A DNA stretch of 64,000 nucleotides from a virus (Duplodnaviria > Caudoviricetes), in the IMG/VR virus record IMGVR_UViG_3300002930_000508, positions 4,482 to 68,481 of that record. One strand, 5' to 3'. The notes under the pieces were generated by a model, which was given only the letters and a program-made list of their open reading frames with translations, did not search any database and was not told the DNA's origin. This document shows positions 1-64,000 of the stretch, piece after piece. The position numbers and the translations under genes are program-made. The stretch's first letter is position 1; each line of letters opens with the position of its first letter.

Positions 1-2
1 TA

Positions 3-344
3 GAGAATTTAAAGCGTTTATCTGTTCTTTTGGAGCAGGTACGTGAGGCTATTAAAGGTCGACCTATAATTATTAATAGTGGGTATCGCTCAAAGCAAGT
101 TAACGATGCAGTGGGGTCTAAAGAGTTTAGCCAACACCGTCTCGGTTGCGCTGCGGATATTCGTGTACCGGGTATGCCCCCTAACCAAGTTGTTAAAGCC
201 ATTATTGCTGCCGGACTTCCGTTTGACCAAGTAATTCGTGAGTTTGACTCATGGACTCACATCAGCGTGCCTAACACAAAAGAGATGACACCCCGGAAGC
301 AAGCGCTTATTATAGATCGTACCGGAACAAGAATATTTTCCTAG
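3..344 (+). CDS. Peptidase M15A-family endolysin, 5'-truncated by the window edge
   Basis: Frame is open from base 3 (ENLKRLSVLLEQVR...). Contains SGYRS, SQHRLGCAADI and WTHIS zinc-peptidase motifs. Confidence 0.85.
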   Translation, partial: ENLKRLSVLLEQVREAIKGRPIIINSGYRSKQVNDAVGSKEFSQHRLGCAADIRVPGMPPNQVVKAIIAAGLPFDQVIREFDSWTHISVPNTKEMTPRKQALIIDRTGTRIFS

Positions 345-352
345 AGTAAACC

Positions 353-2917
353 ATGCCATTACAAAAACTAGTCTTTAAGCCCGGAATCAATAAAGAAGGC
401 ACTAACTACACTAATGAAGGTGGTTGGTTTGATTGCGATAAAGTTCGTTTTCGTTCTGGTAACGCTGAAAAAATTGGCGGTTGGACACGTCTTTCAGATA
501 GCACATTTGCTGGTGTCTGCCGAGCCCTTTGGAACTGGGGTACATTAGCTGGCGCCAACTTACTAGGGGTTGGTACTAGTAAAAAATACTACATTGAAAA
601 TGGCGGAACTTATAACGATGTAACCCCTCTTCGATTAAACACTAGCGGTAACACAACAACTACTTTGGGGGCTAGTCCGTTAGCGACTGTAGCTGGGTCT
701 TCAATAATCACTGTAACAGATGCAGTTAGCGGACTTTCGCCTAGCGTTGGGGACTACGTAAACATAACTAGTACAGCAACCGTTGGCGGTCTGCTAATTA
801 ATGGGCAGTATGTAGTTACTTCAGTACCAACTATTTTTACTTATTCAGTCGATGTTATTCTACCCGCCGCCACCACAACAACAGGTGGGGGAACAGTAAC
901 GGTTCAATATTTATACCCAGTTGGGAACGATGTGTATACCGTTAACAACGGTTGGGGTGCTGGGGCTTGGTCTCCGACTACTCCTGTTGTTTTAAACAAC
1001 AATCCGTTTACAGCTAACATAGGTAGCTCTACTGTTACAGTAACTCAAGCAGGTAACGGTTACTTAACTTCTGCAGGTTCATTTAAAGCTGGGCAGCAAT
1101 ACAAAATAGTTGCTGTTGGCTCTACTAATTTTACTTTAATTGGCGCCGCTTCTAATACTGTTGGCGTGGTATTTACGGCTACTGGAGCTGGTACTGGCTC
1201 AGGCACCGCATCTATTGTTTGGGTGTCTTTTTCTAACGTACCTGATTTAATGGCAGTCCCCTCTGTGTATAGTATTTTTGGTACTGTTGGGTTTGATACA
1301 GGTAGTTATGGTATGTATAGCGCTGGACTTGAGCCAGCTATACCCGCTACTTTAATGAATAAAACTTTTGAAATAACTTACGTAGACGGCAATACGTACA
1401 CCATTACGTTACCTAATGCTAATGCAGGGTCTTTTAGTACCGGTCTTACATATATTATTACTTCTGTAGGAACTACAGATTTTACGGCTATTGGGGCGGC
1501 ATCTAATACTGTTGGTGTATCTTTTGTTGCTACAGGTCCGGGTTCTGGTACAGGAACAGCATCTGTAACTGCTTTATACAGCACTATAGGTGGTGGCACT
1601 ACTGTTACTGTTTATCCAGAATATGGCATCCGTGGTTGGGGGCAAGCTGCAGATGTAGGTATCGGTTCCCAATTACGTTTGTGGACTAACGACAATTTTG
1701 GTCAAGATTTAGTTATTGCTCCTCGTGGAGGCGGTATCTACTATTGGGCTGCATCAACTGGAGTTACTTCTAGGGCGCTACTTTTAAACACAGTGTCTAC
1801 AGCGCAAGGTTTCTCAGGGCAGTTTGTACCAAACACAACCAATCAAGTTATCGGTTCGGCTATCCAACGTTTTGTTATTGCTTTTGGCGCAAATCCATAT
1901 GACCCAACAAACGCCAATACCACATTTGACCCATTATTAGTACGTTGGTCTGACCAAGAAAACCCTTACGACTGGGTGCCACAAGTAACAAACCAGTCTG
2001 GTGAGTACCGCCTTAATATTGGTTCTTATATTGTTTGCGCTCGTTCAACCCGTCAAGAGCTTTTGGTTTGGTCTGATGCAGCCATTTACTCTATGCAGTA
2101 TCTTGGGGCTCCGTATGTTTGGGGTTTTCAGTTGCTACAAGACAACATATCTATTATGGGGCCTAATGCTTCTATTACAGTTAATAACGTAACTTATTGG
2201 ATGGGCACAGATAAGTTTTATCGCTATACAGGTCGTGTAGAAACGCTTCAATGTACTTTGCGCCAATACGTTTATCAAGACATTAATCAAGACCAAAACT
2301 TCCAAGTGTACGCAGGTAGCGTAGAAGGCTATAACGAGATATGGTGGTTCTACTGCTCCGCCGAAAGTAATCTTGTTGATAGGTATGTTATCTACAACTA
2401 CGTAGATGATGTTTGGTACTATGGCAATATGAGCCGTACGGCTTGGTTAGATTCTGGTTTACGTACGTTCCCAATGGGCGCTGATACCGCAAACTACCGC
2501 ATTTTGTATCACGAGAATGGCGTGGATGACGTATCAGGACCAGCCGCAGTGCCGATTGTGTCGTACGTTCAGTCTTCTGATTTTGATATTGGTGATGGAC
2601 ATAACTTTGGGTTTGTCTGGCGCATACTACCTGACGTAACTTTTAACGGTTCAACATCGGGCGTACCAGAAGTAACGATGACCGTACTACCAAGAGTTAA
2701 CTCAGGCACCCCATACGGAACTGCAGATAACCCAACGGTAGCCAGCGCACAAAGTTACGCTTCTAGGCACACATATGCGGTACAACAGTTTGATGGGCAG
2801 GTCTACACCCGCATTAGAGGCAGACAAATGGCATTTAGAATCGAGTCGGATAAACTAGGTGTTGACTGGCAAATAGGCTACCCACGTATTGATATTCGTC
2901 CTGACGGCAGGAGATGA
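353..2917 (+). CDS. Tail hub / DNA-stabilisation protein (P22 gp10-like) with inserted Thr/Gly-rich domains
   Basis: 854 aa; GGWFDCDKVRF N-terminus, LVRWSDQE beta-propeller-type motif; lies before the ejection genes. Confidence 0.65.
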   Translation: MPLQKLVFKPGINKEGTNYTNEGGWFDCDKVRFRSGNAEKIGGWTRLSDSTFAGVCRALWNWGTLAGANLLGVGTSKKYYIENGGTYNDVTPLRLNTSGNTTTTLGASPLATVAGSSIITVTDAVSGLSPSVGDYVNITSTATVGGLLINGQYVVTSVPTIFTYSVDVILPAATTTTGGGTVTVQYLYPVGNDVYTVNNGWGAGAWSPTTPVVLNNNPFTANIGSSTVTVTQAGNGYLTSAGSFKAGQQYKIVAVGSTNFTLIGAASNTVGVVFTATGAGTGSGTASIVWVSFSNVPDLMAVPSVYSIFGTVGFDTGSYGMYSAGLEPAIPATLMNKTFEITYVDGNTYTITLPNANAGSFSTGLTYIITSVGTTDFTAIGAASNTVGVSFVATGPGSGTGTASVTALYSTIGGGTTVTVYPEYGIRGWGQAADVGIGSQLRLWTNDNFGQDLVIAPRGGGIYYWAASTGVTSRALLLNTVSTAQGFSGQFVPNTTNQVIGSAIQRFVIAFGANPYDPTNANTTFDPLLVRWSDQENPYDWVPQVTNQSGEYRLNIGSYIVCARSTRQELLVWSDAAIYSMQYLGAPYVWGFQLLQDNISIMGPNASITVNNVTYWMGTDKFYRYTGRVETLQCTLRQYVYQDINQDQNFQVYAGSVEGYNEIWWFYCSAESNLVDRYVIYNYVDDVWYYGNMSRTAWLDSGLRTFPMGADTANYRILYHENGVDDVSGPAAVPIVSYVQSSDFDIGDGHNFGFVWRILPDVTFNGSTSGVPEVTMTVLPRVNSGTPYGTADNPTVASAQSYASRHTYAVQQFDGQVYTRIRGRQMAFRIESDKLGVDWQIGYPRIDIRPDGRR
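1073..1564 (+). repeat. Two in-frame copies of a 47-aa module (1073-1213 and 1424-1564)
   Basis: AGSFKAGQQYKIVAVGSTNFTLIGAASNTVGVVFTATGAGTGSGTAS vs AGSFSTGLTYIITSVGTTDFTAIGAASNTVGVSFVATGPGSGTGTAS. Confidence 0.9.
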
Positions 2918-2922
2918 CTTAA

Positions 2923-3237
2923 ATGGCTGTTAATCCACAACTTAAAACCGGAGTACTGCGTCCTTCAAAAGCGCCTAACTTACCTAATGCTCCACGGGAA
3001 GGGTATGACGCTAAATATTTTGACCAGTATTCTAACGTTTTACGTTTGTACTTTAACCAGATTGACGGATTTACCCAAGCGATAATATTACCCGATTCTG
3101 GGGTTACTGCGAGTAGACCGATAAGTACCGTGCAAGTACCATTACCAATAGGGCAGTTTTTCTATGACACGACGCTTGATAGACCCATTTGGTGGAATGG
3201 CACTGTATGGAAAAAAGCTGACGGAACGACTGTTTAA
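2923..3237 (+). CDS. Hypothetical virion protein
   Basis: 104-aa ORF in the late operon; GQFFYDTTLDRPIWWNGTVW tail-associated-type motif. Confidence 0.7.
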   Translation: MAVNPQLKTGVLRPSKAPNLPNAPREGYDAKYFDQYSNVLRLYFNQIDGFTQAIILPDSGVTASRPISTVQVPLPIGQFFYDTTLDRPIWWNGTVWKKADGTTV

Positions 3238-3275
3238 ATGTTAAACTTGACACCAAATAACCCCAAGGTACGCTT

Positions 3276-4724
3276 ATGAGCTTACACAATCTAGCTAAGC
3301 ACGTTCAAGAAAAGGGACGTGGTAACGACAAAATGCTTGTCCATATGACCCCAAAAGAGGTACAGGGGTTACAGGCGCTTGCTAAAGCACATGGCGGTAG
3401 CTTAACAGTTAACCCACAAACAGGTCTACCAGAGGCTGGGTTCTTAGAACAAGTTCTTCCTATCGTGGCTATGGCTGCGGCTACTTACTTTACTGCTGGT
3501 GCTGCCGCCCCTGCTCTTAGCGCTGCCCTTGCTGGTGAAGGTGCTTTGGCTGCTGGTGCTGTTACTGCTGCTGGTGGTGCTGCCGCTGGTACATTGGCTG
3601 GTGCTGGTGTAGGTGCTGCTGGTGCGGCACTTCAAGGTAAAGATGTAGGTAAAGGTGCTCTCTACGGCGGTATTGGCGGTGCTATCTCAGGTGGTATGGG
3701 TGCTTATGGTGGTGCAGAATCTGCAGCTACTAGTGGTGCTAGCGAGGCTGCTCAAGCTGGTAAAGCTGTTGATGTAGCTAATAGCGGTGTTTCTGGTGAA
3801 GAGATGCTAAAACAAACAGCCGGGTATGGTCAGGCAACTAACGCCCCAATGACGCAACAACAGTTTGCTGACACAAGCGCATTTACAGGTACTCCACAAG
3901 CTCCCGGTTCAGTGCCTGCTGGCGGACCTTCTCCAACTATAGATAACACCCCAACTCAAGCCGAAATAAACCAAATAAGAGGTCCCGGCGCTCCCGGTAA
4001 ACCAAGCTACTACAGCACAATGGAAATGCCCGGTAAGATAATGACACAATCGCTTCCCGGTATTGGCGCTGATATTGGTATGAATACGCCAAACACCCAA
4101 ATGCCCGGAACTGAACCATACAAAAGTCAAGCTACTCTATCTCCCGATTTCCAAGGCTATACTCCACGCCAGCCTAAGCCATACTACCAAGCCCAATACA
4201 CACGATATGCTGCTGATGGTGGTTTGATGGCGCTAGCGGGTGGTGGAGATGTAACTAAGAAAAAACAACGTGCCGCTTTAACCGCTGATAGAACTATGGC
4301 TGCCATGAGCGCAGACCAAGCTGGCTTAGCTAATCTTAATAATGCGCGTTACGCTGCTAACATGACTGGCGCATCTCCCCTATCTTCTATGTCTCTTGGA
4401 GACTTACCTACTCCTGTTGGTGCCGCTGGTGGTGGTTTGGCTAATTTGGGCGGTTACTCAGATGGTGGTCGTTTATTGAAAGGTCCCGGCGATGGCATGT
4501 CAGATAATATCCCAGCTCAAATTGGTCATAAGCAGCCTGCCCGTTTGGCTGATGGCGAGTTTGTTGTACCTGCTGATGTTGTGTCTCATCTTGGTAATGG
4601 TTCCACTGATGCAGGCGCTAAACGCCTTTACGCCATGATGGATAGAGCCCGCCAAGCACGTACGGGCAAAAAGAAACAAGCCCCTGCGGTTAACGCAGAT
4701 AAAATACTTTCAAGGGTAGCATAA
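3276..4724 (+). CDS. Putative internal virion / ejection protein
   Basis: 482 aa, Ala/Gly-rich hydrophobic N-half; C-terminal GPGDGMSDNIPA...RLADGEFVVPADVVS domain. Confidence 0.6.
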   Translation: MSLHNLAKHVQEKGRGNDKMLVHMTPKEVQGLQALAKAHGGSLTVNPQTGLPEAGFLEQVLPIVAMAAATYFTAGAAAPALSAALAGEGALAAGAVTAAGGAAAGTLAGAGVGAAGAALQGKDVGKGALYGGIGGAISGGMGAYGGAESAATSGASEAAQAGKAVDVANSGVSGEEMLKQTAGYGQATNAPMTQQQFADTSAFTGTPQAPGSVPAGGPSPTIDNTPTQAEINQIRGPGAPGKPSYYSTMEMPGKIMTQSLPGIGADIGMNTPNTQMPGTEPYKSQATLSPDFQGYTPRQPKPYYQAQYTRYAADGGLMALAGGGDVTKKKQRAALTADRTMAAMSADQAGLANLNNARYAANMTGASPLSSMSLGDLPTPVGAAGGGLANLGGYSDGGRLLKGPGDGMSDNIPAQIGHKQPARLADGEFVVPADVVSHLGNGSTDAGAKRLYAMMDRARQARTGKKKQAPAVNADKILSRVA

Positions 4725-5197
4725 TGGGCGGCATGGTAGGTGGTGGTGGAGGTGGTGGGGGCGGTTCTTCAGCTCCTGATTATGGTCACGGTAATGCCAA
4801 TATTGGGTATACCCCGGTTTCTACGCCTGCTCCATACGCACCATCGTACGCTCCTCAAACAGCCACCCCATTTTTACAAAGCGTTATGGCGCAACATGGA
4901 ATAGGTTCTCCGCAACAAAGTAACAGCCTTGGGCTACCTAGTTTGCAAAGTATGTTTGGTATGCAACAGCGCAATTCACCATTACAAGGTGGTTTACAAC
5001 AGCTATCACCAATGACACCATACGTGGGTTCTACGTATAGACCTAATATGAATTCAATTCAACAAAACCTAAATAGTGTTGCCCCAAGTGTAGAATTACA
5101 ACAACGGCAAGCGGCAGAAGCGCAAGCTAAATGGGATGCAGAACATCCAGCAATGCCTTCTTATGGTGGCGATGGTGGTGGTGCGGGTGGGGATTAA
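4724..5197 (+). CDS. Gly/Gln-rich hypothetical virion protein
   Basis: 157-aa ORF, start overlaps the upstream stop (TAATG). Confidence 0.6.
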   Translation: MGGMVGGGGGGGGGSSAPDYGHGNANIGYTPVSTPAPYAPSYAPQTATPFLQSVMAQHGIGSPQQSNSLGLPSLQSMFGMQQRNSPLQGGLQQLSPMTPYVGSTYRPNMNSIQQNLNSVAPSVELQQRQAAEAQAKWDAEHPAMPSYGGDGGGAGGD

Positions 5198-5611
5198 TTG
5201 AACTTAACTATTCAACCCGTTTTTACTGCTGCTTTTCACCAAGCGTGGCCTTTGGTCGAAGGTTTTTTGGCGCAAGCATTAGAGTGGGGTGGGGACGACT
5301 ACACAGTTGAACAAGCTAAGGTTTATTTGGCTAGAGGTGATTGGATGTTGGTAGTAGCGGTTGACGAAGAAAACAAAATATACGGGGCAGCAGCAGTTAA
5401 TTTTAATAGCATGCCTAACGATAGAGTTGCATTCGTAGTGGCTATTGGTGGTAAATTAATTAGTAGTCAAGACACTTACACACAGTTTACTGCTTTACTT
5501 AAAGCACATGGCGCCACTAAAATACAGGGTGCCGCAAGAGAATCTATTGCACGGTTGTGGACTAGATACGGGTTTAAAGAACGCTACAGGATTGTAGAGG
5601 CAAAGCTGTGA
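5198..5611 (+). CDS. GNAT-like assembly protein (P22 gp14 / T7 gp13 position)
   Basis: 137 aa, TTG start; alpha/beta pattern with VVAIGG and IQGAARESIARLW; located just before the gp7-like gene. Confidence 0.45.
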   Translation: MNLTIQPVFTAAFHQAWPLVEGFLAQALEWGGDDYTVEQAKVYLARGDWMLVVAVDEENKIYGAAAVNFNSMPNDRVAFVVAIGGKLISSQDTYTQFTALLKAHGATKIQGAARESIARLWTRYGFKERYRIVEAKL

Positions 5612-6093
5612 ATAAAGAAATAACTCAAGCATATATTAAGACGCTTTTTGATTATAAAGGCGGCAACCTCTATTGGAAAGTTAAAAGAAAAACAGTAAAC
5701 CCCGGAAGTTTAGCAGGGCGTTTGTCCCAAAAAGGGTACATTCAAATTGGGGTTGACGGTAAAATGTATTCGGCGCATAGGCTAATATTCTTACTACAAC
5801 ACGGTTATTTACCTAAAGTAATTGACCATATAAATGGCAATAAAGCAGATAACAGAATTGAAAATTTAAGAGAAGCGTCTTTGTCTGAAAACCAAATGAA
5901 CAGAAAATTTGGAAAAAACTCATCCGGTGTTAAAGGTGTTGTTTGGCATAAGTCAAATAAAAAATGGATGGCTCAACTAGCTATTGATGGGGTAAACAAA
6001 TATTTTGGAAGTTTTGATGACTTAGAGTTGGCAGAACTAGTTGTTATTGAAGCAAGAAATAAGTACCACGGCGCGTACGCAAGGAACATTTAA
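5608..6093 (+). CDS. HNH homing endonuclease with AP2-like C-terminal domain
   Basis: AHRLIF...VIDHINGNKADNRIENLR followed by SSGVKGVVWHKSNKKWMAQ. Confidence 0.9.
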   Translation: MNKEITQAYIKTLFDYKGGNLYWKVKRKTVNPGSLAGRLSQKGYIQIGVDGKMYSAHRLIFLLQHGYLPKVIDHINGNKADNRIENLREASLSENQMNRKFGKNSSGVKGVVWHKSNKKWMAQLAIDGVNKYFGSFDDLELAELVVIEARNKYHGAYARNI

Positions 6094-6095
6094 TT

Positions 6096-7133
6096 ATGAG
6101 TATTTTAAAAAGCAAACATAGCGGGTGGACATGGGACCTAAAGAGAACCCCGTTTGGTGGTTCTAGTGGTGGTTCTTCCGGCCCCCAAAATACAACTACT
6201 CAAACATCCAACATTCCAGAATACGCACGTCCGTATGTGGAAAACATGCTTCAATCTACACAGAAGCAAATCTACAACGATGACATGACGGGCTTTCGCC
6301 CGTACCAACCATATAGTACAAACCCTAATGACTATGTAGCTGGTTTTTCTCCACTACAACAGCAGGCGCAAGCAGCAACAGCAAACTTAACAACTCCCGA
6401 CCAATACAATGCAGGTAGTAGTCTAGCAGGTATGTCTGGTTTAGGTTCTTTAGGCATTGCAGGGCAAGCTGCCGGTGCAGGGCAACAATACAATCAGATG
6501 GCGCAAGACCCACGCTCTATGCAAGGTTTTATGTCGCCTTATATGCAAAACGTAGTTGACTATCAAAAGGGTCAAGCGTTGCGTGATTACGGTATTGGTC
6601 AACAAAGTTTAAAAGCTCAAGCTGCTAGATCAGGCGCATTTGGTGGTAGCCGTCAAGCTATTCAAGAATCAGAAGCTCAGCGTAGTTTAGGCAGTCAGTT
6701 GCAAGGTATTGAAGCACAAGGCGCACAATCCGCATTTCAAAACGCACAACAAGCTCAACAGTTTGGTGCTAACTTGGGCATGCAAGGCTATGGCACAGCT
6801 TTACAAGGTTTAAGCGGAGCTAATCAAGCGGCTAATACTTTAGGCAGTCTAGGCACTCAGCAACTAGGTGCACAACAAAACATTATTAATCTTCAGTCTC
6901 AAGCTGGCGCTCAACAACAAGCCCAAGAACAACAGAAGATTAACCAGTCGATTCAAGATTACGCTACTGCACAACAATATCCGTACATGCAGCTTGGTAT
7001 TATGAACTCTATGCTTAGGGGTTTACCACTACAGTCTTCAACAACAAGTATGTACCAAGCGCAACCTAGTACAGGTCAGCAGCTTTTAGGTTATGGTCTT
7101 GGCGCATTAGGCGCTTACAAAGCATTCGGTTAA
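6096..7133 (+). CDS. Ejection protein, P22 gp7-like
   Basis: Gln/Ala/Gly-rich; 20-aa leader then GGSSGG; AARSGAFGGSRQ motif; hydrophobic Gly-rich C-terminus. Confidence 0.6.
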   Translation: MSILKSKHSGWTWDLKRTPFGGSSGGSSGPQNTTTQTSNIPEYARPYVENMLQSTQKQIYNDDMTGFRPYQPYSTNPNDYVAGFSPLQQQAQAATANLTTPDQYNAGSSLAGMSGLGSLGIAGQAAGAGQQYNQMAQDPRSMQGFMSPYMQNVVDYQKGQALRDYGIGQQSLKAQAARSGAFGGSRQAIQESEAQRSLGSQLQGIEAQGAQSAFQNAQQAQQFGANLGMQGYGTALQGLSGANQAANTLGSLGTQQLGAQQNIINLQSQAGAQQQAQEQQKINQSIQDYATAQQYPYMQLGIMNSMLRGLPLQSSTTSMYQAQPSTGQQLLGYGLGALGAYKAFG

Positions 7134-7142
7134 GGAATAAAT

Positions 7143-8738
7143 ATGACACCATCTATGGGTATGGCAGCTCCAAAAGGTATGGCACCCGCTGCTCCTCAAG
7201 CAGGACTTGCCGCTATTGCTCAACCAGCTACTGCTCCAAAAGGCATGTCGTCTGGGAATATGGCGCAAGTTATGTCACTAGCTCGCAAAATGAGCGATGC
7301 CCAGCTGGCTGAAGTACTACAAGGTAAGAGTCTTGACGTTCCACAATACGTTGCTATGACTGAAGCTATGGGTCGTAAGAGTTTGCGTACTGCTATGGAT
7401 GGTCAACAAGCTATGGCACAAGCACGCCAGCCTAGCGTTAAAGATAAGTTAATGATGGGTGACCAACCCCAGATGCCACAAATGCCACAAATGCCACAAG
7501 GTATGCCACAACAGCCCGTAATGGCTGCTGAAGGTGGGTTGATGTATTCCGATGGTGGTATTGCCGATTTGCCTGCTCCTAATATGGAGTCTGTTGATAT
7601 GGCTAGCGGCGGCATTGTTGCGTTTGCTGATGGTGGAGACGTGCCTCGGTTTAATGGAAAGTCTTCTAGCTTAATTGACCCATTGCAGTACGTATCAATG
7701 CCTGTAGACCCAAACTACGTTCCTTCAAAAGAAGAAACCGAATCTCAAAAATATCAGCGCATTATTGCTGAAAATAAAGCCGCAGAAGAAAAGCGTAATG
7801 CTGGTATTAAAGATTTTTTAACAAACCAGTTATTTAGCCGTCGTCCTGTTGAGAAAAAAAGTAGCACTGAAACTACTTTGCCTGTTTCACCTACCGCTAC
7901 AAACACAGATGCGGATACACAACCGGGGTATACCCCCAACAAAGAACTAAACCCTGTAGCAAAACCCCCTGCTGGTGGTGTTACGTTTGACCCAACTGCT
8001 GGTGGAAATCCAGTTTTTAATAAAAAAGCCGGTGCTGGTAGTGATAATACTAAAGCAGGTCTTGGCGCTACTGATGAGTTTGCTAGTTACATGGACATGG
8101 TTAAAAAGAATAGAGAAGACTACCTATCCAAACTAGAAGGTATGGGCGCTAAGCAGCGTGAAGGTCTTGCCAAGTTAAGAAGCGAAGGTGGCGGTGAAGC
8201 TCTTATGAATTTAGCTGGCGCTTTGTTTTCTAACCCTAATATGGCTATGGCACTTGGTAAAGGTATGCCTGCGCTTGCTCAAACTGCCGCAGCATCTCGC
8301 AAAGAACAACGTGCTGTTGAACAAGGTGCTAACGAAATGGACCTCAACCTTGCTAAAGCTAGAGAAGCCGCTTCAAGGGGTGACATGGAATCTGCGCTTA
8401 TGTTTAAGAAGTTGGCAGATGAAGCTAGCTATAGAAAACAAGACCTTTCGCTTAAAGCTGCGGCGCTTAATCAAGAACCAGATGTATTACGTACTTTAAA
8501 AGGTATTGCAGGTAATCCACAGCTTGAAGCACTATATGGCAAAACAGGCAAAACAAACCAAATGTCGTTGACTGATGCGGCTAAGCAATGGAATGACATG
8601 CCAAAAGAAAATAGAAAATACTACAAAGAATTGCAAAGTATGGGTATTAATAGTGAACAAGACTACTACAGATATGTAAACGGTTCGCTGCTTTCTGCTA
8701 CAATTCCGGGACAGGGCGCACAAACAAGACCATACTAG
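7143..8738 (+). CDS. Putative ejection protein
   Basis: 531 aa between the gp7-like gene and the giant internal protein; repeated xxGG motifs. Confidence 0.55.
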   Translation: MTPSMGMAAPKGMAPAAPQAGLAAIAQPATAPKGMSSGNMAQVMSLARKMSDAQLAEVLQGKSLDVPQYVAMTEAMGRKSLRTAMDGQQAMAQARQPSVKDKLMMGDQPQMPQMPQMPQGMPQQPVMAAEGGLMYSDGGIADLPAPNMESVDMASGGIVAFADGGDVPRFNGKSSSLIDPLQYVSMPVDPNYVPSKEETESQKYQRIIAENKAAEEKRNAGIKDFLTNQLFSRRPVEKKSSTETTLPVSPTATNTDADTQPGYTPNKELNPVAKPPAGGVTFDPTAGGNPVFNKKAGAGSDNTKAGLGATDEFASYMDMVKKNREDYLSKLEGMGAKQREGLAKLRSEGGGEALMNLAGALFSNPNMAMALGKGMPALAQTAAASRKEQRAVEQGANEMDLNLAKAREAASRGDMESALMFKKLADEASYRKQDLSLKAAALNQEPDVLRTLKGIAGNPQLEALYGKTGKTNQMSLTDAAKQWNDMPKENRKYYKELQSMGINSEQDYYRYVNGSLLSATIPGQGAQTRPY

Positions 8739-8768
8739 ATTCGCCTACTAGTTTAAAAAATAAAACAT

Positions 8769-11700
8769 ATGCCATATTTGCGTTTACCTGATGGTTCCTA
8801 CATGGATGTGCCCGAAGGGGTGTCACAGCGCGAGGCATTAACGCACGCTCAAGAAAAATACAAAGACTTATACCGACCAGCCGAAAAACCCGATACGGGG
8901 TTAACTGGCGCCGCTAAAGCAAGCTACCAAACATTAAAAGGCGACCTTGCTGCTGTAGCCGGTAAAACCGGTTTAATGGACATAGGCGAAGCCGAAAAGT
9001 ATCAAAAAGAACGTCAAGCTGAAGCACAAAGAATATATAAACCAACTGAAGAAAGTTGGTCTGAAGCGCCATTTTTAAAAGCCCGTGAGTTACTGGGCGG
9101 TTCATTGCCCTATATGGCAGCTCCTGTTGCTGTTGGTGCTGCTGCTGCTTTGGGGGGCGCTCCTGTTGCTGCGGGTGCTGGTCTTGCTGGTTTGGCGTCT
9201 GGTTTACAATTTACAGGCTCAAATTTATCCCGTCAGATGGATACGGGCAAAGAGCTTAAAGACACTGACCTTATGGCTGCAGGCGCAGCCGCTATTCCAC
9301 AAGCTGCGTTAGACGTAGTTGGGTTTAAGTTTTTGCCGGGCGTACAGCGTATTTTTAAATCTGCGGGTGTAGAGCTATCAGAACAAGCTGCTAAAAAGAT
9401 TGTTGAAGCGGGCACGCTTAAGACTGTTGGGCAATACGCTGCCGGTGGTACAAAGATAGCGGGTATTGAAGGAGCTACTGAAGCAGGTCAACAGTTCTTT
9501 GAGCGTTTACAGGCTGGTTTAAACATTGCTGATACAGAGGCTCGTAAAGAATACCTTGAAAGTTTTGTTGGTGGTGCTGTACTAGGCGGTATTGCTTCTC
9601 CATTTGGTGTTGCTGGTAAACGTGGTGAAGCTAAAGATGTTATTGCTAAAGCCCAACTTAAGCGTGATGAAGACGCAGCTGCCGCAGAAGAAGCGCGCAA
9701 ACAATCTCCAGAATACAGAGCACAGCTTGAATCTCAACGCAACGAAATACAAGGGCGTATTACACAGATTCAGTCTGTTCTCAAAGACCCACGCTTAGAT
9801 AAAGAAGCCGTTGATGAAGGCAAAACAGAAATTAAAGCTTTGCAAGCTCAACTTAAGGGGCTTGTTGGCGAACTAAAAACTGCTGGCGCTCCAGCCGAAG
9901 AAACGCAGGCGTTTAGTATTGATCAAGCTATAGCCGAAAGAAAAGCTCAAGAAGAGCAAGAAGCTGCTAAAAATGAGCAAGCGCAAAAAGTTAAAGAAAA
10001 CGAACATGGCTTTATTAAAGAACACCAAGGTTTAACAAGTACTGTAGACTACTTGCAGACTAAACTACAAAGCGCCATGAAAAATGGCGATGTACGCCAG
10101 ACCGAAGTATTTGGCGATTTGCTAGATAAAAAAACTGCGGAGCTTAGCCAACTATCTGACTTAGCACAACGCGCTGGTATAAATGTACGTACACCAGAAG
10201 CTCAATTAAAAACAGCTAACACCGTTTTAAAGAAAGCGCAAAACCAGTTAATGGTGGCAAGTGAAAATGCTGATTTAACACCAGACAAACGTAAAGAACT
10301 TGTTCAATCCATTAAAGATGCACAAGCTAAAGTAGATGAATTAAACGCACAAGTATCTAAAAACACAGAGCAAAATGCAGCTAGTCAAGCGTTAGCGCAA
10401 AAACAACAAGAGCGTTTACAAGGGCCTGTTAAGTGGAATAAAAAAACACAGAAGTTTGAACTACTTAGCGATGAAGAAATTGAACAGCCTATTGATATGG
10501 CTGAGTACGAACTCAAAGCTAATGAGATGACCAACAACCGCTTAGCCGGTTTAGGTGCTGCGGCAAGCGAACGCCAAAGATCTTTTGGTGAAATGGATAC
10601 AGTCCAACAGCTTGCCACCGAAATTGATCAAGGTAAACTATTTAATACTTCTGCCAAACTACTTGGATTATCTACAAACGCTGGTAAAAACGGTAACTGG
10701 TCTTTTGCTGATCCCAAAGAAGCGTCGTTACTGCTTAAAGAAGTTACAAAAAAACTTGACGAAATTGAGAAAGATCGCGCTACCGCAGAGCAGCATAAGA
10801 TGGATTTGCCTGCTGACCCACGCACACCTTATTTAGAACAGCTAGTTGAGAAACTACAAGAAACGGCAGCAGTTGAACCGGGTGTATTGCCCAAGTCTAA
10901 AGTAGAAAGCCGTAGAGATTTACGTTATCAGCAAGACAAAATTCCTGCAGCACAAAAACTATTTAAGCCTAACTTACCTGTTGGCGAGTACACACCAACA
11001 CATATAGCAAAAGTACGTGAAGAGCTAGCTGAAGTTAACAGGCTTCTTGGGTATGATGAACAGCACGAAGCTAATAAAGCAGCAGAAAAAACTCGCCTAA
11101 ACAAAGTAATTAAAAAAGCAAAAGCAACAATTGCTAGCAAAACTGCAACTGAAGCTAACAAAAAAGCTGCGCAACAGGCAATCACTACTGCTGAAGCAGA
11201 AAAGAAACGCCTTGATAATGAAAAAGTAGGCGTATCAGAAGGTGTTGATTTAACTGCTAATAAAAAGAAAGCGCTTGCAGAAATTGAAGCAAACATAAAA
11301 GCGCAACAAGCAATACTTAACAGTAAAGAGTCTTCTGAAAAAGATAAGTATTGGGCTAAAGATAGAATTGAAAAACTAAACGTAGCTAAAAAATCACACA
11401 GCAATTTAAAAGCACCACAACAAAGCGAATTTTTAGAGCGTCTTAAAAAGCGTAAAGCTCGCCTTGAAAATGAAATATTAGATGCAACACTACCATTGCG
11501 TGCTAAAGGTAAAGCGCCTAAACACTTGCGTATTGAGTCTGATATTGAAACGCTTGAAAACCAACTTAAGCAAGCAACTGCTCCTAGTGAAATAAAGCGT
11601 TTACAAAATCGCATTGCCAATGCGCATACCAAACTAGCTAAAGTTAAGAAAACCTCACGTTTACCAGAAGGCGGGGCTAGCGGTGAGCGGGTTGTTGGCG

Positions 11701-14700
11701 CAAGAAAAGAAAGCGAAGCCCTTACCGAGATTCAAGATGCTATTGACCAGCTTCGTAAAGGTGAGTTTATCGGCGGTGCAGCTAGTGATGAAACCAATCT
11801 AGAAGGCCAGTCCCGTCCGTTAATCCTACGGGGTATTCGCAATGATGTAGATACGCTTGTTATGGCGGCTATATCTGATATTAATATTGGTCGTCGTAGT
11901 TGGGGTGATCCTGATATGACTACCGCAGAGCAAGAAGAATTTGCTACTGCAGTTGAACAAATGCTTTTAAGCAAAGCAGCTAGAGCTACAGGTTGGCGTG
12001 CGGAATTACAGCGTGCCCCAGAAACAGCAGAAGAAACCGCTATTTCTAAAGCCTTTAAAGATGCTGGTTTTAATTTTGGCAATAAGACTGCTCAAGAGCA
12101 ATATATTGAAGCTATTGGTAAAGCGGGGCTTACCGATGAAGATATTGTTGAAAACTACGGCGAAGCTAATAAACAAATCGAACAGATCCGCAATAACCTT
12201 GACACGCTTATTGATAAGAAAAACGATCTTGAAGATAAGATTAATACTGCTAGCGACAGAACCGTTATTTCTACGTATAAAAAACAGATTGACCGTCTAA
12301 CCGCTTCTATTAAAGAAGCCAATAAAGCATACGCTGCAGCTAAAGCTGAGTTTGTTAAAGGCGAAAAAGAAGGTAAAGGCGAAATTCGCACAGGCATGCG
12401 CGAAACAGAGCGGGTTGATATTCGAGAGGCTATTAGTAAACTAAAGCAGTCGTTTGGTTCTGAGCGTGCTAAACATATTGAAGAGCGAGAAATCACGGCA
12501 GATGCAATGCCTAAGATTGAAAGCGAACCAAAAGAAGTAGCAAAGTTACGTGATACAGCTAATTCATTCTTGGAATCTACACGAGGCATATTGCGTGGGT
12601 TAGGTGAAGCTTTACGTATTTTAACCCCTGTAGAAGTACGCAAGTCCAAAGCCATTCTTGATGACTTTAACAAGAAAAAGCAAACTGCCCTTGACTTTAT
12701 GCGGGACATTGGTGCCGGTAAAGAAGAAACAAACTCTTTCTTTAGTAAAGTAATTGAAGCTACCAAAAAAGAAAAAGAAGCCGCTGAAGCTGAACTAGAA
12801 GCTAATGCCGCTGAAGCAGAAAATAAAACAACTGGCGATAAGTTAATTAACAAAAGTCTGCGCCGTAAAGCCAATAAGCTACGTGACCAAGCAGATGCAA
12901 TGCACGCAGATATTGCAGCAGACGTTAATAAAGTAGTTGAGCAGGTAAAAGAAACTATTGCCGTAGCTGAAGGCGCTGCCAAAGAAAAACTAGGCGCTGA
13001 TTTTAAACAGTTCTTTGACCAGCTTAAAGCAAATAACACAGACTATTTAGAAGCCTCTCGTGCCTATCAAGCAGCCCGTGATGAATACTATACTAAAAAA
13101 CGTGCAGAAGCTGGCGCAGCTAGAGTAGAACAAGAAGGTACTGACAAAGAACGCACTGCCAAATCCATTAAAAAGGGTGAGCAAGAAGCTCGTCAAAAAG
13201 TAGGCCTTAACCTATCAGGTAAAAAAGTTGAAGCGGTAGTAACGCAAACTGTATTAAGCAATTTAGCGTTTAATAATATGAGCAAAAAAGTTACGGTAAT
13301 GCGTAAACTTTTTAATGCTATTGACGCTGCAAAAAATGACGTTTTAAAATCTGAAAATGAACGCGCCGCTGCTGTAGCAAAAGCCAAAGAAGCCTACGCT
13401 GATGAAGTTATTAAGACTAGAAAGTATGCTGAACGTGAAAGTTTTGGCATTCGCCCGGGTGAGCTAGGTGACTTGTTTATCCAGCTTGCTAAAGTTGAAT
13501 CTGGTTCTCCAGAAGGCAAGGCAGTTCTTAAAGACATCGCTACGATTCGTAGAACGGCTGAAGAAGATGCCGCACGTATGGGTATTGTCCAGCGTAAGAA
13601 AAAAGAAGTTGGTCCTGAAGGTTCGTTTGATTACGAAGACAAGCTTAAGGGTATTCAAGCTGAACAGACTGAAGAAACCCGACGCAAGATTGAACGTCGT
13701 AAAAACGCTGTTACAAATAAACAACGTAAAAAAATGCAAGAAGAAGTTCAAAAAGAACTCGATATTGCTAACGCCAAAGAACTTAAAAAAACGCCTGAGG
13801 GTGCCACAGCCGCTCAAAAGAAAACTATTAATGTTGCCAACGACAAGATTCGTATTGCAAGGCAGTCGTTACAAGCTCAGCTTGATGTTATTACAGGCGC
13901 TGATTTTGACGTTCTTAGAAACCGTGGTCGTATTAAAAAAGAAGCGTCTGATAGGCTGTATAAAAAATCTAAGTTTGAAAGCGCGAGAGATAATGAGCTA
14001 AATAGGGTTCTTAAGAAGAAAGACTTAATTGAAACAAAAGCAACTGGTGCAAAACTCAAACCAGCTGACGAAAAATTCTTAGAAAAAAACGGTCAAGAAC
14101 TTACAGAAGACGAAGAAACGCTACTTAAAAAGGCTGATGCGTTAGGTAAAGATGCTGCAGGCCATATTGAAGAAAGAGCTACTGAGCACAAAAAAGCGGT
14201 TGTTATAGCCGAAATAAATTTACAAAAGCCCCTTAGCGAAGAAGAAAAGTTTGTTAAAACTACTGCTGGTAAAAACCAAGTTGAACGCCTTAAACATGCT
14301 AAGGGTCGTACAAAAGAAAAGATTCTTAACGATGAATTTAAGAGAGCCGTTAAAGAGCTTGATGCTGTAAGAGAAGGCTATGAGGCTGTTGGTCTTACTG
14401 AAGCTGAGTTTAAAAAGTACGTAACCAAAGCCGAAGAACAAAAGCTTAATGCGTGGGAAAACGAATTTGAAGATGCCAAGATTGACTTTGACGACTTTAA
14501 GGGTTTGCATGAGGGCATGCAGGGAGACTGGGACCCACGTATTGAGAAGCCAATTACAGGTGAAGGCGTATCTTCTTCTGTTGTACAACGTGCTGTTGAC
14601 AAACTCAAGCTACCAAAAGGTTTAAAAGTATTAGTCCTTGAGAAGCTAACGCCTACATTACGTGGTGCTATCGCAGAGGGCGGCTATACAGATACAGAGA

Positions 14701-17700
14701 TTGACGGCGTTCGTGGCGGTGTAATGCCTGATGGCACAGTCTTTATTGTGGCTAATAATCACGCTGATGTTAAAGACGTTGAGCGTACACTGGCGCACGA
14801 AATTACTGGTCACTTGGGTGTTGAGGGTGTACTTGGGCAGGCTGGTATGGATGCGCTTGCTAAGAAGGTTATCGCTCAAAACGGTAGCGTAGCTGCGTTG
14901 GCTGATAAGTTAGGTGTTGGAGAAGAAGCCCTTGCCGCTTACATGGCTGCTAAACAAGCTGGCAAATCTGAAGAGTTTGCGCAGGCTAAAGCCTTACGTG
15001 AGGTTATCGCCCATACTGCTGAAGCTAGACCTGACAAAAACTTTATTCAGAAAGCTAATGACTTTATCAAGGCTTTGGTTGGTGCGTTCCGTGCTGCCTT
15101 GCGTAAAATGGGCATTGACTTAGACATTAGCACGTCTGATATTTACAAACTACTTCGTGACGCCCGCAAGTCTGAAAAGATTGCTCCCGGTATCTATAAA
15201 GGGCGTGATGGTGAGTATCAATTAAAACCCGGTAAAGCTACCTATGGCCCGGGTGGTGCTGTGTTTGCTCGTGGTGCTGACTTAATGATGGCGCAGCAAG
15301 CTTCGTTAAAAGATCGTTTGTTCCCACCAAATATTGGTTTGTATTTAAAACAGAAGCTAGTTAGTGGCACCGCCAGCCTAGAACGTGTTCTTGAAGTTAA
15401 AGGCATGAAAAACTCTTTGGCAGCTAACCAACTTAGATATTACATTGCTCAACACAATCAACGCTTTACTATTGCAGGCAACGCTTTAACTATTGGTGTA
15501 CCCATGTTGCGCCAAGAGAAAGGCGGTAAGGGGCATGTACTTGAATCTAAACCCGGCGCTAATTTAAAAGGTCTTGCTGAAGTTTTAGGTAGTATCGGCT
15601 GGGGTAACGCAGAAGGTATTCGTAACGCATATAGCCTATATCGTATTAGCAAACGTGCTAAAAATGTAGGTGTAGAAAAACTAAACTTTAAAAAGCCACA
15701 AGAGATGGCAAAGATGCTAAAAGAAGTTGACGCTCTTATTAGCAACAATAAAACTTTACGTGATGGCTTTATAAAAGCAGATAAGATATACGACCAGTAC
15801 AACCGTGACTTAATGAACTTTTTGGTTCAGACAGGCGCTCTTCCTAAAAACAAAGCTATTGACCTTGTTAAAAACGATGACTATGTACCGTTCTATCGTA
15901 CGGAGCAAGACGGCACGGTAGTGCTTGATTTAGGTGGTGCTGATCGTGTTCGCATTGGTAACTTAAAAGACCAACCATATTTAAAAGAGTTAGTTGGTGG
16001 TGACGAACGCATTGTTGATATTTATACAGGCGCCTTGCAAAACACCAACATGTTGATTGATATGGCATTGCACAACCTAGCCTCTCGTAACGTGGCGTTT
16101 ACGTTAGCTGACTTGGGCTTAGTAGACTCTGTTGGTAAAACAGATATAAAAATACGTCCCGGCAAAGGCCCAGCAAGCAATAGAGTTATCCGTTTTAGTG
16201 TACAGCCTACTAATGAAAAAGACGATGGTTTCCGCCATGTTGTTGTTAATACGGATTCTACTGGCATCCCATCTCAATACTTAGTTCAAGGTCTGGCTGG
16301 CGTTAATACAAGCGTTCCATCGCTGGTCAAGAGCATGGGCTTCTTCTCTCGTACATTGCGTTCATGGGTAACTAGAAACCCAGTCTATGCGGCTCGTCAG
16401 ATTATTCGTGATCCGTTTACCGCTACTATGGCTAGTGGTGTTAATACTATTCCAGTTTTAACATCTCTTAAAGCTATGGGTAAATCCATTGGCAGAATGC
16501 GTCGTGGTGAAGTTGGTACTAGCGAGATTGAGCGCTTAGGTTTGGTAAGCAGCAACGTATTTACGGGTACGTCTGAAGACATGCAAAAAATTCTGTTACA
16601 GATTACTAGTGGTAAGAGTGGTTGGGAATCTTACTTGGCTAAAGCTGACGCTTTGGCAGCGCAAGGTGATGCGGCTACTCGTGAAGTTGCTTTCAATAGT
16701 TTCCGTAAACAAGGCTTATCTGAAATGGAAGCAGCGTTGGCTACTTATGAAACAATGCCGTTTACCCAGCGTGGTACATCATCTAGCTTGTTCTTGCTAT
16801 CCACAATGGTGCCTTTCCTTAACGCGCAGATTCAAGGTTTGAACGTGCTGTACAACGCGTTTACAGGAAAAGCTACTTTCCAAGAGAAGTTACGCATTAA
16901 ACAAAAACTATGGCAGCGTGGCATGATGATGTTCGGTATGTCTATGGCTTACGCCCTGTTAATGAGCGATGACGAGGCTTACCAAAATGCTAACGATGAC
17001 GAGCGTTACAACAACTGGTTTGTATATGTGCCGGGTATTGATGAACCAGTTCGCGTGCCTATCCCATTTGAATTAGGTCTTCCATTCAAAGCATTACCGG
17101 AAGCTATTGTTAACGTAATGCGTGGTGATAGAACCGCTGGCGAAGCCGTAAAAGCCTTGAGCAAGATGGTTCAAAACTCTGTACCGCTTGGTCCTACCTC
17201 TATACCGCAGGCTGTTAAAGCCCCGCTTGAAGTTATTGCTGACTATTCGTTCTATACAGGGCGTGGTATTGTTGGTGATCGCCTTGCTGGTGTTGACCCT
17301 TCCGAGCGATTTAATGCTAACACATCTGAGCTAGCTAAGTTTATTGGCAAAGGCACAGGCCAAATTCCATTCTTTGGCGAATACTTATCACCTGTTCAGC
17401 TTGAGTATATGGTTCGTGGGTATACAGGTAGCTTGCCTTTGGCGCTTGCTTCTATGGCTAACCCGTTATTTGGCAGTGCTGCCGGTGAAAAACCAACCTC
17501 TCGTGCAAGTGAAATGCCTATCGTTGGGTCGTTATTCCAACCAAAAAATGCAAGCGGTCTTATCAATCGTGCGTACAAAGATATGGAAGCTATTAACCGT
17601 GCCGGTCAAACCTACAAAAAAATGGATGAAGAGGGGCGCACAAAAGAAGCCGATGCTTACGCAGATCGCTTTGCAGATGAATTAAGTCTTGCTCCGTTAG

Positions 17701-17858
17701 CTGGTGCGTTCAAACAAAAAATGGGCGAATTGGCTAGAGACGAACGTGAAATTAAATCTGACCCTAACCTATCAGGTCCTGAAAAACGCCGTCAGCTTGA
17801 TGAAATTCGTAAAGAAAGAATTGAATTATCTAAAGAACTTATCAGCGAACGCGAGTAA
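8769..17858 (+). CDS. Giant ejection / polyvalent protein with zincin-like HExxxH motif and LPD38-like C-terminal domain
   Basis: 3029 aa; long K/E/A-rich coiled coil; TLAHEITGHLG near 14790-14815; NWFVYVPG...RVPIPFELG near the C-terminus. Confidence 0.7.
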   Translation: MPYLRLPDGSYMDVPEGVSQREALTHAQEKYKDLYRPAEKPDTGLTGAAKASYQTLKGDLAAVAGKTGLMDIGEAEKYQKERQAEAQRIYKPTEESWSEAPFLKARELLGGSLPYMAAPVAVGAAAALGGAPVAAGAGLAGLASGLQFTGSNLSRQMDTGKELKDTDLMAAGAAAIPQAALDVVGFKFLPGVQRIFKSAGVELSEQAAKKIVEAGTLKTVGQYAAGGTKIAGIEGATEAGQQFFERLQAGLNIADTEARKEYLESFVGGAVLGGIASPFGVAGKRGEAKDVIAKAQLKRDEDAAAAEEARKQSPEYRAQLESQRNEIQGRITQIQSVLKDPRLDKEAVDEGKTEIKALQAQLKGLVGELKTAGAPAEETQAFSIDQAIAERKAQEEQEAAKNEQAQKVKENEHGFIKEHQGLTSTVDYLQTKLQSAMKNGDVRQTEVFGDLLDKKTAELSQLSDLAQRAGINVRTPEAQLKTANTVLKKAQNQLMVASENADLTPDKRKELVQSIKDAQAKVDELNAQVSKNTEQNAASQALAQKQQERLQGPVKWNKKTQKFELLSDEEIEQPIDMAEYELKANEMTNNRLAGLGAAASERQRSFGEMDTVQQLATEIDQGKLFNTSAKLLGLSTNAGKNGNWSFADPKEASLLLKEVTKKLDEIEKDRATAEQHKMDLPADPRTPYLEQLVEKLQETAAVEPGVLPKSKVESRRDLRYQQDKIPAAQKLFKPNLPVGEYTPTHIAKVREELAEVNRLLGYDEQHEANKAAEKTRLNKVIKKAKATIASKTATEANKKAAQQAITTAEAEKKRLDNEKVGVSEGVDLTANKKKALAEIEANIKAQQAILNSKESSEKDKYWAKDRIEKLNVAKKSHSNLKAPQQSEFLERLKKRKARLENEILDATLPLRAKGKAPKHLRIESDIETLENQLKQATAPSEIKRLQNRIANAHTKLAKVKKTSRLPEGGASGERVVGARKESEALTEIQDAIDQLRKGEFIGGAASDETNLEGQSRPLILRGIRNDVDTLVMAAISDINIGRRSWGDPDMTTAEQEEFATAVEQMLLSKAARATGWRAELQRAPETAEETAISKAFKDAGFNFGNKTAQEQYIEAIGKAGLTDEDIVENYGEANKQIEQIRNNLDTLIDKKNDLEDKINTASDRTVISTYKKQIDRLTASIKEANKAYAAAKAEFVKGEKEGKGEIRTGMRETERVDIREAISKLKQSFGSERAKHIEEREITADAMPKIESEPKEVAKLRDTANSFLESTRGILRGLGEALRILTPVEVRKSKAILDDFNKKKQTALDFMRDIGAGKEETNSFFSKVIEATKKEKEAAEAELEANAAEAENKTTGDKLINKSLRRKANKLRDQADAMHADIAADVNKVVEQVKETIAVAEGAAKEKLGADFKQFFDQLKANNTDYLEASRAYQAARDEYYTKKRAEAGAARVEQEGTDKERTAKSIKKGEQEARQKVGLNLSGKKVEAVVTQTVLSNLAFNNMSKKVTVMRKLFNAIDAAKNDVLKSENERAAAVAKAKEAYADEVIKTRKYAERESFGIRPGELGDLFIQLAKVESGSPEGKAVLKDIATIRRTAEEDAARMGIVQRKKKEVGPEGSFDYEDKLKGIQAEQTEETRRKIERRKNAVTNKQRKKMQEEVQKELDIANAKELKKTPEGATAAQKKTINVANDKIRIARQSLQAQLDVITGADFDVLRNRGRIKKEASDRLYKKSKFESARDNELNRVLKKKDLIETKATGAKLKPADEKFLEKNGQELTEDEETLLKKADALGKDAAGHIEERATEHKKAVVIAEINLQKPLSEEEKFVKTTAGKNQVERLKHAKGRTKEKILNDEFKRAVKELDAVREGYEAVGLTEAEFKKYVTKAEEQKLNAWENEFEDAKIDFDDFKGLHEGMQGDWDPRIEKPITGEGVSSSVVQRAVDKLKLPKGLKVLVLEKLTPTLRGAIAEGGYTDTEIDGVRGGVMPDGTVFIVANNHADVKDVERTLAHEITGHLGVEGVLGQAGMDALAKKVIAQNGSVAALADKLGVGEEALAAYMAAKQAGKSEEFAQAKALREVIAHTAEARPDKNFIQKANDFIKALVGAFRAALRKMGIDLDISTSDIYKLLRDARKSEKIAPGIYKGRDGEYQLKPGKATYGPGGAVFARGADLMMAQQASLKDRLFPPNIGLYLKQKLVSGTASLERVLEVKGMKNSLAANQLRYYIAQHNQRFTIAGNALTIGVPMLRQEKGGKGHVLESKPGANLKGLAEVLGSIGWGNAEGIRNAYSLYRISKRAKNVGVEKLNFKKPQEMAKMLKEVDALISNNKTLRDGFIKADKIYDQYNRDLMNFLVQTGALPKNKAIDLVKNDDYVPFYRTEQDGTVVLDLGGADRVRIGNLKDQPYLKELVGGDERIVDIYTGALQNTNMLIDMALHNLASRNVAFTLADLGLVDSVGKTDIKIRPGKGPASNRVIRFSVQPTNEKDDGFRHVVVNTDSTGIPSQYLVQGLAGVNTSVPSLVKSMGFFSRTLRSWVTRNPVYAARQIIRDPFTATMASGVNTIPVLTSLKAMGKSIGRMRRGEVGTSEIERLGLVSSNVFTGTSEDMQKILLQITSGKSGWESYLAKADALAAQGDAATREVAFNSFRKQGLSEMEAALATYETMPFTQRGTSSSLFLLSTMVPFLNAQIQGLNVLYNAFTGKATFQEKLRIKQKLWQRGMMMFGMSMAYALLMSDDEAYQNANDDERYNNWFVYVPGIDEPVRVPIPFELGLPFKALPEAIVNVMRGDRTAGEAVKALSKMVQNSVPLGPTSIPQAVKAPLEVIADYSFYTGRGIVGDRLAGVDPSERFNANTSELAKFIGKGTGQIPFFGEYLSPVQLEYMVRGYTGSLPLALASMANPLFGSAAGEKPTSRASEMPIVGSLFQPKNASGLINRAYKDMEAINRAGQTYKKMDEEGRTKEADAYADRFADELSLAPLAGAFKQKMGELARDEREIKSDPNLSGPEKRRQLDEIRKERIELSKELISERE

Positions 17859-18033
17859 AGAGAACGCCGAGTCTACCCTCAACAGTACAAAACTCGGCTT
17901 TAGCTAAGATGTTGTAGTGAAGGGCGGCGCTAAGCCCTTCACTTTTTATCTCCTCCAACCGTAGCGTTGGTATAAAAAACTTTTGTTTAACTTCTGTTTT
18001 TTGCCACGGGTAGTGCACCTTAATCTTCTTCAT
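17842..18033 (-). CDS. Hypothetical protein (63 aa)
   Basis: Last ORF of the leftward operon; overlaps the primase 3' end and converges on the giant gene. Confidence 0.6.
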   Translation of the reverse strand: MKKIKVHYPWQKTEVKQKFFIPTLRLEEIKSEGLSAALHYNILAKAEFCTVEGRLGVLFTRVR

Positions 18034-20896
18034 CGGCTGAATCTATTGGTCTGCAAATGTGCATGGCGTTAACCCGCATAGTCGGACCACGAGTCTTAGC
18101 TAGCATGTCTTTCTTTCTGCCAGTAGTTACCTTGTAGTTCGGTAGCTTCTCAAGGGCTTCTTTGAAATCTTTGTAGCCAAAACTCATAGAAACACAATGC
18201 TGTTTAAGTAACTGCTCTTCAATAAAGTAGTCAATGTGCCCCGGTGTGAAACCTTTTTCTACACGCCCTGCAATATCAGATCGGGTAAGCGACTCATCAA
18301 TTACGCCATCAGAGCCGAAGCTAGAATCAATCTTGCCTTCTATGGTTCTCTTAACCATAATAAATTTACCAAAGCGCTCACGAGTATAGGCATTCAACAC
18401 ATCTTCAGCCGTACGCTCACTACTGTGGATAATCCCACGAGCGCTGTATACCATCAAGCGCAAGACTTCTACGATCGGTTTAACTGGAATGTCGATGATG
18501 TTGGCATACTTTTTACCAAGCAGTTGCACAATGGCAACGATACAACTATTGCCTGCCGTCCAGTACCGCTCATCTTCGTTGGACTCAAACTCTACCTTTA
18601 GCTTGGCTTTGGTTTCTTCCAATACTTGCTTGGCAACATCTCTGTTCTTAACTATCCAACGGATTAACTCACGCCCTGCTACGCCAAAGTTCTTTTTAAG
18701 TAGCGACAAGGCTTCTGCTTCTTCGGATGTCCAGCTTAGCTTGCGGTTCATCTGCAGTTCAAGAATACGGAACATCTCAGCCTGTGATGCGTGTTTACGA
18801 GCGCCTGATAAAAAGTCCATGACGTGCGTATTGGATGAGAAAAGAACCAGCAGTTTCCATGTAGTGTCGTTAATACGCTCTTCGTTAGACCCCTGCTTCA
18901 TGCGGTCTTTGCCCTTACCCTGCGTTAAATCTAGCAAGAACTCAGGCAACCACTCGAAGTCATCACGGCTCTTATTGGTAGTCTCGTCAATAATAAACGG
19001 CAAGCTATTCAATAAACCCTGACGCTGTTGCGATGCAACAATAGATGTGCTCTGTGTTACACGATACCGCTCAGGATGACCAAAGAAACTAGCCGCTAAT
19101 TCAAGCGCTAAAGACTTGCCCATACCGGATTTCGAAGAGCCCAGATGGTATACACAACCGTTATAGCCTGTGAAATCCATCAATATAGAAGCTGGACCGA
19201 CTAAAGACATAGCTAAAACCTGCCACTCGCCCTTAGCTACCAGCATATTAAAGACCTTCTTCCAGTTATCTAGCGTGCCAGTTGGCTTAGTAGATTGGTT
19301 GATGTTTTCCAGCGCTGGGGTCGGTACATAGATTTCTGTGCCATCGGTTGAGAAGATACGGCTGTTATATACAAAGGTCTCGTTCTCTTGCCAGCCACAA
19401 CTACTTGGTATAGGTACCGCTCGCTTGTTAGCGCTAATAAACTCCACGCAACCACGCACATAATCAAACAAATGCCTGTCGTTACCAGCGCCAAAGGCGG
19501 CGATGATGTTTTGATTGGCTAACGCTTTAACGGTTTCTTCTTTACTAACGATGGATTTCTGTGGAATTAACACATCAATCGCACCATCAGGTCTAAAAGC
19601 CATTAGGTGAACGATGTGATCTCCTTTATTATTAAGAATATCTACTGCGAACAAATCGTAGGGGAGAAGCATTACTTGCTTGCGTGACTTAGTACCCTGT
19701 TCGTCCTCTACAAGTCTGTCCATAAACACACCACCACTAGCGCCAAACGCAAATCCTTTAGGGGGAGTTGGGCGTGTAATCTTAACTGGCTCGTTTTCAT
19801 CGTTCAGATTGGCGGCGATTTCTTTCTCTTGTACTCGGTCGATTACAACTTCTTTTGGAGCGTTATCTACTTTAATTTCCCGCCCTAGCATGAGGGGGGT
19901 AGTGATCTTGCCATAGTGCGGGCACTTTTCGCAGATGCCGGGGTTTGCCTCGTCTAGCTTAAGGCATTTATATGGGCCTTTGATGGCATTCCATTTAGTG
20001 TTGTGGCGGTCTAAATCATAGGGGTGCATAGCCGATAAAGCCAAGCCTTCTTCCACCCCGTCAGCGCATGATTTAGCTAGGCTGAGGATACCTCGCCACA
20101 AGGGTTCCATGCCGTCTTCGGTAGCATGTTCTTTGTAATGGTTGATCTGCCCACAAGTTGTGATGTTTTTAAAGAACGTAACGCTGTTCTCCATTAGCTT
20201 TACGCTATTGGCATTAGGGGCTAATTTAGGGCGGTTTCCGGGCAGTTGCAGGGCTGGTAGGTCTTCGTATGCCGCAACCCCAATCGCTTCTCTAAGGTGC
20301 TCGGCAAGGGCACCAAAATCAAATATATCGCCTTGTACCTTAATGACAACCTTACGGGGTGTTTCTTGCTTATAGTTGTGTGTATCAGGTACACGTAGGA
20401 TTCGGGCGGCATCGCCAGTTACCGAGGCGTCGATGTTAAAGCCTTCTTTCTTGCACAGCCGCTTTAAGTTCTCAGCAACAGGTTTCCAAGTAGAAATATC
20501 AACTTCTTCGGCAAATGGAAAATACACATGCAAGCCCCCACCGCTAGAGATAATCCACGGATTACCAAGCAAGTCTAAACCTGTGCCGATTAAAAACTTA
20601 TCTAGCGCATCAGCCGCAGCTTTCTTATTTTTGTAGTCTTTGCCTTCTCCACAATCTATATCCAAAAACAACGACTTGATCTTTACTGCGTTATCAGCAA
20701 GGCGTTTCTTCTCGTCATTAAATGTAGCGAGTGCATAAAATGTGTTGTACTTTTTCTCGTCAAACTGTATAGCGGCGCTATACAACTCTTCAATCGTATT
20801 TACAAATACGTGTTCTTTTTTAGCTGTGCTAATTTCTACGGCGCAATAAACACCCGAAGTCGGTAGCACAGTCGCTAGGAATTCCTGCGACGTCAT
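18020..20896 (-). CDS. Primase-helicase (RepB/AEP-like primase plus DUF927-type P-loop domain)
   Basis: LFLDIDC, SSGGGLHVY and DAARILRVP primase motifs; Cys cluster CLKL..CEKC; Walker A GSSKSGMGKS; FIIDE. Confidence 0.85.
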   Translation of the reverse strand: MTSQEFLATVLPTSGVYCAVEISTAKKEHVFVNTIEELYSAAIQFDEKKYNTFYALATFNDEKKRLADNAVKIKSLFLDIDCGEGKDYKNKKAAADALDKFLIGTGLDLLGNPWIISSGGGLHVYFPFAEEVDISTWKPVAENLKRLCKKEGFNIDASVTGDAARILRVPDTHNYKQETPRKVVIKVQGDIFDFGALAEHLREAIGVAAYEDLPALQLPGNRPKLAPNANSVKLMENSVTFFKNITTCGQINHYKEHATEDGMEPLWRGILSLAKSCADGVEEGLALSAMHPYDLDRHNTKWNAIKGPYKCLKLDEANPGICEKCPHYGKITTPLMLGREIKVDNAPKEVVIDRVQEKEIAANLNDENEPVKITRPTPPKGFAFGASGGVFMDRLVEDEQGTKSRKQVMLLPYDLFAVDILNNKGDHIVHLMAFRPDGAIDVLIPQKSIVSKEETVKALANQNIIAAFGAGNDRHLFDYVRGCVEFISANKRAVPIPSSCGWQENETFVYNSRIFSTDGTEIYVPTPALENINQSTKPTGTLDNWKKVFNMLVAKGEWQVLAMSLVGPASILMDFTGYNGCVYHLGSSKSGMGKSLALELAASFFGHPERYRVTQSTSIVASQQRQGLLNSLPFIIDETTNKSRDDFEWLPEFLLDLTQGKGKDRMKQGSNEERINDTTWKLLVLFSSNTHVMDFLSGARKHASQAEMFRILELQMNRKLSWTSEEAEALSLLKKNFGVAGRELIRWIVKNRDVAKQVLEETKAKLKVEFESNEDERYWTAGNSCIVAIVQLLGKKYANIIDIPVKPIVEVLRLMVYSARGIIHSSERTAEDVLNAYTRERFGKFIMVKRTIEGKIDSSFGSDGVIDESLTRSDIAGRVEKGFTPGHIDYFIEEQLLKQHCVSMSFGYKDFKEALEKLPNYKVTTGRKKDMLAKTRGPTMRVNAMHICRPIDSADEED

Positions 20897-20911
20897 GTGA
20901 AACCTTTCGAG

Positions 20912-21079
20912 TTAATAACTGCGGGTGAGTACTATTTTGTCAGCAAAGCGGCGAACTAATTCTTTTTGGAAACTTATTGGTAAACCCTGTACATACACAT
21001 ACGCTTCACAAAAGCGCAACAGTTCAAGATCACTAAGAGTCGGTGGGTAAATCGGAGTTTCTATTTGTTCTTTAAGCAT
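20912..21079 (-). CDS. Hypothetical protein (55 aa), not in the ORF track
   Basis: Translated by hand as MLKEQIETPIYPPTLSDLELLRF...LTRSY; fills the gap between the HTH gene and the primase. Confidence 0.6.
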   Translation of the reverse strand: MLKEQIETPIYPPTLSDLELLRFCEAYVYVQGLPISFQKELVRRFADKIVLTRSY

Positions 21080-21327
21080 TGTCTTAGTGCCTCTTCGGAT
21101 GTCTTGCTAGATTGGAGTATGTTCAACAAGGACTGCACACGCATCTTATATGCGTTGGTTACTTCAGTTCCACTAAACCAGTTGTATACAGTTTGTCTTG
21201 TTGCGCCTGTGAATTTTGCTACTTCTATTACTGGGAAATCTAAATGGATAGCCCAGCGCCCTAGCTGGTTGCCCAGCGTCTTGGGTGCATTCTTCGTTGT
21301 GTTTTTAATCTCTTCTGAATAAGCCAT
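21061..21327 (-). CDS. XRE/Cro-like HTH DNA-binding protein
   Basis: VIEVAKFTGATRQTVYNWFSG helix-turn-helix. Confidence 0.75.
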   Translation of the reverse strand: MAYSEEIKNTTKNAPKTLGNQLGRWAIHLDFPVIEVAKFTGATRQTVYNWFSGTEVTNAYKMRVQSLLNILQSSKTSEEALRQCLKNK

Positions 21328-21342
21328 ATTGTTCTCGTTATA

Positions 21343-21431
21343 TTGGGGTGGGGGTACTAGTGTCGTGTTTAAAACATGTGAAGGATACAGGCTATTTAAA
21401 GTCGCCGAGCCGACTCACACGTTCCCCCCAA
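21343..21431 (-). ncRNA. Candidate structured intergenic RNA
   Basis: 9-bp helix AACGUGUGA/UCACAUGUU enclosing a GUCG/CGAC hairpin; outer G-run/C-run pairing; possible GGCU/AGCC pseudoknot. Confidence 0.35.
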
Positions 21432-21434
21432 AAC

Positions 21435-21734
21435 TTACTCGCCTGTTAGGTCATATCGTACATCGCCTTCAGTTTCATCTAAAAACTTTTTGCTCTTTAA
21501 CATATACATAGAAGTTAAATCAAATGCCACACCATAAATTTCTTCTGCGCTATCGTCATTGTCGTAATCAAACCTATTTGCTAAAACAAGCATAAATTCT
21601 TTAATCATTTGCTGACGCTTTACCTCTTTTCGCATAGCAGGGTGGTTATATATTTTAGATTGCAGTTCGTTTTCTCGTTGCTTTGCATCTATTCGAGCGT
21701 TTCTTTCTTCAACCATTTGTTTTCTTGTAGCCAT
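21435..21734 (-). CDS. Hypothetical protein (99 aa)
   Basis: ORF with AAGGA RBS within the leftward operon. Confidence 0.65.
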   Translation of the reverse strand: MATRKQMVEERNARIDAKQRENELQSKIYNHPAMRKEVKRQQMIKEFMLVLANRFDYDNDDSAEEIYGVAFDLTSMYMLKSKKFLDETEGDVRYDLTGE

Positions 21735-21784
21735 TTCTATTTCCTTTTAATTTGGTTAGTTGGGGGCAAAGCCCCCTTGTTTAC

Positions 21785-22681
21785 TTACTCGTCGTCCCAC
21801 TCATCAACGGTAGCGGCTAAGCTACTCGTCTTCTTGGCTGGTACTGCGGTTGCCTTAACTGCTGGCTTGCGCTTCTCAGGCTCATCAAACGACTCGGCTT
21901 CTGCCTCAACTGGTGCGGCTTTAGCTTTTGGCTTAGCACCCTCGAGGGCTAGCGGAGCATCTACTTTCTTAGCCACGCTCATTGTGATAGCGTTCTTAGC
22001 TGGTGCAGATGTGCCTTTCTCTACTGCTACTGCGTACTCATCATCCTCTAACCAACGTAACGGTTGGAAGAACAACTTGGGTACTGCGGCTTTTGTATCA
22101 AAACGTAGACGTGTTACGAGTGTCTCAGGGTTGATGTTCTGTGCCGCAAGATAGCGAGCATAGGCTTGTAGCGGACGCTTATCGCCTTCTTCTTTACCGA
22201 AGATTGATGTAGCGGCTAGGGTTAACTGCATTACATCACCACTAATATCGTTGGCTAACACTACTGCAAGCCGTTGTGAAAAACGGCAAGCCTTGGATTC
22301 GCCCTGACCTGAGCCCTTAACATTCATCGGGCATGATGCGCAATTTGATGCTTGTGGCTCATCAATACTAGCATCAGGTGTTTCGCCATCAGCAGACCAG
22401 CAATTAGGTGCTGAGGTGTTGCCCTCTTCGTATGTGCCAGCGTAGTATGTACGACTGATTTTTGGTGCGGCATTAACGATAACAACATCAAGGTGGCGAT
22501 CATCAATAGAGGTAATCTCCTTGCCATCAGCCATCAAACGGAATACACCGCCCTTGATAGAAATACGTTTGCCACCGCCACCGATACCGCCCCCTGCGAG
22601 GCTCTTGGCTAGTGATGATAATTCACCTTTGCGTGCAAAGGATGGTGCTTGTGTTGCATTAAAGTTGGCTAGTTCGCCCAT
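21785..22681 (-). CDS. Putative single-stranded DNA-binding protein
   Basis: 298 aa; CW...CASC...C cysteine cluster; acidic aromatic C-terminus VDEWDDE; lies in the replication cluster. Confidence 0.6.
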   Translation of the reverse strand: MGELANFNATQAPSFARKGELSSLAKSLAGGGIGGGGKRISIKGGVFRLMADGKEITSIDDRHLDVVIVNAAPKISRTYYAGTYEEGNTSAPNCWSADGETPDASIDEPQASNCASCPMNVKGSGQGESKACRFSQRLAVVLANDISGDVMQLTLAATSIFGKEEGDKRPLQAYARYLAAQNINPETLVTRLRFDTKAAVPKLFFQPLRWLEDDEYAVAVEKGTSAPAKNAITMSVAKKVDAPLALEGAKPKAKAAPVEAEAESFDEPEKRKPAVKATAVPAKKTSSLAATVDEWDDE

Positions 22682-22691
22682 GTTACTGCTC

Positions 22692-23102
22692 CTATTTGGT
22701 TGGTTTACGTACTGTTACTGCATACTCAGACATCGAGTTGAGTCCGGCTGGTACTGCACCGGGGTTCTCTTCTAAAAACATAGACATATTCTTTTGCGAT
22801 ATGCGCTTTTCAAATAAGTCTAGTGCATCATGCTCCACAACAAACGTCTTAAATGAATCCCAGTCATCTGTGTAGTAGCGTGTTTTTTGTGACAAGATAA
22901 TCGTGCCTTCATCTGTGCGCACTGAGTTGCTACCCAATGCCAACATCTGATCTTTCATGGCGTTCTTAATCTCGTCTTGCTTCGCTTTAAGTTCTTCAAT
23001 CTGACTCTCGTATTCTTTGGTCAGTTCTTGAACCTTGGAGTATATCTTACGATACACACGGGCTAGTTTATCTAGCGGTATTGCTTCATCTTCGTTTGGC
23101 AT
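22692..23102 (-). CDS. Hypothetical coiled-coil replication-cluster protein
   Basis: Start reassigned to MPNEDE at 23102 (AAGGAG RBS and promoter upstream). Confidence 0.7.
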   Translation of the reverse strand: MPNEDEAIPLDKLARVYRKIYSKVQELTKEYESQIEELKAKQDEIKNAMKDQMLALGSNSVRTDEGTIILSQKTRYYTDDWDSFKTFVVEHDALDLFEKRISQKNMSMFLEENPGAVPAGLNSMSEYAVTVRKPTK

Positions 23103-23123
23103 TTTTATGCTCCTTTGTAAAAG

Positions 23124-23152
23124 ATTATACATCATTACAGATGCTTTGTAAC
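23124..23152 (-). promoter_or_regulatory. Sigma70-like promoter
   Basis: GTTACA-17bp-TATAAT on the minus strand, followed by AAGGAG. Confidence 0.6.
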
Positions 23153-23169
23153 CCGATATAGGGTTTTCC

Positions 23170-24729
23170 TTATGAAATAATTTCCTCCTTATAAAGACTT
23201 AATAGAATGTCATGCCCTGCAACACGCTTCTCTAACTGCTTGAACATTTTCTTTTCTATCTCGCTACCTTGCAAGTGTATCACGGTTACGTTGGTGGACG
23301 TCTGCCCGATGCGGTCTGCCCGAGCAATACATTGTAAATACGTCTCTACCGACATTACAGGGCCATAAAACACCACAGTATCGGCGGCTGTTAAGGTTAC
23401 ACCATGCGATGCAGCTTGCGGTTGCACAACCAGTATGCGAGGCTCAGGCATCGTTTGAAAGCGCTTGAATATATCGGTTCGTTTATTTACCGACACATCG
23501 CCATGAATAACTTCGCTCGCAATACCACGTTTTACCAAGAAGTTGTTGATTGTTTCAATGCTATGCCTAAATGGTGCAAACACAATCACTTTACGGCTTG
23601 TTTCTTCCAATACTTCAAGTAGTACATTTAACCTAGGCATACAGTCAAATTCTACTACTTCGTGATCATCGGTATACGCTGCGCCTGCGGAAATTTGTAA
23701 TAGCTTTGATACACCCGCCGCCGCATTAACTGCAGTAATGGTTTCTCCCGATGCCTGCATAACCATCTTATCTTTTAACAAGCGGTAGTACTTAACTTGC
23801 TGGGGTGTTAGCGGTATCTCTCGGGTCTCAGTTAATACTGGCGGTAAGTCGGTACACTCTTCTTTTGTATAACGTATTGCTGGCTGAAGTGCATCAAATA
23901 CCGCTTGTGCCGCACCTGATTTTGGTACCCACTTAAACTTAGTTAGCTTAGCCATTACCTTGTCACGCCATGCAGTAGCGAATTTCGGTACACCTGAAGG
24001 GTTCACTAGCTTAGCCAAACCATAAGCATCCACAGGCGATTGCGCAGAAGGTGTACCAGTCATCATCCATAACATGGTGTCAGGCTTGAGAATTTTGTTA
24101 AGGGACTTCCATCGTTTTGTTGACGGGTTTTTGTATGCGTTAGCTTCGTCTACGATAACCAAATCAAACTTGCCGTTGGCAACGACTTCCTCAGCGATTA
24201 GATTTAAGCCATCGTAGTTCACCACAACAAACTCGTAGTCACCTTGTACCATCTCAATACGTCTTGATGCCTGAGTATGATGCGCCGCTACTACTGAGCG
24301 GTGAATGATGCTTTTACCAAAACTACTTACCCAAGCGTCGTGCATGATAGATAGCGGACATAGAATCAAACAACGGCGCACTTGCCCTAGCTTCATTAGA
24401 TAATCAGCCGCCCACAATGCTGAGAACGTCTTGCCAGTACCGGGGTCATTAAACACAAACGCTCTACGATTGATTGTCAGGAAAGATGCGGTGTCGATCT
24501 GATGGGCAAAGGGTTTATACCTACCGGGCCAAGGGTACTTGGCTTCAATCGGTGATGGTATGTTTTTAACACCTAGGTTGCGGAGCACACGCACTTCATC
24601 TAACCCCCAATACACCGCCACTTCAAACGTGCCGTTCTCTTCGCTTACGACTTTGCTTCTTGGAATGATGCTGTACTTGTCGGGGTTGCGTGTCTTAAAC
24701 AGCAACGCTTTGTTTTCTATGATTTGCAT
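23170..24729 (-). CDS. SNF2-family (SF2) helicase
   Basis: DPGTGKT, IVDEA, MTGTP, QPQAASHGVTLT and QCIARADRIGQ motifs. Confidence 0.92.
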   Translation of the reverse strand: MQIIENKALLFKTRNPDKYSIIPRSKVVSEENGTFEVAVYWGLDEVRVLRNLGVKNIPSPIEAKYPWPGRYKPFAHQIDTASFLTINRRAFVFNDPGTGKTFSALWAADYLMKLGQVRRCLILCPLSIMHDAWVSSFGKSIIHRSVVAAHHTQASRRIEMVQGDYEFVVVNYDGLNLIAEEVVANGKFDLVIVDEANAYKNPSTKRWKSLNKILKPDTMLWMMTGTPSAQSPVDAYGLAKLVNPSGVPKFATAWRDKVMAKLTKFKWVPKSGAAQAVFDALQPAIRYTKEECTDLPPVLTETREIPLTPQQVKYYRLLKDKMVMQASGETITAVNAAAGVSKLLQISAGAAYTDDHEVVEFDCMPRLNVLLEVLEETSRKVIVFAPFRHSIETINNFLVKRGIASEVIHGDVSVNKRTDIFKRFQTMPEPRILVVQPQAASHGVTLTAADTVVFYGPVMSVETYLQCIARADRIGQTSTNVTVIHLQGSEIEKKMFKQLEKRVAGHDILLSLYKEEIIS

Positions 24730-25076
24730 TAGTCTATGATCTCGTAAGTGTCGTTTGCTTTGTCGTACTTCATGCGGTTAGCCCACCATAAACGGTTGCC
24801 AATCTCCCACATAAGTACATCTTGCTCTCGTGTTTCAACCGCTGGTACTGCTCCGTCACCGTATTTAATAATCCACATGTTTACGCACGCTTCGATTGGT
24901 AAATCTTTTGCTTCTGTGGTGTATTCGTGTGCATCTACTTTTCTTTTCATTAGTGGTAGCCCTCGTTCGTCAAACTCTGCTCCATAAGGTCTCTTACGTA
25001 CCCATTTCTCGGGAGCGTATACTGCTCTTGGGTCAGTCCAACCCCCAAACTGATACCTTTCTGTACTAACTTTCAT
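24729..25076 (-). CDS. Hypothetical protein, paralog of the adjacent ORF
   Basis: C-terminal PIEACVNMW...RLWWAN...YEIID. Confidence 0.65.
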   Translation of the reverse strand: MKVSTERYQFGGWTDPRAVYAPEKWVRKRPYGAEFDERGLPLMKRKVDAHEYTTEAKDLPIEACVNMWIIKYGDGAVPAVETREQDVLMWEIGNRLWWANRMKYDKANDTYEIID

Positions 25077-25447
25077 TCAATGATCCTATACACGGCGGTG
25101 TACTGGTTAGCTAGGTTGTGCTTTTCTAATTTATTCGCCCCTACCAACCTAATCAAAGCTAAGCGCCAAAAGTCATCGCTTATAAAGTCTTTTTCATTAA
25201 CCCATTCTCCTTGCCAACGCATTGTCCACATGTCTACCAGTGCAGATAGTGGCGCCTTCATAGCCTCATGGTGTAAGTCTTGTTCGTTTAGGGTTTTGGT
25301 GTGTAAGGACGAACGATTTTCCCACGTACCTGTAATAGTGGTTGAGTTAACGTTGTTTGCGTTTAGTGTGACGCCTGTGTTTGTACTTGTTATTTTTTGT
25401 CTTTCGTACACCAATGCGTCAGCATAAGCCTCGTCTGATATGCCCAT
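25073..25447 (-). CDS. Hypothetical protein, paralog of the adjacent ORF
   Basis: C-terminal PLSALVDMW...RLVGAN...YRIIE. Confidence 0.65.
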   Translation of the reverse strand: MGISDEAYADALVYERQKITSTNTGVTLNANNVNSTTITGTWENRSSLHTKTLNEQDLHHEAMKAPLSALVDMWTMRWQGEWVNEKDFISDDFWRLALIRLVGANKLEKHNLANQYTAVYRIIE

Positions 25448-25704
25448 TATTTTATTGCCCCCTTAGCTGTTCGTTTGTATGAGCGGTTCTTGCTGGCTGG
25501 TTCGGCTCTAAGGTTAGAGCGAGTTGTTGTACCGCCTTTGCTTAGTGGTTTCTTGTGATCAATATCAAGCCCGTCGCCTTTATGCACAATGCCCTCACGC
25601 TCCATGATTCTTCTAGCCTTATTACGCTCTGCCCTTCTTTTTTTTATTTCGGGAGTCCCATCATAATTTAAATACTCCTGACGATAATTACGTTTAGTTG
25701 CCAT
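25447..25704 (-). CDS. Small HNH endonuclease
   Basis: DIDHKKPLSKGG...SNLR...KN. Confidence 0.85.
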   Translation of the reverse strand: MATKRNYRQEYLNYDGTPEIKKRRAERNKARRIMEREGIVHKGDGLDIDHKKPLSKGGTTTRSNLRAEPASKNRSYKRTAKGAIK

Positions 25705-26206
25705 AGCTGTTTCCTTTACTTGAATTCTCTGATTTCGTTAATAGTTGCAAATTAGTATGCACATGTAAACCTGATACGCTTTTGCCTCGTAACGGAATAA
25801 TGTGGTCAACTTCTAGGTTACTACGTAATGCTTCAACATAAAACTGCTTTATTAATTCTTTGTCTGCCCACAATGGAGTAGCCTGCCTTATTTTTCTACG
25901 CCGCATAGCAGTGGATAAGTTAACCCTGTCTTTGTTTTCTTTTTTCCATTTGCGATGTAGCTCTTCGTACTTATGCTTATTTTTAGCGGTGCTTTTACGA
26001 CTGACTTCTTTTCTTTTTTCGGGGTTTGCTGCTACCCATGCTTTGCCTTTTGCCCTGTGGCGCTCTAAGTTTTTAGCACGCCATTCATCTTTAGTTTTCT
26101 TTTGACAGATTTTGCAGTAGTTGCGATGCCCGTCTTTGCATGTGGGCGCTAAAGAGAAAAGCGTAATATCTTTCTCGCAAAGGCACCGTACACAAGTCTT
26201 TAACAT
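25694..26206 (-). CDS. HNH homing endonuclease with N-terminal CxxC zinc finger
   Basis: CVRC...CKIC; EVDHIIPLRGKSVSGLHVHTNLQ...N. Confidence 0.88.
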   Translation of the reverse strand: MLKTCVRCLCEKDITLFSLAPTCKDGHRNYCKICQKKTKDEWRAKNLERHRAKGKAWVAANPEKRKEVSRKSTAKNKHKYEELHRKWKKENKDRVNLSTAMRRRKIRQATPLWADKELIKQFYVEALRSNLEVDHIIPLRGKSVSGLHVHTNLQLLTKSENSSKGNSYGN

Positions 26207-26215
26207 CTTTCTCTC

Positions 26216-26878
26216 CTAATGCTTTGGGTTAAATTCACAATTTTTACAAGGACACCAGCCACATAAAGGTGTACTTGTTGGGTTCCAAACATCATTATCG
26301 TAGGATGCGGCTAGTTTTGCTACCCTCTCCCTGTAATGCCACCAATGAAAGTCTTTCTCTTCTACGGTCATCGTTTGTGTGACCATCGAGTTCTTTACAA
26401 CAAATAGCAGAGCAGAGTTAACTTGGCGTATGTGGGGGAAGTGGGCAAACACCATCAAAGACATCAGGGTTAGCTGATCTCGATCGGGGTATTTATTGTT
26501 GCCTGTCTTGTAGTCAACTACCCTAGCTTTAAAGCCATCGTCATCAATAATAAGTAAATCAGCAATACCACGCACCCATACATCAGGGTCGCTAAAAGCA
26601 CAAGGAGTCAAGTCTTCTTTCAATCCCATTTCATGCTCGCATAGTTTGCGTCCTGTTTTTTTAAGTAGTGCGTCCAGCGTAGGCTTCATGAAGTCGTGCT
26701 CAGGTGGTAGTGGTACGTTATCACGTACGTAGTTTTCAGCAGACTCGTGTACTTGCTTGCCATAGATAGTGTGAACTGTGTCTGTGAACGGGTAATTCTT
26801 AAGTACTTTGACTTCGTGGAAACGTCTTGCACAGCCCTCGTAGTCCTTAAGACCTGAGTGTGACCATTTAATTTTCAT
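26216..26878 (-). CDS. PD-(D/E)XK exonuclease (Cas4-like, stand-alone)
   Basis: Start reassigned to MKIKWSHS; RGIADL, VVDYKTG and QLTLM motifs; terminal CGWCPC. Confidence 0.85.
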   Translation of the reverse strand: MKIKWSHSGLKDYEGCARRFHEVKVLKNYPFTDTVHTIYGKQVHESAENYVRDNVPLPPEHDFMKPTLDALLKKTGRKLCEHEMGLKEDLTPCAFSDPDVWVRGIADLLIIDDDGFKARVVDYKTGNNKYPDRDQLTLMSLMVFAHFPHIRQVNSALLFVVKNSMVTQTMTVEEKDFHWWHYRERVAKLAASYDNDVWNPTSTPLCGWCPCKNCEFNPKH

Positions 26879-27080
26879 TGCGGTTTTCTTTCCATCGTTC
26901 AAAAAGTGCGCATACTTTAGAGAAGTCAGAGGTTGATCTATATGCGTTGGAATACTCATACCCAATCGGTACATGTACCCCTGCGTTGTACATAAACAAC
27001 CCATTCTTAATCTCCATAGGAAACCCAGTAATCTCCATTAAAGTCAGCATGCACTGTTCTTCATCAGATAGGGTTAGCAT
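26868..27080 (-). CDS. Hypothetical protein (70 aa)
   Basis: Start reassigned to MLTLSDEEQ; weakly similar to the adjacent ORF. Confidence 0.55.
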   Translation of the reverse strand: MLTLSDEEQCMLTLMEITGFPMEIKNGLFMYNAGVHVPIGYEYSNAYRSTSDFSKVCALFERWKENRNEN

Positions 27081-27285
27081 TGTGTTTAGTCCAAAAGTTA
27101 AATGCTTTGCGTATTGCTTCGTATTCTGTGTCTGCTTTAAACCCGAAATACCCTTTGTCTTTGTGCCATATAGCAACCGAGGTGTACTCTTTTTCTATAT
27201 CAGCGCCTACCATCCAGTCGTTCAGTTTCATCAAATCAACCATAGTCTGTTCTTCAGCACTCCATTGCGGTTCGTAGTAGCCCAT
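27064..27285 (-). CDS. Hypothetical protein (73 aa)
   Basis: Operon-coupled ORF. Confidence 0.6.
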   Translation of the reverse strand: MGYYEPQWSAEEQTMVDLMKLNDWMVGADIEKEYTSVAIWHKDKGYFGFKADTEYEAIRKAFNFWTKHNANPI

Positions 27286-27591
27286 TTAAAACCTCGCAGT
27301 CTTGATAGCCTGATCTAGGCGGTTGGCAAAGGCAGTCACGAACTTCTCGTCATGCGTTAACTTACACCCCATGTCATACAGAATAGCGTGGGTGAGCTCG
27401 TGCCAAAAGGTATTAGCTCGCTCATCCGCGTCATACTTATACTCTCTGAGTGGGTTGCCTTTGGCTAGGGTAATGGTGTGGGTTTCCTCGTCAAAACACC
27501 CATGACATATCTTGTTGCCGACTACTAAACTATCTTTCGTGCGTATCTGGTGGGGGGTATTGCCTATGGTAACTTCTTTAGGTATCTTCAT
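27286..27591 (-). CDS. Small zincin-like (HExxH) protein
   Basis: CHGCFDEETHTITL...TFWHELTHAILYD. Confidence 0.65.
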   Translation of the reverse strand: MKIPKEVTIGNTPHQIRTKDSLVVGNKICHGCFDEETHTITLAKGNPLREYKYDADERANTFWHELTHAILYDMGCKLTHDEKFVTAFANRLDQAIKTARF

Positions 27592-29573
27592 TTAGCTTCT
27601 CCGTATCGTTTGTTACAGCCTGTTTCTGCATCTAATGGTATGCCGGGCATGTACGAAGGTTCTTTGACCATCTGTTCCAATACCCATGCTTCTGCTTCTA
27701 CGGCTTCATTCTCAGGGACTAAGCACACAACCTCATCGTGCACAGTTAGTACGCAGGAATACCTCTTCTGTATCCTGAGCATGCCATCCGTCATCACACA
27801 TCTTGCTACTGCTTGCACTACGTTCTCTACTATCTTACCGCCATACAACTTGCGCCTAGACTTTGCATCGACGCCATAAGACCACTGAACTCTACCTTTT
27901 TCATCGGCATGACCAGTTAATTCGGGGTACTTTAAAGCAAGACCGCTAGGTAAGATTATACGCTCTTTGTCAAAAGTTAGGCATTTATGTTCATAGGGTT
28001 TACCATTAGCTAGGCTATGATTCACCAACGAGTTGCACAGATCCCATAGGTCGACTACTGGATGGGCGGCGTCTCTATATTTATCAATGATCTTCTTGGC
28101 GGCAAGGCAATGTATCAACAACTCTTTCTCCGAACAGGTATGCGGTATAGCACGCATCATTTCCATGTTCTTCTCCCAACCAATGAAGTTGTTCACATCT
28201 TGAGCACTTACCCCCAACTGCTTGGCAAATGCTTTGTCGTACATGGTAGGCGGCGCACCTAGAAAGCCTGTAAGTAACTGTGCAGAGAAGCTAGCCCAGC
28301 CCATGCCGTAACCACAACCCAATAGTGCAGACTTAGCTGACTGTCTTAGGTCGGGGTGGTCGTTCTTGTTGAGATCCGGAATGCCGAACATTTGCGCACC
28401 GAACGCCGCATAAGCATCTTTTCCCGAGGCGAAGATGTTGAGAAGCGCTTGGTAGTCAGCAAGGTACGCCAGTACCCTAGGCTCAATTTGCGAGAGGTCG
28501 CATACAACGAGGGTATAACCTTCCGGCGCTTGGATACTTTTGCGTAGGAAGGAACCCCGTTTGAGGTTCTGAAGATTAAGCCCCGAACCCTTGGACGCCG
28601 ACCAACGACCGGTGTGTGCGCCGTAGTAGTTGAGTGGGACAGGAAGCGTACCTCGTTGTGATATATCAACGAATCTCTGCGCTCTTGTGCGTTCAAGCGT
28701 TGATTTGACTTTGAGCCTTGCTTCGCACAGTAGGGCAACATCCTCGTTATCGCTGTTAAGTAACGCTTGGAAGAGTGCGTCGTTTTTAGCAAACGCAAAA
28801 GCTTCTTTACCAGTCGTCTTGCTAATTTTTCTCGGTGGGACAATCCCAATTTCAGTAAGTACTCTAGCAAACTGATCGTTGCTAGCAAGCGCCGTTTCGT
28901 CAATGTTAATTTTTGCAAGTAGCGCTTCACGTTTTTGCTTTTCATCTTTGATTGCTTCACTTAACATCTCCTCGTCTAGTTCTAGTACAGGGTTGGTAAA
29001 CATGCGCAAGGTCATGTCAATTAGCTTGAGTTCTTTTAGAGGAAAACCGCCATCAACTTCCGTCAGCAAGTTCTCAAATATTTTCTCGCATAAGAACACG
29101 TCATGCTTACAGTACTCAGCAAGCTCTTGCTCTACTTCCCAGCTTAGTTCACTTATCCCATTGGTGCTGTGTACTGCGTTGCCCTTCGGCGGTAGTTCAT
29201 AAATCTCAGCTAACTTCATTAGGCTGTTGCCTGCTTCTACGCCCCTAAGAGCACGAGCCATAGATAGAGAGTCAAAAACAAAGCAAGGCTTCGCCCCATA
29301 AACCCAGCTAAGGATAGCAATATCAAACTGAGCATTATGCGCAAGCACCGCCGTCCGACTCCAATCAATCGAGTCAACCCATTTTTGTATGTCATCGTGT
29401 GGTACCCATGCAATCGTGTCCTCTGCATCTAGCGTTTTGTAACACAGGCCAAAGGCTTTGAACCGTGGGTCTCTGATGTACTCTTCAGTAGTCATCTTTG
29501 ATAGCGTGTACTCCTTGCTATCCCAACGTGTTTCAAAGTCAATGACAAGTATCTTGTCGAATGGTGCGTTCAT
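27588..29573 (-). CDS. polA: Family A DNA polymerase with 3'-5' exonuclease
   Basis: DFET, HNAQFD and YCKHD exonuclease motifs; DLSQIEPR (motif A), RQSAKSALLGCGYG (motif B), TVHDE (motif C). Confidence 0.95.
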   Translation of the reverse strand: MNAPFDKILVIDFETRWDSKEYTLSKMTTEEYIRDPRFKAFGLCYKTLDAEDTIAWVPHDDIQKWVDSIDWSRTAVLAHNAQFDIAILSWVYGAKPCFVFDSLSMARALRGVEAGNSLMKLAEIYELPPKGNAVHSTNGISELSWEVEQELAEYCKHDVFLCEKIFENLLTEVDGGFPLKELKLIDMTLRMFTNPVLELDEEMLSEAIKDEKQKREALLAKINIDETALASNDQFARVLTEIGIVPPRKISKTTGKEAFAFAKNDALFQALLNSDNEDVALLCEARLKVKSTLERTRAQRFVDISQRGTLPVPLNYYGAHTGRWSASKGSGLNLQNLKRGSFLRKSIQAPEGYTLVVCDLSQIEPRVLAYLADYQALLNIFASGKDAYAAFGAQMFGIPDLNKNDHPDLRQSAKSALLGCGYGMGWASFSAQLLTGFLGAPPTMYDKAFAKQLGVSAQDVNNFIGWEKNMEMMRAIPHTCSEKELLIHCLAAKKIIDKYRDAAHPVVDLWDLCNSLVNHSLANGKPYEHKCLTFDKERIILPSGLALKYPELTGHADEKGRVQWSYGVDAKSRRKLYGGKIVENVVQAVARCVMTDGMLRIQKRYSCVLTVHDEVVCLVPENEAVEAEAWVLEQMVKEPSYMPGIPLDAETGCNKRYGEAK

Positions 29574-29737
29574 TTCTCTTGTGCCTTTCCAAATAACTCC
29601 AATGGATAAATACTGCCATGCTTAAAACATTCTTTGGCATATTCTGTTCTGTTATCTTGATACACCCTTGAAACTTCAACACCATTTTCAATAACAACAG
29701 TCATATCATCATAAATACAGGTAGCTATATAGTTCAT
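29570..29737 (-). CDS. Hypothetical cassette protein (55 aa, ends KAQEK), not in the ORF track
   Basis: Translated by hand as MNYIATCIYDD...FGKAQEK; ATGA-coupled at both ends. Confidence 0.7.
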   Translation of the reverse strand: MNYIATCIYDDMTVVIENGVEVSRVYQDNRTEYAKECFKHGSIYPLELFGKAQEK

Positions 29738-30066
29738 TTCTCTTGTGCCTTTTTTAGTATTGTTCTAATCATTGGGATAGCGTTTCTTTCAGTCAATTCC
29801 CAGTAATCACCCATGTCTAAACAAAAAGCATTTATAAAATCCCATATTTCTTCATCTGTTAGTTGCTCTAACTGTGGTGAGCAAGTATGAATAGAATCGC
29901 CTGTAACTCTTTGACCGCAAGCAACGCAAGAAGTCCAAGACACATATTCCCCAGCCATGTGACTAGCAGTTCTATCAAACGATTCGTCTTGTTCTTTTAC
30001 TGGATGGGTGCAACCACATTGACTGGGAATCCTATGGCAATATTTACAAAAAGTATTTTGGTTCAT
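29734..30066 (-). CDS. Hypothetical cassette protein (110 aa, ends KAQEK) with CxxC motifs
   Basis: Start reassigned to MNQNTF, which lies inside the repeat. Confidence 0.7.
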   Translation of the reverse strand: MNQNTFCKYCHRIPSQCGCTHPVKEQDESFDRTASHMAGEYVSWTSCVACGQRVTGDSIHTCSPQLEQLTDEEIWDFINAFCLDMGDYWELTERNAIPMIRTILKKAQEK

Positions 30067-30293
30067 TTCTCTTGTGCCTTTCTTATGCAAGCCCTTACAA
30101 ACTCATGCGGATAGTCGTCAATACAGTTGTATTCATGCACTAACATATCTATTTCCTCATCTGTTAGTTCTTTTACTGGATGGGTATAGAGTGGAATACC
30201 ATTTTTTAATTGCTGGCTTCCAATATGGCAGTCGTAATGAGGCAACCTTTCAAGGTCGTATGGGTCTATCCACGCTACTGGTTCATTGTTCAT
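30063..30293 (-). CDS. Hypothetical cassette protein (76 aa, ends KAQEK)
   Basis: MNNEPVAW...THPVKELTDEEI...KAQEK. Confidence 0.7.
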   Translation of the reverse strand: MNNEPVAWIDPYDLERLPHYDCHIGSQQLKNGIPLYTHPVKELTDEEIDMLVHEYNCIDDYPHEFVRACIRKAQEK

Positions 30294-30295
30294 GC

Positions 30296-31036
30296 TTAAC
30301 TCCTCGTTAGTTGTCCACTAAAGCAATATGCACCATTGTGCTCAAGCTGAACCCAAGGCGCCGCCCATATTGTGAAGCCTGCCTTGCGTGCTATCTTGCA
30401 GAAGTGGTAGTCCTCTGATAACAAGCGACCGTCTGACTCTTCGTCAATACTTGTTGCAAAGAACTCTTTGATAGTCTTAGGCTTGTTCTCATCAACTGCA
30501 CGCCACATGTCGTTCTTGTACTCGGGCACAGTCGTAGCTAACTTCTCAAACACCTCACGCTTGATTAACATAAAGCCAGTACCGCCGTTCTCAATCTGCA
30601 TAGGCTCGTATAGCATACCTTCTTGGTGTAACGCACCACCTACTAAGTTAACAACAAAGCTACCAGTATGAAGATGCAATTCTTGCATAGGTACGCCAGC
30701 CTTAACAGCTTCTTCTACTTTGGGCCAGTTGATTTCTTTCTTGGGGTAAATGCCACAAATAATATCTTTGTCAGCATCAATCATAGGAATGATATGCGAT
30801 GGGTGAAAGCCTATGTCCGCATCAATAAACATCAAGTGTGTGCAATCAGTATCTAAGAAGTCGTGCGTCAAACTGTTGCGTCCTCGTGTGATGAGCGATT
30901 CATTAGTCATGTATCCATAACGGAAAGCTATGTTGTCCTTGCCCAACGTGCCAGCCATCTGCACCATGCCTACTGTATACGAGCCATGACATACACCGCC
31001 GTACATTGGGGTTGCTATAAATAAGTTAGCTTTCAT
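30296..31036 (-). CDS. GT-A fold (GT2-like) glycosyltransferase
   Basis: FIATPMYGG, RGRN, FIDADI (DxD), GTGFMLIKR and SEDYHFC motifs. Confidence 0.75.
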   Translation of the reverse strand: MKANLFIATPMYGGVCHGSYTVGMVQMAGTLGKDNIAFRYGYMTNESLITRGRNSLTHDFLDTDCTHLMFIDADIGFHPSHIIPMIDADKDIICGIYPKKEINWPKVEEAVKAGVPMQELHLHTGSFVVNLVGGALHQEGMLYEPMQIENGGTGFMLIKREVFEKLATTVPEYKNDMWRAVDENKPKTIKEFFATSIDEESDGRLLSEDYHFCKIARKAGFTIWAAPWVQLEHNGAYCFSGQLTRS

Positions 31037-31239
31037 GCTTTCTTTTCCTTCTTTGTAGTTAGTTTCTTACGCATCTTTATGCCAGCTTGAGCGTTTTCGT
31101 TTTGTTTTATAAATTGTTTAATCAGAGCAAGTAGTCCTTCTTGTACTAAAAACTCCAAGCCTTCTTTATCAAGGTGAACAAACACGTCTGCTGACCCATC
31201 TTTGTTTTCTCTAAAGCGCTCGATTTTTATATCCATCAT
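31033..31239 (-). CDS. Hypothetical protein (68 aa)
   Basis: Start reassigned to MMDIKIERF by ATGA overlap. Confidence 0.6.
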   Translation of the reverse strand: MMDIKIERFRENKDGSADVFVHLDKEGLEFLVQEGLLALIKQFIKQNENAQAGIKMRKKLTTKKEKKA

Positions 31240-31418
31240 TTGCCCCCTGTTGTGCCTCTTGTCCACATACTTTGAATAGAACGAAATGCTTCGAGGCGCT
31301 CTAAAAATGGGTGAGGCTTTGGTACATAGTTCTTGTGGTATGTTGTGTTGGTGCGTGGTTGTGCAATTTTAAATTCGTTTGGTTTTGGTCTGTATGTTTC
31401 AAACTTAGCTTGTTTCAT
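31236..31418 (-). CDS. Hypothetical protein (60 aa)
   Basis: ATGA-coupled ORF. Confidence 0.55.
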   Translation of the reverse strand: MKQAKFETYRPKPNEFKIAQPRTNTTYHKNYVPKPHPFLERLEAFRSIQSMWTRGTTGGK

Positions 31419-31651
31419 TGTAGTGTCCTGTTCTTGATTAGATTTTTAATACGTTCACTTACTTCTGCGGCGGTTTCGAGTAGTAGCATTGGCAATTCCA
31501 TCTCATCCATATTCAACCCATATACCTTGACGGTTTCTGATTCGTTGTTGACTATGATTACTGCGGCTGAGTGGACTGCGTTTTCTACTGTGCATAGGGC
31601 TAGCGCCTGTTGCACTTCTTCATACGCCTGTTCCTTGGTGTGCTTTCTCAT
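31415..31651 (-). CDS. Hypothetical protein (78 aa)
   Basis: ATGA-coupled ORF. Confidence 0.6.
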   Translation of the reverse strand: MRKHTKEQAYEEVQQALALCTVENAVHSAAVIIVNNESETVKVYGLNMDEMELPMLLLETAAEVSERIKNLIKNRTLQ

Positions 31652-31947
31652 TCGAGTCCTTTATTAATGACGTCAAATGCTTCTTGTACGTCAGGTATGT
31701 TATCTTCGTTAACTACCAATACAAAACCCTGCGCTTGCCTGATCTTTGCCATCTCTGCTTCTTGTAGTGCGGTAGGTTTATTACTTCCAGCCTTACACTC
31801 AATAGCAACGAAATAACCCCGATAACAAAACACAATATCAGGAACCCCACTACGCCCATAGCCACCAGTAGCAGGGAAAAAATAGTAAGCGCCGTTCTTT
31901 TTAATAACATCGACAACTTTCTTTTTAACTTTGGCTTCGGGTGTCAA
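31648..31947 (-). CDS. VRR-NUC domain nuclease (putative resolvase)
   Basis: GVPDIVF...FVAIECKAGSNKPTALQ. Confidence 0.85.
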   Translation of the reverse strand: MTPEAKVKKKVVDVIKKNGAYYFFPATGGYGRSGVPDIVFCYRGYFVAIECKAGSNKPTALQEAEMAKIRQAQGFVLVVNEDNIPDVQEAFDVINKGLE

Positions 31948-32144
31948 GCATCCTCCTTACCATAGCGTCTGCGTACGTCGTCAATCCTTTGCAAACATGC
32001 TACTATTTTGTGAAGTTGTTGCTCAACGATTTGTTCTTCGTGTACACGATGTGCTTTGAGCGCAACAATAACCTCGGCTTCAAGATTACATAGTGCGGCG
32101 TTCTCACGCATCATCAATAGGATTTCACTTTCCGACATAGGCAT
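31944..32144 (-). CDS. Hypothetical protein (66 aa)
   Basis: Operon-coupled ORF. Confidence 0.55.
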   Translation of the reverse strand: MPMSESEILLMMRENAALCNLEAEVIVALKAHRVHEEQIVEQQLHKIVACLQRIDDVRRRYGKEDA

Positions 32145-32424
32145 GCTTTATCTCCTCTAAAAAGTTTCTACCTTTTTCTGTTAATGTTAGTTCGTTGGCA
32201 CGTCTATCGGGTTTAGCAACTTTTTCTTGCACAAACTTCTTGGCAACAACTCTCTTAAGATACTTGTGCGTTGTCGCTTGTGACATGACGTTCTCTGCCT
32301 CAGCAATCTTGAACACACCAGTCGTGGATAGCGGTGCTTCTTTGCCTACCATACCGATGATGTATTCGTCTTGCCATCCGATTCGATTCTTAAAACGTAA
32401 TGCCTGTGTTTCATATGCGTTCAC
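32125..32424 (-). CDS. MarR-like winged-helix DNA-binding protein
   Basis: MSQATTHKYLKRVVAKKFV...PDRRANELTLTEKG matches the MarR DRR...LT.KG wing. Confidence 0.75.
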   Translation of the reverse strand: MNAYETQALRFKNRIGWQDEYIIGMVGKEAPLSTTGVFKIAEAENVMSQATTHKYLKRVVAKKFVQEKVAKPDRRANELTLTEKGRNFLEEIKHAYVGK

Positions 32425-32723
32425 TCTACTTCTCCTTTAGTTGGTTGTTCATCACACCGCTCGATCAATGCGGCATAGCCACAGATGTCTACTAGGTTAT
32501 CTCTATGTGTTGGGTCGTTAGCAAACCGAGCCACTTTAACTAGCATCATTAATGCGGCAACGTCTTTCTCGTCTATTACCCCACCGCCTTCTACTGAAGC
32601 ACCGCACGCAACCAAATAGGAATTCCACATGGTGGCGATGGTGCGTAGATTCTTAGAAGGATGACCGTAGGTCTTCTCTCTGTCCCCGTAGATGATGGCA
32701 TTAGCTTCTTTCAAAATACTCAT
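32421..32723 (-). CDS. DUF6378-like phage protein
   Basis: GDREKTYGHP..N...IA..W; MMLVKVAR; DNLVDICGYAA. Confidence 0.7.
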   Translation of the reverse strand: MSILKEANAIIYGDREKTYGHPSKNLRTIATMWNSYLVACGASVEGGGVIDEKDVAALMMLVKVARFANDPTHRDNLVDICGYAALIERCDEQPTKGEVE

Positions 32724-32732
32724 ACAACCCCC

Positions 32733-33623
32733 TTAGAAACTGAACTTGGATAAGATGTCATCGACTTGCGTCTTAACATCTGTGCGTGCGCCTACGTCCT
32801 TGCGTAAGTCCTTAACATCAATACCGCCGATGGCTTTCTTCAATGCCTTGCGTGCCTCGTCTAACTGTGGGTCATTGATTATATTCAAACTGCTAGCCAA
32901 GTCACACAAATCATGCGCACCTTCTAGCAACGAGTCGTGGAACTTGCGAGGCTTAGCCTCACCACTAACATAGTCAATAGACAGGCGGTCAGACATACGC
33001 TTCAGGTGCTCGAGTAATCTACCCTTGATGTCCTTCATTGCGTGGTCAACACGCTCATCAGCTAGGCTTGACAACTTCTTGCGGAGTTCTTCTTGCGCAT
33101 CATTACCGATGTCTACCCTAAAGTCACCCGATGCAGGCACAGGCATGTAGTTCACATTGAAGCGGAACCGATGCTCGATGTCATTAGGGTTAGGGTAGTC
33201 GGTGCGGTTGAACATGTCGCCCAATGCCATAGCTTGTGCAGTAATCAGCGATGGGTAGACTTGTACGAACTCGGTGACTAAGCCATAGAACGTATCTTCT
33301 GCGTGTTGTAGCTTGGTATTAAATTCCATGAACTTAACGCTAGGTAGTAGACGGATACCTGAGTCACTCCACGGCAACGTGTTGTCGTATACCATGTCCC
33401 TAGTCTGTGTTACGAACTTGCTGATAACTTCCAACTCGTTACGACCAGCGAGCAAGTGTTTGTTTACACGAGCCGCACCCTTGTTCTGCGCTTGCTTATT
33501 GGCAACTAGCTCGTCTGATACTGAGCGGTCTAGCTTGCGTGCAGTCCATTGTGATACGTTTAATTCTACCAACATAGCGCATGTGTCAATGGAGTACCTA
33601 GCCATTTTAATTTCTGTGTTCAT
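32733..33623 (-). CDS. DUF3150-like protein
   Basis: MLVELNVSQWTARKLD, NTLPWSDSGIRLLP and YP...FRF motifs; linked to AAA and VWA genes. Confidence 0.55.
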   Translation of the reverse strand: MNTEIKMARYSIDTCAMLVELNVSQWTARKLDRSVSDELVANKQAQNKGAARVNKHLLAGRNELEVISKFVTQTRDMVYDNTLPWSDSGIRLLPSVKFMEFNTKLQHAEDTFYGLVTEFVQVYPSLITAQAMALGDMFNRTDYPNPNDIEHRFRFNVNYMPVPASGDFRVDIGNDAQEELRKKLSSLADERVDHAMKDIKGRLLEHLKRMSDRLSIDYVSGEAKPRKFHDSLLEGAHDLCDLASSLNIINDPQLDEARKALKKAIGGIDVKDLRKDVGARTDVKTQVDDILSKFSF

Positions 33624-34096
33624 AACTTCTCCTTCGTTCTGTTGTTTACTTGTTTACGTGGGGGTGTTGTCAATGCCTTCTCTAGACTCCACCCTTTGCG
33701 AACCCTTGCTTTATATAAGCCGTAGGTTATGCCTGTCTTTCGACACCAATCGCTTATGCACATTGTTTCGTTACCTATGCGTGTTGGCTTGGCTCTCCTA
33801 CTATTAATGTTTTGCGCACTTGTTGATGCCCATTGGCAGTTGCTTGGGCTATACCCCCTATCGTTGTTACGCCTATCAAGTGACATGCCTTTCGGTCTGT
33901 CACCCATATCAGCGTAGAAGTTTTCAAAAGAAAGCCACCGCTTACAAACAGTAATACCCCTGCCCCCGTAGTCTACATAGCGTGGGTTGTTTGGGTTGGT
34001 ACATCTTTGCTTCATGTTTTTCCACACGCCGTAGATACTGGGGTAGTGTCTAGCGTTGTGCTTTCCTGCTGTCATGCCGTGTGACTTAGCTGGCAT
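33620..34096 (-). CDS. HNH-type homing endonuclease
   Basis: WKNMKQRC...YGGRGITVC..W..FENFYADMG..P...SLDR.NND.GYSP.NC.W. Confidence 0.85.
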   Translation of the reverse strand: MPAKSHGMTAGKHNARHYPSIYGVWKNMKQRCTNPNNPRYVDYGGRGITVCKRWLSFENFYADMGDRPKGMSLDRRNNDRGYSPSNCQWASTSAQNINSRRAKPTRIGNETMCISDWCRKTGITYGLYKARVRKGWSLEKALTTPPRKQVNNRTKEKL

Positions 34097-34104
34097 AGAT
34101 TCTC

Positions 34105-35313
34105 CTAAGAAGAGTAGATACGTACAGTTTTACCTTGTGGTGCAACGAAGTGGTCGTTATCCACAATCCCCCATAAAGCAGGTACGTCTAGTTTACCATT
34201 ACTTCCGTCTAAGTATCCATCACTTAACCATATAACACCTTTGGGTTGATACTTATTTGCTTTGATATATTCGACAACGCATTGCGGAGAAGTACCACCA
34301 CCACCTGCTGGCTTGAGTAACGATGCGATGTTGGCATACTCGTGTGGCTTGAACACCTGATCACCGCATACCTCGCAGTCCCACCAAAGCATACGCACAG
34401 AGTCAGGTCGGACATTCTCTACAATGCGGGCTACCTCACCGAATACAGTAGGGTAGATCGGGCCCATTGAACCTGACGTATCGCATGCGATGATGAGTTC
34501 GCCTGTTGCTTCTGAGAAGTGCGATGGCATGATGACACCTAGTGGTAACAAGCGCTTGTTAGGTGGAGCAAAACGAGAATACTCATCACCCTCGCATAGC
34601 GCAGTAATCCAATCACGCATATGCTCACGCCAGTTAGTGTCACGCTTCTGTGTCGCACGATCTAACGCACTACCACGAGAACCCTTACCAGCTAGCTTGT
34701 CAGACAACAACTTACCCTGACGTACTGCGTCGTCGATCTGTCTACCTAACTCGTTGGCTTCCTTGCTACCTAACTCAACTGCCTTGCCGAACATGTGCTC
34801 ATCCATAGCACCGCCTGACTTGCCGTTACCCTGTCCATTTTGATTCTGTTGTTGTGGTGGAGGATTACGCAACAAGTCTTGCAATACCTCGATGAAAGAA
34901 TGACCGTAGTACTTAGCATCTACCAAGGGAGCAGGCTCGGTTGGTCGCTCAACGAATGTGAAGTTGGGGTCGATCTCCTCGATGGTTGCATTAACTACGT
35001 AGTCCATAGCCATGTTGCACAGCTGTGGATACTTCTTGGATAGTTCTATGTAGTTAGTGCAGTGCATCAACGCTTTGTGTAACGCCTCGTGTGCAACGAG
35101 ATAGCGCAACTGCTTGCGGCTAAGGGTATTGACGAACGCAGGGTCATAGTAAACATCACGACCATCTGTGCCTGCCGTACCGATGTCCTCGAACTTGACG
35201 TCACCTACATAGACCACACCTGATAGACCAGCGAAGTCTTTGTTGTTGCTGAAGTCAACGTGTACTGCAATCACCCGATCGGGTGCTGATAACTTATCCC
35301 ATGTCTTGGACAT
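34105..35313 (-). CDS. Metallopeptidase-like plus VWA domain protein (DUF2201-type)
   Basis: AHEALH (HExxH); MIDAS DTSGSM, GGGGT and LSDG. Confidence 0.85.
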   Translation of the reverse strand: MSKTWDKLSAPDRVIAVHVDFSNNKDFAGLSGVVYVGDVKFEDIGTAGTDGRDVYYDPAFVNTLSRKQLRYLVAHEALHKALMHCTNYIELSKKYPQLCNMAMDYVVNATIEEIDPNFTFVERPTEPAPLVDAKYYGHSFIEVLQDLLRNPPPQQQNQNGQGNGKSGGAMDEHMFGKAVELGSKEANELGRQIDDAVRQGKLLSDKLAGKGSRGSALDRATQKRDTNWREHMRDWITALCEGDEYSRFAPPNKRLLPLGVIMPSHFSEATGELIIACDTSGSMGPIYPTVFGEVARIVENVRPDSVRMLWWDCEVCGDQVFKPHEYANIASLLKPAGGGGTSPQCVVEYIKANKYQPKGVIWLSDGYLDGSNGKLDVPALWGIVDNDHFVAPQGKTVRIYSS

Positions 35314-35322
35314 ATGTCCTCC

Positions 35323-36438
35323 TTATTTGGTTGAGAAGTAAATCTTGTTGTCTTGCATCAATACTTGGAACGGCTTAACAGTCACAAACAATGCGGCACG
35401 AGTAGAGTTAGCGATGTTGTTAGCGAACATGCTTTGTAGTTCTCTTCTGTTACGCATGACATACTCGGTGCATGCCTCGGCTTCTTCTCTGTTGGAAGTT
35501 TGTGTAACGCATTTCAATACAGTAATGATCTGCGCTACTGGATTGCTAGGGATAGGGCATGTTGAAGGCGATGAGATAATTTTAGAGAAGGGTGGTGTCT
35601 CATCACCGAAGCGAATGAACGCACCCATAACCTCTGACCCTGCACGACCGACAGTACCCTCGAGTAGACCCTGCAACGTATCAGTATCTAGGAACTCACG
35701 CTCTTTGATGATGTCGCTAGCTGAGTGTAGTGAGCGTGGAGTGATGTAAGCCTGTTGAGATAACAACGGATTGAAGATAACGTCATTCTCCTTAGACTGA
35801 TCACGACCTGCATACTTACCGCCATCTTGATAGTCAAGGAAGCTATCGAACCATTGTGGATTCTCGTTGGTACATGCTAGCAAGATAGGGTCAATGCCGT
35901 TCTCGATACCCCAGTTATACCACTCAGTCTGCGTAGGTTTGCGCATGGTAAGAAAGACTAAGCGATTACGCAAGTGAGCCTGTATTGAATCGCCTAGACC
36001 CTCGACCGCAAGGTTAGTACCAGCGAATACCACAGAACCCTCAGCCATCTCGTAGTTACCAACAGCACGCTCGTACACAATCGGAGCAAGCACGTCTTTG
36101 ATGTACTGCTTAGCCTTAGCCAACTCGTCAAGGAATACTAGCGATGGGCGTGCGCCGTTGATACCTCGTTGGTTGGTCTTGCTAACACCGAAGCGCTCGT
36201 TAGGTAACTCACGACTAACACCTGCGTCACGATCAATGTCAGGCATCCACACAGAACCATCAGACATCTGAGTACAGTCGAGCTTGACACCGATATGGTT
36301 AGCGAAGAACGGGTCACGCTCAAGCGTGTGATAGATACCAGTCTTACCGATACCGTTCTCACCTTGAACAATGATGGTGCGCTTGTGACCAATCATCTTG
36401 ATAGCGTTTGCAACTTGTAATGAATTAAGTAATTTCAT
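35323..36438 (-). CDS. MoxR-like AAA+ ATPase
   Basis: GENGIGKT, VFLDEL, AGTN, LRNR and TPRS motifs. Confidence 0.88.
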   Translation of the reverse strand: MKLLNSLQVANAIKMIGHKRTIIVQGENGIGKTGIYHTLERDPFFANHIGVKLDCTQMSDGSVWMPDIDRDAGVSRELPNERFGVSKTNQRGINGARPSLVFLDELAKAKQYIKDVLAPIVYERAVGNYEMAEGSVVFAGTNLAVEGLGDSIQAHLRNRLVFLTMRKPTQTEWYNWGIENGIDPILLACTNENPQWFDSFLDYQDGGKYAGRDQSKENDVIFNPLLSQQAYITPRSLHSASDIIKEREFLDTDTLQGLLEGTVGRAGSEVMGAFIRFGDETPPFSKIISSPSTCPIPSNPVAQIITVLKCVTQTSNREEAEACTEYVMRNRRELQSMFANNIANSTRAALFVTVKPFQVLMQDNKIYFSTK

Positions 36439-36463
36439 GGTGCTTATATCCTCGTTTGATTGT

Positions 36464-36479
36464 GGGAACTTTTGTTCCC
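36464..36479. promoter_or_regulatory. Palindromic operator box (1 mismatch)
   Basis: GGGAACTTTTGTTCCC. Confidence 0.75.
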
Positions 36480-36504
36480 GTTGTTTTAGTACTGCTTTTT
36501 AGAA

Positions 36505-36532
36505 AGTATAACATACTGCTTTATAGAAACAA
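36505..36532 (-). promoter_or_regulatory. Sigma70-like promoter (extended -10) for the AAA-VWA operon
   Basis: TTGTTT-16bp-TATACT with TGn upstream of the -10; operator box lies between it and the GAGG RBS. Confidence 0.6.
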
Positions 36533-36539
36533 CAACTAC

Positions 36540-37529
36540 TTACTCTCCTTTCTTATTGGCTCGGGTGTAATAAGTTCTCGGCAACGTGTTGCCAAACTGT
36601 GGTAGGGGTACGGATTGGCTACCCTTAGATAGACCAGCGAACGACATCAGCCTAGCTACTAGGGATTTCTTGAACTCCTCGGGGGTGATGCTAGCCACGA
36701 TGTCATCAGCTTTCTCTTGTGCATCATCAGCATCGGCAGGGTTGCGTGACCTAGCCCAACCACTCATCTTGCGGAACAGACTGCCGTCATCAGCGGTGTA
36801 TATCTTCTTGCTAGCTAGCATATCGAAGCAGTCCTGCGCTACCTCATCGAAGGTTTCCATGAACGACTGTGACTCAAGGGGTAGGGGTCGGTGGGTAAGG
36901 GCATCACGCATGGTTGCTTGAATTGTGTACCCTAAGCGGTTCTCACCGAACGGCGCACCCATAGACTGATCTAGTCTGACGTTATCTCGTAGCGTGGGTA
37001 GCTTGAACATCTGAAGCGTGACGTAGGCATCAAGTTCTTTCTTGAGATCCTTGCGTGTTTGCTTGTCATCAGAGGTTGAAGCTAAGCGGTATATGTCAGC
37101 GTGCCATGACTTTTCTATCACTAGCCTATCTTCCTTATCAAATACCAACAACGCAGAGAAGTCCTTGCCCTGATCTTTGTAGTATGGGTTGAGCGGCACC
37201 TTGACTGTATCACCTGTTGTGGTAGTCAAACCTTTGCCGTTGTAATACCCTGTGAACTTGTATTGCAGTTGAATATCGAACGTGCCGTATAAACCAATGA
37301 CTGCCACCTCATACTCACCCTCTGCGTTGGGTTCATATATGCGAACGACATCTACGCCGTTGATCTTATACACATAGCTGTGCGCATCTTTCTGAAGCAT
37401 TAAATGCGCTTCGCTTACTCGTCTTAAAGGTCTTTGATACTCGTTGTATTTCTTACTGCGTGGTGGCTTCTTGGTGTTGGTGAATTGCTCGTGTGCTTGT
37501 TGGTATGTTAATGTTGTGTAGTAGTTCAT
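36540..37529 (-). CDS. Hypothetical early protein (329 aa)
   Basis: GAAGGAG RBS; long ORF. Confidence 0.75.
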   Translation of the reverse strand: MNYYTTLTYQQAHEQFTNTKKPPRSKKYNEYQRPLRRVSEAHLMLQKDAHSYVYKINGVDVVRIYEPNAEGEYEVAVIGLYGTFDIQLQYKFTGYYNGKGLTTTTGDTVKVPLNPYYKDQGKDFSALLVFDKEDRLVIEKSWHADIYRLASTSDDKQTRKDLKKELDAYVTLQMFKLPTLRDNVRLDQSMGAPFGENRLGYTIQATMRDALTHRPLPLESQSFMETFDEVAQDCFDMLASKKIYTADDGSLFRKMSGWARSRNPADADDAQEKADDIVASITPEEFKKSLVARLMSFAGLSKGSQSVPLPQFGNTLPRTYYTRANKKGE

Positions 37530-38194
37530 GCTAGTGCTCCTTCGTTGGTAAAGTGATAGTCATTGCAGTTAAAGTGGTCAAGCATCATCTCTTCGCTACA
37601 TAGGTACTCGTACTCTTGTTTCAACCTATCGTATATATCTTTGGCGTACTCCCTTCCTGATTCGGTTATTGCTTTGGTTAGTTCTTCTGTTGATTTGATG
37701 TGGCAGTTATCGTCTGAGGCGATGATGTCGTATAGGTGCTGAACTTCCATACCCTTAAAGATAGACGGCAACTCCATCAGCCAGTCATCGGTGAACTCAT
37801 CGGTGTGGTCTTCTACATCGCCGAACTGCATCGTGCTCTCATGGCAGTAGTGCGAGTTGTTGGCGGTGACTTTACTATGTTTGCTAACCACATCTTCTTG
37901 GATAAGCTGACACCACGCACTCAACCCTATGCTGTCCTTCTCATGCGTCTCGAGCCATTGCCTTACATCAACCTGACCTATCCAGCTAGCGCCATCGCCT
38001 TGTGAGTGAAAGCCTGAGAAGAATATCTTGTCGATATAAAAACCTACCTCTTTGCCGTCCTCGACAGCCATCTCGTAAGTGCCTTCCCACCACTCGTAGT
38101 CCATGCCATCGATATACCAGTTGCGTGCCTTTTCTTTGGCTTGGTCGGACAACTCGCCATACTTAAATACTTCTACTTCAATCGTCTTGCTCAT
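37526..38194 (-). CDS. Hypothetical acidic early protein (222 aa)
   Basis: YGELSDQAKEKARNWY...FSGFHSQGDGA; GGGGG RBS. Confidence 0.75.
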   Translation of the reverse strand: MSKTIEVEVFKYGELSDQAKEKARNWYIDGMDYEWWEGTYEMAVEDGKEVGFYIDKIFFSGFHSQGDGASWIGQVDVRQWLETHEKDSIGLSAWCQLIQEDVVSKHSKVTANNSHYCHESTMQFGDVEDHTDEFTDDWLMELPSIFKGMEVQHLYDIIASDDNCHIKSTEELTKAITESGREYAKDIYDRLKQEYEYLCSEEMMLDHFNCNDYHFTNEGALA

Positions 38195-38203
38195 ATACCC
38201 CCC

Positions 38204-38767
38204 TTAATTAAATTCGACCTTGATACTTGCCTCACTTAACTTCTCTGCAACGACGTCTTCCAACTTGTCCTCGACCTGATCACGCACGATGTCATCAATC
38301 TGATCACTAACGGCATCATTCACCGCATCATTGAAGTCAAAGTGATCTGATGGGTCAAAGCGGTGGTCAAAGTAGGACTCGACCTCATCCTCCACAACAG
38401 ATTCCACAGCGTCTTTAGCTAGGTCTTCTATGCCTGCGCCTATGAGTTCGTGCCGTATCAAGTCCTTAAACCAGTCTGCTTGTTGTAGTGTGAGTGAGAG
38501 GGTTTCTTGTAGCGTGGGAACATTTGTTTCCGTTTCGGGTTGGGCTTTAGCTTGGCTGATGACCGTAGTAAGAAGTTGAAGCTGAGTGCATATGTTGTTG
38601 ATGATGGTGGGTAAGTCAGGGTTTGGGGTAGGTTGTGGTTCGGGTGCGTGTTGTGTTTGCATGATGTTTTGTATTACCTCCTTGGTTTCTTTTGGTACCT
38701 CGGGTGCATTGAGGTGGTCGGTTAGTGGTTGTGTTGGTGTTAGTTCTTGTAGTGTGAATGTGGTCAT
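38204..38767 (-). CDS. Hypothetical acidic early protein (187 aa)
   Basis: GAAGGAG RBS; very Asp/Glu-rich C-half. Confidence 0.7.
   Translation of the reverse strand: MTTFTLQELTPTQPLTDHLNAPEVPKETKEVIQNIMQTQHAPEPQPTPNPDLPTIINNICTQLQLLTTVISQAKAQPETETNVPTLQETLSLTLQQADWFKDLIRHELIGAGIEDLAKDAVESVVEDEVESYFDHRFDPSDHFDFNDAVNDAVSDQIDDIVRDQVEDKLEDVVAEKLSEASIKVEFN
38516..38531. promoter_or_regulatory. Palindromic operator box (1 mismatch, intragenic)
   Basis: GGGAACATTTGTTTCC. Confidence 0.6.
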
Positions 38768-38769
38768 GG

Positions 38770-38949
38770 TTACTCTCCTTCGGTGATTAAATGGATGATG
38801 ATGTTGTGTGGTTCAGTTGGGCTGAGATATTCTTTGAACTCCATTACTAAGTCAGCGTCAGCCATGCACTCGTAATGCGCCTGCCATGATTCAAGTAGGC
38901 GTTCGGTTATGGTTTCTCGGTCGATGGTTATTACTTCTTTCTCACTCAT
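38770..38949 (-). CDS. Hypothetical protein (59 aa), not in the ORF track
   Basis: Translated by hand as MSEKEVITIDRE...HLITEGE; GGAG RBS and ATGA overlap. Confidence 0.65.
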   Translation of the reverse strand: MSEKEVITIDRETITERLLESWQAHYECMADADLVMEFKEYLSPTEPHNIIIHLITEGE

Positions 38950-39398
38950 GCTGTTTCTCCTATCGCTTGGTTGAACTGCTCGGATACATCTACTTCTACT
39001 TCGTCACTACCATGTTTGGGGTTGATGGTTACCCATGCGCCTGTTGCCCCGATGGATATGCGTTCGCTACCTATGTTTCCCCAGCCATCGTCTGTATAAC
39101 AATCAATGCCTGTGTTAAAGACAATAGAAGTAGCGCCATCTAACGACTTGATAATGCCCCTCGCCATCTTGTATTGCAGAATCATGTCGTCTTTGATGGT
39201 GACATTGATGTAGTCGGGTAGGTCAGAGTATTCGCTGTTGGTATACATATCTTCGGTGAACTCCACCTTAACGCCGCTAGCTTCTTGGTTTACCAACGCC
39301 CATGCTTCTTGCCACTCTTCGTCATCTTTGTTGGTGTCGTCAGCGAGCCACTCGTTGTTGTTGTGGTGGAAATACCTGTATTGAATTGTGTTAGGCAT
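38946..39398 (-). CDS. Hypothetical early protein (150 aa)
   Basis: GGAG RBS; coupled ORF. Confidence 0.7.
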   Translation of the reverse strand: MPNTIQYRYFHHNNNEWLADDTNKDDEEWQEAWALVNQEASGVKVEFTEDMYTNSEYSDLPDYINVTIKDDMILQYKMARGIIKSLDGATSIVFNTGIDCYTDDGWGNIGSERISIGATGAWVTINPKHGSDEVEVDVSEQFNQAIGETA

Positions 39399-39594
39399 TG
39401 TTTTCTCCTTGTCTAGTGGTTTGTGCTACTTGTTGCTGAGTAATGTCGTTGATGTAGGTGCTGACCATATTTAGCACCTCTCGCTTGGCATCTCGATACT
39501 CTGATGCGTCAAGCATTGCTTGTATCTCATCTACTGATTTGCCTAGCTTGTGCATGGTGATTACTGCTTGGGCTACGCCCTTCATTGAACTCAT
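39391..39594 (-). CDS. Hypothetical early protein (67 aa)
   Basis: GGGGG RBS. Confidence 0.65.
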   Translation of the reverse strand: MSSMKGVAQAVITMHKLGKSVDEIQAMLDASEYRDAKREVLNMVSTYINDITQQQVAQTTRQGENNA

Positions 39595-39603
39595 ACACCC
39601 CCC

Positions 39604-39711
39604 TTAATTTAAAAACCAATGAAGCCCAGCACGAACTATCTGAGCCACCATAAAGAACAAAACTAAATACAACACAACCCATACATACTTATCTTCGTCC
39701 ATCCACTTCAT
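39604..39711 (-). CDS. Single-TM membrane micro-protein (35 aa), not in the ORF track
   Basis: Translated by hand as MKWMDEDKYVWVVLYLVLFFMVAQIVRAGLHWFLN; ATGA overlap. Confidence 0.55.
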   Translation of the reverse strand: MKWMDEDKYVWVVLYLVLFFMVAQIVRAGLHWFLN

Positions 39712-40355
39712 GCTACACCTACCTTTCTTCGTTTGATTAACTCGTTTATCTTTACATCTGTGGGAACATTTGTTCCCGTTTTTGCCTGCTCCATTAGGTC
39801 TTGCCTAATTCGTTTCGCCTCTGCGTAGTTGTAGCTATGTTGATCTAGCATGGCGTGTTGTTGGGGTGTCGATTGCTCGGGCATTTGGTTTTTGTATGAG
39901 TAATAGCGGTTGGCGTAGTGCGTGACTTGGCTTTGTAGGTTCGCCTTTAGTATTTCAATCCAGCCCTCTCGTTTCTTCTGCCAATATTCTTTCATTACCT
40001 TGCTCCGTCTTCGTGGTATCGCTTCGGTTTTTTGCTTGACGAGGTTCTCGCCCAGCACTTTGTTCATATCACCTGACACCATCTTGTTTTTGATTTCTTG
40101 GATGGATAGTGGTGTGCGTCGTTTGGTTTGTAGTCTGCACTCAGCACAGTTCTTTGAGGTGGCGGTGTAGGGTGAGTTGATCTTGGGGTTGTTTAATACT
40201 GCTCGACTCTGTGCGAGGGTGAGTCTGCGTCTGAAATCTTTGCTCGGCTTTTCCTCACCGCAGGTTGCACAGGTTTTGGTTTTGGGAACATTTGTTCCCG
40301 TTTTGTTGAGTACGGTCATCAGGTTCTTTCTCGTTTTTGGACAATAGTCCACCAT
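39708..40355 (-). CDS. C4 zinc-finger early protein (true start may be MTVLNK at 40319)
   Basis: CATC...CAEC; two KTGTNVP segments encoded by operator boxes. Confidence 0.7.
   Translation of the reverse strand: MVDYCPKTRKNLMTVLNKTGTNVPKTKTCATCGEEKPSKDFRRRLTLAQSRAVLNNPKINSPYTATSKNCAECRLQTKRRTPLSIQEIKNKMVSGDMNKVLGENLVKQKTEAIPRRRSKVMKEYWQKKREGWIEILKANLQSQVTHYANRYYSYKNQMPEQSTPQQHAMLDQHSYNYAEAKRIRQDLMEQAKTGTNVPTDVKINELIKRRKVGVA
39762..39777. promoter_or_regulatory. Palindromic operator box (perfect, intragenic)
   Basis: GGGAACATTTGTTCCC. Confidence 0.75.
40284..40299. promoter_or_regulatory. Palindromic operator box (perfect, intragenic)
   Basis: GGGAACATTTGTTCCC. Confidence 0.75.
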
Positions 40356-40638
40356 TTAATAGGAGGTGGACACACAAGTGGACACCCGCTAGAGTATATA
40401 CCATAAGGGTTGGAGTAATAGTATGCCCAACTGTATACGAGCGACAGAGTTTTATTAAAGTAACTAAATCTTTCAAGTCTAAACCTCTGTCCATCTTTTA
40501 CTCTCTTATTATTATGTATTTGTATCTCTTTATATATATACATATAGGTTGACTCTGGGTCGATGCCATATACCGCTTGGGTTAGCGGGTGTCCACTTAG
40601 TGTCCATGTGTAGTGAAAAGGTGGACTATTGTCCAAAA
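40335..40638. repeat. Symmetric inverted-repeat element around an AT-rich core (candidate origin)
   Basis: Perfect 19-bp IR 40335-40353/40620-40638 and perfect 16-bp IR 40376-40391/40583-40598. Confidence 0.85.
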
Positions 40639-40688
40639 TGGTATTTAAGAGGGGTTCTCCACAACACGTTGCAGAGAACCCGTTGAGT

Positions 40689-40704
40689 GGGAACATTTGT
40701 TCCC
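40689..40704. promoter_or_regulatory. Palindromic operator box (perfect, intergenic)
   Basis: GGGAACATTTGTTCCC. Confidence 0.8.
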
Positions 40705-40711
40705 GATTTGG

Positions 40712-40927
40712 TCATGCCCACTTAGCACGAGCAAGGGCAACAGTAGTAGTGATGAACCACCCGTTGTTGTTGTCATACCCGTTGCTTGCACCGCCTAGCT
40801 TACGCCAAGCATTAGTGGCTGTCTTGAGGTGGTTGTGTAGCTTCATTGTGCCTTTCGGTGTGCGTTGGAATGAAGTGATAAGTCCGTTTTCTTTGTAGAT
40901 AACAGCGTATGCGGTAGGTAAGTTCAT
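40712..40927 (-). CDS. Hypothetical early protein (71 aa)
   Basis: GAAGGAG RBS. Confidence 0.7.
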   Translation of the reverse strand: MNLPTAYAVIYKENGLITSFQRTPKGTMKLHNHLKTATNAWRKLGGASNGYDNNNGWFITTTVALARAKWA

Positions 40928-41124
40928 GCTGATACTCCTTCGTTGGTTGGTTGGTTAAAGCGGATACATGGACTGCTACTGCTGAACCTTAGATACAAGC
41001 GAGTGCATAGCCCATATCGTTTATTGCCTGACACCATAAGCATCGGGCGTTTGATTGCCTTGCGTGTGTAGCGGTGTTTGGGTAGGCATTGCGCCTTCCA
41101 TGAGTGTTGGATACTAGATAACAT
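40924..41124 (-). CDS. Hypothetical basic early protein (66 aa)
   Basis: AAGGAG RBS. Confidence 0.6.
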   Translation of the reverse strand: MLSSIQHSWKAQCLPKHRYTRKAIKRPMLMVSGNKRYGLCTRLYLRFSSSSPCIRFNQPTNEGVSA

Positions 41125-41135
41125 ACAGCAACTCC

Positions 41136-41291
41136 TTAGTTTTTATATTCACAGATTAGGTTCTCGCCGTCCCATACTTGAACGAAACGGCAGGACTTAC
41201 ACAGCAAATCAAATAGTTCAAAAGCGTCTACTTGACTCTCTGCTTTATACCAACGGCTTGCTGACTGATGCTCGATTTTGATTTGATACAT
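41136..41291 (-). CDS. Hypothetical early protein (51 aa)
   Basis: Start reassigned to MYQIKIEH, behind a GAAGGAG RBS. Confidence 0.7.
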   Translation of the reverse strand: MYQIKIEHQSASRWYKAESQVDAFELFDLLCKSCRFVQVWDGENLICEYKN

Positions 41292-41316
41292 GGTGATACT
41301 CCTTCGATTGATTAGA

Positions 41317-41381
41317 TTGGACAACAAACAGAACCGCAGAGAAGCCTCGCTTGCTTGACCAACCCTGCAAGTTCTGTCCAA
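41317..41381 (-). other. Long interrupted intergenic stem-loop (candidate RNase III-type processing site)
   Basis: Nested pairings TTGGACA/TGTCCAA, GAAC/GTTC, GCAG/CTGC and AAGC/GCTT. Confidence 0.4.
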
Positions 41382-41405
41382 TGTGTTTGAGACAACTGTC
41401 CCCGA

Positions 41406-41813
41406 TTACTTAATGATGCGTAGAAACTTAGCTTGCTCTGCCTTGCTCAATGCTTCGAACTTAACAACGAGTTGCTCAACAGCGTCAACCTGCTTACTAA
41501 CCTTGCCGTTGCCCTTCTGCTTCTTAACATTGTGATACACACCTACATTGCGTTGCCATTGGCGTGTTGCCGTATCGTGTCTGCTCTCCCTTGTGCAAGC
41601 CTCGTCAGAGTAGAAATACCAAGAGCCTGTGCTACTCTGTTGGAAGTAGATAGTTTCCCGATACTTCTCTCCGTAAGCCTCGGCATGAGCCTGAGCCAAT
41701 GACTCCACAACATCTTCCGACAAGAATTTCTTCTTACCTAAAGCGGTTGCCAAAGCGTCAGCCCATGCGAGTTTGCTAGATACAAATGATTTGTATGATG
41801 TGATTAAAGACAT
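41406..41813 (-). CDS. First early protein (135 aa)
   Basis: Start reassigned to MSLITSYK, behind a GGAG RBS. Confidence 0.75.
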   Translation of the reverse strand: MSLITSYKSFVSSKLAWADALATALGKKKFLSEDVVESLAQAHAEAYGEKYRETIYFQQSSTGSWYFYSDEACTRESRHDTATRQWQRNVGVYHNVKKQKGNGKVSKQVDAVEQLVVKFEALSKAEQAKFLRIIK

Positions 41814-41834
41814 AGTAATTCTCCAAAAGAAAAC

Positions 41835-41850
41835 GGGAACATTTGTTCCC
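41835..41850. promoter_or_regulatory. Palindromic operator box (perfect) just upstream of the first early RBS
   Basis: GGGAACATTTGTTCCC. Confidence 0.8.
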
Positions 41851-42377
41851 ATTGATAGACACACAGCGATGTGTGATCGAGAACCAATCTCGATGATTAA
41901 ATGTACCATTCCGTAGGCTTTTTCAGGCTTTCATCACCCCACCCGATACCCACCAACCCGTTTAGTGGTCAGGCATGCTTGGACCATAGATCACTGTTCC
42001 TCAGCCACAAAATAAAAAAATGTCAAATCTTGTAAAAACCCAAATTAAATCAACGCCTTACAAACGCAAAGTGCATGAAATTTTAATAAAAAATTAACCG
42101 ACCCGTGTCAAATTCTAGACAACAAACCCCAGCCTATAGGTATCAAATAGCACACCTAATTCCAACCTATAGGTATTAAAAAGATATACAAATTTCGGAC
42201 AACGATGTCTTATTTTTGCATGAATTTTTCTATACATTTCAAGCATTTAACGCACTTATTTTTTAAATAACATAGTCAATGTTAAAACAATAACAAAGCA
42301 AATAAAAAAGTTTCCCGAACGGGAAAAATGTACGAAAAAGTGGGCAAAAATAGGAAAAAGTGCGTGATCGGGAAATT

Positions 42378-42430
42378 TTGTAAAGAAAAGTAAAAAGATT
42401 GTAAAGAAAAGTAAAAAGATTGTAAAGAAA
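42378..42430. repeat. Tandem 21-bp repeat, about 2.5 copies
   Basis: TTGTAAAGAAAAGTAAAAAGA at 42378 and 42399, partial copy at 42420. Confidence 0.9.
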
Positions 42431-42434
42431 CGCA

Positions 42435-42540
42435 ATGTCAACCAAAGTGCGCATAAACCCCAGAACATGTACGTAATGTCAACCAAACTGCACATACCCC
42501 CACAACATGTCAACCAAAGCGCACATACGCCAAACATGTT
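42435..42540. repeat. Three imperfect ~31-bp direct repeats
   Basis: ATGTCAACCAAA-nn-GCRCATA cores at 42435, 42476 and 42507. Confidence 0.85.
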
Positions 42541-42570
42541 TACAAAACTGCAAAAAATCGACATATAAAA

Positions 42571-42628
42571 TGTTGCAGTGCAACAAATTGTGTAATATAC
42601 TACACAAACCGTGACTCATAAATGAGTC
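42571..42628 (+). promoter_or_regulatory. Sigma70-like promoter overlaid by three palindromes
   Basis: TTGCAG(42573)-17bp-TATACT(42596); TGTTGCA-G-TGCAACA, TTGTGTA-N6-TACACAA and GACTCAT-AA-ATGAGTC. Confidence 0.7.
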
Positions 42629-42652
42629 CATAACCCACTTAAGGAGTTTTAT

Positions 42653-42787
42653 ATGATCCATTCTGAATTTGAAAAGCAGTACAAAAATTATGAGCAGGCA
42701 GTAGAGCGGGTAGTTCAAGCCTACGAGTTTTGGTTTCATTCCATCATCTCAACCGCAAAAACTTATTTAGCCCAAAAAACTAAATAG
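42653..42787 (+). CDS. 44-aa amphipathic helical micro-protein, not in the ORF track
   Basis: AAGGAG RBS; translated by hand as MIHSEFEKQYKNYEQAVERVVQAYEFWFHSIISTAKTYLAQKTK. Confidence 0.75.
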   Translation: MIHSEFEKQYKNYEQAVERVVQAYEFWFHSIISTAKTYLAQKTK

Positions 42788-42788
42788 T

Positions 42789-42818
42789 AAAAAAACCCCC
42801 ACGTCTTAGGTGGGGGTT
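42789..42818. terminator. Intrinsic terminator hairpin (U-tract stronger on the minus strand)
   Basis: A7-CCCCCAC-GTCTTAG-GTGGGGG-TT. Confidence 0.65.
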
Positions 42819-42957
42819 CAAACGAGGATGTACTAAGCATCAACCAAGGCCCAAACGAAGGAGGAAAAGCCTAGGTAAACAAAGTATACACAAAAACCTA
42901 AAAACAATATACAATCACCTCAACCGTGAACACCACACGCAACCAAAGGGGAAATAG

Positions 42958-43542
42958 TTGTTTTTAGAACACTTAGTCACAGCGCACGCAGCAGACTACA
43001 CACCAGATCTTTTACAAGATCAAACCCCCTTTACCCCAACCAACGACCTTACCCCAGCGCAAACACTCAGCGCACAAAAGAAAACATCCGACTGGCTAAG
43101 CCAGTTTGACGAAGAAGATAACGCCACACTCACAGAAGCACAACAAGAAAAAACCGCCGACGCGTTCAATGCTCTAGTTCGCTCTGACCCCCACGCAAAA
43201 CAAAAGCTACTACAGCTAGACCTGCCAGAAGAAATAAAAGCTGCCGTTGGTATGGTGACTGCTTATCAGTGGAAGTTTGTCGAGCAAGCAGAAGAGCTCA
43301 GAAGCATGGCGGTAAGCCACATTGTTAAAGAAATACAACATCCAGATGCGCGCATACGCTTAAAAGCTCTTGAAATGTTGGGTAAAGTAACCGAGGTAGC
43401 GTTGTTCACCGACAGAATCGCAGTAAAAAATGAAGAAGTGAGTGATGAGGAATTGGACGCTCGCATTAAAGAAAAACTAGGCCGCTACATGGGCGTGGTT
43501 GATGTTGTAGATGTCGAAGAAGTGCCTGAGAGAAGCGAATGA
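42958..43542 (+). CDS. Putative terminase small subunit
   Basis: TTG start; helical RIRLKALEMLGK; overlaps the TerL start. Confidence 0.6.
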   Translation: MFLEHLVTAHAADYTPDLLQDQTPFTPTNDLTPAQTLSAQKKTSDWLSQFDEEDNATLTEAQQEKTADAFNALVRSDPHAKQKLLQLDLPEEIKAAVGMVTAYQWKFVEQAEELRSMAVSHIVKEIQHPDARIRLKALEMLGKVTEVALFTDRIAVKNEEVSDEELDARIKEKLGRYMGVVDVVDVEEVPERSE

Positions 43543-45071
43543 ATTTGGACTTTTTAACCCCAGAAGAAGCTTTTGCTGCTCAGCTAGCGCTTAAAGACAT
43601 GAGTATTGCGGAAAAGATGGCGTTTTTGGATGATTTAGAAAAGAAAGAATCAAGACAAACCCTATACAAAGCACAAACTGACCCTATTGAGTTTGCAAAA
43701 CGCGTATACCCCGGGTTTAAAGTAGGCCCACACCACAGAAAGCTAGCAAAAATTTTCCAAGATGTGGTTGAGGGAAAGAAAAAGCGCGTCATTATCAACA
43801 TAGCCCCGCGTATGGGTAAGTCGGAATTTTCATCCTACCTGTTTCCAGCTTATTTTTTAGGCAACTTCCCGGAAAAGAAGATCATCATGGGTACCCACAC
43901 CGCGTCGCTATCAGAAGACTTTGGTCGTAGGGTAAGGAACTTGATAGATGGTGAAGATTACAAAGAGATATTTGCAGGTACACAGGTGGCTGCCGATCAG
44001 AAAGCTGCGGGCAAGTGGTCGACTAGCTCTGGAGGTCAGTATTACGCTGCTGGTGTTGGAGGCGCTCTTGCAGGTCGTGGTGCTGACTTGTTTGTTATTG
44101 ACGATCCACACTCTGAACAAGATATGAAGGCGAACAGTCGCCTAGCGTTTGATAATGCGTGGTCTTGGTTTCAACAAGGTCCGTTACAACGTTTAATGCC
44201 GGGGGGTGCGATTATCATTATTATGACTAGGTGGAGTTTGCTAGACCTCACCGGGCGCCTCATTGACTACCAGATCAAGAACCCAGACACCATACCTTGG
44301 GAAATAGTAGAGTTACCCGCCATCCTTGATGAGGGCACAGAAAAAGAAAAATCACTGTGGCCCGCGCAGTGGAGCCTAGAAGCACTAAAGAATACGAAAG
44401 CGTCGATAGACCCACGGTTCTGGAACGCGCAGTATATGCAGAACCCGACAAGCGATATGTCGGCATTAGTAAGCCGGAAAGACTGGCAGATATGGGAAGG
44501 CGAAGACCCACCCCCGTGCGAGTACGTGATTCAGTCTTGGGATACGGCGTTTGAAACAAAGCAATCATCGGACTATTCCGCATGTACAACATGGGGCGTT
44601 TTTTATAGGGACGAGGATAAGCGCAACCCCAACATCATCCTGTTAGATGCGTTTAAAGACCGGATGACGTTTCCAGAACTCAAAACCATAGCCCTCAAAC
44701 ACTACAAAGAGTGGACTCCAGACGCATTCATCGTGGAGAAAAAAGCATCAGGTGGTCCGTTGATACAGGAACTAAGGCTAATTGGGATACCCGTACAAGA
44801 ATTTAGTCCAAGCCGAGGTAACGACAAGATGGTTCGCTTAAATGCGGTCGCTGACTTGTTTACAAGTGGTAAAGTATGGGCACCAGATACACGCTGGGCA
44901 AGAGAAGTAATTGAAGAGATTGCGTCGTTTCCAGTTGGCGAACACGACGACTTCGTGGATACTACTACTCAAGCATTACTGCGTTACAGGCAGGGGGGCT
45001 TTATTAGCCTTGAAACTGACGAACAAGAAGATTTAACTTACAAATACCGCAGACGTGCGGCATATTACTAG
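43539..45071 (+). CDS. terL: Terminase large subunit
   Basis: IAPRMGKS Walker A, FVIDDP Walker B, QSWDTA and HDDFVD nuclease motifs. Confidence 0.95.
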   Translation: MNLDFLTPEEAFAAQLALKDMSIAEKMAFLDDLEKKESRQTLYKAQTDPIEFAKRVYPGFKVGPHHRKLAKIFQDVVEGKKKRVIINIAPRMGKSEFSSYLFPAYFLGNFPEKKIIMGTHTASLSEDFGRRVRNLIDGEDYKEIFAGTQVAADQKAAGKWSTSSGGQYYAAGVGGALAGRGADLFVIDDPHSEQDMKANSRLAFDNAWSWFQQGPLQRLMPGGAIIIIMTRWSLLDLTGRLIDYQIKNPDTIPWEIVELPAILDEGTEKEKSLWPAQWSLEALKNTKASIDPRFWNAQYMQNPTSDMSALVSRKDWQIWEGEDPPPCEYVIQSWDTAFETKQSSDYSACTTWGVFYRDEDKRNPNIILLDAFKDRMTFPELKTIALKHYKEWTPDAFIVEKKASGGPLIQELRLIGIPVQEFSPSRGNDKMVRLNAVADLFTSGKVWAPDTRWAREVIEEIASFPVGEHDDFVDTTTQALLRYRQGGFISLETDEQEDLTYKYRRRAAYY

Positions 45072-45079
45072 GAAAAACC

Positions 45080-47533
45080 ATGAGCATTGAAAAATCACTA
45101 TACGCAGCCCCACAGGGTTTAGCAGGCTTGGAAAACCAAGAGCCCGATATTGAAATTGAGATCGAAGATCCAGAAGCACTAAAAGTTAGCGTGGATGGCG
45201 AAGAGATTCTTGATATAGAGAAAGATGGCGAAGAAGAAAACTTCGATGAGAACTTAGCCGACGTATTAGATGATGGCATTTTACAGTCGTTGGCGTCTGA
45301 CCTTTCAGAAGATATTGATAACGACATTGGCTCCCGCTCTGATTGGGAGAAGATGTACAAAGACGGCATTACGCTTTTAGGACTCAAGTTTGAAGAACGA
45401 ACAGAGCCTTGGGATGGCGCTTGCGGTGTGTTCCACCCAATGATTACAGAAGCAGTAGTACGTTTTCAGTCCGATACCATCATGGAGACTTTTCCAGCAA
45501 AAGGCCCAGTACGTACGCAAATTATTGGTAGAGATACGCCAGAGAAAAAAGATGCGGCAACTCGTGTTGAAGATGACATGAACTACCAGCTTACAGAGAA
45601 GATGCCTGAGTACAGACCTGAGCATGAGAAGATGCTGTGGAATTTGCCAAGTGCCGGTTCTGCCTTTAAAAAGGTTTACTACGACCCTAGCTTACAGCGC
45701 CCTGTATCTGTGTTTATTCCAGCTGAAGACATCATACTGCCGTACGGCATCTCCGAAATTAATACTTGCCACCGCATTACGCATCGTATGCGCAAGACTA
45801 AAAACGAGTTGTTAAAGTTAATGAACGCAGGGTTCTACCGTGACGTTGAGCTAGGTGAGCCAGATAAGTTTCTTAACGATATTCAGCAAAGCAAAGATAA
45901 AGAGACAGGTTTCTCCGCCACTAATGACGATCGCTTTGAGTTGTATGAGTCACACGTTGACTTAGATATTGAAGGTTTTGAAGACACAGACGAAGATGGC
46001 GAGCCTACAGGCATTGCGTTACCTTATGTAGTCACAATGCTACGCGGCACTAATGAGGTTTTAGCTATCCGTCGCAACTGGAAAGAAGATGATGAACTTA
46101 AACTTAAACGCCACCATTTCGTACATTACCAATACATTCCGGGCTATGGCTCGTATGGTTTTGGTTTGTTCCATCTTATTGGCGGTTACGCTAAGTCTGC
46201 TACTAGCATCATGCGTCAGCTCGTGGACGCCGGAACCCTCTCCAACTTGCCGGGTGGCCTTAAGGCCCGTGGCCTGCGAATAAAGGGCGATGACACTCCG
46301 ATCGCACCGGGTGAATTCCGTGACGTAGATGTAGGATCAGGTTCAATCAGAGACAATATCCTCCCACTTCCATACAAAGAGCCTTCAATGGTTCTGTCTG
46401 GGTTGATGGATAAGATTATTGATGAAGCGCGTCGTTTTGCCGCAACATCTGACATGAAGATTTCTGACATGTCCAACCAAGCACCAGTAGGTACAACACT
46501 GGCAATCTTGGAAAGAAGTCTTAAGGTAATGAGCGCAGTACAAGCCCGTGTTCACTATGCGTTAAAGCAAGAACTTCAACTTATCGCTGGTTTGATTCGT
46601 GACTACACTGATCCTGATTACACCTACGAGCCAGAAGAAGGCCGTTCAAGCGCTAAGCGTGAAGACTACAGCATTGTTGAAGTTATTCCTGTTTCAGACC
46701 CAAATGCAGCAACTCTTAGCCAGCGCGTTGTCCAATACCAAGCAGTTATTCAGTTGGCACAGATGGCTCCGCAGATTTACGACTTGCCGTTCTTACATCG
46801 CCAAATGCTAGATGTCTTAGGTATCAAGCACGCTAACAAAATCGTACCAATGGAAGATGATGAGAAACCAAAAGACCCTGTAACAGAAAACCAGAACGCA
46901 CTAAAAGGCAAACCGCTCAAAGCATTTTCGTTTCAAGATCACGAGGCGCACATCAAAGTGCACCAGATGGCTATGCAAGATCCGATCGTTCAACAGCTTA
47001 TTGGGCAAAATCCACAAGCTCAGGCAATTATGGGGTCTATGCAAGCGCATATCGCTGAACACGTTGGCTACGCATACAGAAGTAAGATTGAGCTGGCGTT
47101 AGGTGTTGCATTGCCAAATCCAGAAGATGAATTGCCACCAGAGTTGGAAAAAGAAATTAGCCGTCTCATGGCAGAAGCCGCACCGCAAGTGTTGGCAGAA
47201 TCCAAAGCTATGGCTGCGCAGCAACAAGCTCAACAAAATGCGCAAGACCCTGTATTGCAAATGCAGATGCAAGAACTCCAGATCAAACAACAGGAAGTAG
47301 AGCTTAAGAAACTTAAGATTCAAGTTGACGGCGCAGCTAAAGCCGATGAGCTAGGGCTTAAGAAACAAGAGCTTGAGTCCAAGATGGAAATGGATATGGT
47401 CAAGATGACTGAGCAAAACAAAGCAAAAATGCGCGAGATGCAGTCTAGAGAACAGCTTGAAGGCACCAGAATAGGTGTGGACATTGCTAAATCAAAACAC
47501 CAGTTCAACAGTAAAAAACAAAAAGGAGAGTAG
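45080..47533 (+). CDS. Portal protein (P22-like, long Gln-rich C-terminal barrel)
   Basis: 817 aa directly after TerL; HPMITEAVVRFQ and GSAFKKVYYD. Confidence 0.85.
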   Translation: MSIEKSLYAAPQGLAGLENQEPDIEIEIEDPEALKVSVDGEEILDIEKDGEEENFDENLADVLDDGILQSLASDLSEDIDNDIGSRSDWEKMYKDGITLLGLKFEERTEPWDGACGVFHPMITEAVVRFQSDTIMETFPAKGPVRTQIIGRDTPEKKDAATRVEDDMNYQLTEKMPEYRPEHEKMLWNLPSAGSAFKKVYYDPSLQRPVSVFIPAEDIILPYGISEINTCHRITHRMRKTKNELLKLMNAGFYRDVELGEPDKFLNDIQQSKDKETGFSATNDDRFELYESHVDLDIEGFEDTDEDGEPTGIALPYVVTMLRGTNEVLAIRRNWKEDDELKLKRHHFVHYQYIPGYGSYGFGLFHLIGGYAKSATSIMRQLVDAGTLSNLPGGLKARGLRIKGDDTPIAPGEFRDVDVGSGSIRDNILPLPYKEPSMVLSGLMDKIIDEARRFAATSDMKISDMSNQAPVGTTLAILERSLKVMSAVQARVHYALKQELQLIAGLIRDYTDPDYTYEPEEGRSSAKREDYSIVEVIPVSDPNAATLSQRVVQYQAVIQLAQMAPQIYDLPFLHRQMLDVLGIKHANKIVPMEDDEKPKDPVTENQNALKGKPLKAFSFQDHEAHIKVHQMAMQDPIVQQLIGQNPQAQAIMGSMQAHIAEHVGYAYRSKIELALGVALPNPEDELPPELEKEISRLMAEAAPQVLAESKAMAAQQQAQQNAQDPVLQMQMQELQIKQQEVELKKLKIQVDGAAKADELGLKKQELESKMEMDMVKMTEQNKAKMREMQSREQLEGTRIGVDIAKSKHQFNSKKQKGE

Positions 47534-47536
47534 TAA

Positions 47537-47743
47537 ATGGATTTAATGACGATGGATGTACTACAAGTACTACGCGACAAGTTTCGCGCAGATATGAACA
47601 ATTTCACTGACGACTTGGCAAATGGTCAGTGCGCTTCCTTTGAGCAGTACAAAGAGCTTTGCGGGGTGATTCGAGGTCTAGCCTATGCAGAGCGCCATTT
47701 AATTGACCTCGCTGAAAATATAGAGAAAGCTAACGATGAGTGA
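47537..47743 (+). CDS. Hypothetical head-module protein (68 aa)
   Basis: GGAG RBS. Confidence 0.7.
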   Translation: MDLMTMDVLQVLRDKFRADMNNFTDDLANGQCASFEQYKELCGVIRGLAYAERHLIDLAENIEKANDE

Positions 47744-48173
47744 AACCATCGCATTACCGGAGTCAGCATTAATCCTGCCGCCGGGCGTTAAAAGCCCACA
47801 AGTGGATCGAGAGTACGAAGAAGCAGCACCAGAGAACAAAGCAAAAGCACTACCCGACCCAAAAGGTTGGCGTTTGCTCTGCGCATTGATTGATCCGGAT
47901 GACGCGTACGAAGGAAGTGGTCTTCTTAAGGCAGATAAAACCAAAGAAATTGAGGAATTGACCTCGCCAGTGCTGTTCGTTATTAAGCTGGGGCCTAGTG
48001 CCTATGATGCGGAGAAATTTCCAGAAGGTCCGTGGTGTAAAGAAGGCGACTTCGTTATTACCCGTCCATATACTGGTACACGCCTCAAGATTCATGGAAA
48101 AGAGTTTCGCTTGATTAATGACGATCAGGTTGAAGCAACTGTTGAAGACCCACGCGGTATTACACGCGTATAA
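47736..48173 (+). CDS. groES: GroES-like co-chaperonin
   Basis: LPDPKGWRLL, VIKLGP, KEGDFVI..PYTGT and FRLINDDQVEATV. Confidence 0.8.
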   Translation: MSETIALPESALILPPGVKSPQVDREYEEAAPENKAKALPDPKGWRLLCALIDPDDAYEGSGLLKADKTKEIEELTSPVLFVIKLGPSAYDAEKFPEGPWCKEGDFVITRPYTGTRLKIHGKEFRLINDDQVEATVEDPRGITRV

Positions 48174-48184
48174 AGGAGAAATAC

Positions 48185-49147
48185 ATGGCAGATGATTACA
48201 AATTCCCGCATGAGATCGAAGAAGAACAGGATAAACCTGAAGCCGATTTTGATATAGATATTGACGCTGAAGGCGACGTAGATATTCAGATCGAAGATGA
48301 TACCCCTGAAAAAGATCGTTTTGCAAAACCGCTTGAACAAGATGTTGAAGATCCTTCTGACGAAGAAATCGAAAACTATTCCAAAGACGTTCAAAGTAGA
48401 ATTAAAAAACTTACACACGCAAGGCATGACGAGCGCCGTGCAAAAGAAGCAATTTCCCGTGAGAAAGACGAGCTGGAACGTATGGCTCGTTCTATTTTGG
48501 AAGAGAATCAACGTCTCAAAGAGTACGTAAAGAGTGGTGAAGCTACATATGCAGAAACCTTACAAGCTAAGGCTGAAGCGGATATGGAAATGGCGCGCCG
48601 CAAGTATAAAGAAGCACAAGAGTCTTATGACTCCGATGCAATGCTTGATGCGCAAGAAGCTTTGACAGACGCTAAGATGAAATTAGAGGCTGCAAAAAAT
48701 TTCCGTCCAACCCCTTTACAAACGCAAGAAACTGCTGTACAAATGCAATCATCGTCCCAAGAAGCACCAAGACTCGACGATAAAACCTTGCGCTGGCAAG
48801 CAAAAAACCAGTGGTTCGGGTCTCCGGGATATGAAGAAATGACGGCTTTTGCACTAGGGCTGCACCAAAAACTAGTTGCTACGGGAGTAGATCCCCGCTC
48901 TGAAGAATATTTCGCTCGTGTAGATGGGCGCTTAAAGCAGGTGTTCCCTGAGTTATTGGGCATTTCTGAGTCAGCTGACAGAAAGGCTGATCCAGTTAAG
49001 AAACCCGCAACTGTAGTGGCCTCTTCTTCCCGCTCCACTGGAGCAAAGAAAACAATCAAACTAACTACAACTCAACAAAAGTTGGCAGAAAAATTTGGTT
49101 TATCCCACAAACAATATGCACAAGAAGTTCTTAAACTGGAGATTTAA
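48185..49147 (+). CDS. Putative scaffolding protein
   Basis: Acidic N-terminus, coiled coil and basic C-terminal helix; upstream of the capsid gene. Confidence 0.65.
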   Translation: MADDYKFPHEIEEEQDKPEADFDIDIDAEGDVDIQIEDDTPEKDRFAKPLEQDVEDPSDEEIENYSKDVQSRIKKLTHARHDERRAKEAISREKDELERMARSILEENQRLKEYVKSGEATYAETLQAKAEADMEMARRKYKEAQESYDSDAMLDAQEALTDAKMKLEAAKNFRPTPLQTQETAVQMQSSSQEAPRLDDKTLRWQAKNQWFGSPGYEEMTAFALGLHQKLVATGVDPRSEEYFARVDGRLKQVFPELLGISESADRKADPVKKPATVVASSSRSTGAKKTIKLTTTQQKLAEKFGLSHKQYAQEVLKLEI

Positions 49148-49149
49148 AA

Positions 49150-49602
49150 ATGGCTACTAACCGTACACCTCGGGATTTAGAAACCCGCGAAAAAACCGAA
49201 ACTCGTTATGTTTACAAACCACCGAGCTCATTGCCTGATCCAACACCAGACCCGGATTATGTTTTTCACTGGGTAGCAACAGCGATCGCTGGACAATCGA
49301 ATGAAACTAACGTTTCTCAGAAATTCCGTGATCATTGGGTTCCTTGTAAGGCAGTGGATCATCCTGAATTGCAGGTTCAAGCAAATAAGGATGGAAATGT
49401 TGAAATTGGTGGCTTGCTTTTATGTAAGAAACCAAGAGAGATGGCTGACGCCCGCAATGATTACTATGACCAAAAAGCACGTAATCAAATGGAATCCGTG
49501 GACAACAGCTTTCTACGTAACAGTGATGCCCGCATGCCCCTGTTTAGTGATCGCAAGAGCACAACGACTAAAGGTGGTGGGTTTGGAAGTGGTAGTAAAT
49601 AA
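49150..49602 (+). CDS. Hypothetical head-module protein
   Basis: 150 aa; IGGLLLCK motif. Confidence 0.7.
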   Translation: MATNRTPRDLETREKTETRYVYKPPSSLPDPTPDPDYVFHWVATAIAGQSNETNVSQKFRDHWVPCKAVDHPELQVQANKDGNVEIGGLLLCKKPREMADARNDYYDQKARNQMESVDNSFLRNSDARMPLFSDRKSTTTKGGGFGSGSK

Positions 49603-49624
49603 CTTTAATTTTTAGGAGATTTAA

Positions 49625-50251
49625 ATGGCTTATCCAACCGTTTCAGCTCCCTATGGCTTAGTTGCAATTAACCGTGTAGACGGTATGCCTTATGCAGGTG
49701 CGATTCGTCAATTACCGATCGCGTCCACATTAGCTACTGCTATCTACGATGGTGACATTGTTAACATTGCTGCAGGTGGCACAATTCAAAAATCGACTGT
49801 AACTGTTGACTCTACTACAGCTGCTGCAAACTACACTTCTGGTGTGTTTGTTGGTTGTCAGTACGTTAATACACAAGGTCAAACTGTACAAGCTCAGTAC
49901 TACCCCGGTAATGCTGCTGCTACTTCAGCTGTTGCTTATGTAGTTGACGATCCTTTGGCATTGTTCAAAGTTGCTGTTACTTACTCTGGTAACGCTACTG
50001 TAACTACAGTTAACCAAAGCATCATTGGCACTAACATGTCAATTCGTCAAGGTACAGGCAGCACCACTACTGGTGACTCTGCTGTTTCTGTTTATGCAAC
50101 CAATGCACAAGGTAACGCCGCTGCTCTGCCAGTTCGTGTTATTGCTGTAGTCCCTGAGACTGCTGCTAGCGCTGGTAACTACACAGAAGTACTGGTTAAG
50201 ATTAACAACCATCAGTACAACGTAGCTTCTGCGTTGAACTACACAGCTTAA
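49625..50251 (+). CDS. Putative capsid decoration / cement protein
   Basis: 208 aa, small-residue-rich beta protein directly before the capsid gene. Confidence 0.55.
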   Translation: MAYPTVSAPYGLVAINRVDGMPYAGAIRQLPIASTLATAIYDGDIVNIAAGGTIQKSTVTVDSTTAAANYTSGVFVGCQYVNTQGQTVQAQYYPGNAAATSAVAYVVDDPLALFKVAVTYSGNATVTTVNQSIIGTNMSIRQGTGSTTTGDSAVSVYATNAQGNAAALPVRVIAVVPETAASAGNYTEVLVKINNHQYNVASALNYTA

Positions 50252-50263
50252 GGAGCTAATTAA

Positions 50264-51178
50264 ATGGCTATTTCACGCGCACAACTACTAAAAGAGTTGC
50301 TCCCGGGCTTAAACGCATTGTTCGGACTCGAATATAAGCGTTATGGCGAAGAGCACAAAGAGATCTACGAAACAGAGAAATCTGAGCGTAGCTTTGAAGA
50401 AGAGACAAAGTTGTCTGGTTTCTCTGCTGCACCTGTTAAGAACGAAGGCTCTGCCATCGCTTACGACAATGCACAAGAAGCATTTACAGCTCGCTACAAC
50501 CACGAAACAATCGCTTTGGGCTTCTCAGTAACTGAAGAAGCTATTGAAGATAACTTGTACGACTCATTGTCTGCTCGTTATACCAAAGCATTAGCTCGTG
50601 CAATGGCATATACCAAGCAGGTTAAAGCTGCTGCAGTATTGAACAACGGTTTCACCAACTCCAGCCAGTACTACGGCGGCGACGGCGTTCCACTCTTCTC
50701 TACAGCACACCCATTGGTATCTGGCGGTACTAACAGCAACACATTCGCAACTCAAGCTGACTTGAACGAAACTTCATTGGAAAATGCAGTTATTCAGATC
50801 GCTGCTTGGACTGACGAACGTGGTCTGTTGCTCGCTGCAATGCCACGTAAGTTGATCATCCCACCAGCATTGCAATTCGTTGCAACCCGCTTGTTGGAAA
50901 CTAACTTGCGCGTAGGTACAACTGACAACGACATCAACGCGTTGAAGAACAACGGTTCTATCCCAGAAGGTTACGCAATTAACCACTATCTGACAGATAC
51001 AAATGGTTGGTTCTTGACAACTGATGTACCTAACGGCATGAAGCATTTTGAGCGTATGCCTTTGGCTAACTCTATGGACGGCGACTTTGATACTGGTAAC
51101 GTACGTTACAAGTCTCGTGAGCGTTATTCATTCGGTTACTCAGATCCACTCGGAATGTTTGGTTCACAAGGCGCTTAA
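50264..51178 (+). CDS. Major capsid protein (Mu gpT-like)
   Basis: MAISRAQLLKELLPGLNALFGLEY...PRKLIIPPAL...RYKSRERYSFG. Confidence 0.88.
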   Translation: MAISRAQLLKELLPGLNALFGLEYKRYGEEHKEIYETEKSERSFEEETKLSGFSAAPVKNEGSAIAYDNAQEAFTARYNHETIALGFSVTEEAIEDNLYDSLSARYTKALARAMAYTKQVKAAAVLNNGFTNSSQYYGGDGVPLFSTAHPLVSGGTNSNTFATQADLNETSLENAVIQIAAWTDERGLLLAAMPRKLIIPPALQFVATRLLETNLRVGTTDNDINALKNNGSIPEGYAINHYLTDTNGWFLTTDVPNGMKHFERMPLANSMDGDFDTGNVRYKSRERYSFGYSDPLGMFGSQGA

Positions 51179-51193
51179 TAAGCCCTTGTTTGT

Positions 51194-51222
51194 AAAAACC
51201 CCGCTCACAAGGCGGGGTTTTT
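51194..51222. terminator. Bidirectional intrinsic terminator
   Basis: AAAAACCCCGC-TCACAAG-GCGGGGTTTTT between convergent genes. Confidence 0.85.
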
Positions 51223-51558
51223 CTTTTGATCGTGATGATGTATTCGATGGCAGTTAGCGCATAGAACTATGCACTTTTTTATTTCTTCGTAGGCTTTTTT
51301 AAATTGCCCGTTAGATATAAACTGATTGACGCTATCTAATTTTGTGGTCGGGTCTTCGTGGTGAAAATCTAATGCCGCTGGGTGGTTAAATCCACAAGCT
51401 GTGCAACTTAGTGTTTTTTTGTATTCGTCCCATTCTTTTTTTAATGTTTTTTTTCTATCATTTAGTTGCTTTCGCCTAACGGTATAATTAGTTTCATAGT
51501 GCTTGCGGCTATACTCCGCATGTTTTGCCTTTTTAACTTTTGGGTCTTTATACGGCAT
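51205..51558 (-). CDS. HNH endonuclease
   Basis: CTACG...LDFHH...CIVLCANCHRIHH; its stop codon sits in the terminator loop. Confidence 0.85.
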   Translation of the reverse strand: MPYKDPKVKKAKHAEYSRKHYETNYTVRRKQLNDRKKTLKKEWDEYKKTLSCTACGFNHPAALDFHHEDPTTKLDSVNQFISNGQFKKAYEEIKKCIVLCANCHRIHHHDQKKNPAL

Positions 51559-51979
51559 CGCTTAAGCGGTACATCTGAATTGGTTCGTGACTTTTTAAAT
51601 CTACATTACACGCCCATTTAACTGCTTCTTCCGGCGTTAACCCCATACGCATACACACCTCTGCTGCCATAGCCCCAGAACCAATAGCCATAAAAGTTTT
51701 GGCTTTTTCCCATTCAAGATCGTCGCCACAATAAAAAAGACCTTCTTTGGTAAGTTTAATAAAAGAACTATCGGCTTTTAACTTTGGTTTTGTTTTGCTT
51801 TTTTTGTTAATGTAATCAACAACTTTATCGCAGTCACACCAGTTTCCAGCAACACCTAGCCACCCTCCATCTATGGGGACAACCTTTTCATCAAAGTATT
51901 TAATACCAGTATCATCATCAGAAAACTGACTGTCTGAAACCAGTACTTTAGTAGCCCAATCACCGACTATTGTTGTCAT
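51548..51979 (-). CDS. HslV / proteasome-beta-like Ntn hydrolase
   Basis: N-terminal M-TTI, SDSQ, EKV, GVAG and AIGSG in HslV order. Confidence 0.7.
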   Translation of the reverse strand: MTTIVGDWATKVLVSDSQFSDDDTGIKYFDEKVVPIDGGWLGVAGNWCDCDKVVDYINKKSKTKPKLKADSSFIKLTKEGLFYCGDDLEWEKAKTFMAIGSGAMAAEVCMRMGLTPEEAVKWACNVDLKSHEPIQMYRLSDAV

Positions 51980-52091
51980 TTCTGTGGTACCTGTCTTTTG
52001 GGTTTTTTAACATAGAATCTAGCAGCGCGTCTATGTCTTTAAACCATTGAATAACTTTCATGCCATCATGCTGCATTATTGTAAAACTCAT
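51960..52091 (-). CDS. Hypothetical protein (43 aa), not in the ORF track
   Basis: Translated by hand as MSFTIMQHDGMKVIQWFK...; ATGA-coupled. Confidence 0.55.
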   Translation of the reverse strand: MSFTIMQHDGMKVIQWFKDIDALLDSMLKNPKDRYHRNDNNSR

Positions 52092-52234
52092 TTGGTAGCC
52101 ATTAAATAGAGACCCACATTAGCGCCAGCATAGCAAGCGTAACAAATACACATAGGCAAGTTACCCTTGACTCCTTGTTCAACGGCAATATACGCATAGA
52201 TTACTCCTGTAACAACAATAAGCCAAGAACTCAT
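52088..52234 (-). CDS. Two-TM membrane micro-protein (48 aa), not in the ORF track
   Basis: Translated by hand as MSSWLIVVTGVIYAYIAVEQGVKGNLPMCICYACYAGANVGLYLMATK; G-run RBS. Confidence 0.65.
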   Translation of the reverse strand: MSSWLIVVTGVIYAYIAVEQGVKGNLPMCICYACYAGANVGLYLMATK

Positions 52235-52269
52235 AGTCCCCCCTTTTATAGATATTTTAACTAAAAATA

Positions 52270-52297
52270 TTGCACATTACTAAAAATGTAGTAAACT
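52270..52297 (+). promoter_or_regulatory. Sigma70-like promoter restarting late transcription
   Basis: TTGCAC-16bp-TAAACT, 8 bp upstream of the structured RNA. Confidence 0.5.
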
Positions 52298-52305
52298 TGG
52301 TGAAA

Positions 52306-52373
52306 CTAGGTGAATGGCTTATCAAACTGCCCTAGCAGACGCATACACGATTGATAAGCTGAACTTTGTATGT
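52306..52373 (+). ncRNA. Double-pseudoknot RNA element, probably Mu-gpT-DE-like
   Basis: P1 CUAGG/CCUAG, P2 GCUUAUCAA/UUGAUAAGC and P3 GCAUACA/UGUAUGU interlace; P3 abuts the AAGGA RBS. Confidence 0.65.
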
Positions 52374-52387
52374 AAGGACAATTTATT

Positions 52388-52876
52388 ATGGCACTATCTA
52401 CTACCCAATCAATTTGGCGTTCCGGTGGCGGCGATCAAACTCGCGTCGCAAACTGTGGCTCTATGGACATGTATGTTCCGTTTTATATCGCTAACGCGGC
52501 AGCAACTGCAAACGTAGTAAACGTTTCTGGCGGTACACCTTTAGTTCTCCCAGCTAACGCTGTTGTTGTAGCTGTTAACGTTACTGCAACTGGTACTGGT
52601 GCTGTTGACTTAGGGTTTACCCCACTAATCGGTGTTGGCAATGGTCAAACTCCAACTTTAGGCACAAACGTACCACAGGCTTACTTAGCTAACGCTTCTG
52701 TAGCTACTCGTGTTTCTGTGACTATTGGTGCTACAGGTGGTGGCGCTTCTTTAGGTAACGTATCTAACGCAACTAACTTAGTTGTTGTTACATCTAAAGC
52801 AAACGGCGTATCTTCTGGTACTGTAACTGGTAGCATCAGATACTACATCTACGATACAGCCGTACAAAACGTCTAA
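52388..52876 (+). CDS. Virion structural protein
   Basis: 162 aa, Thr/Val/Gly-rich beta protein. Confidence 0.7.
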   Translation: MALSTTQSIWRSGGGDQTRVANCGSMDMYVPFYIANAAATANVVNVSGGTPLVLPANAVVVAVNVTATGTGAVDLGFTPLIGVGNGQTPTLGTNVPQAYLANASVATRVSVTIGATGGGASLGNVSNATNLVVVTSKANGVSSGTVTGSIRYYIYDTAVQNV

Positions 52877-52922
52877 TTAATCAGGGGGTTACGGCCCCCG
52901 TTCAATCTTTAGGAGATTAATT

Positions 52923-53429
52923 ATGACAATGCAATATGACGTAAAAGGCTCGCATTTTAGCGGCTCTGGTTTAGCAGTATCTGGTCGTGTTCGCCTTAAA
53001 AACTTAGTTTATTTAGGTACTGGTACTGCGGGTAGTATTGACCTTTTTGATACAACAACAGCTCCTGTAGCAGCAACTTATGCTCGTTCTGGATATACAG
53101 TAACTGTAACTAAAGTAGGTCATGGTTTAACTACTGGACAATCTGTAGGTATTACATATGCAGCGGCTTCTAGCGTTGCTGCTGTAGCCGGTAACTATGT
53201 TATTACTGTTTTAACCGCTGATACATTTACTGTTACAGATTTAAATACTGGAACTATTGCTGGTGGTACAGCGTGTGTCTACTCTACAGGCAGATATTTA
53301 ACTAGTTACAACACAGGAACAGCAGTGCAACCGTTCCAAGCTCTTTTTGCTGGTGAAGGTATCTTGGCACAAAACGGTATTTATATTGTTGTAACTAATA
53401 TTGCATTCCAAACTATTCAATATGGCTAA
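52923..53429 (+). CDS. Virion structural protein with an inserted beta domain
   Basis: 168 aa; TVTVTKVGHGLTTGQSV (FCCH-like insert). Confidence 0.7.
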   Translation: MTMQYDVKGSHFSGSGLAVSGRVRLKNLVYLGTGTAGSIDLFDTTTAPVAATYARSGYTVTVTKVGHGLTTGQSVGITYAAASSVAAVAGNYVITVLTADTFTVTDLNTGTIAGGTACVYSTGRYLTSYNTGTAVQPFQALFAGEGILAQNGIYIVVTNIAFQTIQYG

Positions 53430-53994
53430 GAAAAAAGGTCCTTCTCTTGCGGTTGGTCGTGGTGAAAAGTTGCCTGTATCTAAGGGTGCTGGGCTTACCG
53501 CCAAAGGTCGTGCTTGTGAGCTGTGCGGTGTAGACATTGGACACATGCGCAGCGATGCAAGATTTTGCTCTAGAAATCATAAGCGCATGACTAGTGATAG
53601 CAAAAGAGACTGGATCGCTGAGTACCAAAAAAATAAAGAAACACGTCAAACTCAGGCGCTACAGTACTATTATGCAGACCATCAAAAGTCAAAACTGCAA
53701 CAGTTAGAACGTCAAAAAGCTCGCTTACCAAAAGCTGCTGCGTATGAAGCCGCTCGTAGGGCGTTGAAAATCCAGCGTACCCCTGCGTGGCTTACAGAAA
53801 TTGATAAAGAACGCATTCAAAATGAGTATCAATTGGCAGCGCTACAGACTAAAATTACTGGTAAACCGTGGCATGTAGACCACATTATTCCGCTGCAAGG
53901 TGATTTAGTGTCGGGTCTTCATGTACCAAGCAATTTAATGGCGATGTTAGGAAGTGAAAATATTTCAAAACATAACAATTTTGAGGTTGCATAA
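53422..53994 (+). CDS. HNH endonuclease fused in frame to a 31-aa basic N-terminal fragment of its target gene
   Basis: Start at MAKKK (53422); CELC...FCSRNH; HVDHIIPLQGDLVSGLHVPSNL. Confidence 0.85.
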   Translation: MAKKKGPSLAVGRGEKLPVSKGAGLTAKGRACELCGVDIGHMRSDARFCSRNHKRMTSDSKRDWIAEYQKNKETRQTQALQYYYADHQKSKLQQLERQKARLPKAAAYEAARRALKIQRTPAWLTEIDKERIQNEYQLAALQTKITGKPWHVDHIIPLQGDLVSGLHVPSNLMAMLGSENISKHNNFEVA

Positions 53995-54251
53995 TGGCTA
54001 GTCCAATACGCAAGACAACCAAAGGAAAAGGTAGAAATTACCTAAGTACTAAAGAAGGCGCTGGGATGACAGCCGCTGGTCGTAAAGCATATAATGCAAA
54101 AACAGGCTCAAACCTAAAGGCTCCACAGCCCGAAGGCGGCCCTCGTAAGAAGTCATTCTGCGCGCGTATGTCTGGTATGCCCGGGCCTATGAAAGACGAG
54201 AATGGGAAACCAACTCGTAAGGCTGCTAGCCTAAAAAGATGGAAATGCTAA
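53994..54251 (+). CDS. Small basic protein (DUF6321-like)
   Basis: GAGMTAAGRKAYN...RKKSFCARM...SLKRWKC. Confidence 0.75.
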   Translation: MASPIRKTTKGKGRNYLSTKEGAGMTAAGRKAYNAKTGSNLKAPQPEGGPRKKSFCARMSGMPGPMKDENGKPTRKAASLKRWKC

Positions 54252-54252
54252 A

Positions 54253-54501
54253 ATGCTTTTAGATGATCAAACTAGATTAGAGCTTATACAGTTAGTTAAA
54301 ACCGCTGTTAATGAAGCAGTAGAACAACATCCACTTAGTCCAGATGAAGTACATTGGGTTCGTATGGCTATTGAGGCGCAAGCCGAACGTGCAAAATTAC
54401 GCAAAGCTATTATTGAGAAGTCTTTAGCTGGTTTAGTTTGGATTTGTATAGTGGCTGCTGGTGGTTGGGTAGCTGATTTTGTTTTAAGACACTGGAAATA
54501 A
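54253..54501 (+). CDS. Small protein with a C-terminal TM helix (holin-like candidate)
   Basis: KSLAGLVWICIVAAGGWVADFVL. Confidence 0.6.
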   Translation: MLLDDQTRLELIQLVKTAVNEAVEQHPLSPDEVHWVRMAIEAQAERAKLRKAIIEKSLAGLVWICIVAAGGWVADFVLRHWK

Positions 54502-54502
54502 A

Positions 54503-54886
54503 ATGCCATCAACAAGTAAAAAGCAACACAACTTCATGGCAGCAATTGCGCATAACCCTGCATTTGCTAAGAAGGTAGGAATTCCACAATCCGTGGGTAA
54601 AGATTTCAACAACGCCGATAAAGGCAAAAAATTTAGGAGTGGTGGTATGGCTAAGAGCGATATGAAAGAAGACATGTCAATGGACAAGAAGCAAGACGTT
54701 GCCATGCTCAAAAAAGCATTTAAACAACATGATGCCCAAGAACATAAAGGCGGTAAAGGCACAATGCTAAAACTGTCTAAAGGTGGTTCTGCGTCAAGCC
54801 GTGCTGACGGCTGCGCTACTAAAGGCAAAACCAAAGGCACAATGATTGCTATGTGTGGCGGCGGCATGTACAAGGGCAAGAAATAA
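54503..54886 (+). CDS. Small Lys-rich virion protein
   Basis: MPSTSKKQHNFMAAIAHNP; three xxGG motifs; ADGCATKGKTKG. Confidence 0.75.
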   Translation: MPSTSKKQHNFMAAIAHNPAFAKKVGIPQSVGKDFNNADKGKKFRSGGMAKSDMKEDMSMDKKQDVAMLKKAFKQHDAQEHKGGKGTMLKLSKGGSASSRADGCATKGKTKGTMIAMCGGGMYKGKK

Positions 54887-54887
54887 C

Positions 54888-55115
54888 ATGACTTCAGAAC
54901 AGCAAAAAGCGTATTACGCTGAAAATAAAGAAAGAGCTGTTAAAAAAGAGAAAGACAAAGACTACGAAGTTTTTGGTTCTCGCGGTGAAGCAGCTGTTAA
55001 AGGTATGAAAGAAGGTCGTATGGACGCTATGGGTACAGCCTATAAAAAAGGCGGCTACGTAAAGTCTGCAGACGGTTGTGCAACTAAGGGTAAAACCCGT
55101 GGAAGAATGATCTAA
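54888..55115 (+). CDS. Small Lys-rich virion protein (75 aa)
   Basis: Start reassigned to MTSEQQK; YKKGGYV; ADGCATKGKTRG. Confidence 0.7.
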   Translation: MTSEQQKAYYAENKERAVKKEKDKDYEVFGSRGEAAVKGMKEGRMDAMGTAYKKGGYVKSADGCATKGKTRGRMI

Positions 55116-55471
55116 TGAAAGCTTCTCGTGGAATGGGGGCAGTAATGCCTAGTAAAATGCCTAAAGGGGTTAAAAAAGCCCGTAGGGATGATACCGATTT
55201 CACGCAGTTTGCCAAAGGCGGTAAGGTAGGTAATGGTGTTACTGTTACTAAAGGCGGCACTGCCGCTGCTATGGCTAAGAAGCTATTACAAAAACCCGGT
55301 TCATTAACTGCGGCAGACATGTATTCAGGTGGTGGCTTGTATGAAAATATTCACAAGAAGCAAGAACGTATTAAAGCTGGCTCTGGTGAAAAGATGCGTA
55401 GTGTTGGAGCTAAAGGCGCGCCTACTAAAGCGGACTTTATTAAGTCTGCTAAAACTGCAAGGAAAAAGTAA
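55115..55471 (+). CDS. Small Lys-rich virion protein
   Basis: FAKGGKV and YSGGGLY; basic C-half. Confidence 0.7.
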   Translation: MKASRGMGAVMPSKMPKGVKKARRDDTDFTQFAKGGKVGNGVTVTKGGTAAAMAKKLLQKPGSLTAADMYSGGGLYENIHKKQERIKAGSGEKMRSVGAKGAPTKADFIKSAKTARKK

Positions 55472-55650
55472 TGGCTACTAAAAATTGGATTGCTGGCGCT
55501 ATTAAAAAGCCCGGTGCATTGCGTAAAGAGCTAGGTGTAAAAGCTGGCAACAAGATTCCGTCAGCAAAACTAGCTGCAGCTGCAAAGAAACCCGGTGTCG
55601 AGGGTAAGCGGGCTAGGCTGACGGAAACCCTTAAGGGCTTTAAGAAATGA
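55471..55650 (+). CDS. Small Lys-rich protein (59 aa), not in the ORF track
   Basis: Translated by hand as MATKNWIAGAIKKPGALRKELG...LKGFKK; coupled at both ends. Confidence 0.75.
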   Translation: MATKNWIAGAIKKPGALRKELGVKAGNKIPSAKLAAAAKKPGVEGKRARLTETLKGFKK

Positions 55651-56399
55651 CCGTAGTCGCACAAGCAGACTTTAACCTAGACCTATCTGAGATAGTCGAA
55701 GAAGCTTTTGAGCGTTGCGGCTCTGAGCTTCGCACGGGTTATGATTTGCGAACTGCGCGTCGTTCTTTAAATCTTTTGTTTGCTGACTGGGCAAACCGTG
55801 GCATTAATATGTGGACGATTGAGCAAGGCTCAATTCCTTTGATTCAAGGCGTTAATACGTACGACCTACCCAACGATACTGTTGATTTGTTAGAGCACGT
55901 AATTCGTACCAACCCGGGCGTTCAAAACACGCAGGCAGACCTTTCAATTACGCGCATCTCAGTCTCTACATACGCCACAATCCCAAACAAACTTCAACAG
56001 GCTAGACCAATCCAAGTGTGGATAAACCGTCAGTCTGGCGCAGTATACGCTGGAGATGCAAATACAACCCCTCCTGCTGGTTCTGATAATCCCAAGATAG
56101 TGATATGGCCTACCCCAGACCAAGGAAGCGTTGGAGACCCGTATTACACGTTTGTTTACTGGCGTTTGCGTCGTACCCATAATGCGGGCAACGGCTCTAA
56201 TACAATGGACATCCCGTTCCGCTTTTTACCTTGCTTAGTAGCAGGATTAGCATATTACATGGCGATGAAGATTCCCGGCGCTGATGCGCGTTTACCGATA
56301 TTGAAGCAACAGTACGATGAAGTCTGGCAGTTGGCATCTGATGAAGATAGAGAAAAAGCACCAGTTCGGTTTGTGCCACGCCGCATGTTTATTACCTAG
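55647..56399 (+). CDS. Head-tail adaptor / neck protein (P22 gp4-like position)
   Basis: ARRSLNLLFADW, IWPTPD and FLPCLVAGLAYY. Confidence 0.6.
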   Translation: MTVVAQADFNLDLSEIVEEAFERCGSELRTGYDLRTARRSLNLLFADWANRGINMWTIEQGSIPLIQGVNTYDLPNDTVDLLEHVIRTNPGVQNTQADLSITRISVSTYATIPNKLQQARPIQVWINRQSGAVYAGDANTTPPAGSDNPKIVIWPTPDQGSVGDPYYTFVYWRLRRTHNAGNGSNTMDIPFRFLPCLVAGLAYYMAMKIPGADARLPILKQQYDEVWQLASDEDREKAPVRFVPRRMFIT

Positions 56400-56408
56400 G
56401 GGTAATTC

Positions 56409-56837
56409 ATGCCAAATCAGTTTGCTTCCGGTAAATGGGCAATATCGCAGTGCGATCGCTGTGGGTTTCGCTTTAAGCTAAAAGAATTAAAAACAGAAAT
56501 TATTAAGACCAAGAAGTATAATCTGCTGGTCTGCCCCACTTGTTGGGACCCAGATCAGCCGCAGTTGCAGTTAGGTATGTACCCTGTTGAAGACCCGCAA
56601 GCACTGCGCAATCCAAGACCGGACAATACGTACTATCAAGCTGGATATACAGGCTTGCAGTTAAACCAGAATGCAGGAAACACCGAGAATGGCTTTGGTG
56701 ATCCTACAGGCGGCAGTAGGGTGTTTCAGTGGGGGTGGGCCCCAGTTGGTGGTGCTAGTAGCTTTGATAGCGTTTTAACACCAAATTACTTGATTGCAAT
56801 AGGACAAGTAGGTACAGTATCAGTATCTACAACATAG
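56409..56837 (+). CDS. Zinc-finger-containing late protein
   Basis: CDRCG...VCPTCWD. Confidence 0.7.
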   Translation: MPNQFASGKWAISQCDRCGFRFKLKELKTEIIKTKKYNLLVCPTCWDPDQPQLQLGMYPVEDPQALRNPRPDNTYYQAGYTGLQLNQNAGNTENGFGDPTGGSRVFQWGWAPVGGASSFDSVLTPNYLIAIGQVGTVSVSTT

Positions 56838-56847
56838 GAGAAGTAAA

Positions 56848-57048
56848 ATGACTTTTAAATCAGGCGCCGGTGGTATTGAATCCAAAGGCAAAACCAAAGG
56901 TAAAAATTTAGGCGACTCAGGCCCAAGTATTGGTATTCAAGCTGCTGCTAAAGGCGGTAAAGGCAAAATGGGTGGCGGCAAAACTAATGACCAAATGAAA
57001 TCAATGGGTCGTAACATGGCTAAAGTAGCTAATCAAAGGGGTCGTTAA
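56848..57048 (+). CDS. Small Lys/Gly-rich protein
   Basis: GGAG RBS; 66 aa. Confidence 0.7.
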   Translation: MTFKSGAGGIESKGKTKGKNLGDSGPSIGIQAAAKGGKGKMGGGKTNDQMKSMGRNMAKVANQRGR

Positions 57049-57050
57049 TC

Positions 57051-57275
57051 ATGGCTATTGAAAACAAACCAGCTAGCGCATATGCTAAGAACGGCACTTC
57101 TGTTGCCAATGGTGAGAGCGCTGTTGTTGATACAGGCAACGAGATGGACTCATTGCGGATTGCCGTCGGCAGTATTAGTAAAGGCAACAATCGCCCAACT
57201 AAAACAGATGGTATTAAAATTCGTGGAACTGGCGCTGCAACTAAAGGTACTATGGCTCGCGGGCCAATGGCCTAG
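57051..57275 (+). CDS. Small late protein
   Basis: 74 aa; IRGTGAATKG. Confidence 0.7.
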   Translation: MAIENKPASAYAKNGTSVANGESAVVDTGNEMDSLRIAVGSISKGNNRPTKTDGIKIRGTGAATKGTMARGPMA

Positions 57276-57289
57276 TAGGGTAAACCCGA

Positions 57290-57877
57290 ATGAACCGCTT
57301 TGGAGTTATTTATCTTGTTACCAATAAGCGTACTGGAGAACAGTACGTGGGGCAAACTTGCGAAAAATTAAGTAAGCGCATAAATAACCACAAAGCATCC
57401 ATTGGTAAATACAAAACTAAATTTGCTATTGCAATGCAGCATTATGGGTTTGAAAATTTTGAATTTAAAGAAGTATTTACTGCTTTTGGTAAAAACGAGC
57501 TAGATGCCGCAGAAAAACTATTAGTTGAAGAGTTTAATCCTATATACAACATGACCAAAGGCGGTAGCGGTCTTAAAGGCTATAAACCCACTCAAGAAAC
57601 TATTAAAAAACAAAGTGTTACTATGCAGCAACGTTTACAGGACCCTACTGTCCGTGCTAAATGGGTACAGGCGCAAATTGGCAGAAAACACCCAAAAGAA
57701 GAAGTAGAAAGAACTGCAAAAGCAAAATGGAAACCTGTATACTGCAAAGAACTTAGGGTGTCTTTCTTAAATCAAAAATATGCGGCTGAGTACCTAAATA
57801 CTTCGAAAGCTAATGTTTCTCAGCTAGTTAACAAAGGCAAAGTAAAAGGTTTATATACTTTGATTAGGGTGACTTAA
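57290..57877 (+). CDS. GIY-YIG homing endonuclease with NUMOD-like C-terminus
   Basis: GVIYLVTN..TGEQYVGQT; E...I....P.YNMTKGG. Confidence 0.9.
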   Translation: MNRFGVIYLVTNKRTGEQYVGQTCEKLSKRINNHKASIGKYKTKFAIAMQHYGFENFEFKEVFTAFGKNELDAAEKLLVEEFNPIYNMTKGGSGLKGYKPTQETIKKQSVTMQQRLQDPTVRAKWVQAQIGRKHPKEEVERTAKAKWKPVYCKELRVSFLNQKYAAEYLNTSKANVSQLVNKGKVKGLYTLIRVT

Positions 57878-58840
57878 ATCAATTACGTCCAATTATTCCA
57901 AGCAATACAAGATTATTCTGAGAACACGGAACAACTGTTTGTAAATAATATCTCTCGTTTTGTGCAAGAGGCGGAAGAACGTATATACAATTCGGTGCAA
58001 ATCCCAGCGTTACGTAAAAACGTAACCGGTAATGTTAGTACAGGCAACCAGTACCTGTCTTTGCCAAATGATTACTTGGCTTCTTACTCTGTAGCAGTTA
58101 TAGACGCAACAAACAACTACAACTACCTACTTAACAAAGATGTTAACTTTTTAAGAGAAGCATATCCAAGCGTTTCATACTCTGGCACCACATACCAAGG
58201 CACACCGGGGGGAGTACCAAAATACTACGCTTTGTTTGGTTCTCAATACACAAACGCTAATGAGCTTTCTTATATTTTAGCGCCTACCCCAGATAGCAAC
58301 TACGTAGTAGAACTGCATTATTTTTACTATCCTGTTTCTATTGTGCAAGGCGCTTTACCGGTAAATGCTCCCGTACCAGCGGGCTCTATTACAAACGCTG
58401 GATCTCTTTACACTAACGGCGTTTATTCTAATGTGCCGCTAACAGGTGGGTCAGGTTCTGGGGCGACGGCAAATATCACTGTTGTTGGGCAAGCTGTTAC
58501 TTCTTGTACTATTACAAACGGCGGTAATTTTTATGCTGTTGGCGATACTTTAAGCTTTAGCAATACATATACCGGTAGTTCTGGTTCTGGCTTTGTATAC
58601 ACCGTTTCTAGCGTTAATAACTCTGCGGGTACAAGCTGGCTTGGTGATAACTACGACCCTGTTTTGCTTTATGGTGCAATGCGGGAAGCTATGCTCTTTA
58701 TGAAGGGCGAGCAAGATTTGGTTAAATACTACGAAGATAAGTACATGGAAGCGCTACAACAGCTTAACCGCCTTGGTACTGGTCTGGAAAGAAACGACGC
58801 ATACAGGGTAGGGCAAGCGTCTATTAAGGTTAACCCATAA
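57878..58840 (+). CDS. Neck/tail structural protein; apparent start is a non-canonical ATC at 57878
   Basis: Frame is open from ATC-AAT-TAC right after the GIY-YIG stop (INYVQLFQAIQDYSEN...), 28 codons upstream of the track start. Confidence 0.7.
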   Translation: MNYVQLFQAIQDYSENTEQLFVNNISRFVQEAEERIYNSVQIPALRKNVTGNVSTGNQYLSLPNDYLASYSVAVIDATNNYNYLLNKDVNFLREAYPSVSYSGTTYQGTPGGVPKYYALFGSQYTNANELSYILAPTPDSNYVVELHYFYYPVSIVQGALPVNAPVPAGSITNAGSLYTNGVYSNVPLTGGSGSGATANITVVGQAVTSCTITNGGNFYAVGDTLSFSNTYTGSSGSGFVYTVSSVNNSAGTSWLGDNYDPVLLYGAMREAMLFMKGEQDLVKYYEDKYMEALQQLNRLGTGLERNDAYRVGQASIKVNP

Positions 58841-59268
58841 TGGCTATTCAACAAGGGCAGTGCACTGTATTTAAAAAGAACTGTTTAAGTGCTTTAGAGA
58901 ACTTTGCTGTTGGCACCCCGTACACGTACAAAATTGCCTTATATACATCGTTTGCCACTATTGGACCAAACACTACAGCGTACAACGCAACTAATGAAAT
59001 AACAGGTACCGGGTATACAGCAGGGGGCAAAATCCTCACTGTAATACCGCCAGCGTCTGACGACCAAACCTACACAGCGTATGTGTCTTTTGCTAATGTA
59101 ACTTGGAACCCCGCTTCCTTTACCACTAGAGGAGCTTTGATTTATAATGCCACTACAGGTGCCGCTGTTGCTGTACTTAATTTTGGGGCAGATAAAACCC
59201 CCACAACAAGCTTTACTGTAACTTTTCCAACAGCAACATCAACAACTTCTATTTTAAGGATTTCTTAA
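58840..59268 (+). CDS. Tail-associated structural protein
   Basis: YKIALYT...GYTAGG...GALIYN...AVLNFG. Confidence 0.7.
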   Translation: MAIQQGQCTVFKKNCLSALENFAVGTPYTYKIALYTSFATIGPNTTAYNATNEITGTGYTAGGKILTVIPPASDDQTYTAYVSFANVTWNPASFTTRGALIYNATTGAAVAVLNFGADKTPTTSFTVTFPTATSTTSILRIS

Positions 59269-59269
59269 C

Positions 59270-59875
59270 ATGCACAACGAAATTACAAACAACGGTGACT
59301 TTAGCAGTGCGTCATTAATCAAAAACGCTGACTTTACTGAAACAGTCGGCATGGAAGGTCGTTTCGAAGCTAAGTGCTACGATAAAGACGGAAACCTCAA
59401 ATGGGAAGAAACCATTGACAACTTGGTAATGGCAGTGGGCAAACAGCTTATGCTTGATACTATTTTGGGCGGTAGCGCATTTACTGCTACTGTAGTTATG
59501 GGTCTAGTATCTGGTGCTTCTACACCGACTTACGCTGCTGCTGATACTCAAGCATCTCACGCTGGCTGGTTAGAGTCTGGCTCTGCTAACGCTCCTACAT
59601 ACTCTGGCACACGCAAGACTCCAGTATTTAGTGCTGCAACATCAACAGGCACAACACCATCTAACGTAACAACTAAGGCAACTTCTTCTGCTGTATCGTT
59701 TACATTTACTGGTGCTGGTACTGTAGCTGGCTGTTTTATTAACATCAACGGTACTTCTGCTATTGATAACACTACAGGCACTTTGTACTCTGCTGGTTCG
59801 TTTACTGGTGGTAGCAAGACTGTTGCATCTACAGACCAATTAAACGTGACCTATAGTACTACTGCCACTTCTTAA
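59270..59875 (+). CDS. Tail-associated structural protein
   Basis: KWEETIDNLV...GTLYSAGSF...VTY. Confidence 0.7.
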   Translation: MHNEITNNGDFSSASLIKNADFTETVGMEGRFEAKCYDKDGNLKWEETIDNLVMAVGKQLMLDTILGGSAFTATVVMGLVSGASTPTYAAADTQASHAGWLESGSANAPTYSGTRKTPVFSAATSTGTTPSNVTTKATSSAVSFTFTGAGTVAGCFININGTSAIDNTTGTLYSAGSFTGGSKTVASTDQLNVTYSTTATS

Positions 59876-59893
59876 TCTCTATGGGGGTTAAAA

Positions 59894-60058
59894 ATGTCGA
59901 ATTGTGCGGTTATTGATAAAAATAATGTAGTAATAGGTATTATTGTTGCTGAACCAACTGACGTGCCTCCAGAAGGGTGTATGTTGGTGGTTGTTCCCTT
60001 TTGCGATATTGGTTATGTTTGGGATGGTAAAAACTTTAATCCACCAGTAGGTAGCTAA
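59894..60058 (+). CDS. Tail-fibre-associated small protein (54 aa), not in the ORF track
   Basis: Translated by hand as MSNCAVIDKNNVV...IGYVWDGKNFNPP; TAATG-coupled to the fibre gene. Confidence 0.7.
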   Translation: MSNCAVIDKNNVVIGIIVAEPTDVPPEGCMLVVVPFCDIGYVWDGKNFNPPVGS

Positions 60059-63000
60059 TGGCTATTTCATTTGTTGCAGCGGGTACAGATGTAACTCCGT
60101 CAGGAGGAAATTTATCTATTCCAGTTCCATCTGGCGTTGCAGCTGCTGATTTATTAATAGCTGTAGTAACAACTGGCGCAATAACAGTCACAACTCCAAC
60201 TGGTTGGACACAATTATTTTTCTATCAAACGGCAGCACCTTATACATACATATTTTATAAGTATGCTTCAGCGTCAGAGACTACACTTGTAATAGCAACA
60301 GCTAGTACACAAGCAAAAGCAGTAATGCTTGCGTATCGAGGAGGCGGTGCATTTCAAGTAGTCCCTACAGTTGCAACTGGAACAGGCACCACTGCAACAC
60401 CCAATGCGGTTACTACAACATACGCAAATGACTACATCATTAGTCTTTACACAACATCTAATGCGGCGGCAACATGGACTGCTAACGGGTCAACCACATC
60501 AAGAGTAAACAGTGCCGCCACAGCATCTTTTAATGGCATATTAGTTGCCGATGAGGCACAAGATAGTATCGGTTCGTCTACACCTAGAGGCGCAACGTTA
60601 TCCGTTTCTAGAGCATGGGTGGCAGTAGCTATTGGTTTAATTGAATCTGGAAGAACTCTTTACTGGGCAGGAGGTACAGGAAACTGGGATACCTCAACAA
60701 CAACTAATTGGTCACCTGTTAGCGCACTTTCTTTTACTGCGTCTTGCTCTGGATCAGCTTTAACTACAACAGGTTCTCCAGCGCTTGTTGTTGGCATGCG
60801 TGTTTGGTCATCTACTAATGCTTTTCTTGGATTTATCACAAGCGGCTCCGCAAATAGTTGGGTGGTTTCTATTGGAGGTACTTACGCTTCTCAAACAATG
60901 ACCGCTGCTACTACAGGCGTAGTGCAACCCAGTGCTTGGGACAATGTCATTATTAATACAGCTTCTAGTGTAGGTACGATTACGCTTACCAATGCAGTTT
61001 GTCAAGATTTAACTGTAACGGCATCCCAAGCCCTTACTATGGGTACAAGCGTTAATGATAGGTTGTCATTATTTGGAAGTATGAGTTTGCCAAGTGGCGG
61101 CTCTTTCGGCATATATGGCTTTAGTTGGTTTATAACTTTTGCTGCTACAACAACCGGTAAAACAATTACCACTAATGGAAAAGCACTGCCGGGTATTATT
61201 TTTAACGGTGTTGGTGGAGGGTGGACGTTAGGTAGTGATTTAACAATGGGCAATGCATCTGCCAGCACAATAACATTTACTAACGGTACTTTTAACACTG
61301 GCAACTTTAACATAACCTCAGTTCTTTCAGGGTTTGTGTATTCAGCAACAGGTACAGTAACGTTAAATTTAGGCTCGTCAACAATAGCATTAGGGAATAC
61401 AGCTCCTTGGCCTTTTGGAACAACAACGGGTCTAACATTTAACGCAAATACTTCAACAATAAATTTTACTAGCGGCGCTGGTTTTACTTTTGCTGGTGGT
61501 GGATTAACTTACTATAACGTTACCCTTAATTCTGCTGGAGCAACAGCCTCTAATACAAATACTTTTACGGGCGCAAACACATTTAACAATTTAACTTTTA
61601 CCGCACCAACTTCTGGTGGGTACATACAAACAACATTTAATGCAAACCAAGTAATCAACGGAACATTAACTGCCGGTGGAGCAACCGCTACAAATAGGGT
61701 TTGGTTAAAATCAACAACTACTGGTACGGCTAGAACTTTTACATCAGCAGCGGTTTCGTTATCAAATACAGATTTTACTGATATTACTGGCGCTGGCGCA
61801 GCTGCTCCGTTTACTGGTACAAACCTAGGAAATGCAACGGGTAATTCGGGTATTACTTTTACAACAGCTAAAATAGTTTATTGGAATTTAGCTGGAACTC
61901 AAAACTGGAATGCTAATGGGTGGGCGCTTAGTAGTGGTGGAACGCCAGCCGTAGGAAACTTCCCGTTACCACAAGATACTTGTGTATTTGATAATGCGGG
62001 TGCTATTACCCAAATTACAATAAATGCCATATGGAATATCGGCACAGTAGATATGTCTAACCGCACAAGTGCAATGACGTTTAATACAGGAAATGCCTCA
62101 AATTCTCCTAGTATTTATGGGGATTGGAAAAACGGTTCTGGAACAACATTAACTGGCTTAAGTACTGGCGCAATAAACTTTGTTGGAAGAAATACTCAGT
62201 CTATAACCTCTGCTTCAAAAACTTTTGGTCAACCAGTAACTATTAGTTCTTTGGGAGGAACAGTACAATTTGTAGACGCTTTTTCACTTTTAGGAACAGT
62301 ACCTTTAACTTTATCATTGGGTGGTCTTAACACCAATAGTCAATCCGTAAGTATTGGAACTTTTGCTTCCAACTTTGGTAACGTTAGAACAATAACACTG
62401 GGTTCTAGTACCATTACTGTAAGCGGTACGGGTTCGGCGTGGGCTTTTAGTTCAACTAATGGAACGGTTAACGCTGCTTCATCTACTATTATTTTAAGTG
62501 ATAACTCTACAACTACTAGAAGTTTTGATGGTGGTGTGTATACCTACGGCACACTTACGATTGGCGGAGCAACATCAACATCTATAACTCAAATTTCTAG
62601 CGTAGTAGGAGGAGCAACATTTGCAACAATTAATACTACAAAAACAGTAGCGCACACTATCCAGCTTGGTGGGCAAATTAACGTAACAAACTGGGAAATA
62701 ACTGGGACCGCTGGAAACGTAGTAACTTTAGCAAGTACTTTAGTAGGCTCAAGAAGGGTATTAAACTATATAGGAAGTAGTACAGCAGTGTCTATGGACT
62801 ATATGTCTATTACCGATATTGATGGACGACCATCCACATCGGCAACACAGCCTTATGTTTGGTACGCTGGTGCAAACTCTACCAACGGGGGTAGTAATAC
62901 TGGCATAGCTTTTATTGCATCAACATTTAGAGCGTACCTTTTAACAACGGGGACACAGTGGACAATACCTTCTGATTGGAATGACGCTAGTAATACTATT

Positions 63001-64000
63001 CACATGATTGGTGGTGGTGCTGGCGGAGCAACTGCTGCTGTATCTGGAAATAACCGGGCTGCTGGAGGTGGAGGTGGAGGTGGTGGATACACGGCAATTA
63101 CAAATTTTACAGTAACAGCAAGCCCAACTAGCTATCAAATTGGTGGCGGGGGCGCAGGTAATGCTAGTGGTACAGCTACTACTTTTAATATTACTAATAT
63201 TGCTGGCGGTGGATTAGTTGGTACAGCTTCTATAGTTCCTTCATCTACTGGCGGTGCTGGCGGTACAGGAACAAACGCTGGCGGTACAGGTGGTGCTGGT
63301 TCTTTTGGAACAACTGCTTCTCAAGGATATGGCGCTGGTGGTGCTGGTGGTGCTGGGGGCCCTAATGGAGTTGGTGGTGCTGGTGGAAATGGTTTTGGTT
63401 CTACAACTGCCGCTCAAATATCGGGTGGTGGTGGTGGTGGTAACGGTGGCGGTTCTGCTGGTGGAAATGCTTCTTCTGCTTTAGGTGGCACTGGTGGTAA
63501 TAACTTTGGTGGAACAGGCGGGGCTACTGGTGGCGCTGGTGCTGGTGCAGCTGGAACTTTTGGTGGCGGTGGAGCAGGCGGTGCTCTTTCTGGTAATCAA
63601 GGCGGTAACGGTGGTTCAGGCATAGATATTGCTAACACTATAGGTGGGGCTGGTGGTAAAGGTGGCGCTACAACTGGGTCAACAATAAATACAGGTGTTT
63701 ATGGTGGTGGTGGCACCGGTGGTGGCGTTAACATAGCGGGAACAGCTAGTGCCGGTAGTGCGGGTTCACAAGGTGTAATTTTTATCGTATACACCCCGTT
63801 AGCGAGAATAAGTGCATCTATTTCTGAAAGTTCTACCCTAGCCGATGCCGTTTCCGTTATTAATCAGTATTTTGGGGTATCTAGTACAGAACCAACAACT
63901 TTAGCTGATACAGAAACAACTCAAGCTAACTTTAACTCTGCCGCAACAGAACCAACAACTTTAGCTGATACAGAAACAACTCAAGCTAACTTTAACTCTG
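60058..64000 (+). CDS. Long tail fibre / adhesin-like protein, 3'-truncated (about 1314 codons in the window), absent from the ORF track
   Basis: ATG at 60058; no in-frame stop in the stretches I translated and the last bases are in the same frame; Thr/Gly/Asn-rich beta-helix-type repeats (YWAGGTGNW, YWNLAGTQNW); Gly-rich domain near 63000-63790. Confidence 0.8.
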   Translation, partial: MAISFVAAGTDVTPSGGNLSIPVPSGVAAADLLIAVVTTGAITVTTPTGWTQLFFYQTAAPYTYIFYKYASASETTLVIATASTQAKAVMLAYRGGGAFQVVPTVATGTGTTATPNAVTTTYANDYIISLYTTSNAAATWTANGSTTSRVNSAATASFNGILVADEAQDSIGSSTPRGATLSVSRAWVAVAIGLIESGRTLYWAGGTGNWDTSTTTNWSPVSALSFTASCSGSALTTTGSPALVVGMRVWSSTNAFLGFITSGSANSWVVSIGGTYASQTMTAATTGVVQPSAWDNVIINTASSVGTITLTNAVCQDLTVTASQALTMGTSVNDRLSLFGSMSLPSGGSFGIYGFSWFITFAATTTGKTITTNGKALPGIIFNGVGGGWTLGSDLTMGNASASTITFTNGTFNTGNFNITSVLSGFVYSATGTVTLNLGSSTIALGNTAPWPFGTTTGLTFNANTSTINFTSGAGFTFAGGGLTYYNVTLNSAGATASNTNTFTGANTFNNLTFTAPTSGGYIQTTFNANQVINGTLTAGGATATNRVWLKSTTTGTARTFTSAAVSLSNTDFTDITGAGAAAPFTGTNLGNATGNSGITFTTAKIVYWNLAGTQNWNANGWALSSGGTPAVGNFPLPQDTCVFDNAGAITQITINAIWNIGTVDMSNRTSAMTFNTGNASNSPSIYGDWKNGSGTTLTGLSTGAINFVGRNTQSITSASKTFGQPVTISSLGGTVQFVDAFSLLGTVPLTLSLGGLNTNSQSVSIGTFASNFGNVRTITLGSSTITVSGTGSAWAFSSTNGTVNAASSTIILSDNSTTTRSFDGGVYTYGTLTIGGATSTSITQISSVVGGATFATINTTKTVAHTIQLGGQINVTNWEITGTAGNVVTLASTLVGSRRVLNYIGSSTAVSMDYMSITDIDGRPSTSATQPYVWYAGANSTNGGSNTGIAFIASTFRAYLLTTGTQWTIPSDWNDASNTIHMIGGGAGGATAAVSGNNRAAGGGGGGGGYTAITNFTVTASPTSYQIGGGGAGNASGTATTFNITNIAGGGLVGTASIVPSSTGGAGGTGTNAGGTGGAGSFGTTASQGYGAGGAGGAGGPNGVGGAGGNGFGSTTAAQISGGGGGGNGGGSAGGNASSALGGTGGNNFGGTGGATGGAGAGAAGTFGGGGAGGALSGNQGGNGGSGIDIANTIGGAGGKGGATTGSTINTGVYGGGGTGGGVNIAGTASAGSAGSQGVIFIVYTPLARISASISESSTLADAVSVINQYFGVSSTEPTTLADTETTQANFNSAATEPTTLADTETTQANFNS
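63886..64000 (+). repeat. Perfect 60-bp in-frame tandem repeat (TEPTTLADTETTQANFNSAA)
   Basis: 63886-63945 is identical to 63946-64000 as far as the window extends. Confidence 0.9.

Follow-up and report, generated by a model that had tools for sequence, protein, structure and literature searches.

The DNA analysed here (the window, 64,000 nucleotides) comprises bases 4482-68481 of the 68,481-bp record of an uncultured freshwater phage. Its early genes harbour a 16-base palindrome of 7-2-7 layout, GGGAACA-TT-TGTTCCC, which is present in four perfect and two one-mismatch copies. The features of the region are as follows (window positions).

42009..42036, minus strand: conserved sigma-70-like early promoter, TTTACA-16-TATTTT
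41835..41850: site 1, perfect; past the early promoter and leader, with 10 nt between it and the GGAG RBS of gp1 and a T-rich run following it
41406..41813, minus strand: gp1, the first early gene, 135 aa; putative palindrome reader
40689..40704: site 2, perfect; 8 nt past the stop of a 71-aa gene (40927-40712) and 50 bp outside the inverted repeat
40335..40638: 304-bp inverted repeat resembling a replication origin, with an AT-rich core and three TGGACA(C) units per arm
40284..40299: site 3, perfect; 20 nt inside the zinc-finger gene, encoding G-T-N-V-P, 35 bp outside the inverted repeat
39762..39777: site 4, perfect; 3' tail of the zinc-finger gene (QAKTGTNVPTD), the next ATG lying 51 nt downstream
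38516..38531: site 5, one mismatch; mid-gene, in a variable linker of a 187-aa acidic protein (ETETNVP)
36464..36479: site 6, one mismatch (innermost arm position); 5' UTR of the AAA-ATPase operon

The perfect copies (GGGAACATTTGTTCCC, plus strand) start at 39762, 40284, 40689 and 41835, while the one-mismatch copies are GGGAACtTTTGTTCCC at 36464 and GGGAACATTTGTTtCC at 38516. The motif scan, which covered the whole record, confined all six to 36464-41850, that is, to 5.4 kb of the genome, and revealed no further copy with up to three mismatches anywhere in the 68,481 bp; both the set of copies and the confinement claimed in the original prediction were thereby borne out. The chance expectation for the palindrome is 0.05 matches, and 10 strand-matches were reached in none of 100 shuffles. 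All six sites belong to the transcribed sense of a single operon. They also share one central orientation, reading AAAT on the sense strand, which is probably not meaningful, because both orientations occur in relatives. The predicted stems comprise 6-8 bp with loops of 3-4 nt (-8 to -12 kcal/mol), and several of the palindromes are terminator-like, being located directly after stop codons or bearing T-runs.

The early promoter (42036-42009) feeds a conserved leader of ∼160 nt that runs into site 1, and the gp1 ATG (41813) is found 22 nt downstream of this site. Sigma-70-like sites number 5 in the early region versus 12 in shuffles, and those on the minus strand are situated upstream of site 1. 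Site 6 occupies approximately +17 to +32 relative to a promoter-like TTGTTT-16-TATACT (36532-36505) and precedes the GAGGA/ATG of the AAA-ATPase gene (ATG 36438). Hence, the two operator-like placements proposed earlier, one ending 10 nt before the first early RBS (41835) and the other between promoter and AAA RBS (36464), were found as described, and so were the three intragenic copies (40284, 39762 and 38516); classical operator positions are held by some of the palindromes only, not by all. Sites 2 and 3 bracket the origin-like inverted repeat, and the same bracketing is seen in relatives. An ORF at 40319-40696 is probably not a gene, since the bracketed repeat occupies 40335..40638.

Relatives were found via the AAA protein, and their core genes (AAA, polymerase, terminase) are 90-95% identical. 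Each carries 3-9 near-identical copies of its own palindrome in the syntenic early region, and eleven palindrome classes were seen among them, including GGGGACA-NN-TGTCCCC, GGAGAGA-NN-TCTCTCC and GTGGACA-NNN-TGTCCAC, as well as those with half-sites TGTGTGA, GGACGGA, GAGGACA and TGGGACA. No copies outside the early region were detected in contigs of 42-59 kb (four further contigs checked). The positions are often orthologous between relatives with the sequence swapped, intragenic copies included. Thus a different palindrome stands at the position of site 1 in four relatives (L144, L146, L152, L162), and the flanks of site 5 are kept around a swapped palindrome in five (L146, L148, L151, L152, L162); site 2 has orthologues after the ...AKWA* stop in six (L144, L146, L148, L151, L152, L162). 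Within genes, the palindrome dictates the encoded peptide, which is GTNVP in classes A and B, where the change from one class to the other is synonymous, and GENSLP/GREISP in class C. Fourteen positions are invariant among the copies, and copies with unrelated flanks are identical at 16/16 bases. The arms are fixed, whereas the central 2 bp vary (AT, AA, TT, CT, CC and others) and occur in both orientations, a pattern typical of a dimer on duplex DNA. The spacers of 1, 2 and 3 bases found across the classes, taken together with the short stems and loops, suit a hairpin no less than a dimer site.

The protein that changes together with the palindrome is gp1. In an alignment of its 28 unique sequences, one column of 164 separates the classes with no exceptions: class A (GGGAACA, n = 7) has Arg, while class B (GGGGACA, n = 15) and class J (TGGGACA, n = 6) have Lys. 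This residue, Arg84 in the window (codon CGC, 41564-41562), tracks base pair 4 of the half-site, and the codons in the column differ at all three bases (CGY versus AAR); the nearest gp1 relatives of the window belong to class B and are 87-90% identical. Arg84 is part of helix 80-89 (DTATRQWQRN), which is basic, the best-conserved part of the protein and confidently modelled, with a pLDDT of 86-90. Subfamilies of gp1 also follow the spacer, types 1 and 3 accompanying 7-2-7 sites and type 2 accompanying 7-3-7 sites; here, too, it is the equivalent helix that holds the differences. A profile search with gp1 recovers, in classes C, E, I, F, D and H, the gene that comes first in the syntenic region, and in every relative a palindrome lies ahead of the 5' end of gp1 or overlaps it. 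The gp1 sequence has no match in Pfam, PHROGs or PDB, and no known DNA-binding family or fold was recognised; with its model, Foldseek gave no matches at E≤0.001, and VIA-align reached a Z of 4.5 at best. Independent Arg/Lys switches are few (1-3), and the co-variation could partly reflect shared descent, since a gp1 tree with class A monophyletic is not rejected (p-AU 0.15-0.23).

The regulators named in the original prediction fare differently. The MarR-like 32125 protein retains an unchanged recognition helix (SxATTHKYL) across seven classes, the XRE-like 21061 protein shows 94% identity across classes A/B/C/I, and the zinc-finger protein (39708 gene) is nearly identical in classes A, B and F; as none of the three co-varies with the palindrome class, they are not supported, whereas gp1, which had not been named, does co-vary. 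Nor can the reader be a conserved host factor, the fourth candidate, because relatives with 90-95% identical core genes use, at the same places, GGGGACA, GGAGAGA, GAGGACA and other palindromes that lack the GAAC/GTTC core; the TGTGTGA and GGACGGA palindromes lack it as well. The same finding tells against the proposed link to LexA. The Cheo-type LexA box, CGAAC-N4-GTTCG, is Gram-positive/actinobacterial, and its core, GAAC-N4-GTTC, is matched by GAACANNTGTTC (GAACATTTGTTC in the motif) in this phage. This likeness notwithstanding, the core is not conserved in close relatives, the 14 invariant positions are far stricter than SOS regulons, and the reader would be phage-specific, given the co-variation of gp1; the chance that the early region is under SOS control by host LexA is therefore next to negligible. 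Swapped palindromes at the same places, with a gp1 residue changing in step, point to a new regulator-operator pair instead. Of the earlier interpretation, one functional early-region set, probably served by one symmetric (dimeric) sequence-specific factor, and intragenic sites comparable to stoperators are supported, while LexA and all four candidates find no support. 

The palindromes may alternatively act as hairpins of early transcripts, with gp1 or another factor reading the RNA for N/nut-like antitermination or for processing or stabilisation. The location of every site in the transcribed sense of one operon, the stability of the stems, the intrinsic terminator or T-run at site 1 in many relatives and a promoter - leader - hairpin - first gene order that mirrors lambda pL-nutL-N all agree with this, as does a loop that stays at 3-4 nt although the spacer ranges from 1 to 3; an exchange between A-U and G-C in a stem would account for the co-variation of gp1 equally well. 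However, the loop bases vary freely, in both orientations within one genome, while the flanking A7/T10 are conserved, the opposite of what is seen with RNA binders that read the loop. Moreover, the one-mismatch variants are mostly A-C on the sense strand (9/11, hand count) rather than G-U, and an Arg or Lys in a helix reading one base pair is typical of B-DNA, so that RNA recognition seems unlikely. A reading without any dedicated reader, in which the palindromes are stem-loops of composite terminator/promoter cassettes comparable to the PeSL of T4-type phages, appears more doubtful still. Such stem-loops would mark module boundaries, promote the shuffling of early genes and be homogenised within a genome by that recombination. 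The early region of this phage family is indeed highly mosaic, the palindromes lie at gene or domain boundaries, several being followed by TTG-type -35-like hexamers or by RBS+ATG, and single class-C sites, together with a module downstream of them, turn up in genomes of classes A, E, F, I and J; PeSL stem-loops likewise have lineage-specific consensus sequences (PMC4122927). Yet identity at 16/16 bases between copies with unrelated flanks, replacement of the palindrome in situ within conserved coding flanks and a single-column Arg/Lys co-variation in gp1 are not expected without a trans-acting reader or argue against such cassettes, and no consistent -35/-10 pair was found after the sites, many of which are just 3-25 nt from RBS+ATG.

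This proximity to RBS+ATG, together with the restriction to the early region, the stem and loop sizes and mismatch variants favouring G-T on the template strand, would also suit N4-like hairpin promoters for an injected virion RNA polymerase, which might reside in the giant virion protein of 3029 aa encoded by the phage (8769-17858). The family-conserved parts of that protein are, however, its N-terminal 330 aa and C-terminal 1100 aa (with an HExxH-like motif and LPD38); it gave no polymerase signal (the middle, aa 330-1930, is variable and was not folded), and no gene scanned matched a phage RNA polymerase in PHROGs or Pfam. As a conserved sigma-70-type promoter precedes the early region and the class co-variation is seen in gp1, not in the giant protein, this explanation is very improbable. 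Whether the six palindromes are cognate sites of a phage-encoded, lineage-specific, symmetric (probably dimeric) reader, most likely gp1, is in our estimation an evenly balanced question. Against this reading count the unrecognised family and fold of gp1, the possible contribution of shared descent to the Arg/Lys column, the spacers and stems that suit a hairpin equally, the terminator-like features of several sites and the classical operator positions being held by some of them only. The broader proposition, held with slightly less than even confidence, is that gp1 founds an undescribed family of sequence-specific nucleic-acid-binding proteins lacking a recognisable DNA-binding fold, in a widespread group of uncultured freshwater phages, with a specificity that one residue can reset, operators in coding sequence and around the origin, and at least 11 orthogonal pairs. 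For such a family, Arg84 would go with an A-T pair and Lys84 with a G-C pair at half-site position 4.

With gp1 as the reader, host RNA polymerase would start at the conserved early promoter (42036-42009) and cross the leader, and gp1 would be made first. It may then bind the 7-2-7 palindrome that lies just ahead of its own RBS, as duplex DNA rather than as an RNA or DNA hairpin, and the five other copies at gene boundaries, in three linker-coding stretches, at the flanks of the origin-like element and in the AAA-ATPase 5' UTR. The effect on early transcription would be repression rather than activation, exerted through autoregulation and roadblocks, and gp1 would resemble a Cro-like autoregulator with dispersed operators, its logic being that of Cro and its layout that of stoperators.

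Cro of lambda likewise is a small protein from the first gene of an early operon that adjoins its own palindromic site, with a lineage-specific specificity co-evolving with sites whose central base pairs are not conserved. The lambda operators (OR/OL), however, overlap promoters, three per control region, whereas most of the sites described here are far from promoters and some are intragenic, and the fold of gp1 is not Cro/HTH as far as searches tell. Lambda N/nut offers the same order of promoter, hairpin and first gene, with a phage-specific hairpin repeated in early transcripts; there, the boxB loop is the recognised part and two copies exist, while in these phages only the loop or centre varies and the copies number 3-9. 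No match to the ParB/KorB family was obtained among the proteins scanned, which represent part of the genome's ORFs. Stoperators of Cluster A mycobacteriophages are asymmetric 13-bp sites, mostly in one orientation and about 24-30 per genome, distributed genome-wide and bound by the monomeric HTH repressor of a temperate phage (L5 gp71) (PMC6550527, PMC9283540). They resemble the present system in consisting of many near-identical sites for one phage-encoded protein (here the candidate gp1), in being placed downstream of promoters, in short intergenic gaps and within genes, and in a motif that diverges between related phages together with the protein, here apparently gp1. The sites of this phage differ in being 16-bp 7-2-7 palindromes, with the centre in both orientations among relatives, and in numbering six within the early 5.4 kb only; no HTH or known fold is recognised in the candidate gp1, and nothing indicates lysogeny. 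With PeSL, whose stems are loosely conserved, always coupled to a sigma-70 promoter and without a proposed reader (PMC2839356, PMC4122927), the palindromes share repeated, short, lineage-specific stem-loops where small early genes adjoin one another in a mosaic, hyperplastic region, promoter-like hexamers and an SD sometimes following them. They differ from PeSL in that the copies are identical over 14-16 bases, are also intragenic and co-vary with a protein residue, and in that many stand 3-25 nt from RBS+ATG or within genes instead of directly upstream of a sigma-70 promoter.

The swapped intragenic copies indicate that regulatory sequence can override protein sequence within early genes, and the set as a whole carries a warning for annotation, namely that SOS control should not be deduced from a LexA-like core in a phage. 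Provided that gp1 is the reader, these phages would supply, ready-made by nature, regulator-operator pairs that are closely related yet mutually orthogonal; in one case the difference amounts to one residue in the protein and one base pair in each half-site. Such pairs would allow a clean study of how binding specificity shifts in concert with dozens of sites, and orthogonal regulatory parts might be drawn from them; moreover, an ORFan that heads the early genes in an abundant group of uncultured freshwater phages would thereby gain a function.

The palindromic pattern GGGAACATTTGTTCCC occurs as four perfect copies (39762, 40284, 40689 and 41835) and two copies with one mismatch (36464 and 38516), all on the plus strand, against a chance expectation of 0.05 matches in dinucleotide-preserving shuffles. 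The window covers positions 4482-68481 of an IMG/VR virus record of 68,481 bp that is rated complete; in the whole genome the copies are confined to the early region, with none elsewhere at ≤3 mismatches. The minus-strand genes from 42739 down to 18020 constitute the early and replication modules, and the plus-strand late module begins with the terminase (43539) and portal (45080) genes. The sites were placed with a start-by-start gene map.

Palindrome sites and associated elements
42036-42009, minus strand: conserved sigma-70-type early promoter, TTTACA-16-TATTTT
41835: site 1, 10 nt upstream of the GGAG that precedes the ATG (41813) of the first early gene
40689: site 2, 8 nt past the stop codon of a 71-aa gene
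40335-40638: origin-like inverted repeat of 304 bp, AT-rich core tatatgtatatatataaagag..., three TGGACA(C) units per arm
40284: site 3, within the zinc-finger gene, 20 nt from its start
39762: site 4, also within the zinc-finger gene, in its 3' tail
38516: site 5, in the middle of a 187-aa gene
36464: site 6, between a promoter-like TTGTTT-16-TATACT (36532-36505) and the RBS of the AAA-ATPase gene

Since pattern scan and gene map reproduce the copies, mismatches and positions of the six-site network put forward in the original prediction, that description was accurate. As far as sequence comparison can tell, the palindromes are real and functional.

The exact-pattern scan of IMG/VR returned several contigs with 2-5 copies each, all of them syntenic relatives of the window phage. 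In these contigs the arms GGGAACA/TGTTCCC are invariant, while the two central bases vary and both orientations are present. Further related loci were retrieved via the AAA protein. Many phages with a 90-95% identical AAA protein lack GGGAACA sites altogether, and the relatives without them carry 3-9 near-identical copies of another palindrome within the same ∼6 kb. The palindromes fall into classes, GGGAACA being class A.

Palindromes of the relatives
GGGGACA-NN-TGTCCCC (class B)
GGAGAGA-NN-TCTCTCC (class C)
TGTGTGA-NN-TCACACA
GGACGGA-NN-TCCGTCC
TGGGACA-NN-TGTCCCA (class J)
GTGGACA-NNN-TGTCCAC (class F)
GAGGACA-NNN-TGTCCTC
GCAGACA-NNN-TGTCTGC
GTGCAGA-NNN-TCTGCAC
GGGGTGCT-N-AGCACCCC

In whole related contigs (42-59 kb) the palindromes are likewise limited to 4-5 kb. 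What is kept in the relatives is the position of the sites, which is orthologous, but not the GGGAACA sequence, which is replaced by class-specific palindromes: the flanks are retained and the intervening 16 bases are swapped (before the first gene, after the ...AKWA* stop, at two places in the zinc-finger gene and at one in the 187-aa gene). All four sites that could be flank-matched between the window and the class-B locus L144 have switched. The intragenic palindromes of classes A and B encode the peptide G-T-N/F-V-P, the A-to-B change being synonymous (GGA to GGG, GTT to GTC), and those of class C encode G-E-N-S-L-P or G-R-E-I-S-P. These peptides sit in otherwise variable linkers. Inside genes it is the palindrome that determines the peptide, and selection thus works at the nucleotide level. 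Single class-C palindromes (GGAGAGAATTCTCTCC) were also encountered in genomes of classes A, E, F, I and J (L158:5329, L165:6488, L150:4199, L143:6450 and L153:3533, given as locus and position), three of the five sharing one downstream module, aacaagtagcacaaac...; regulatory sites move between lineages along with gene modules.

Copies that are identical within a genome despite unrelated flanks, and that differ between close relatives, call for a phage-encoded, sequence-specific, trans-acting reader. Host LexA, to which the sites had been tentatively attributed as LexA boxes, is rejected on the comparative evidence, as close relatives carry other palindromes at orthologous positions and a conserved host protein does not fit such variation. 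The phage proteins named as candidates fare no better. The recognition helix of the MarR-like protein (32125-32424), SxATTHKYL, is unchanged in classes A, B, C, D, I, J and K, and near-identical copies of the protein occur in phages of classes A, B and C, although it is otherwise variable. The phylogeny of the zinc-finger protein (39708-40319) crosses palindrome classes, grouping loci L162 (A), L152 (B) and L150 (F) on the one hand and L146 (A), L144 (B), L151 (C) and L143 (I) on the other, and the XRE-like 21061 protein is 94% identical across classes. Both the LexA reading and these candidates are therefore wrong. No gene among 725 early-region ORFs shows a presence/absence pattern that tracks the palindrome class, and when ORFs were compared genome-wide, none resembled the class-A genome tellingly more than it did class B, C or I. 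The 99-aa MarR-like protein shows 42-85% identity, versus 70-90% for its neighbours, with an invariant predicted recognition helix; presumably it binds some conserved site other than the palindromes.

The protein that does co-vary with the palindromes is gp1, the 135-aa product of the first early gene (41813-41406, minus strand), which always has a palindrome copy directly upstream or, in one class, overlapping. Close homologues were gathered from IMG/VR and metagenomes, and all of them go with a palindrome of the form NGG(A/G)ACA-NN-TGT(T/C)CCN. When 28 unique sequences were aligned, a single column out of 164, corresponding to residue 84 in the window, separated class A (Arg, n=7) from class B (Lys, n=15); class-J gp1 (n=6) has Lys here too and additionally differs at residues 83 and 85 on either side. 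The Arg/Lys-class match holds without exception in 33 loci, and the codons concerned (CGC/CGT vs AAG/AAA) differ at all three positions. The nearest gp1 relatives of the window belong to class B (90% and 87% identity). The best gp1 trees require two or three origins of class A; since a single origin is also statistically acceptable (p-AU 0.23 and 0.15), the count of independent events stays small. Residue 84 lies within helix 80-89 (DTATRQWQRN), where both conservation and basic character are highest in gp1; the protein was modelled with AlphaFold2 (mean pLDDT 81). The syntenic first gene in classes C, D, E, F, H and I gave weak hits to a gp1 profile (E 4e-6 to 0.08). The gp1-like subfamilies follow site architecture, types 1 and 3 going with 7-2-7 sites and type 2 with 7-3-7 sites; within type 2, the helix equivalent to 80-89 again varies between classes F, I and K. 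No sequence relatives of gp1 were found in Pfam, PHROG, PDB or Atlas, nor did Foldseek against PDB or a wide VIA-align search give a meaningful fold match.

In the proposed mechanism, gp1 would be made first, bind the site upstream of its own gene as well as the dispersed palindrome copies and thereby lower early transcription, combining Cro-like autoregulation with stoperator-like roadblocks. Site 36464 accords with this scheme: relative to the AAA-operon promoter it occupies about +17 to +32. The target of gp1 could also be a hairpin: with 6-8-bp stems and 3-4-nt loops the folding energy is -8 to -12 kcal/mol, and the spacer ranges from 1 to 3 bp across classes. Duplex DNA is nevertheless favoured, given the unconstrained centre of the sites, the conservation of A7/T10 at the inner ends of their arms and their indifference to orientation.

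Ahead of site 1 lies a conserved leader of ∼160 nt (41851-42008, minus strand) with a G-rich block; the leader includes GGCTGAGGAACAGTGATC ... GGTTGGTGGGTATCGGGTGGGG (41958-41937), which is almost invariant across classes A-F and I. The leader has no Rfam match, the matches within 36000-43000 being all sub-threshold and terminator-like, and could represent either a small RNA or a structured leader. Some relatives have a classical terminator just ahead of site 1; in the window the T-run belongs to site 1 itself. Directly 3' of the gp1 stop (∼41310-41400, minus strand), a stretch of ∼70 nt that is conserved in loci L146, L158, L162, L144, L152, L165, L161 and L153 forms a long hairpin, TTGACAGAAC...(GC-rich interior)...GGTTCTGT(n)TGTCAA; in relatives a palindrome copy stands immediately upstream. 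Another strong, intrinsic-terminator-like hairpin, GAACCCCCAC...GTGGGGGTTTTTTT (42793-42819, minus strand), stands between the gene for the small terminase and the early region and has no evident upstream gene on its strand; the surrounding AT-rich sequence of ∼750 bp lacks conservation among relatives.

The 304-bp inverted repeat looks like a replication origin. It is bracketed by sites 40689 and 40284, an arrangement shared by relatives, and a second role of these sites in shielding the origin from transcription is possible. The repeat unit GTGGACA equals the class-F half-site and is similar to the half-sites of classes B, I and J. An ORF of 125 aa that spans the repeat (40319-40696) is probably spurious. 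Two putative promoter elements were discarded here: TTGACAatagtc... is an iteron arm of the origin-like element, and the TTGACA after the second site in relatives, considered as a -35 box, belongs to a larger inverted repeat, of which it forms one arm.

The proteins scanned included no phage RNA polymerase. The giant virion protein (8769-17858, 3029 aa) is unlikely to be a virion RNA polymerase: the searches revealed just LPD38 (2735-2919) and an HExxH-like motif (TLAHEITGH), both in its C-terminal part, and no PDB match; its N-terminal ∼330 aa and C-terminal ∼1100 aa are conserved in >400 homologues of 2000-3200 aa, and the middle 1600 aa are lineage-specific. An HNH endonuclease gene (33620-34096), inserted between a metallopeptidase/VWA gene and a 296-aa gene, has no counterpart by tblastn (E≤1e-3) in any of 16 related loci. 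The terminase is ∼50% identical to those of HTVC023P-type pelagiphages and some cyanophages; promoters, palindromes and an RNA polymerase all go unmentioned in the paper on HTVC023P. GenBank phages showed no DNA similarity to the early region, gp1 or the AAA protein and include no cultured relative, so that a test of the proposal must be biochemical.

The closest parallels come from several known systems. Stoperator/repressor pairs of Cluster A mycobacteriophages likewise have scattered sites, some of them within genes, and a motif that has diverged in step with the repressor (PMC6550527, PMC9283540). Stoperators, however, lack symmetry, occur across the whole genome and are recognised by a monomeric HTH repressor of temperate phages, whereas the sites described here are palindromic and limited to the early region. 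Lambda Cro resembles the gp1 proposal in first-gene position, palindromic site and lineage-specific specificity, but differs in having operators that overlap promoters. In T4-type phages, the PeSL terminator-promoter cassettes are also repeated, lineage-specific stem-loops in mosaic early regions, although their stems are loosely conserved and no reader has been proposed (PMC4122927). A secondary, PeSL-like role of the palindromes in module exchange is supported by the mosaicism of the early region and by the single class-C sites found in genomes of other classes together with a downstream module. The best-supported interpretation of their primary role would be that of a fast-evolving regulator-operator pair based on the ORFan first-early protein gp1.
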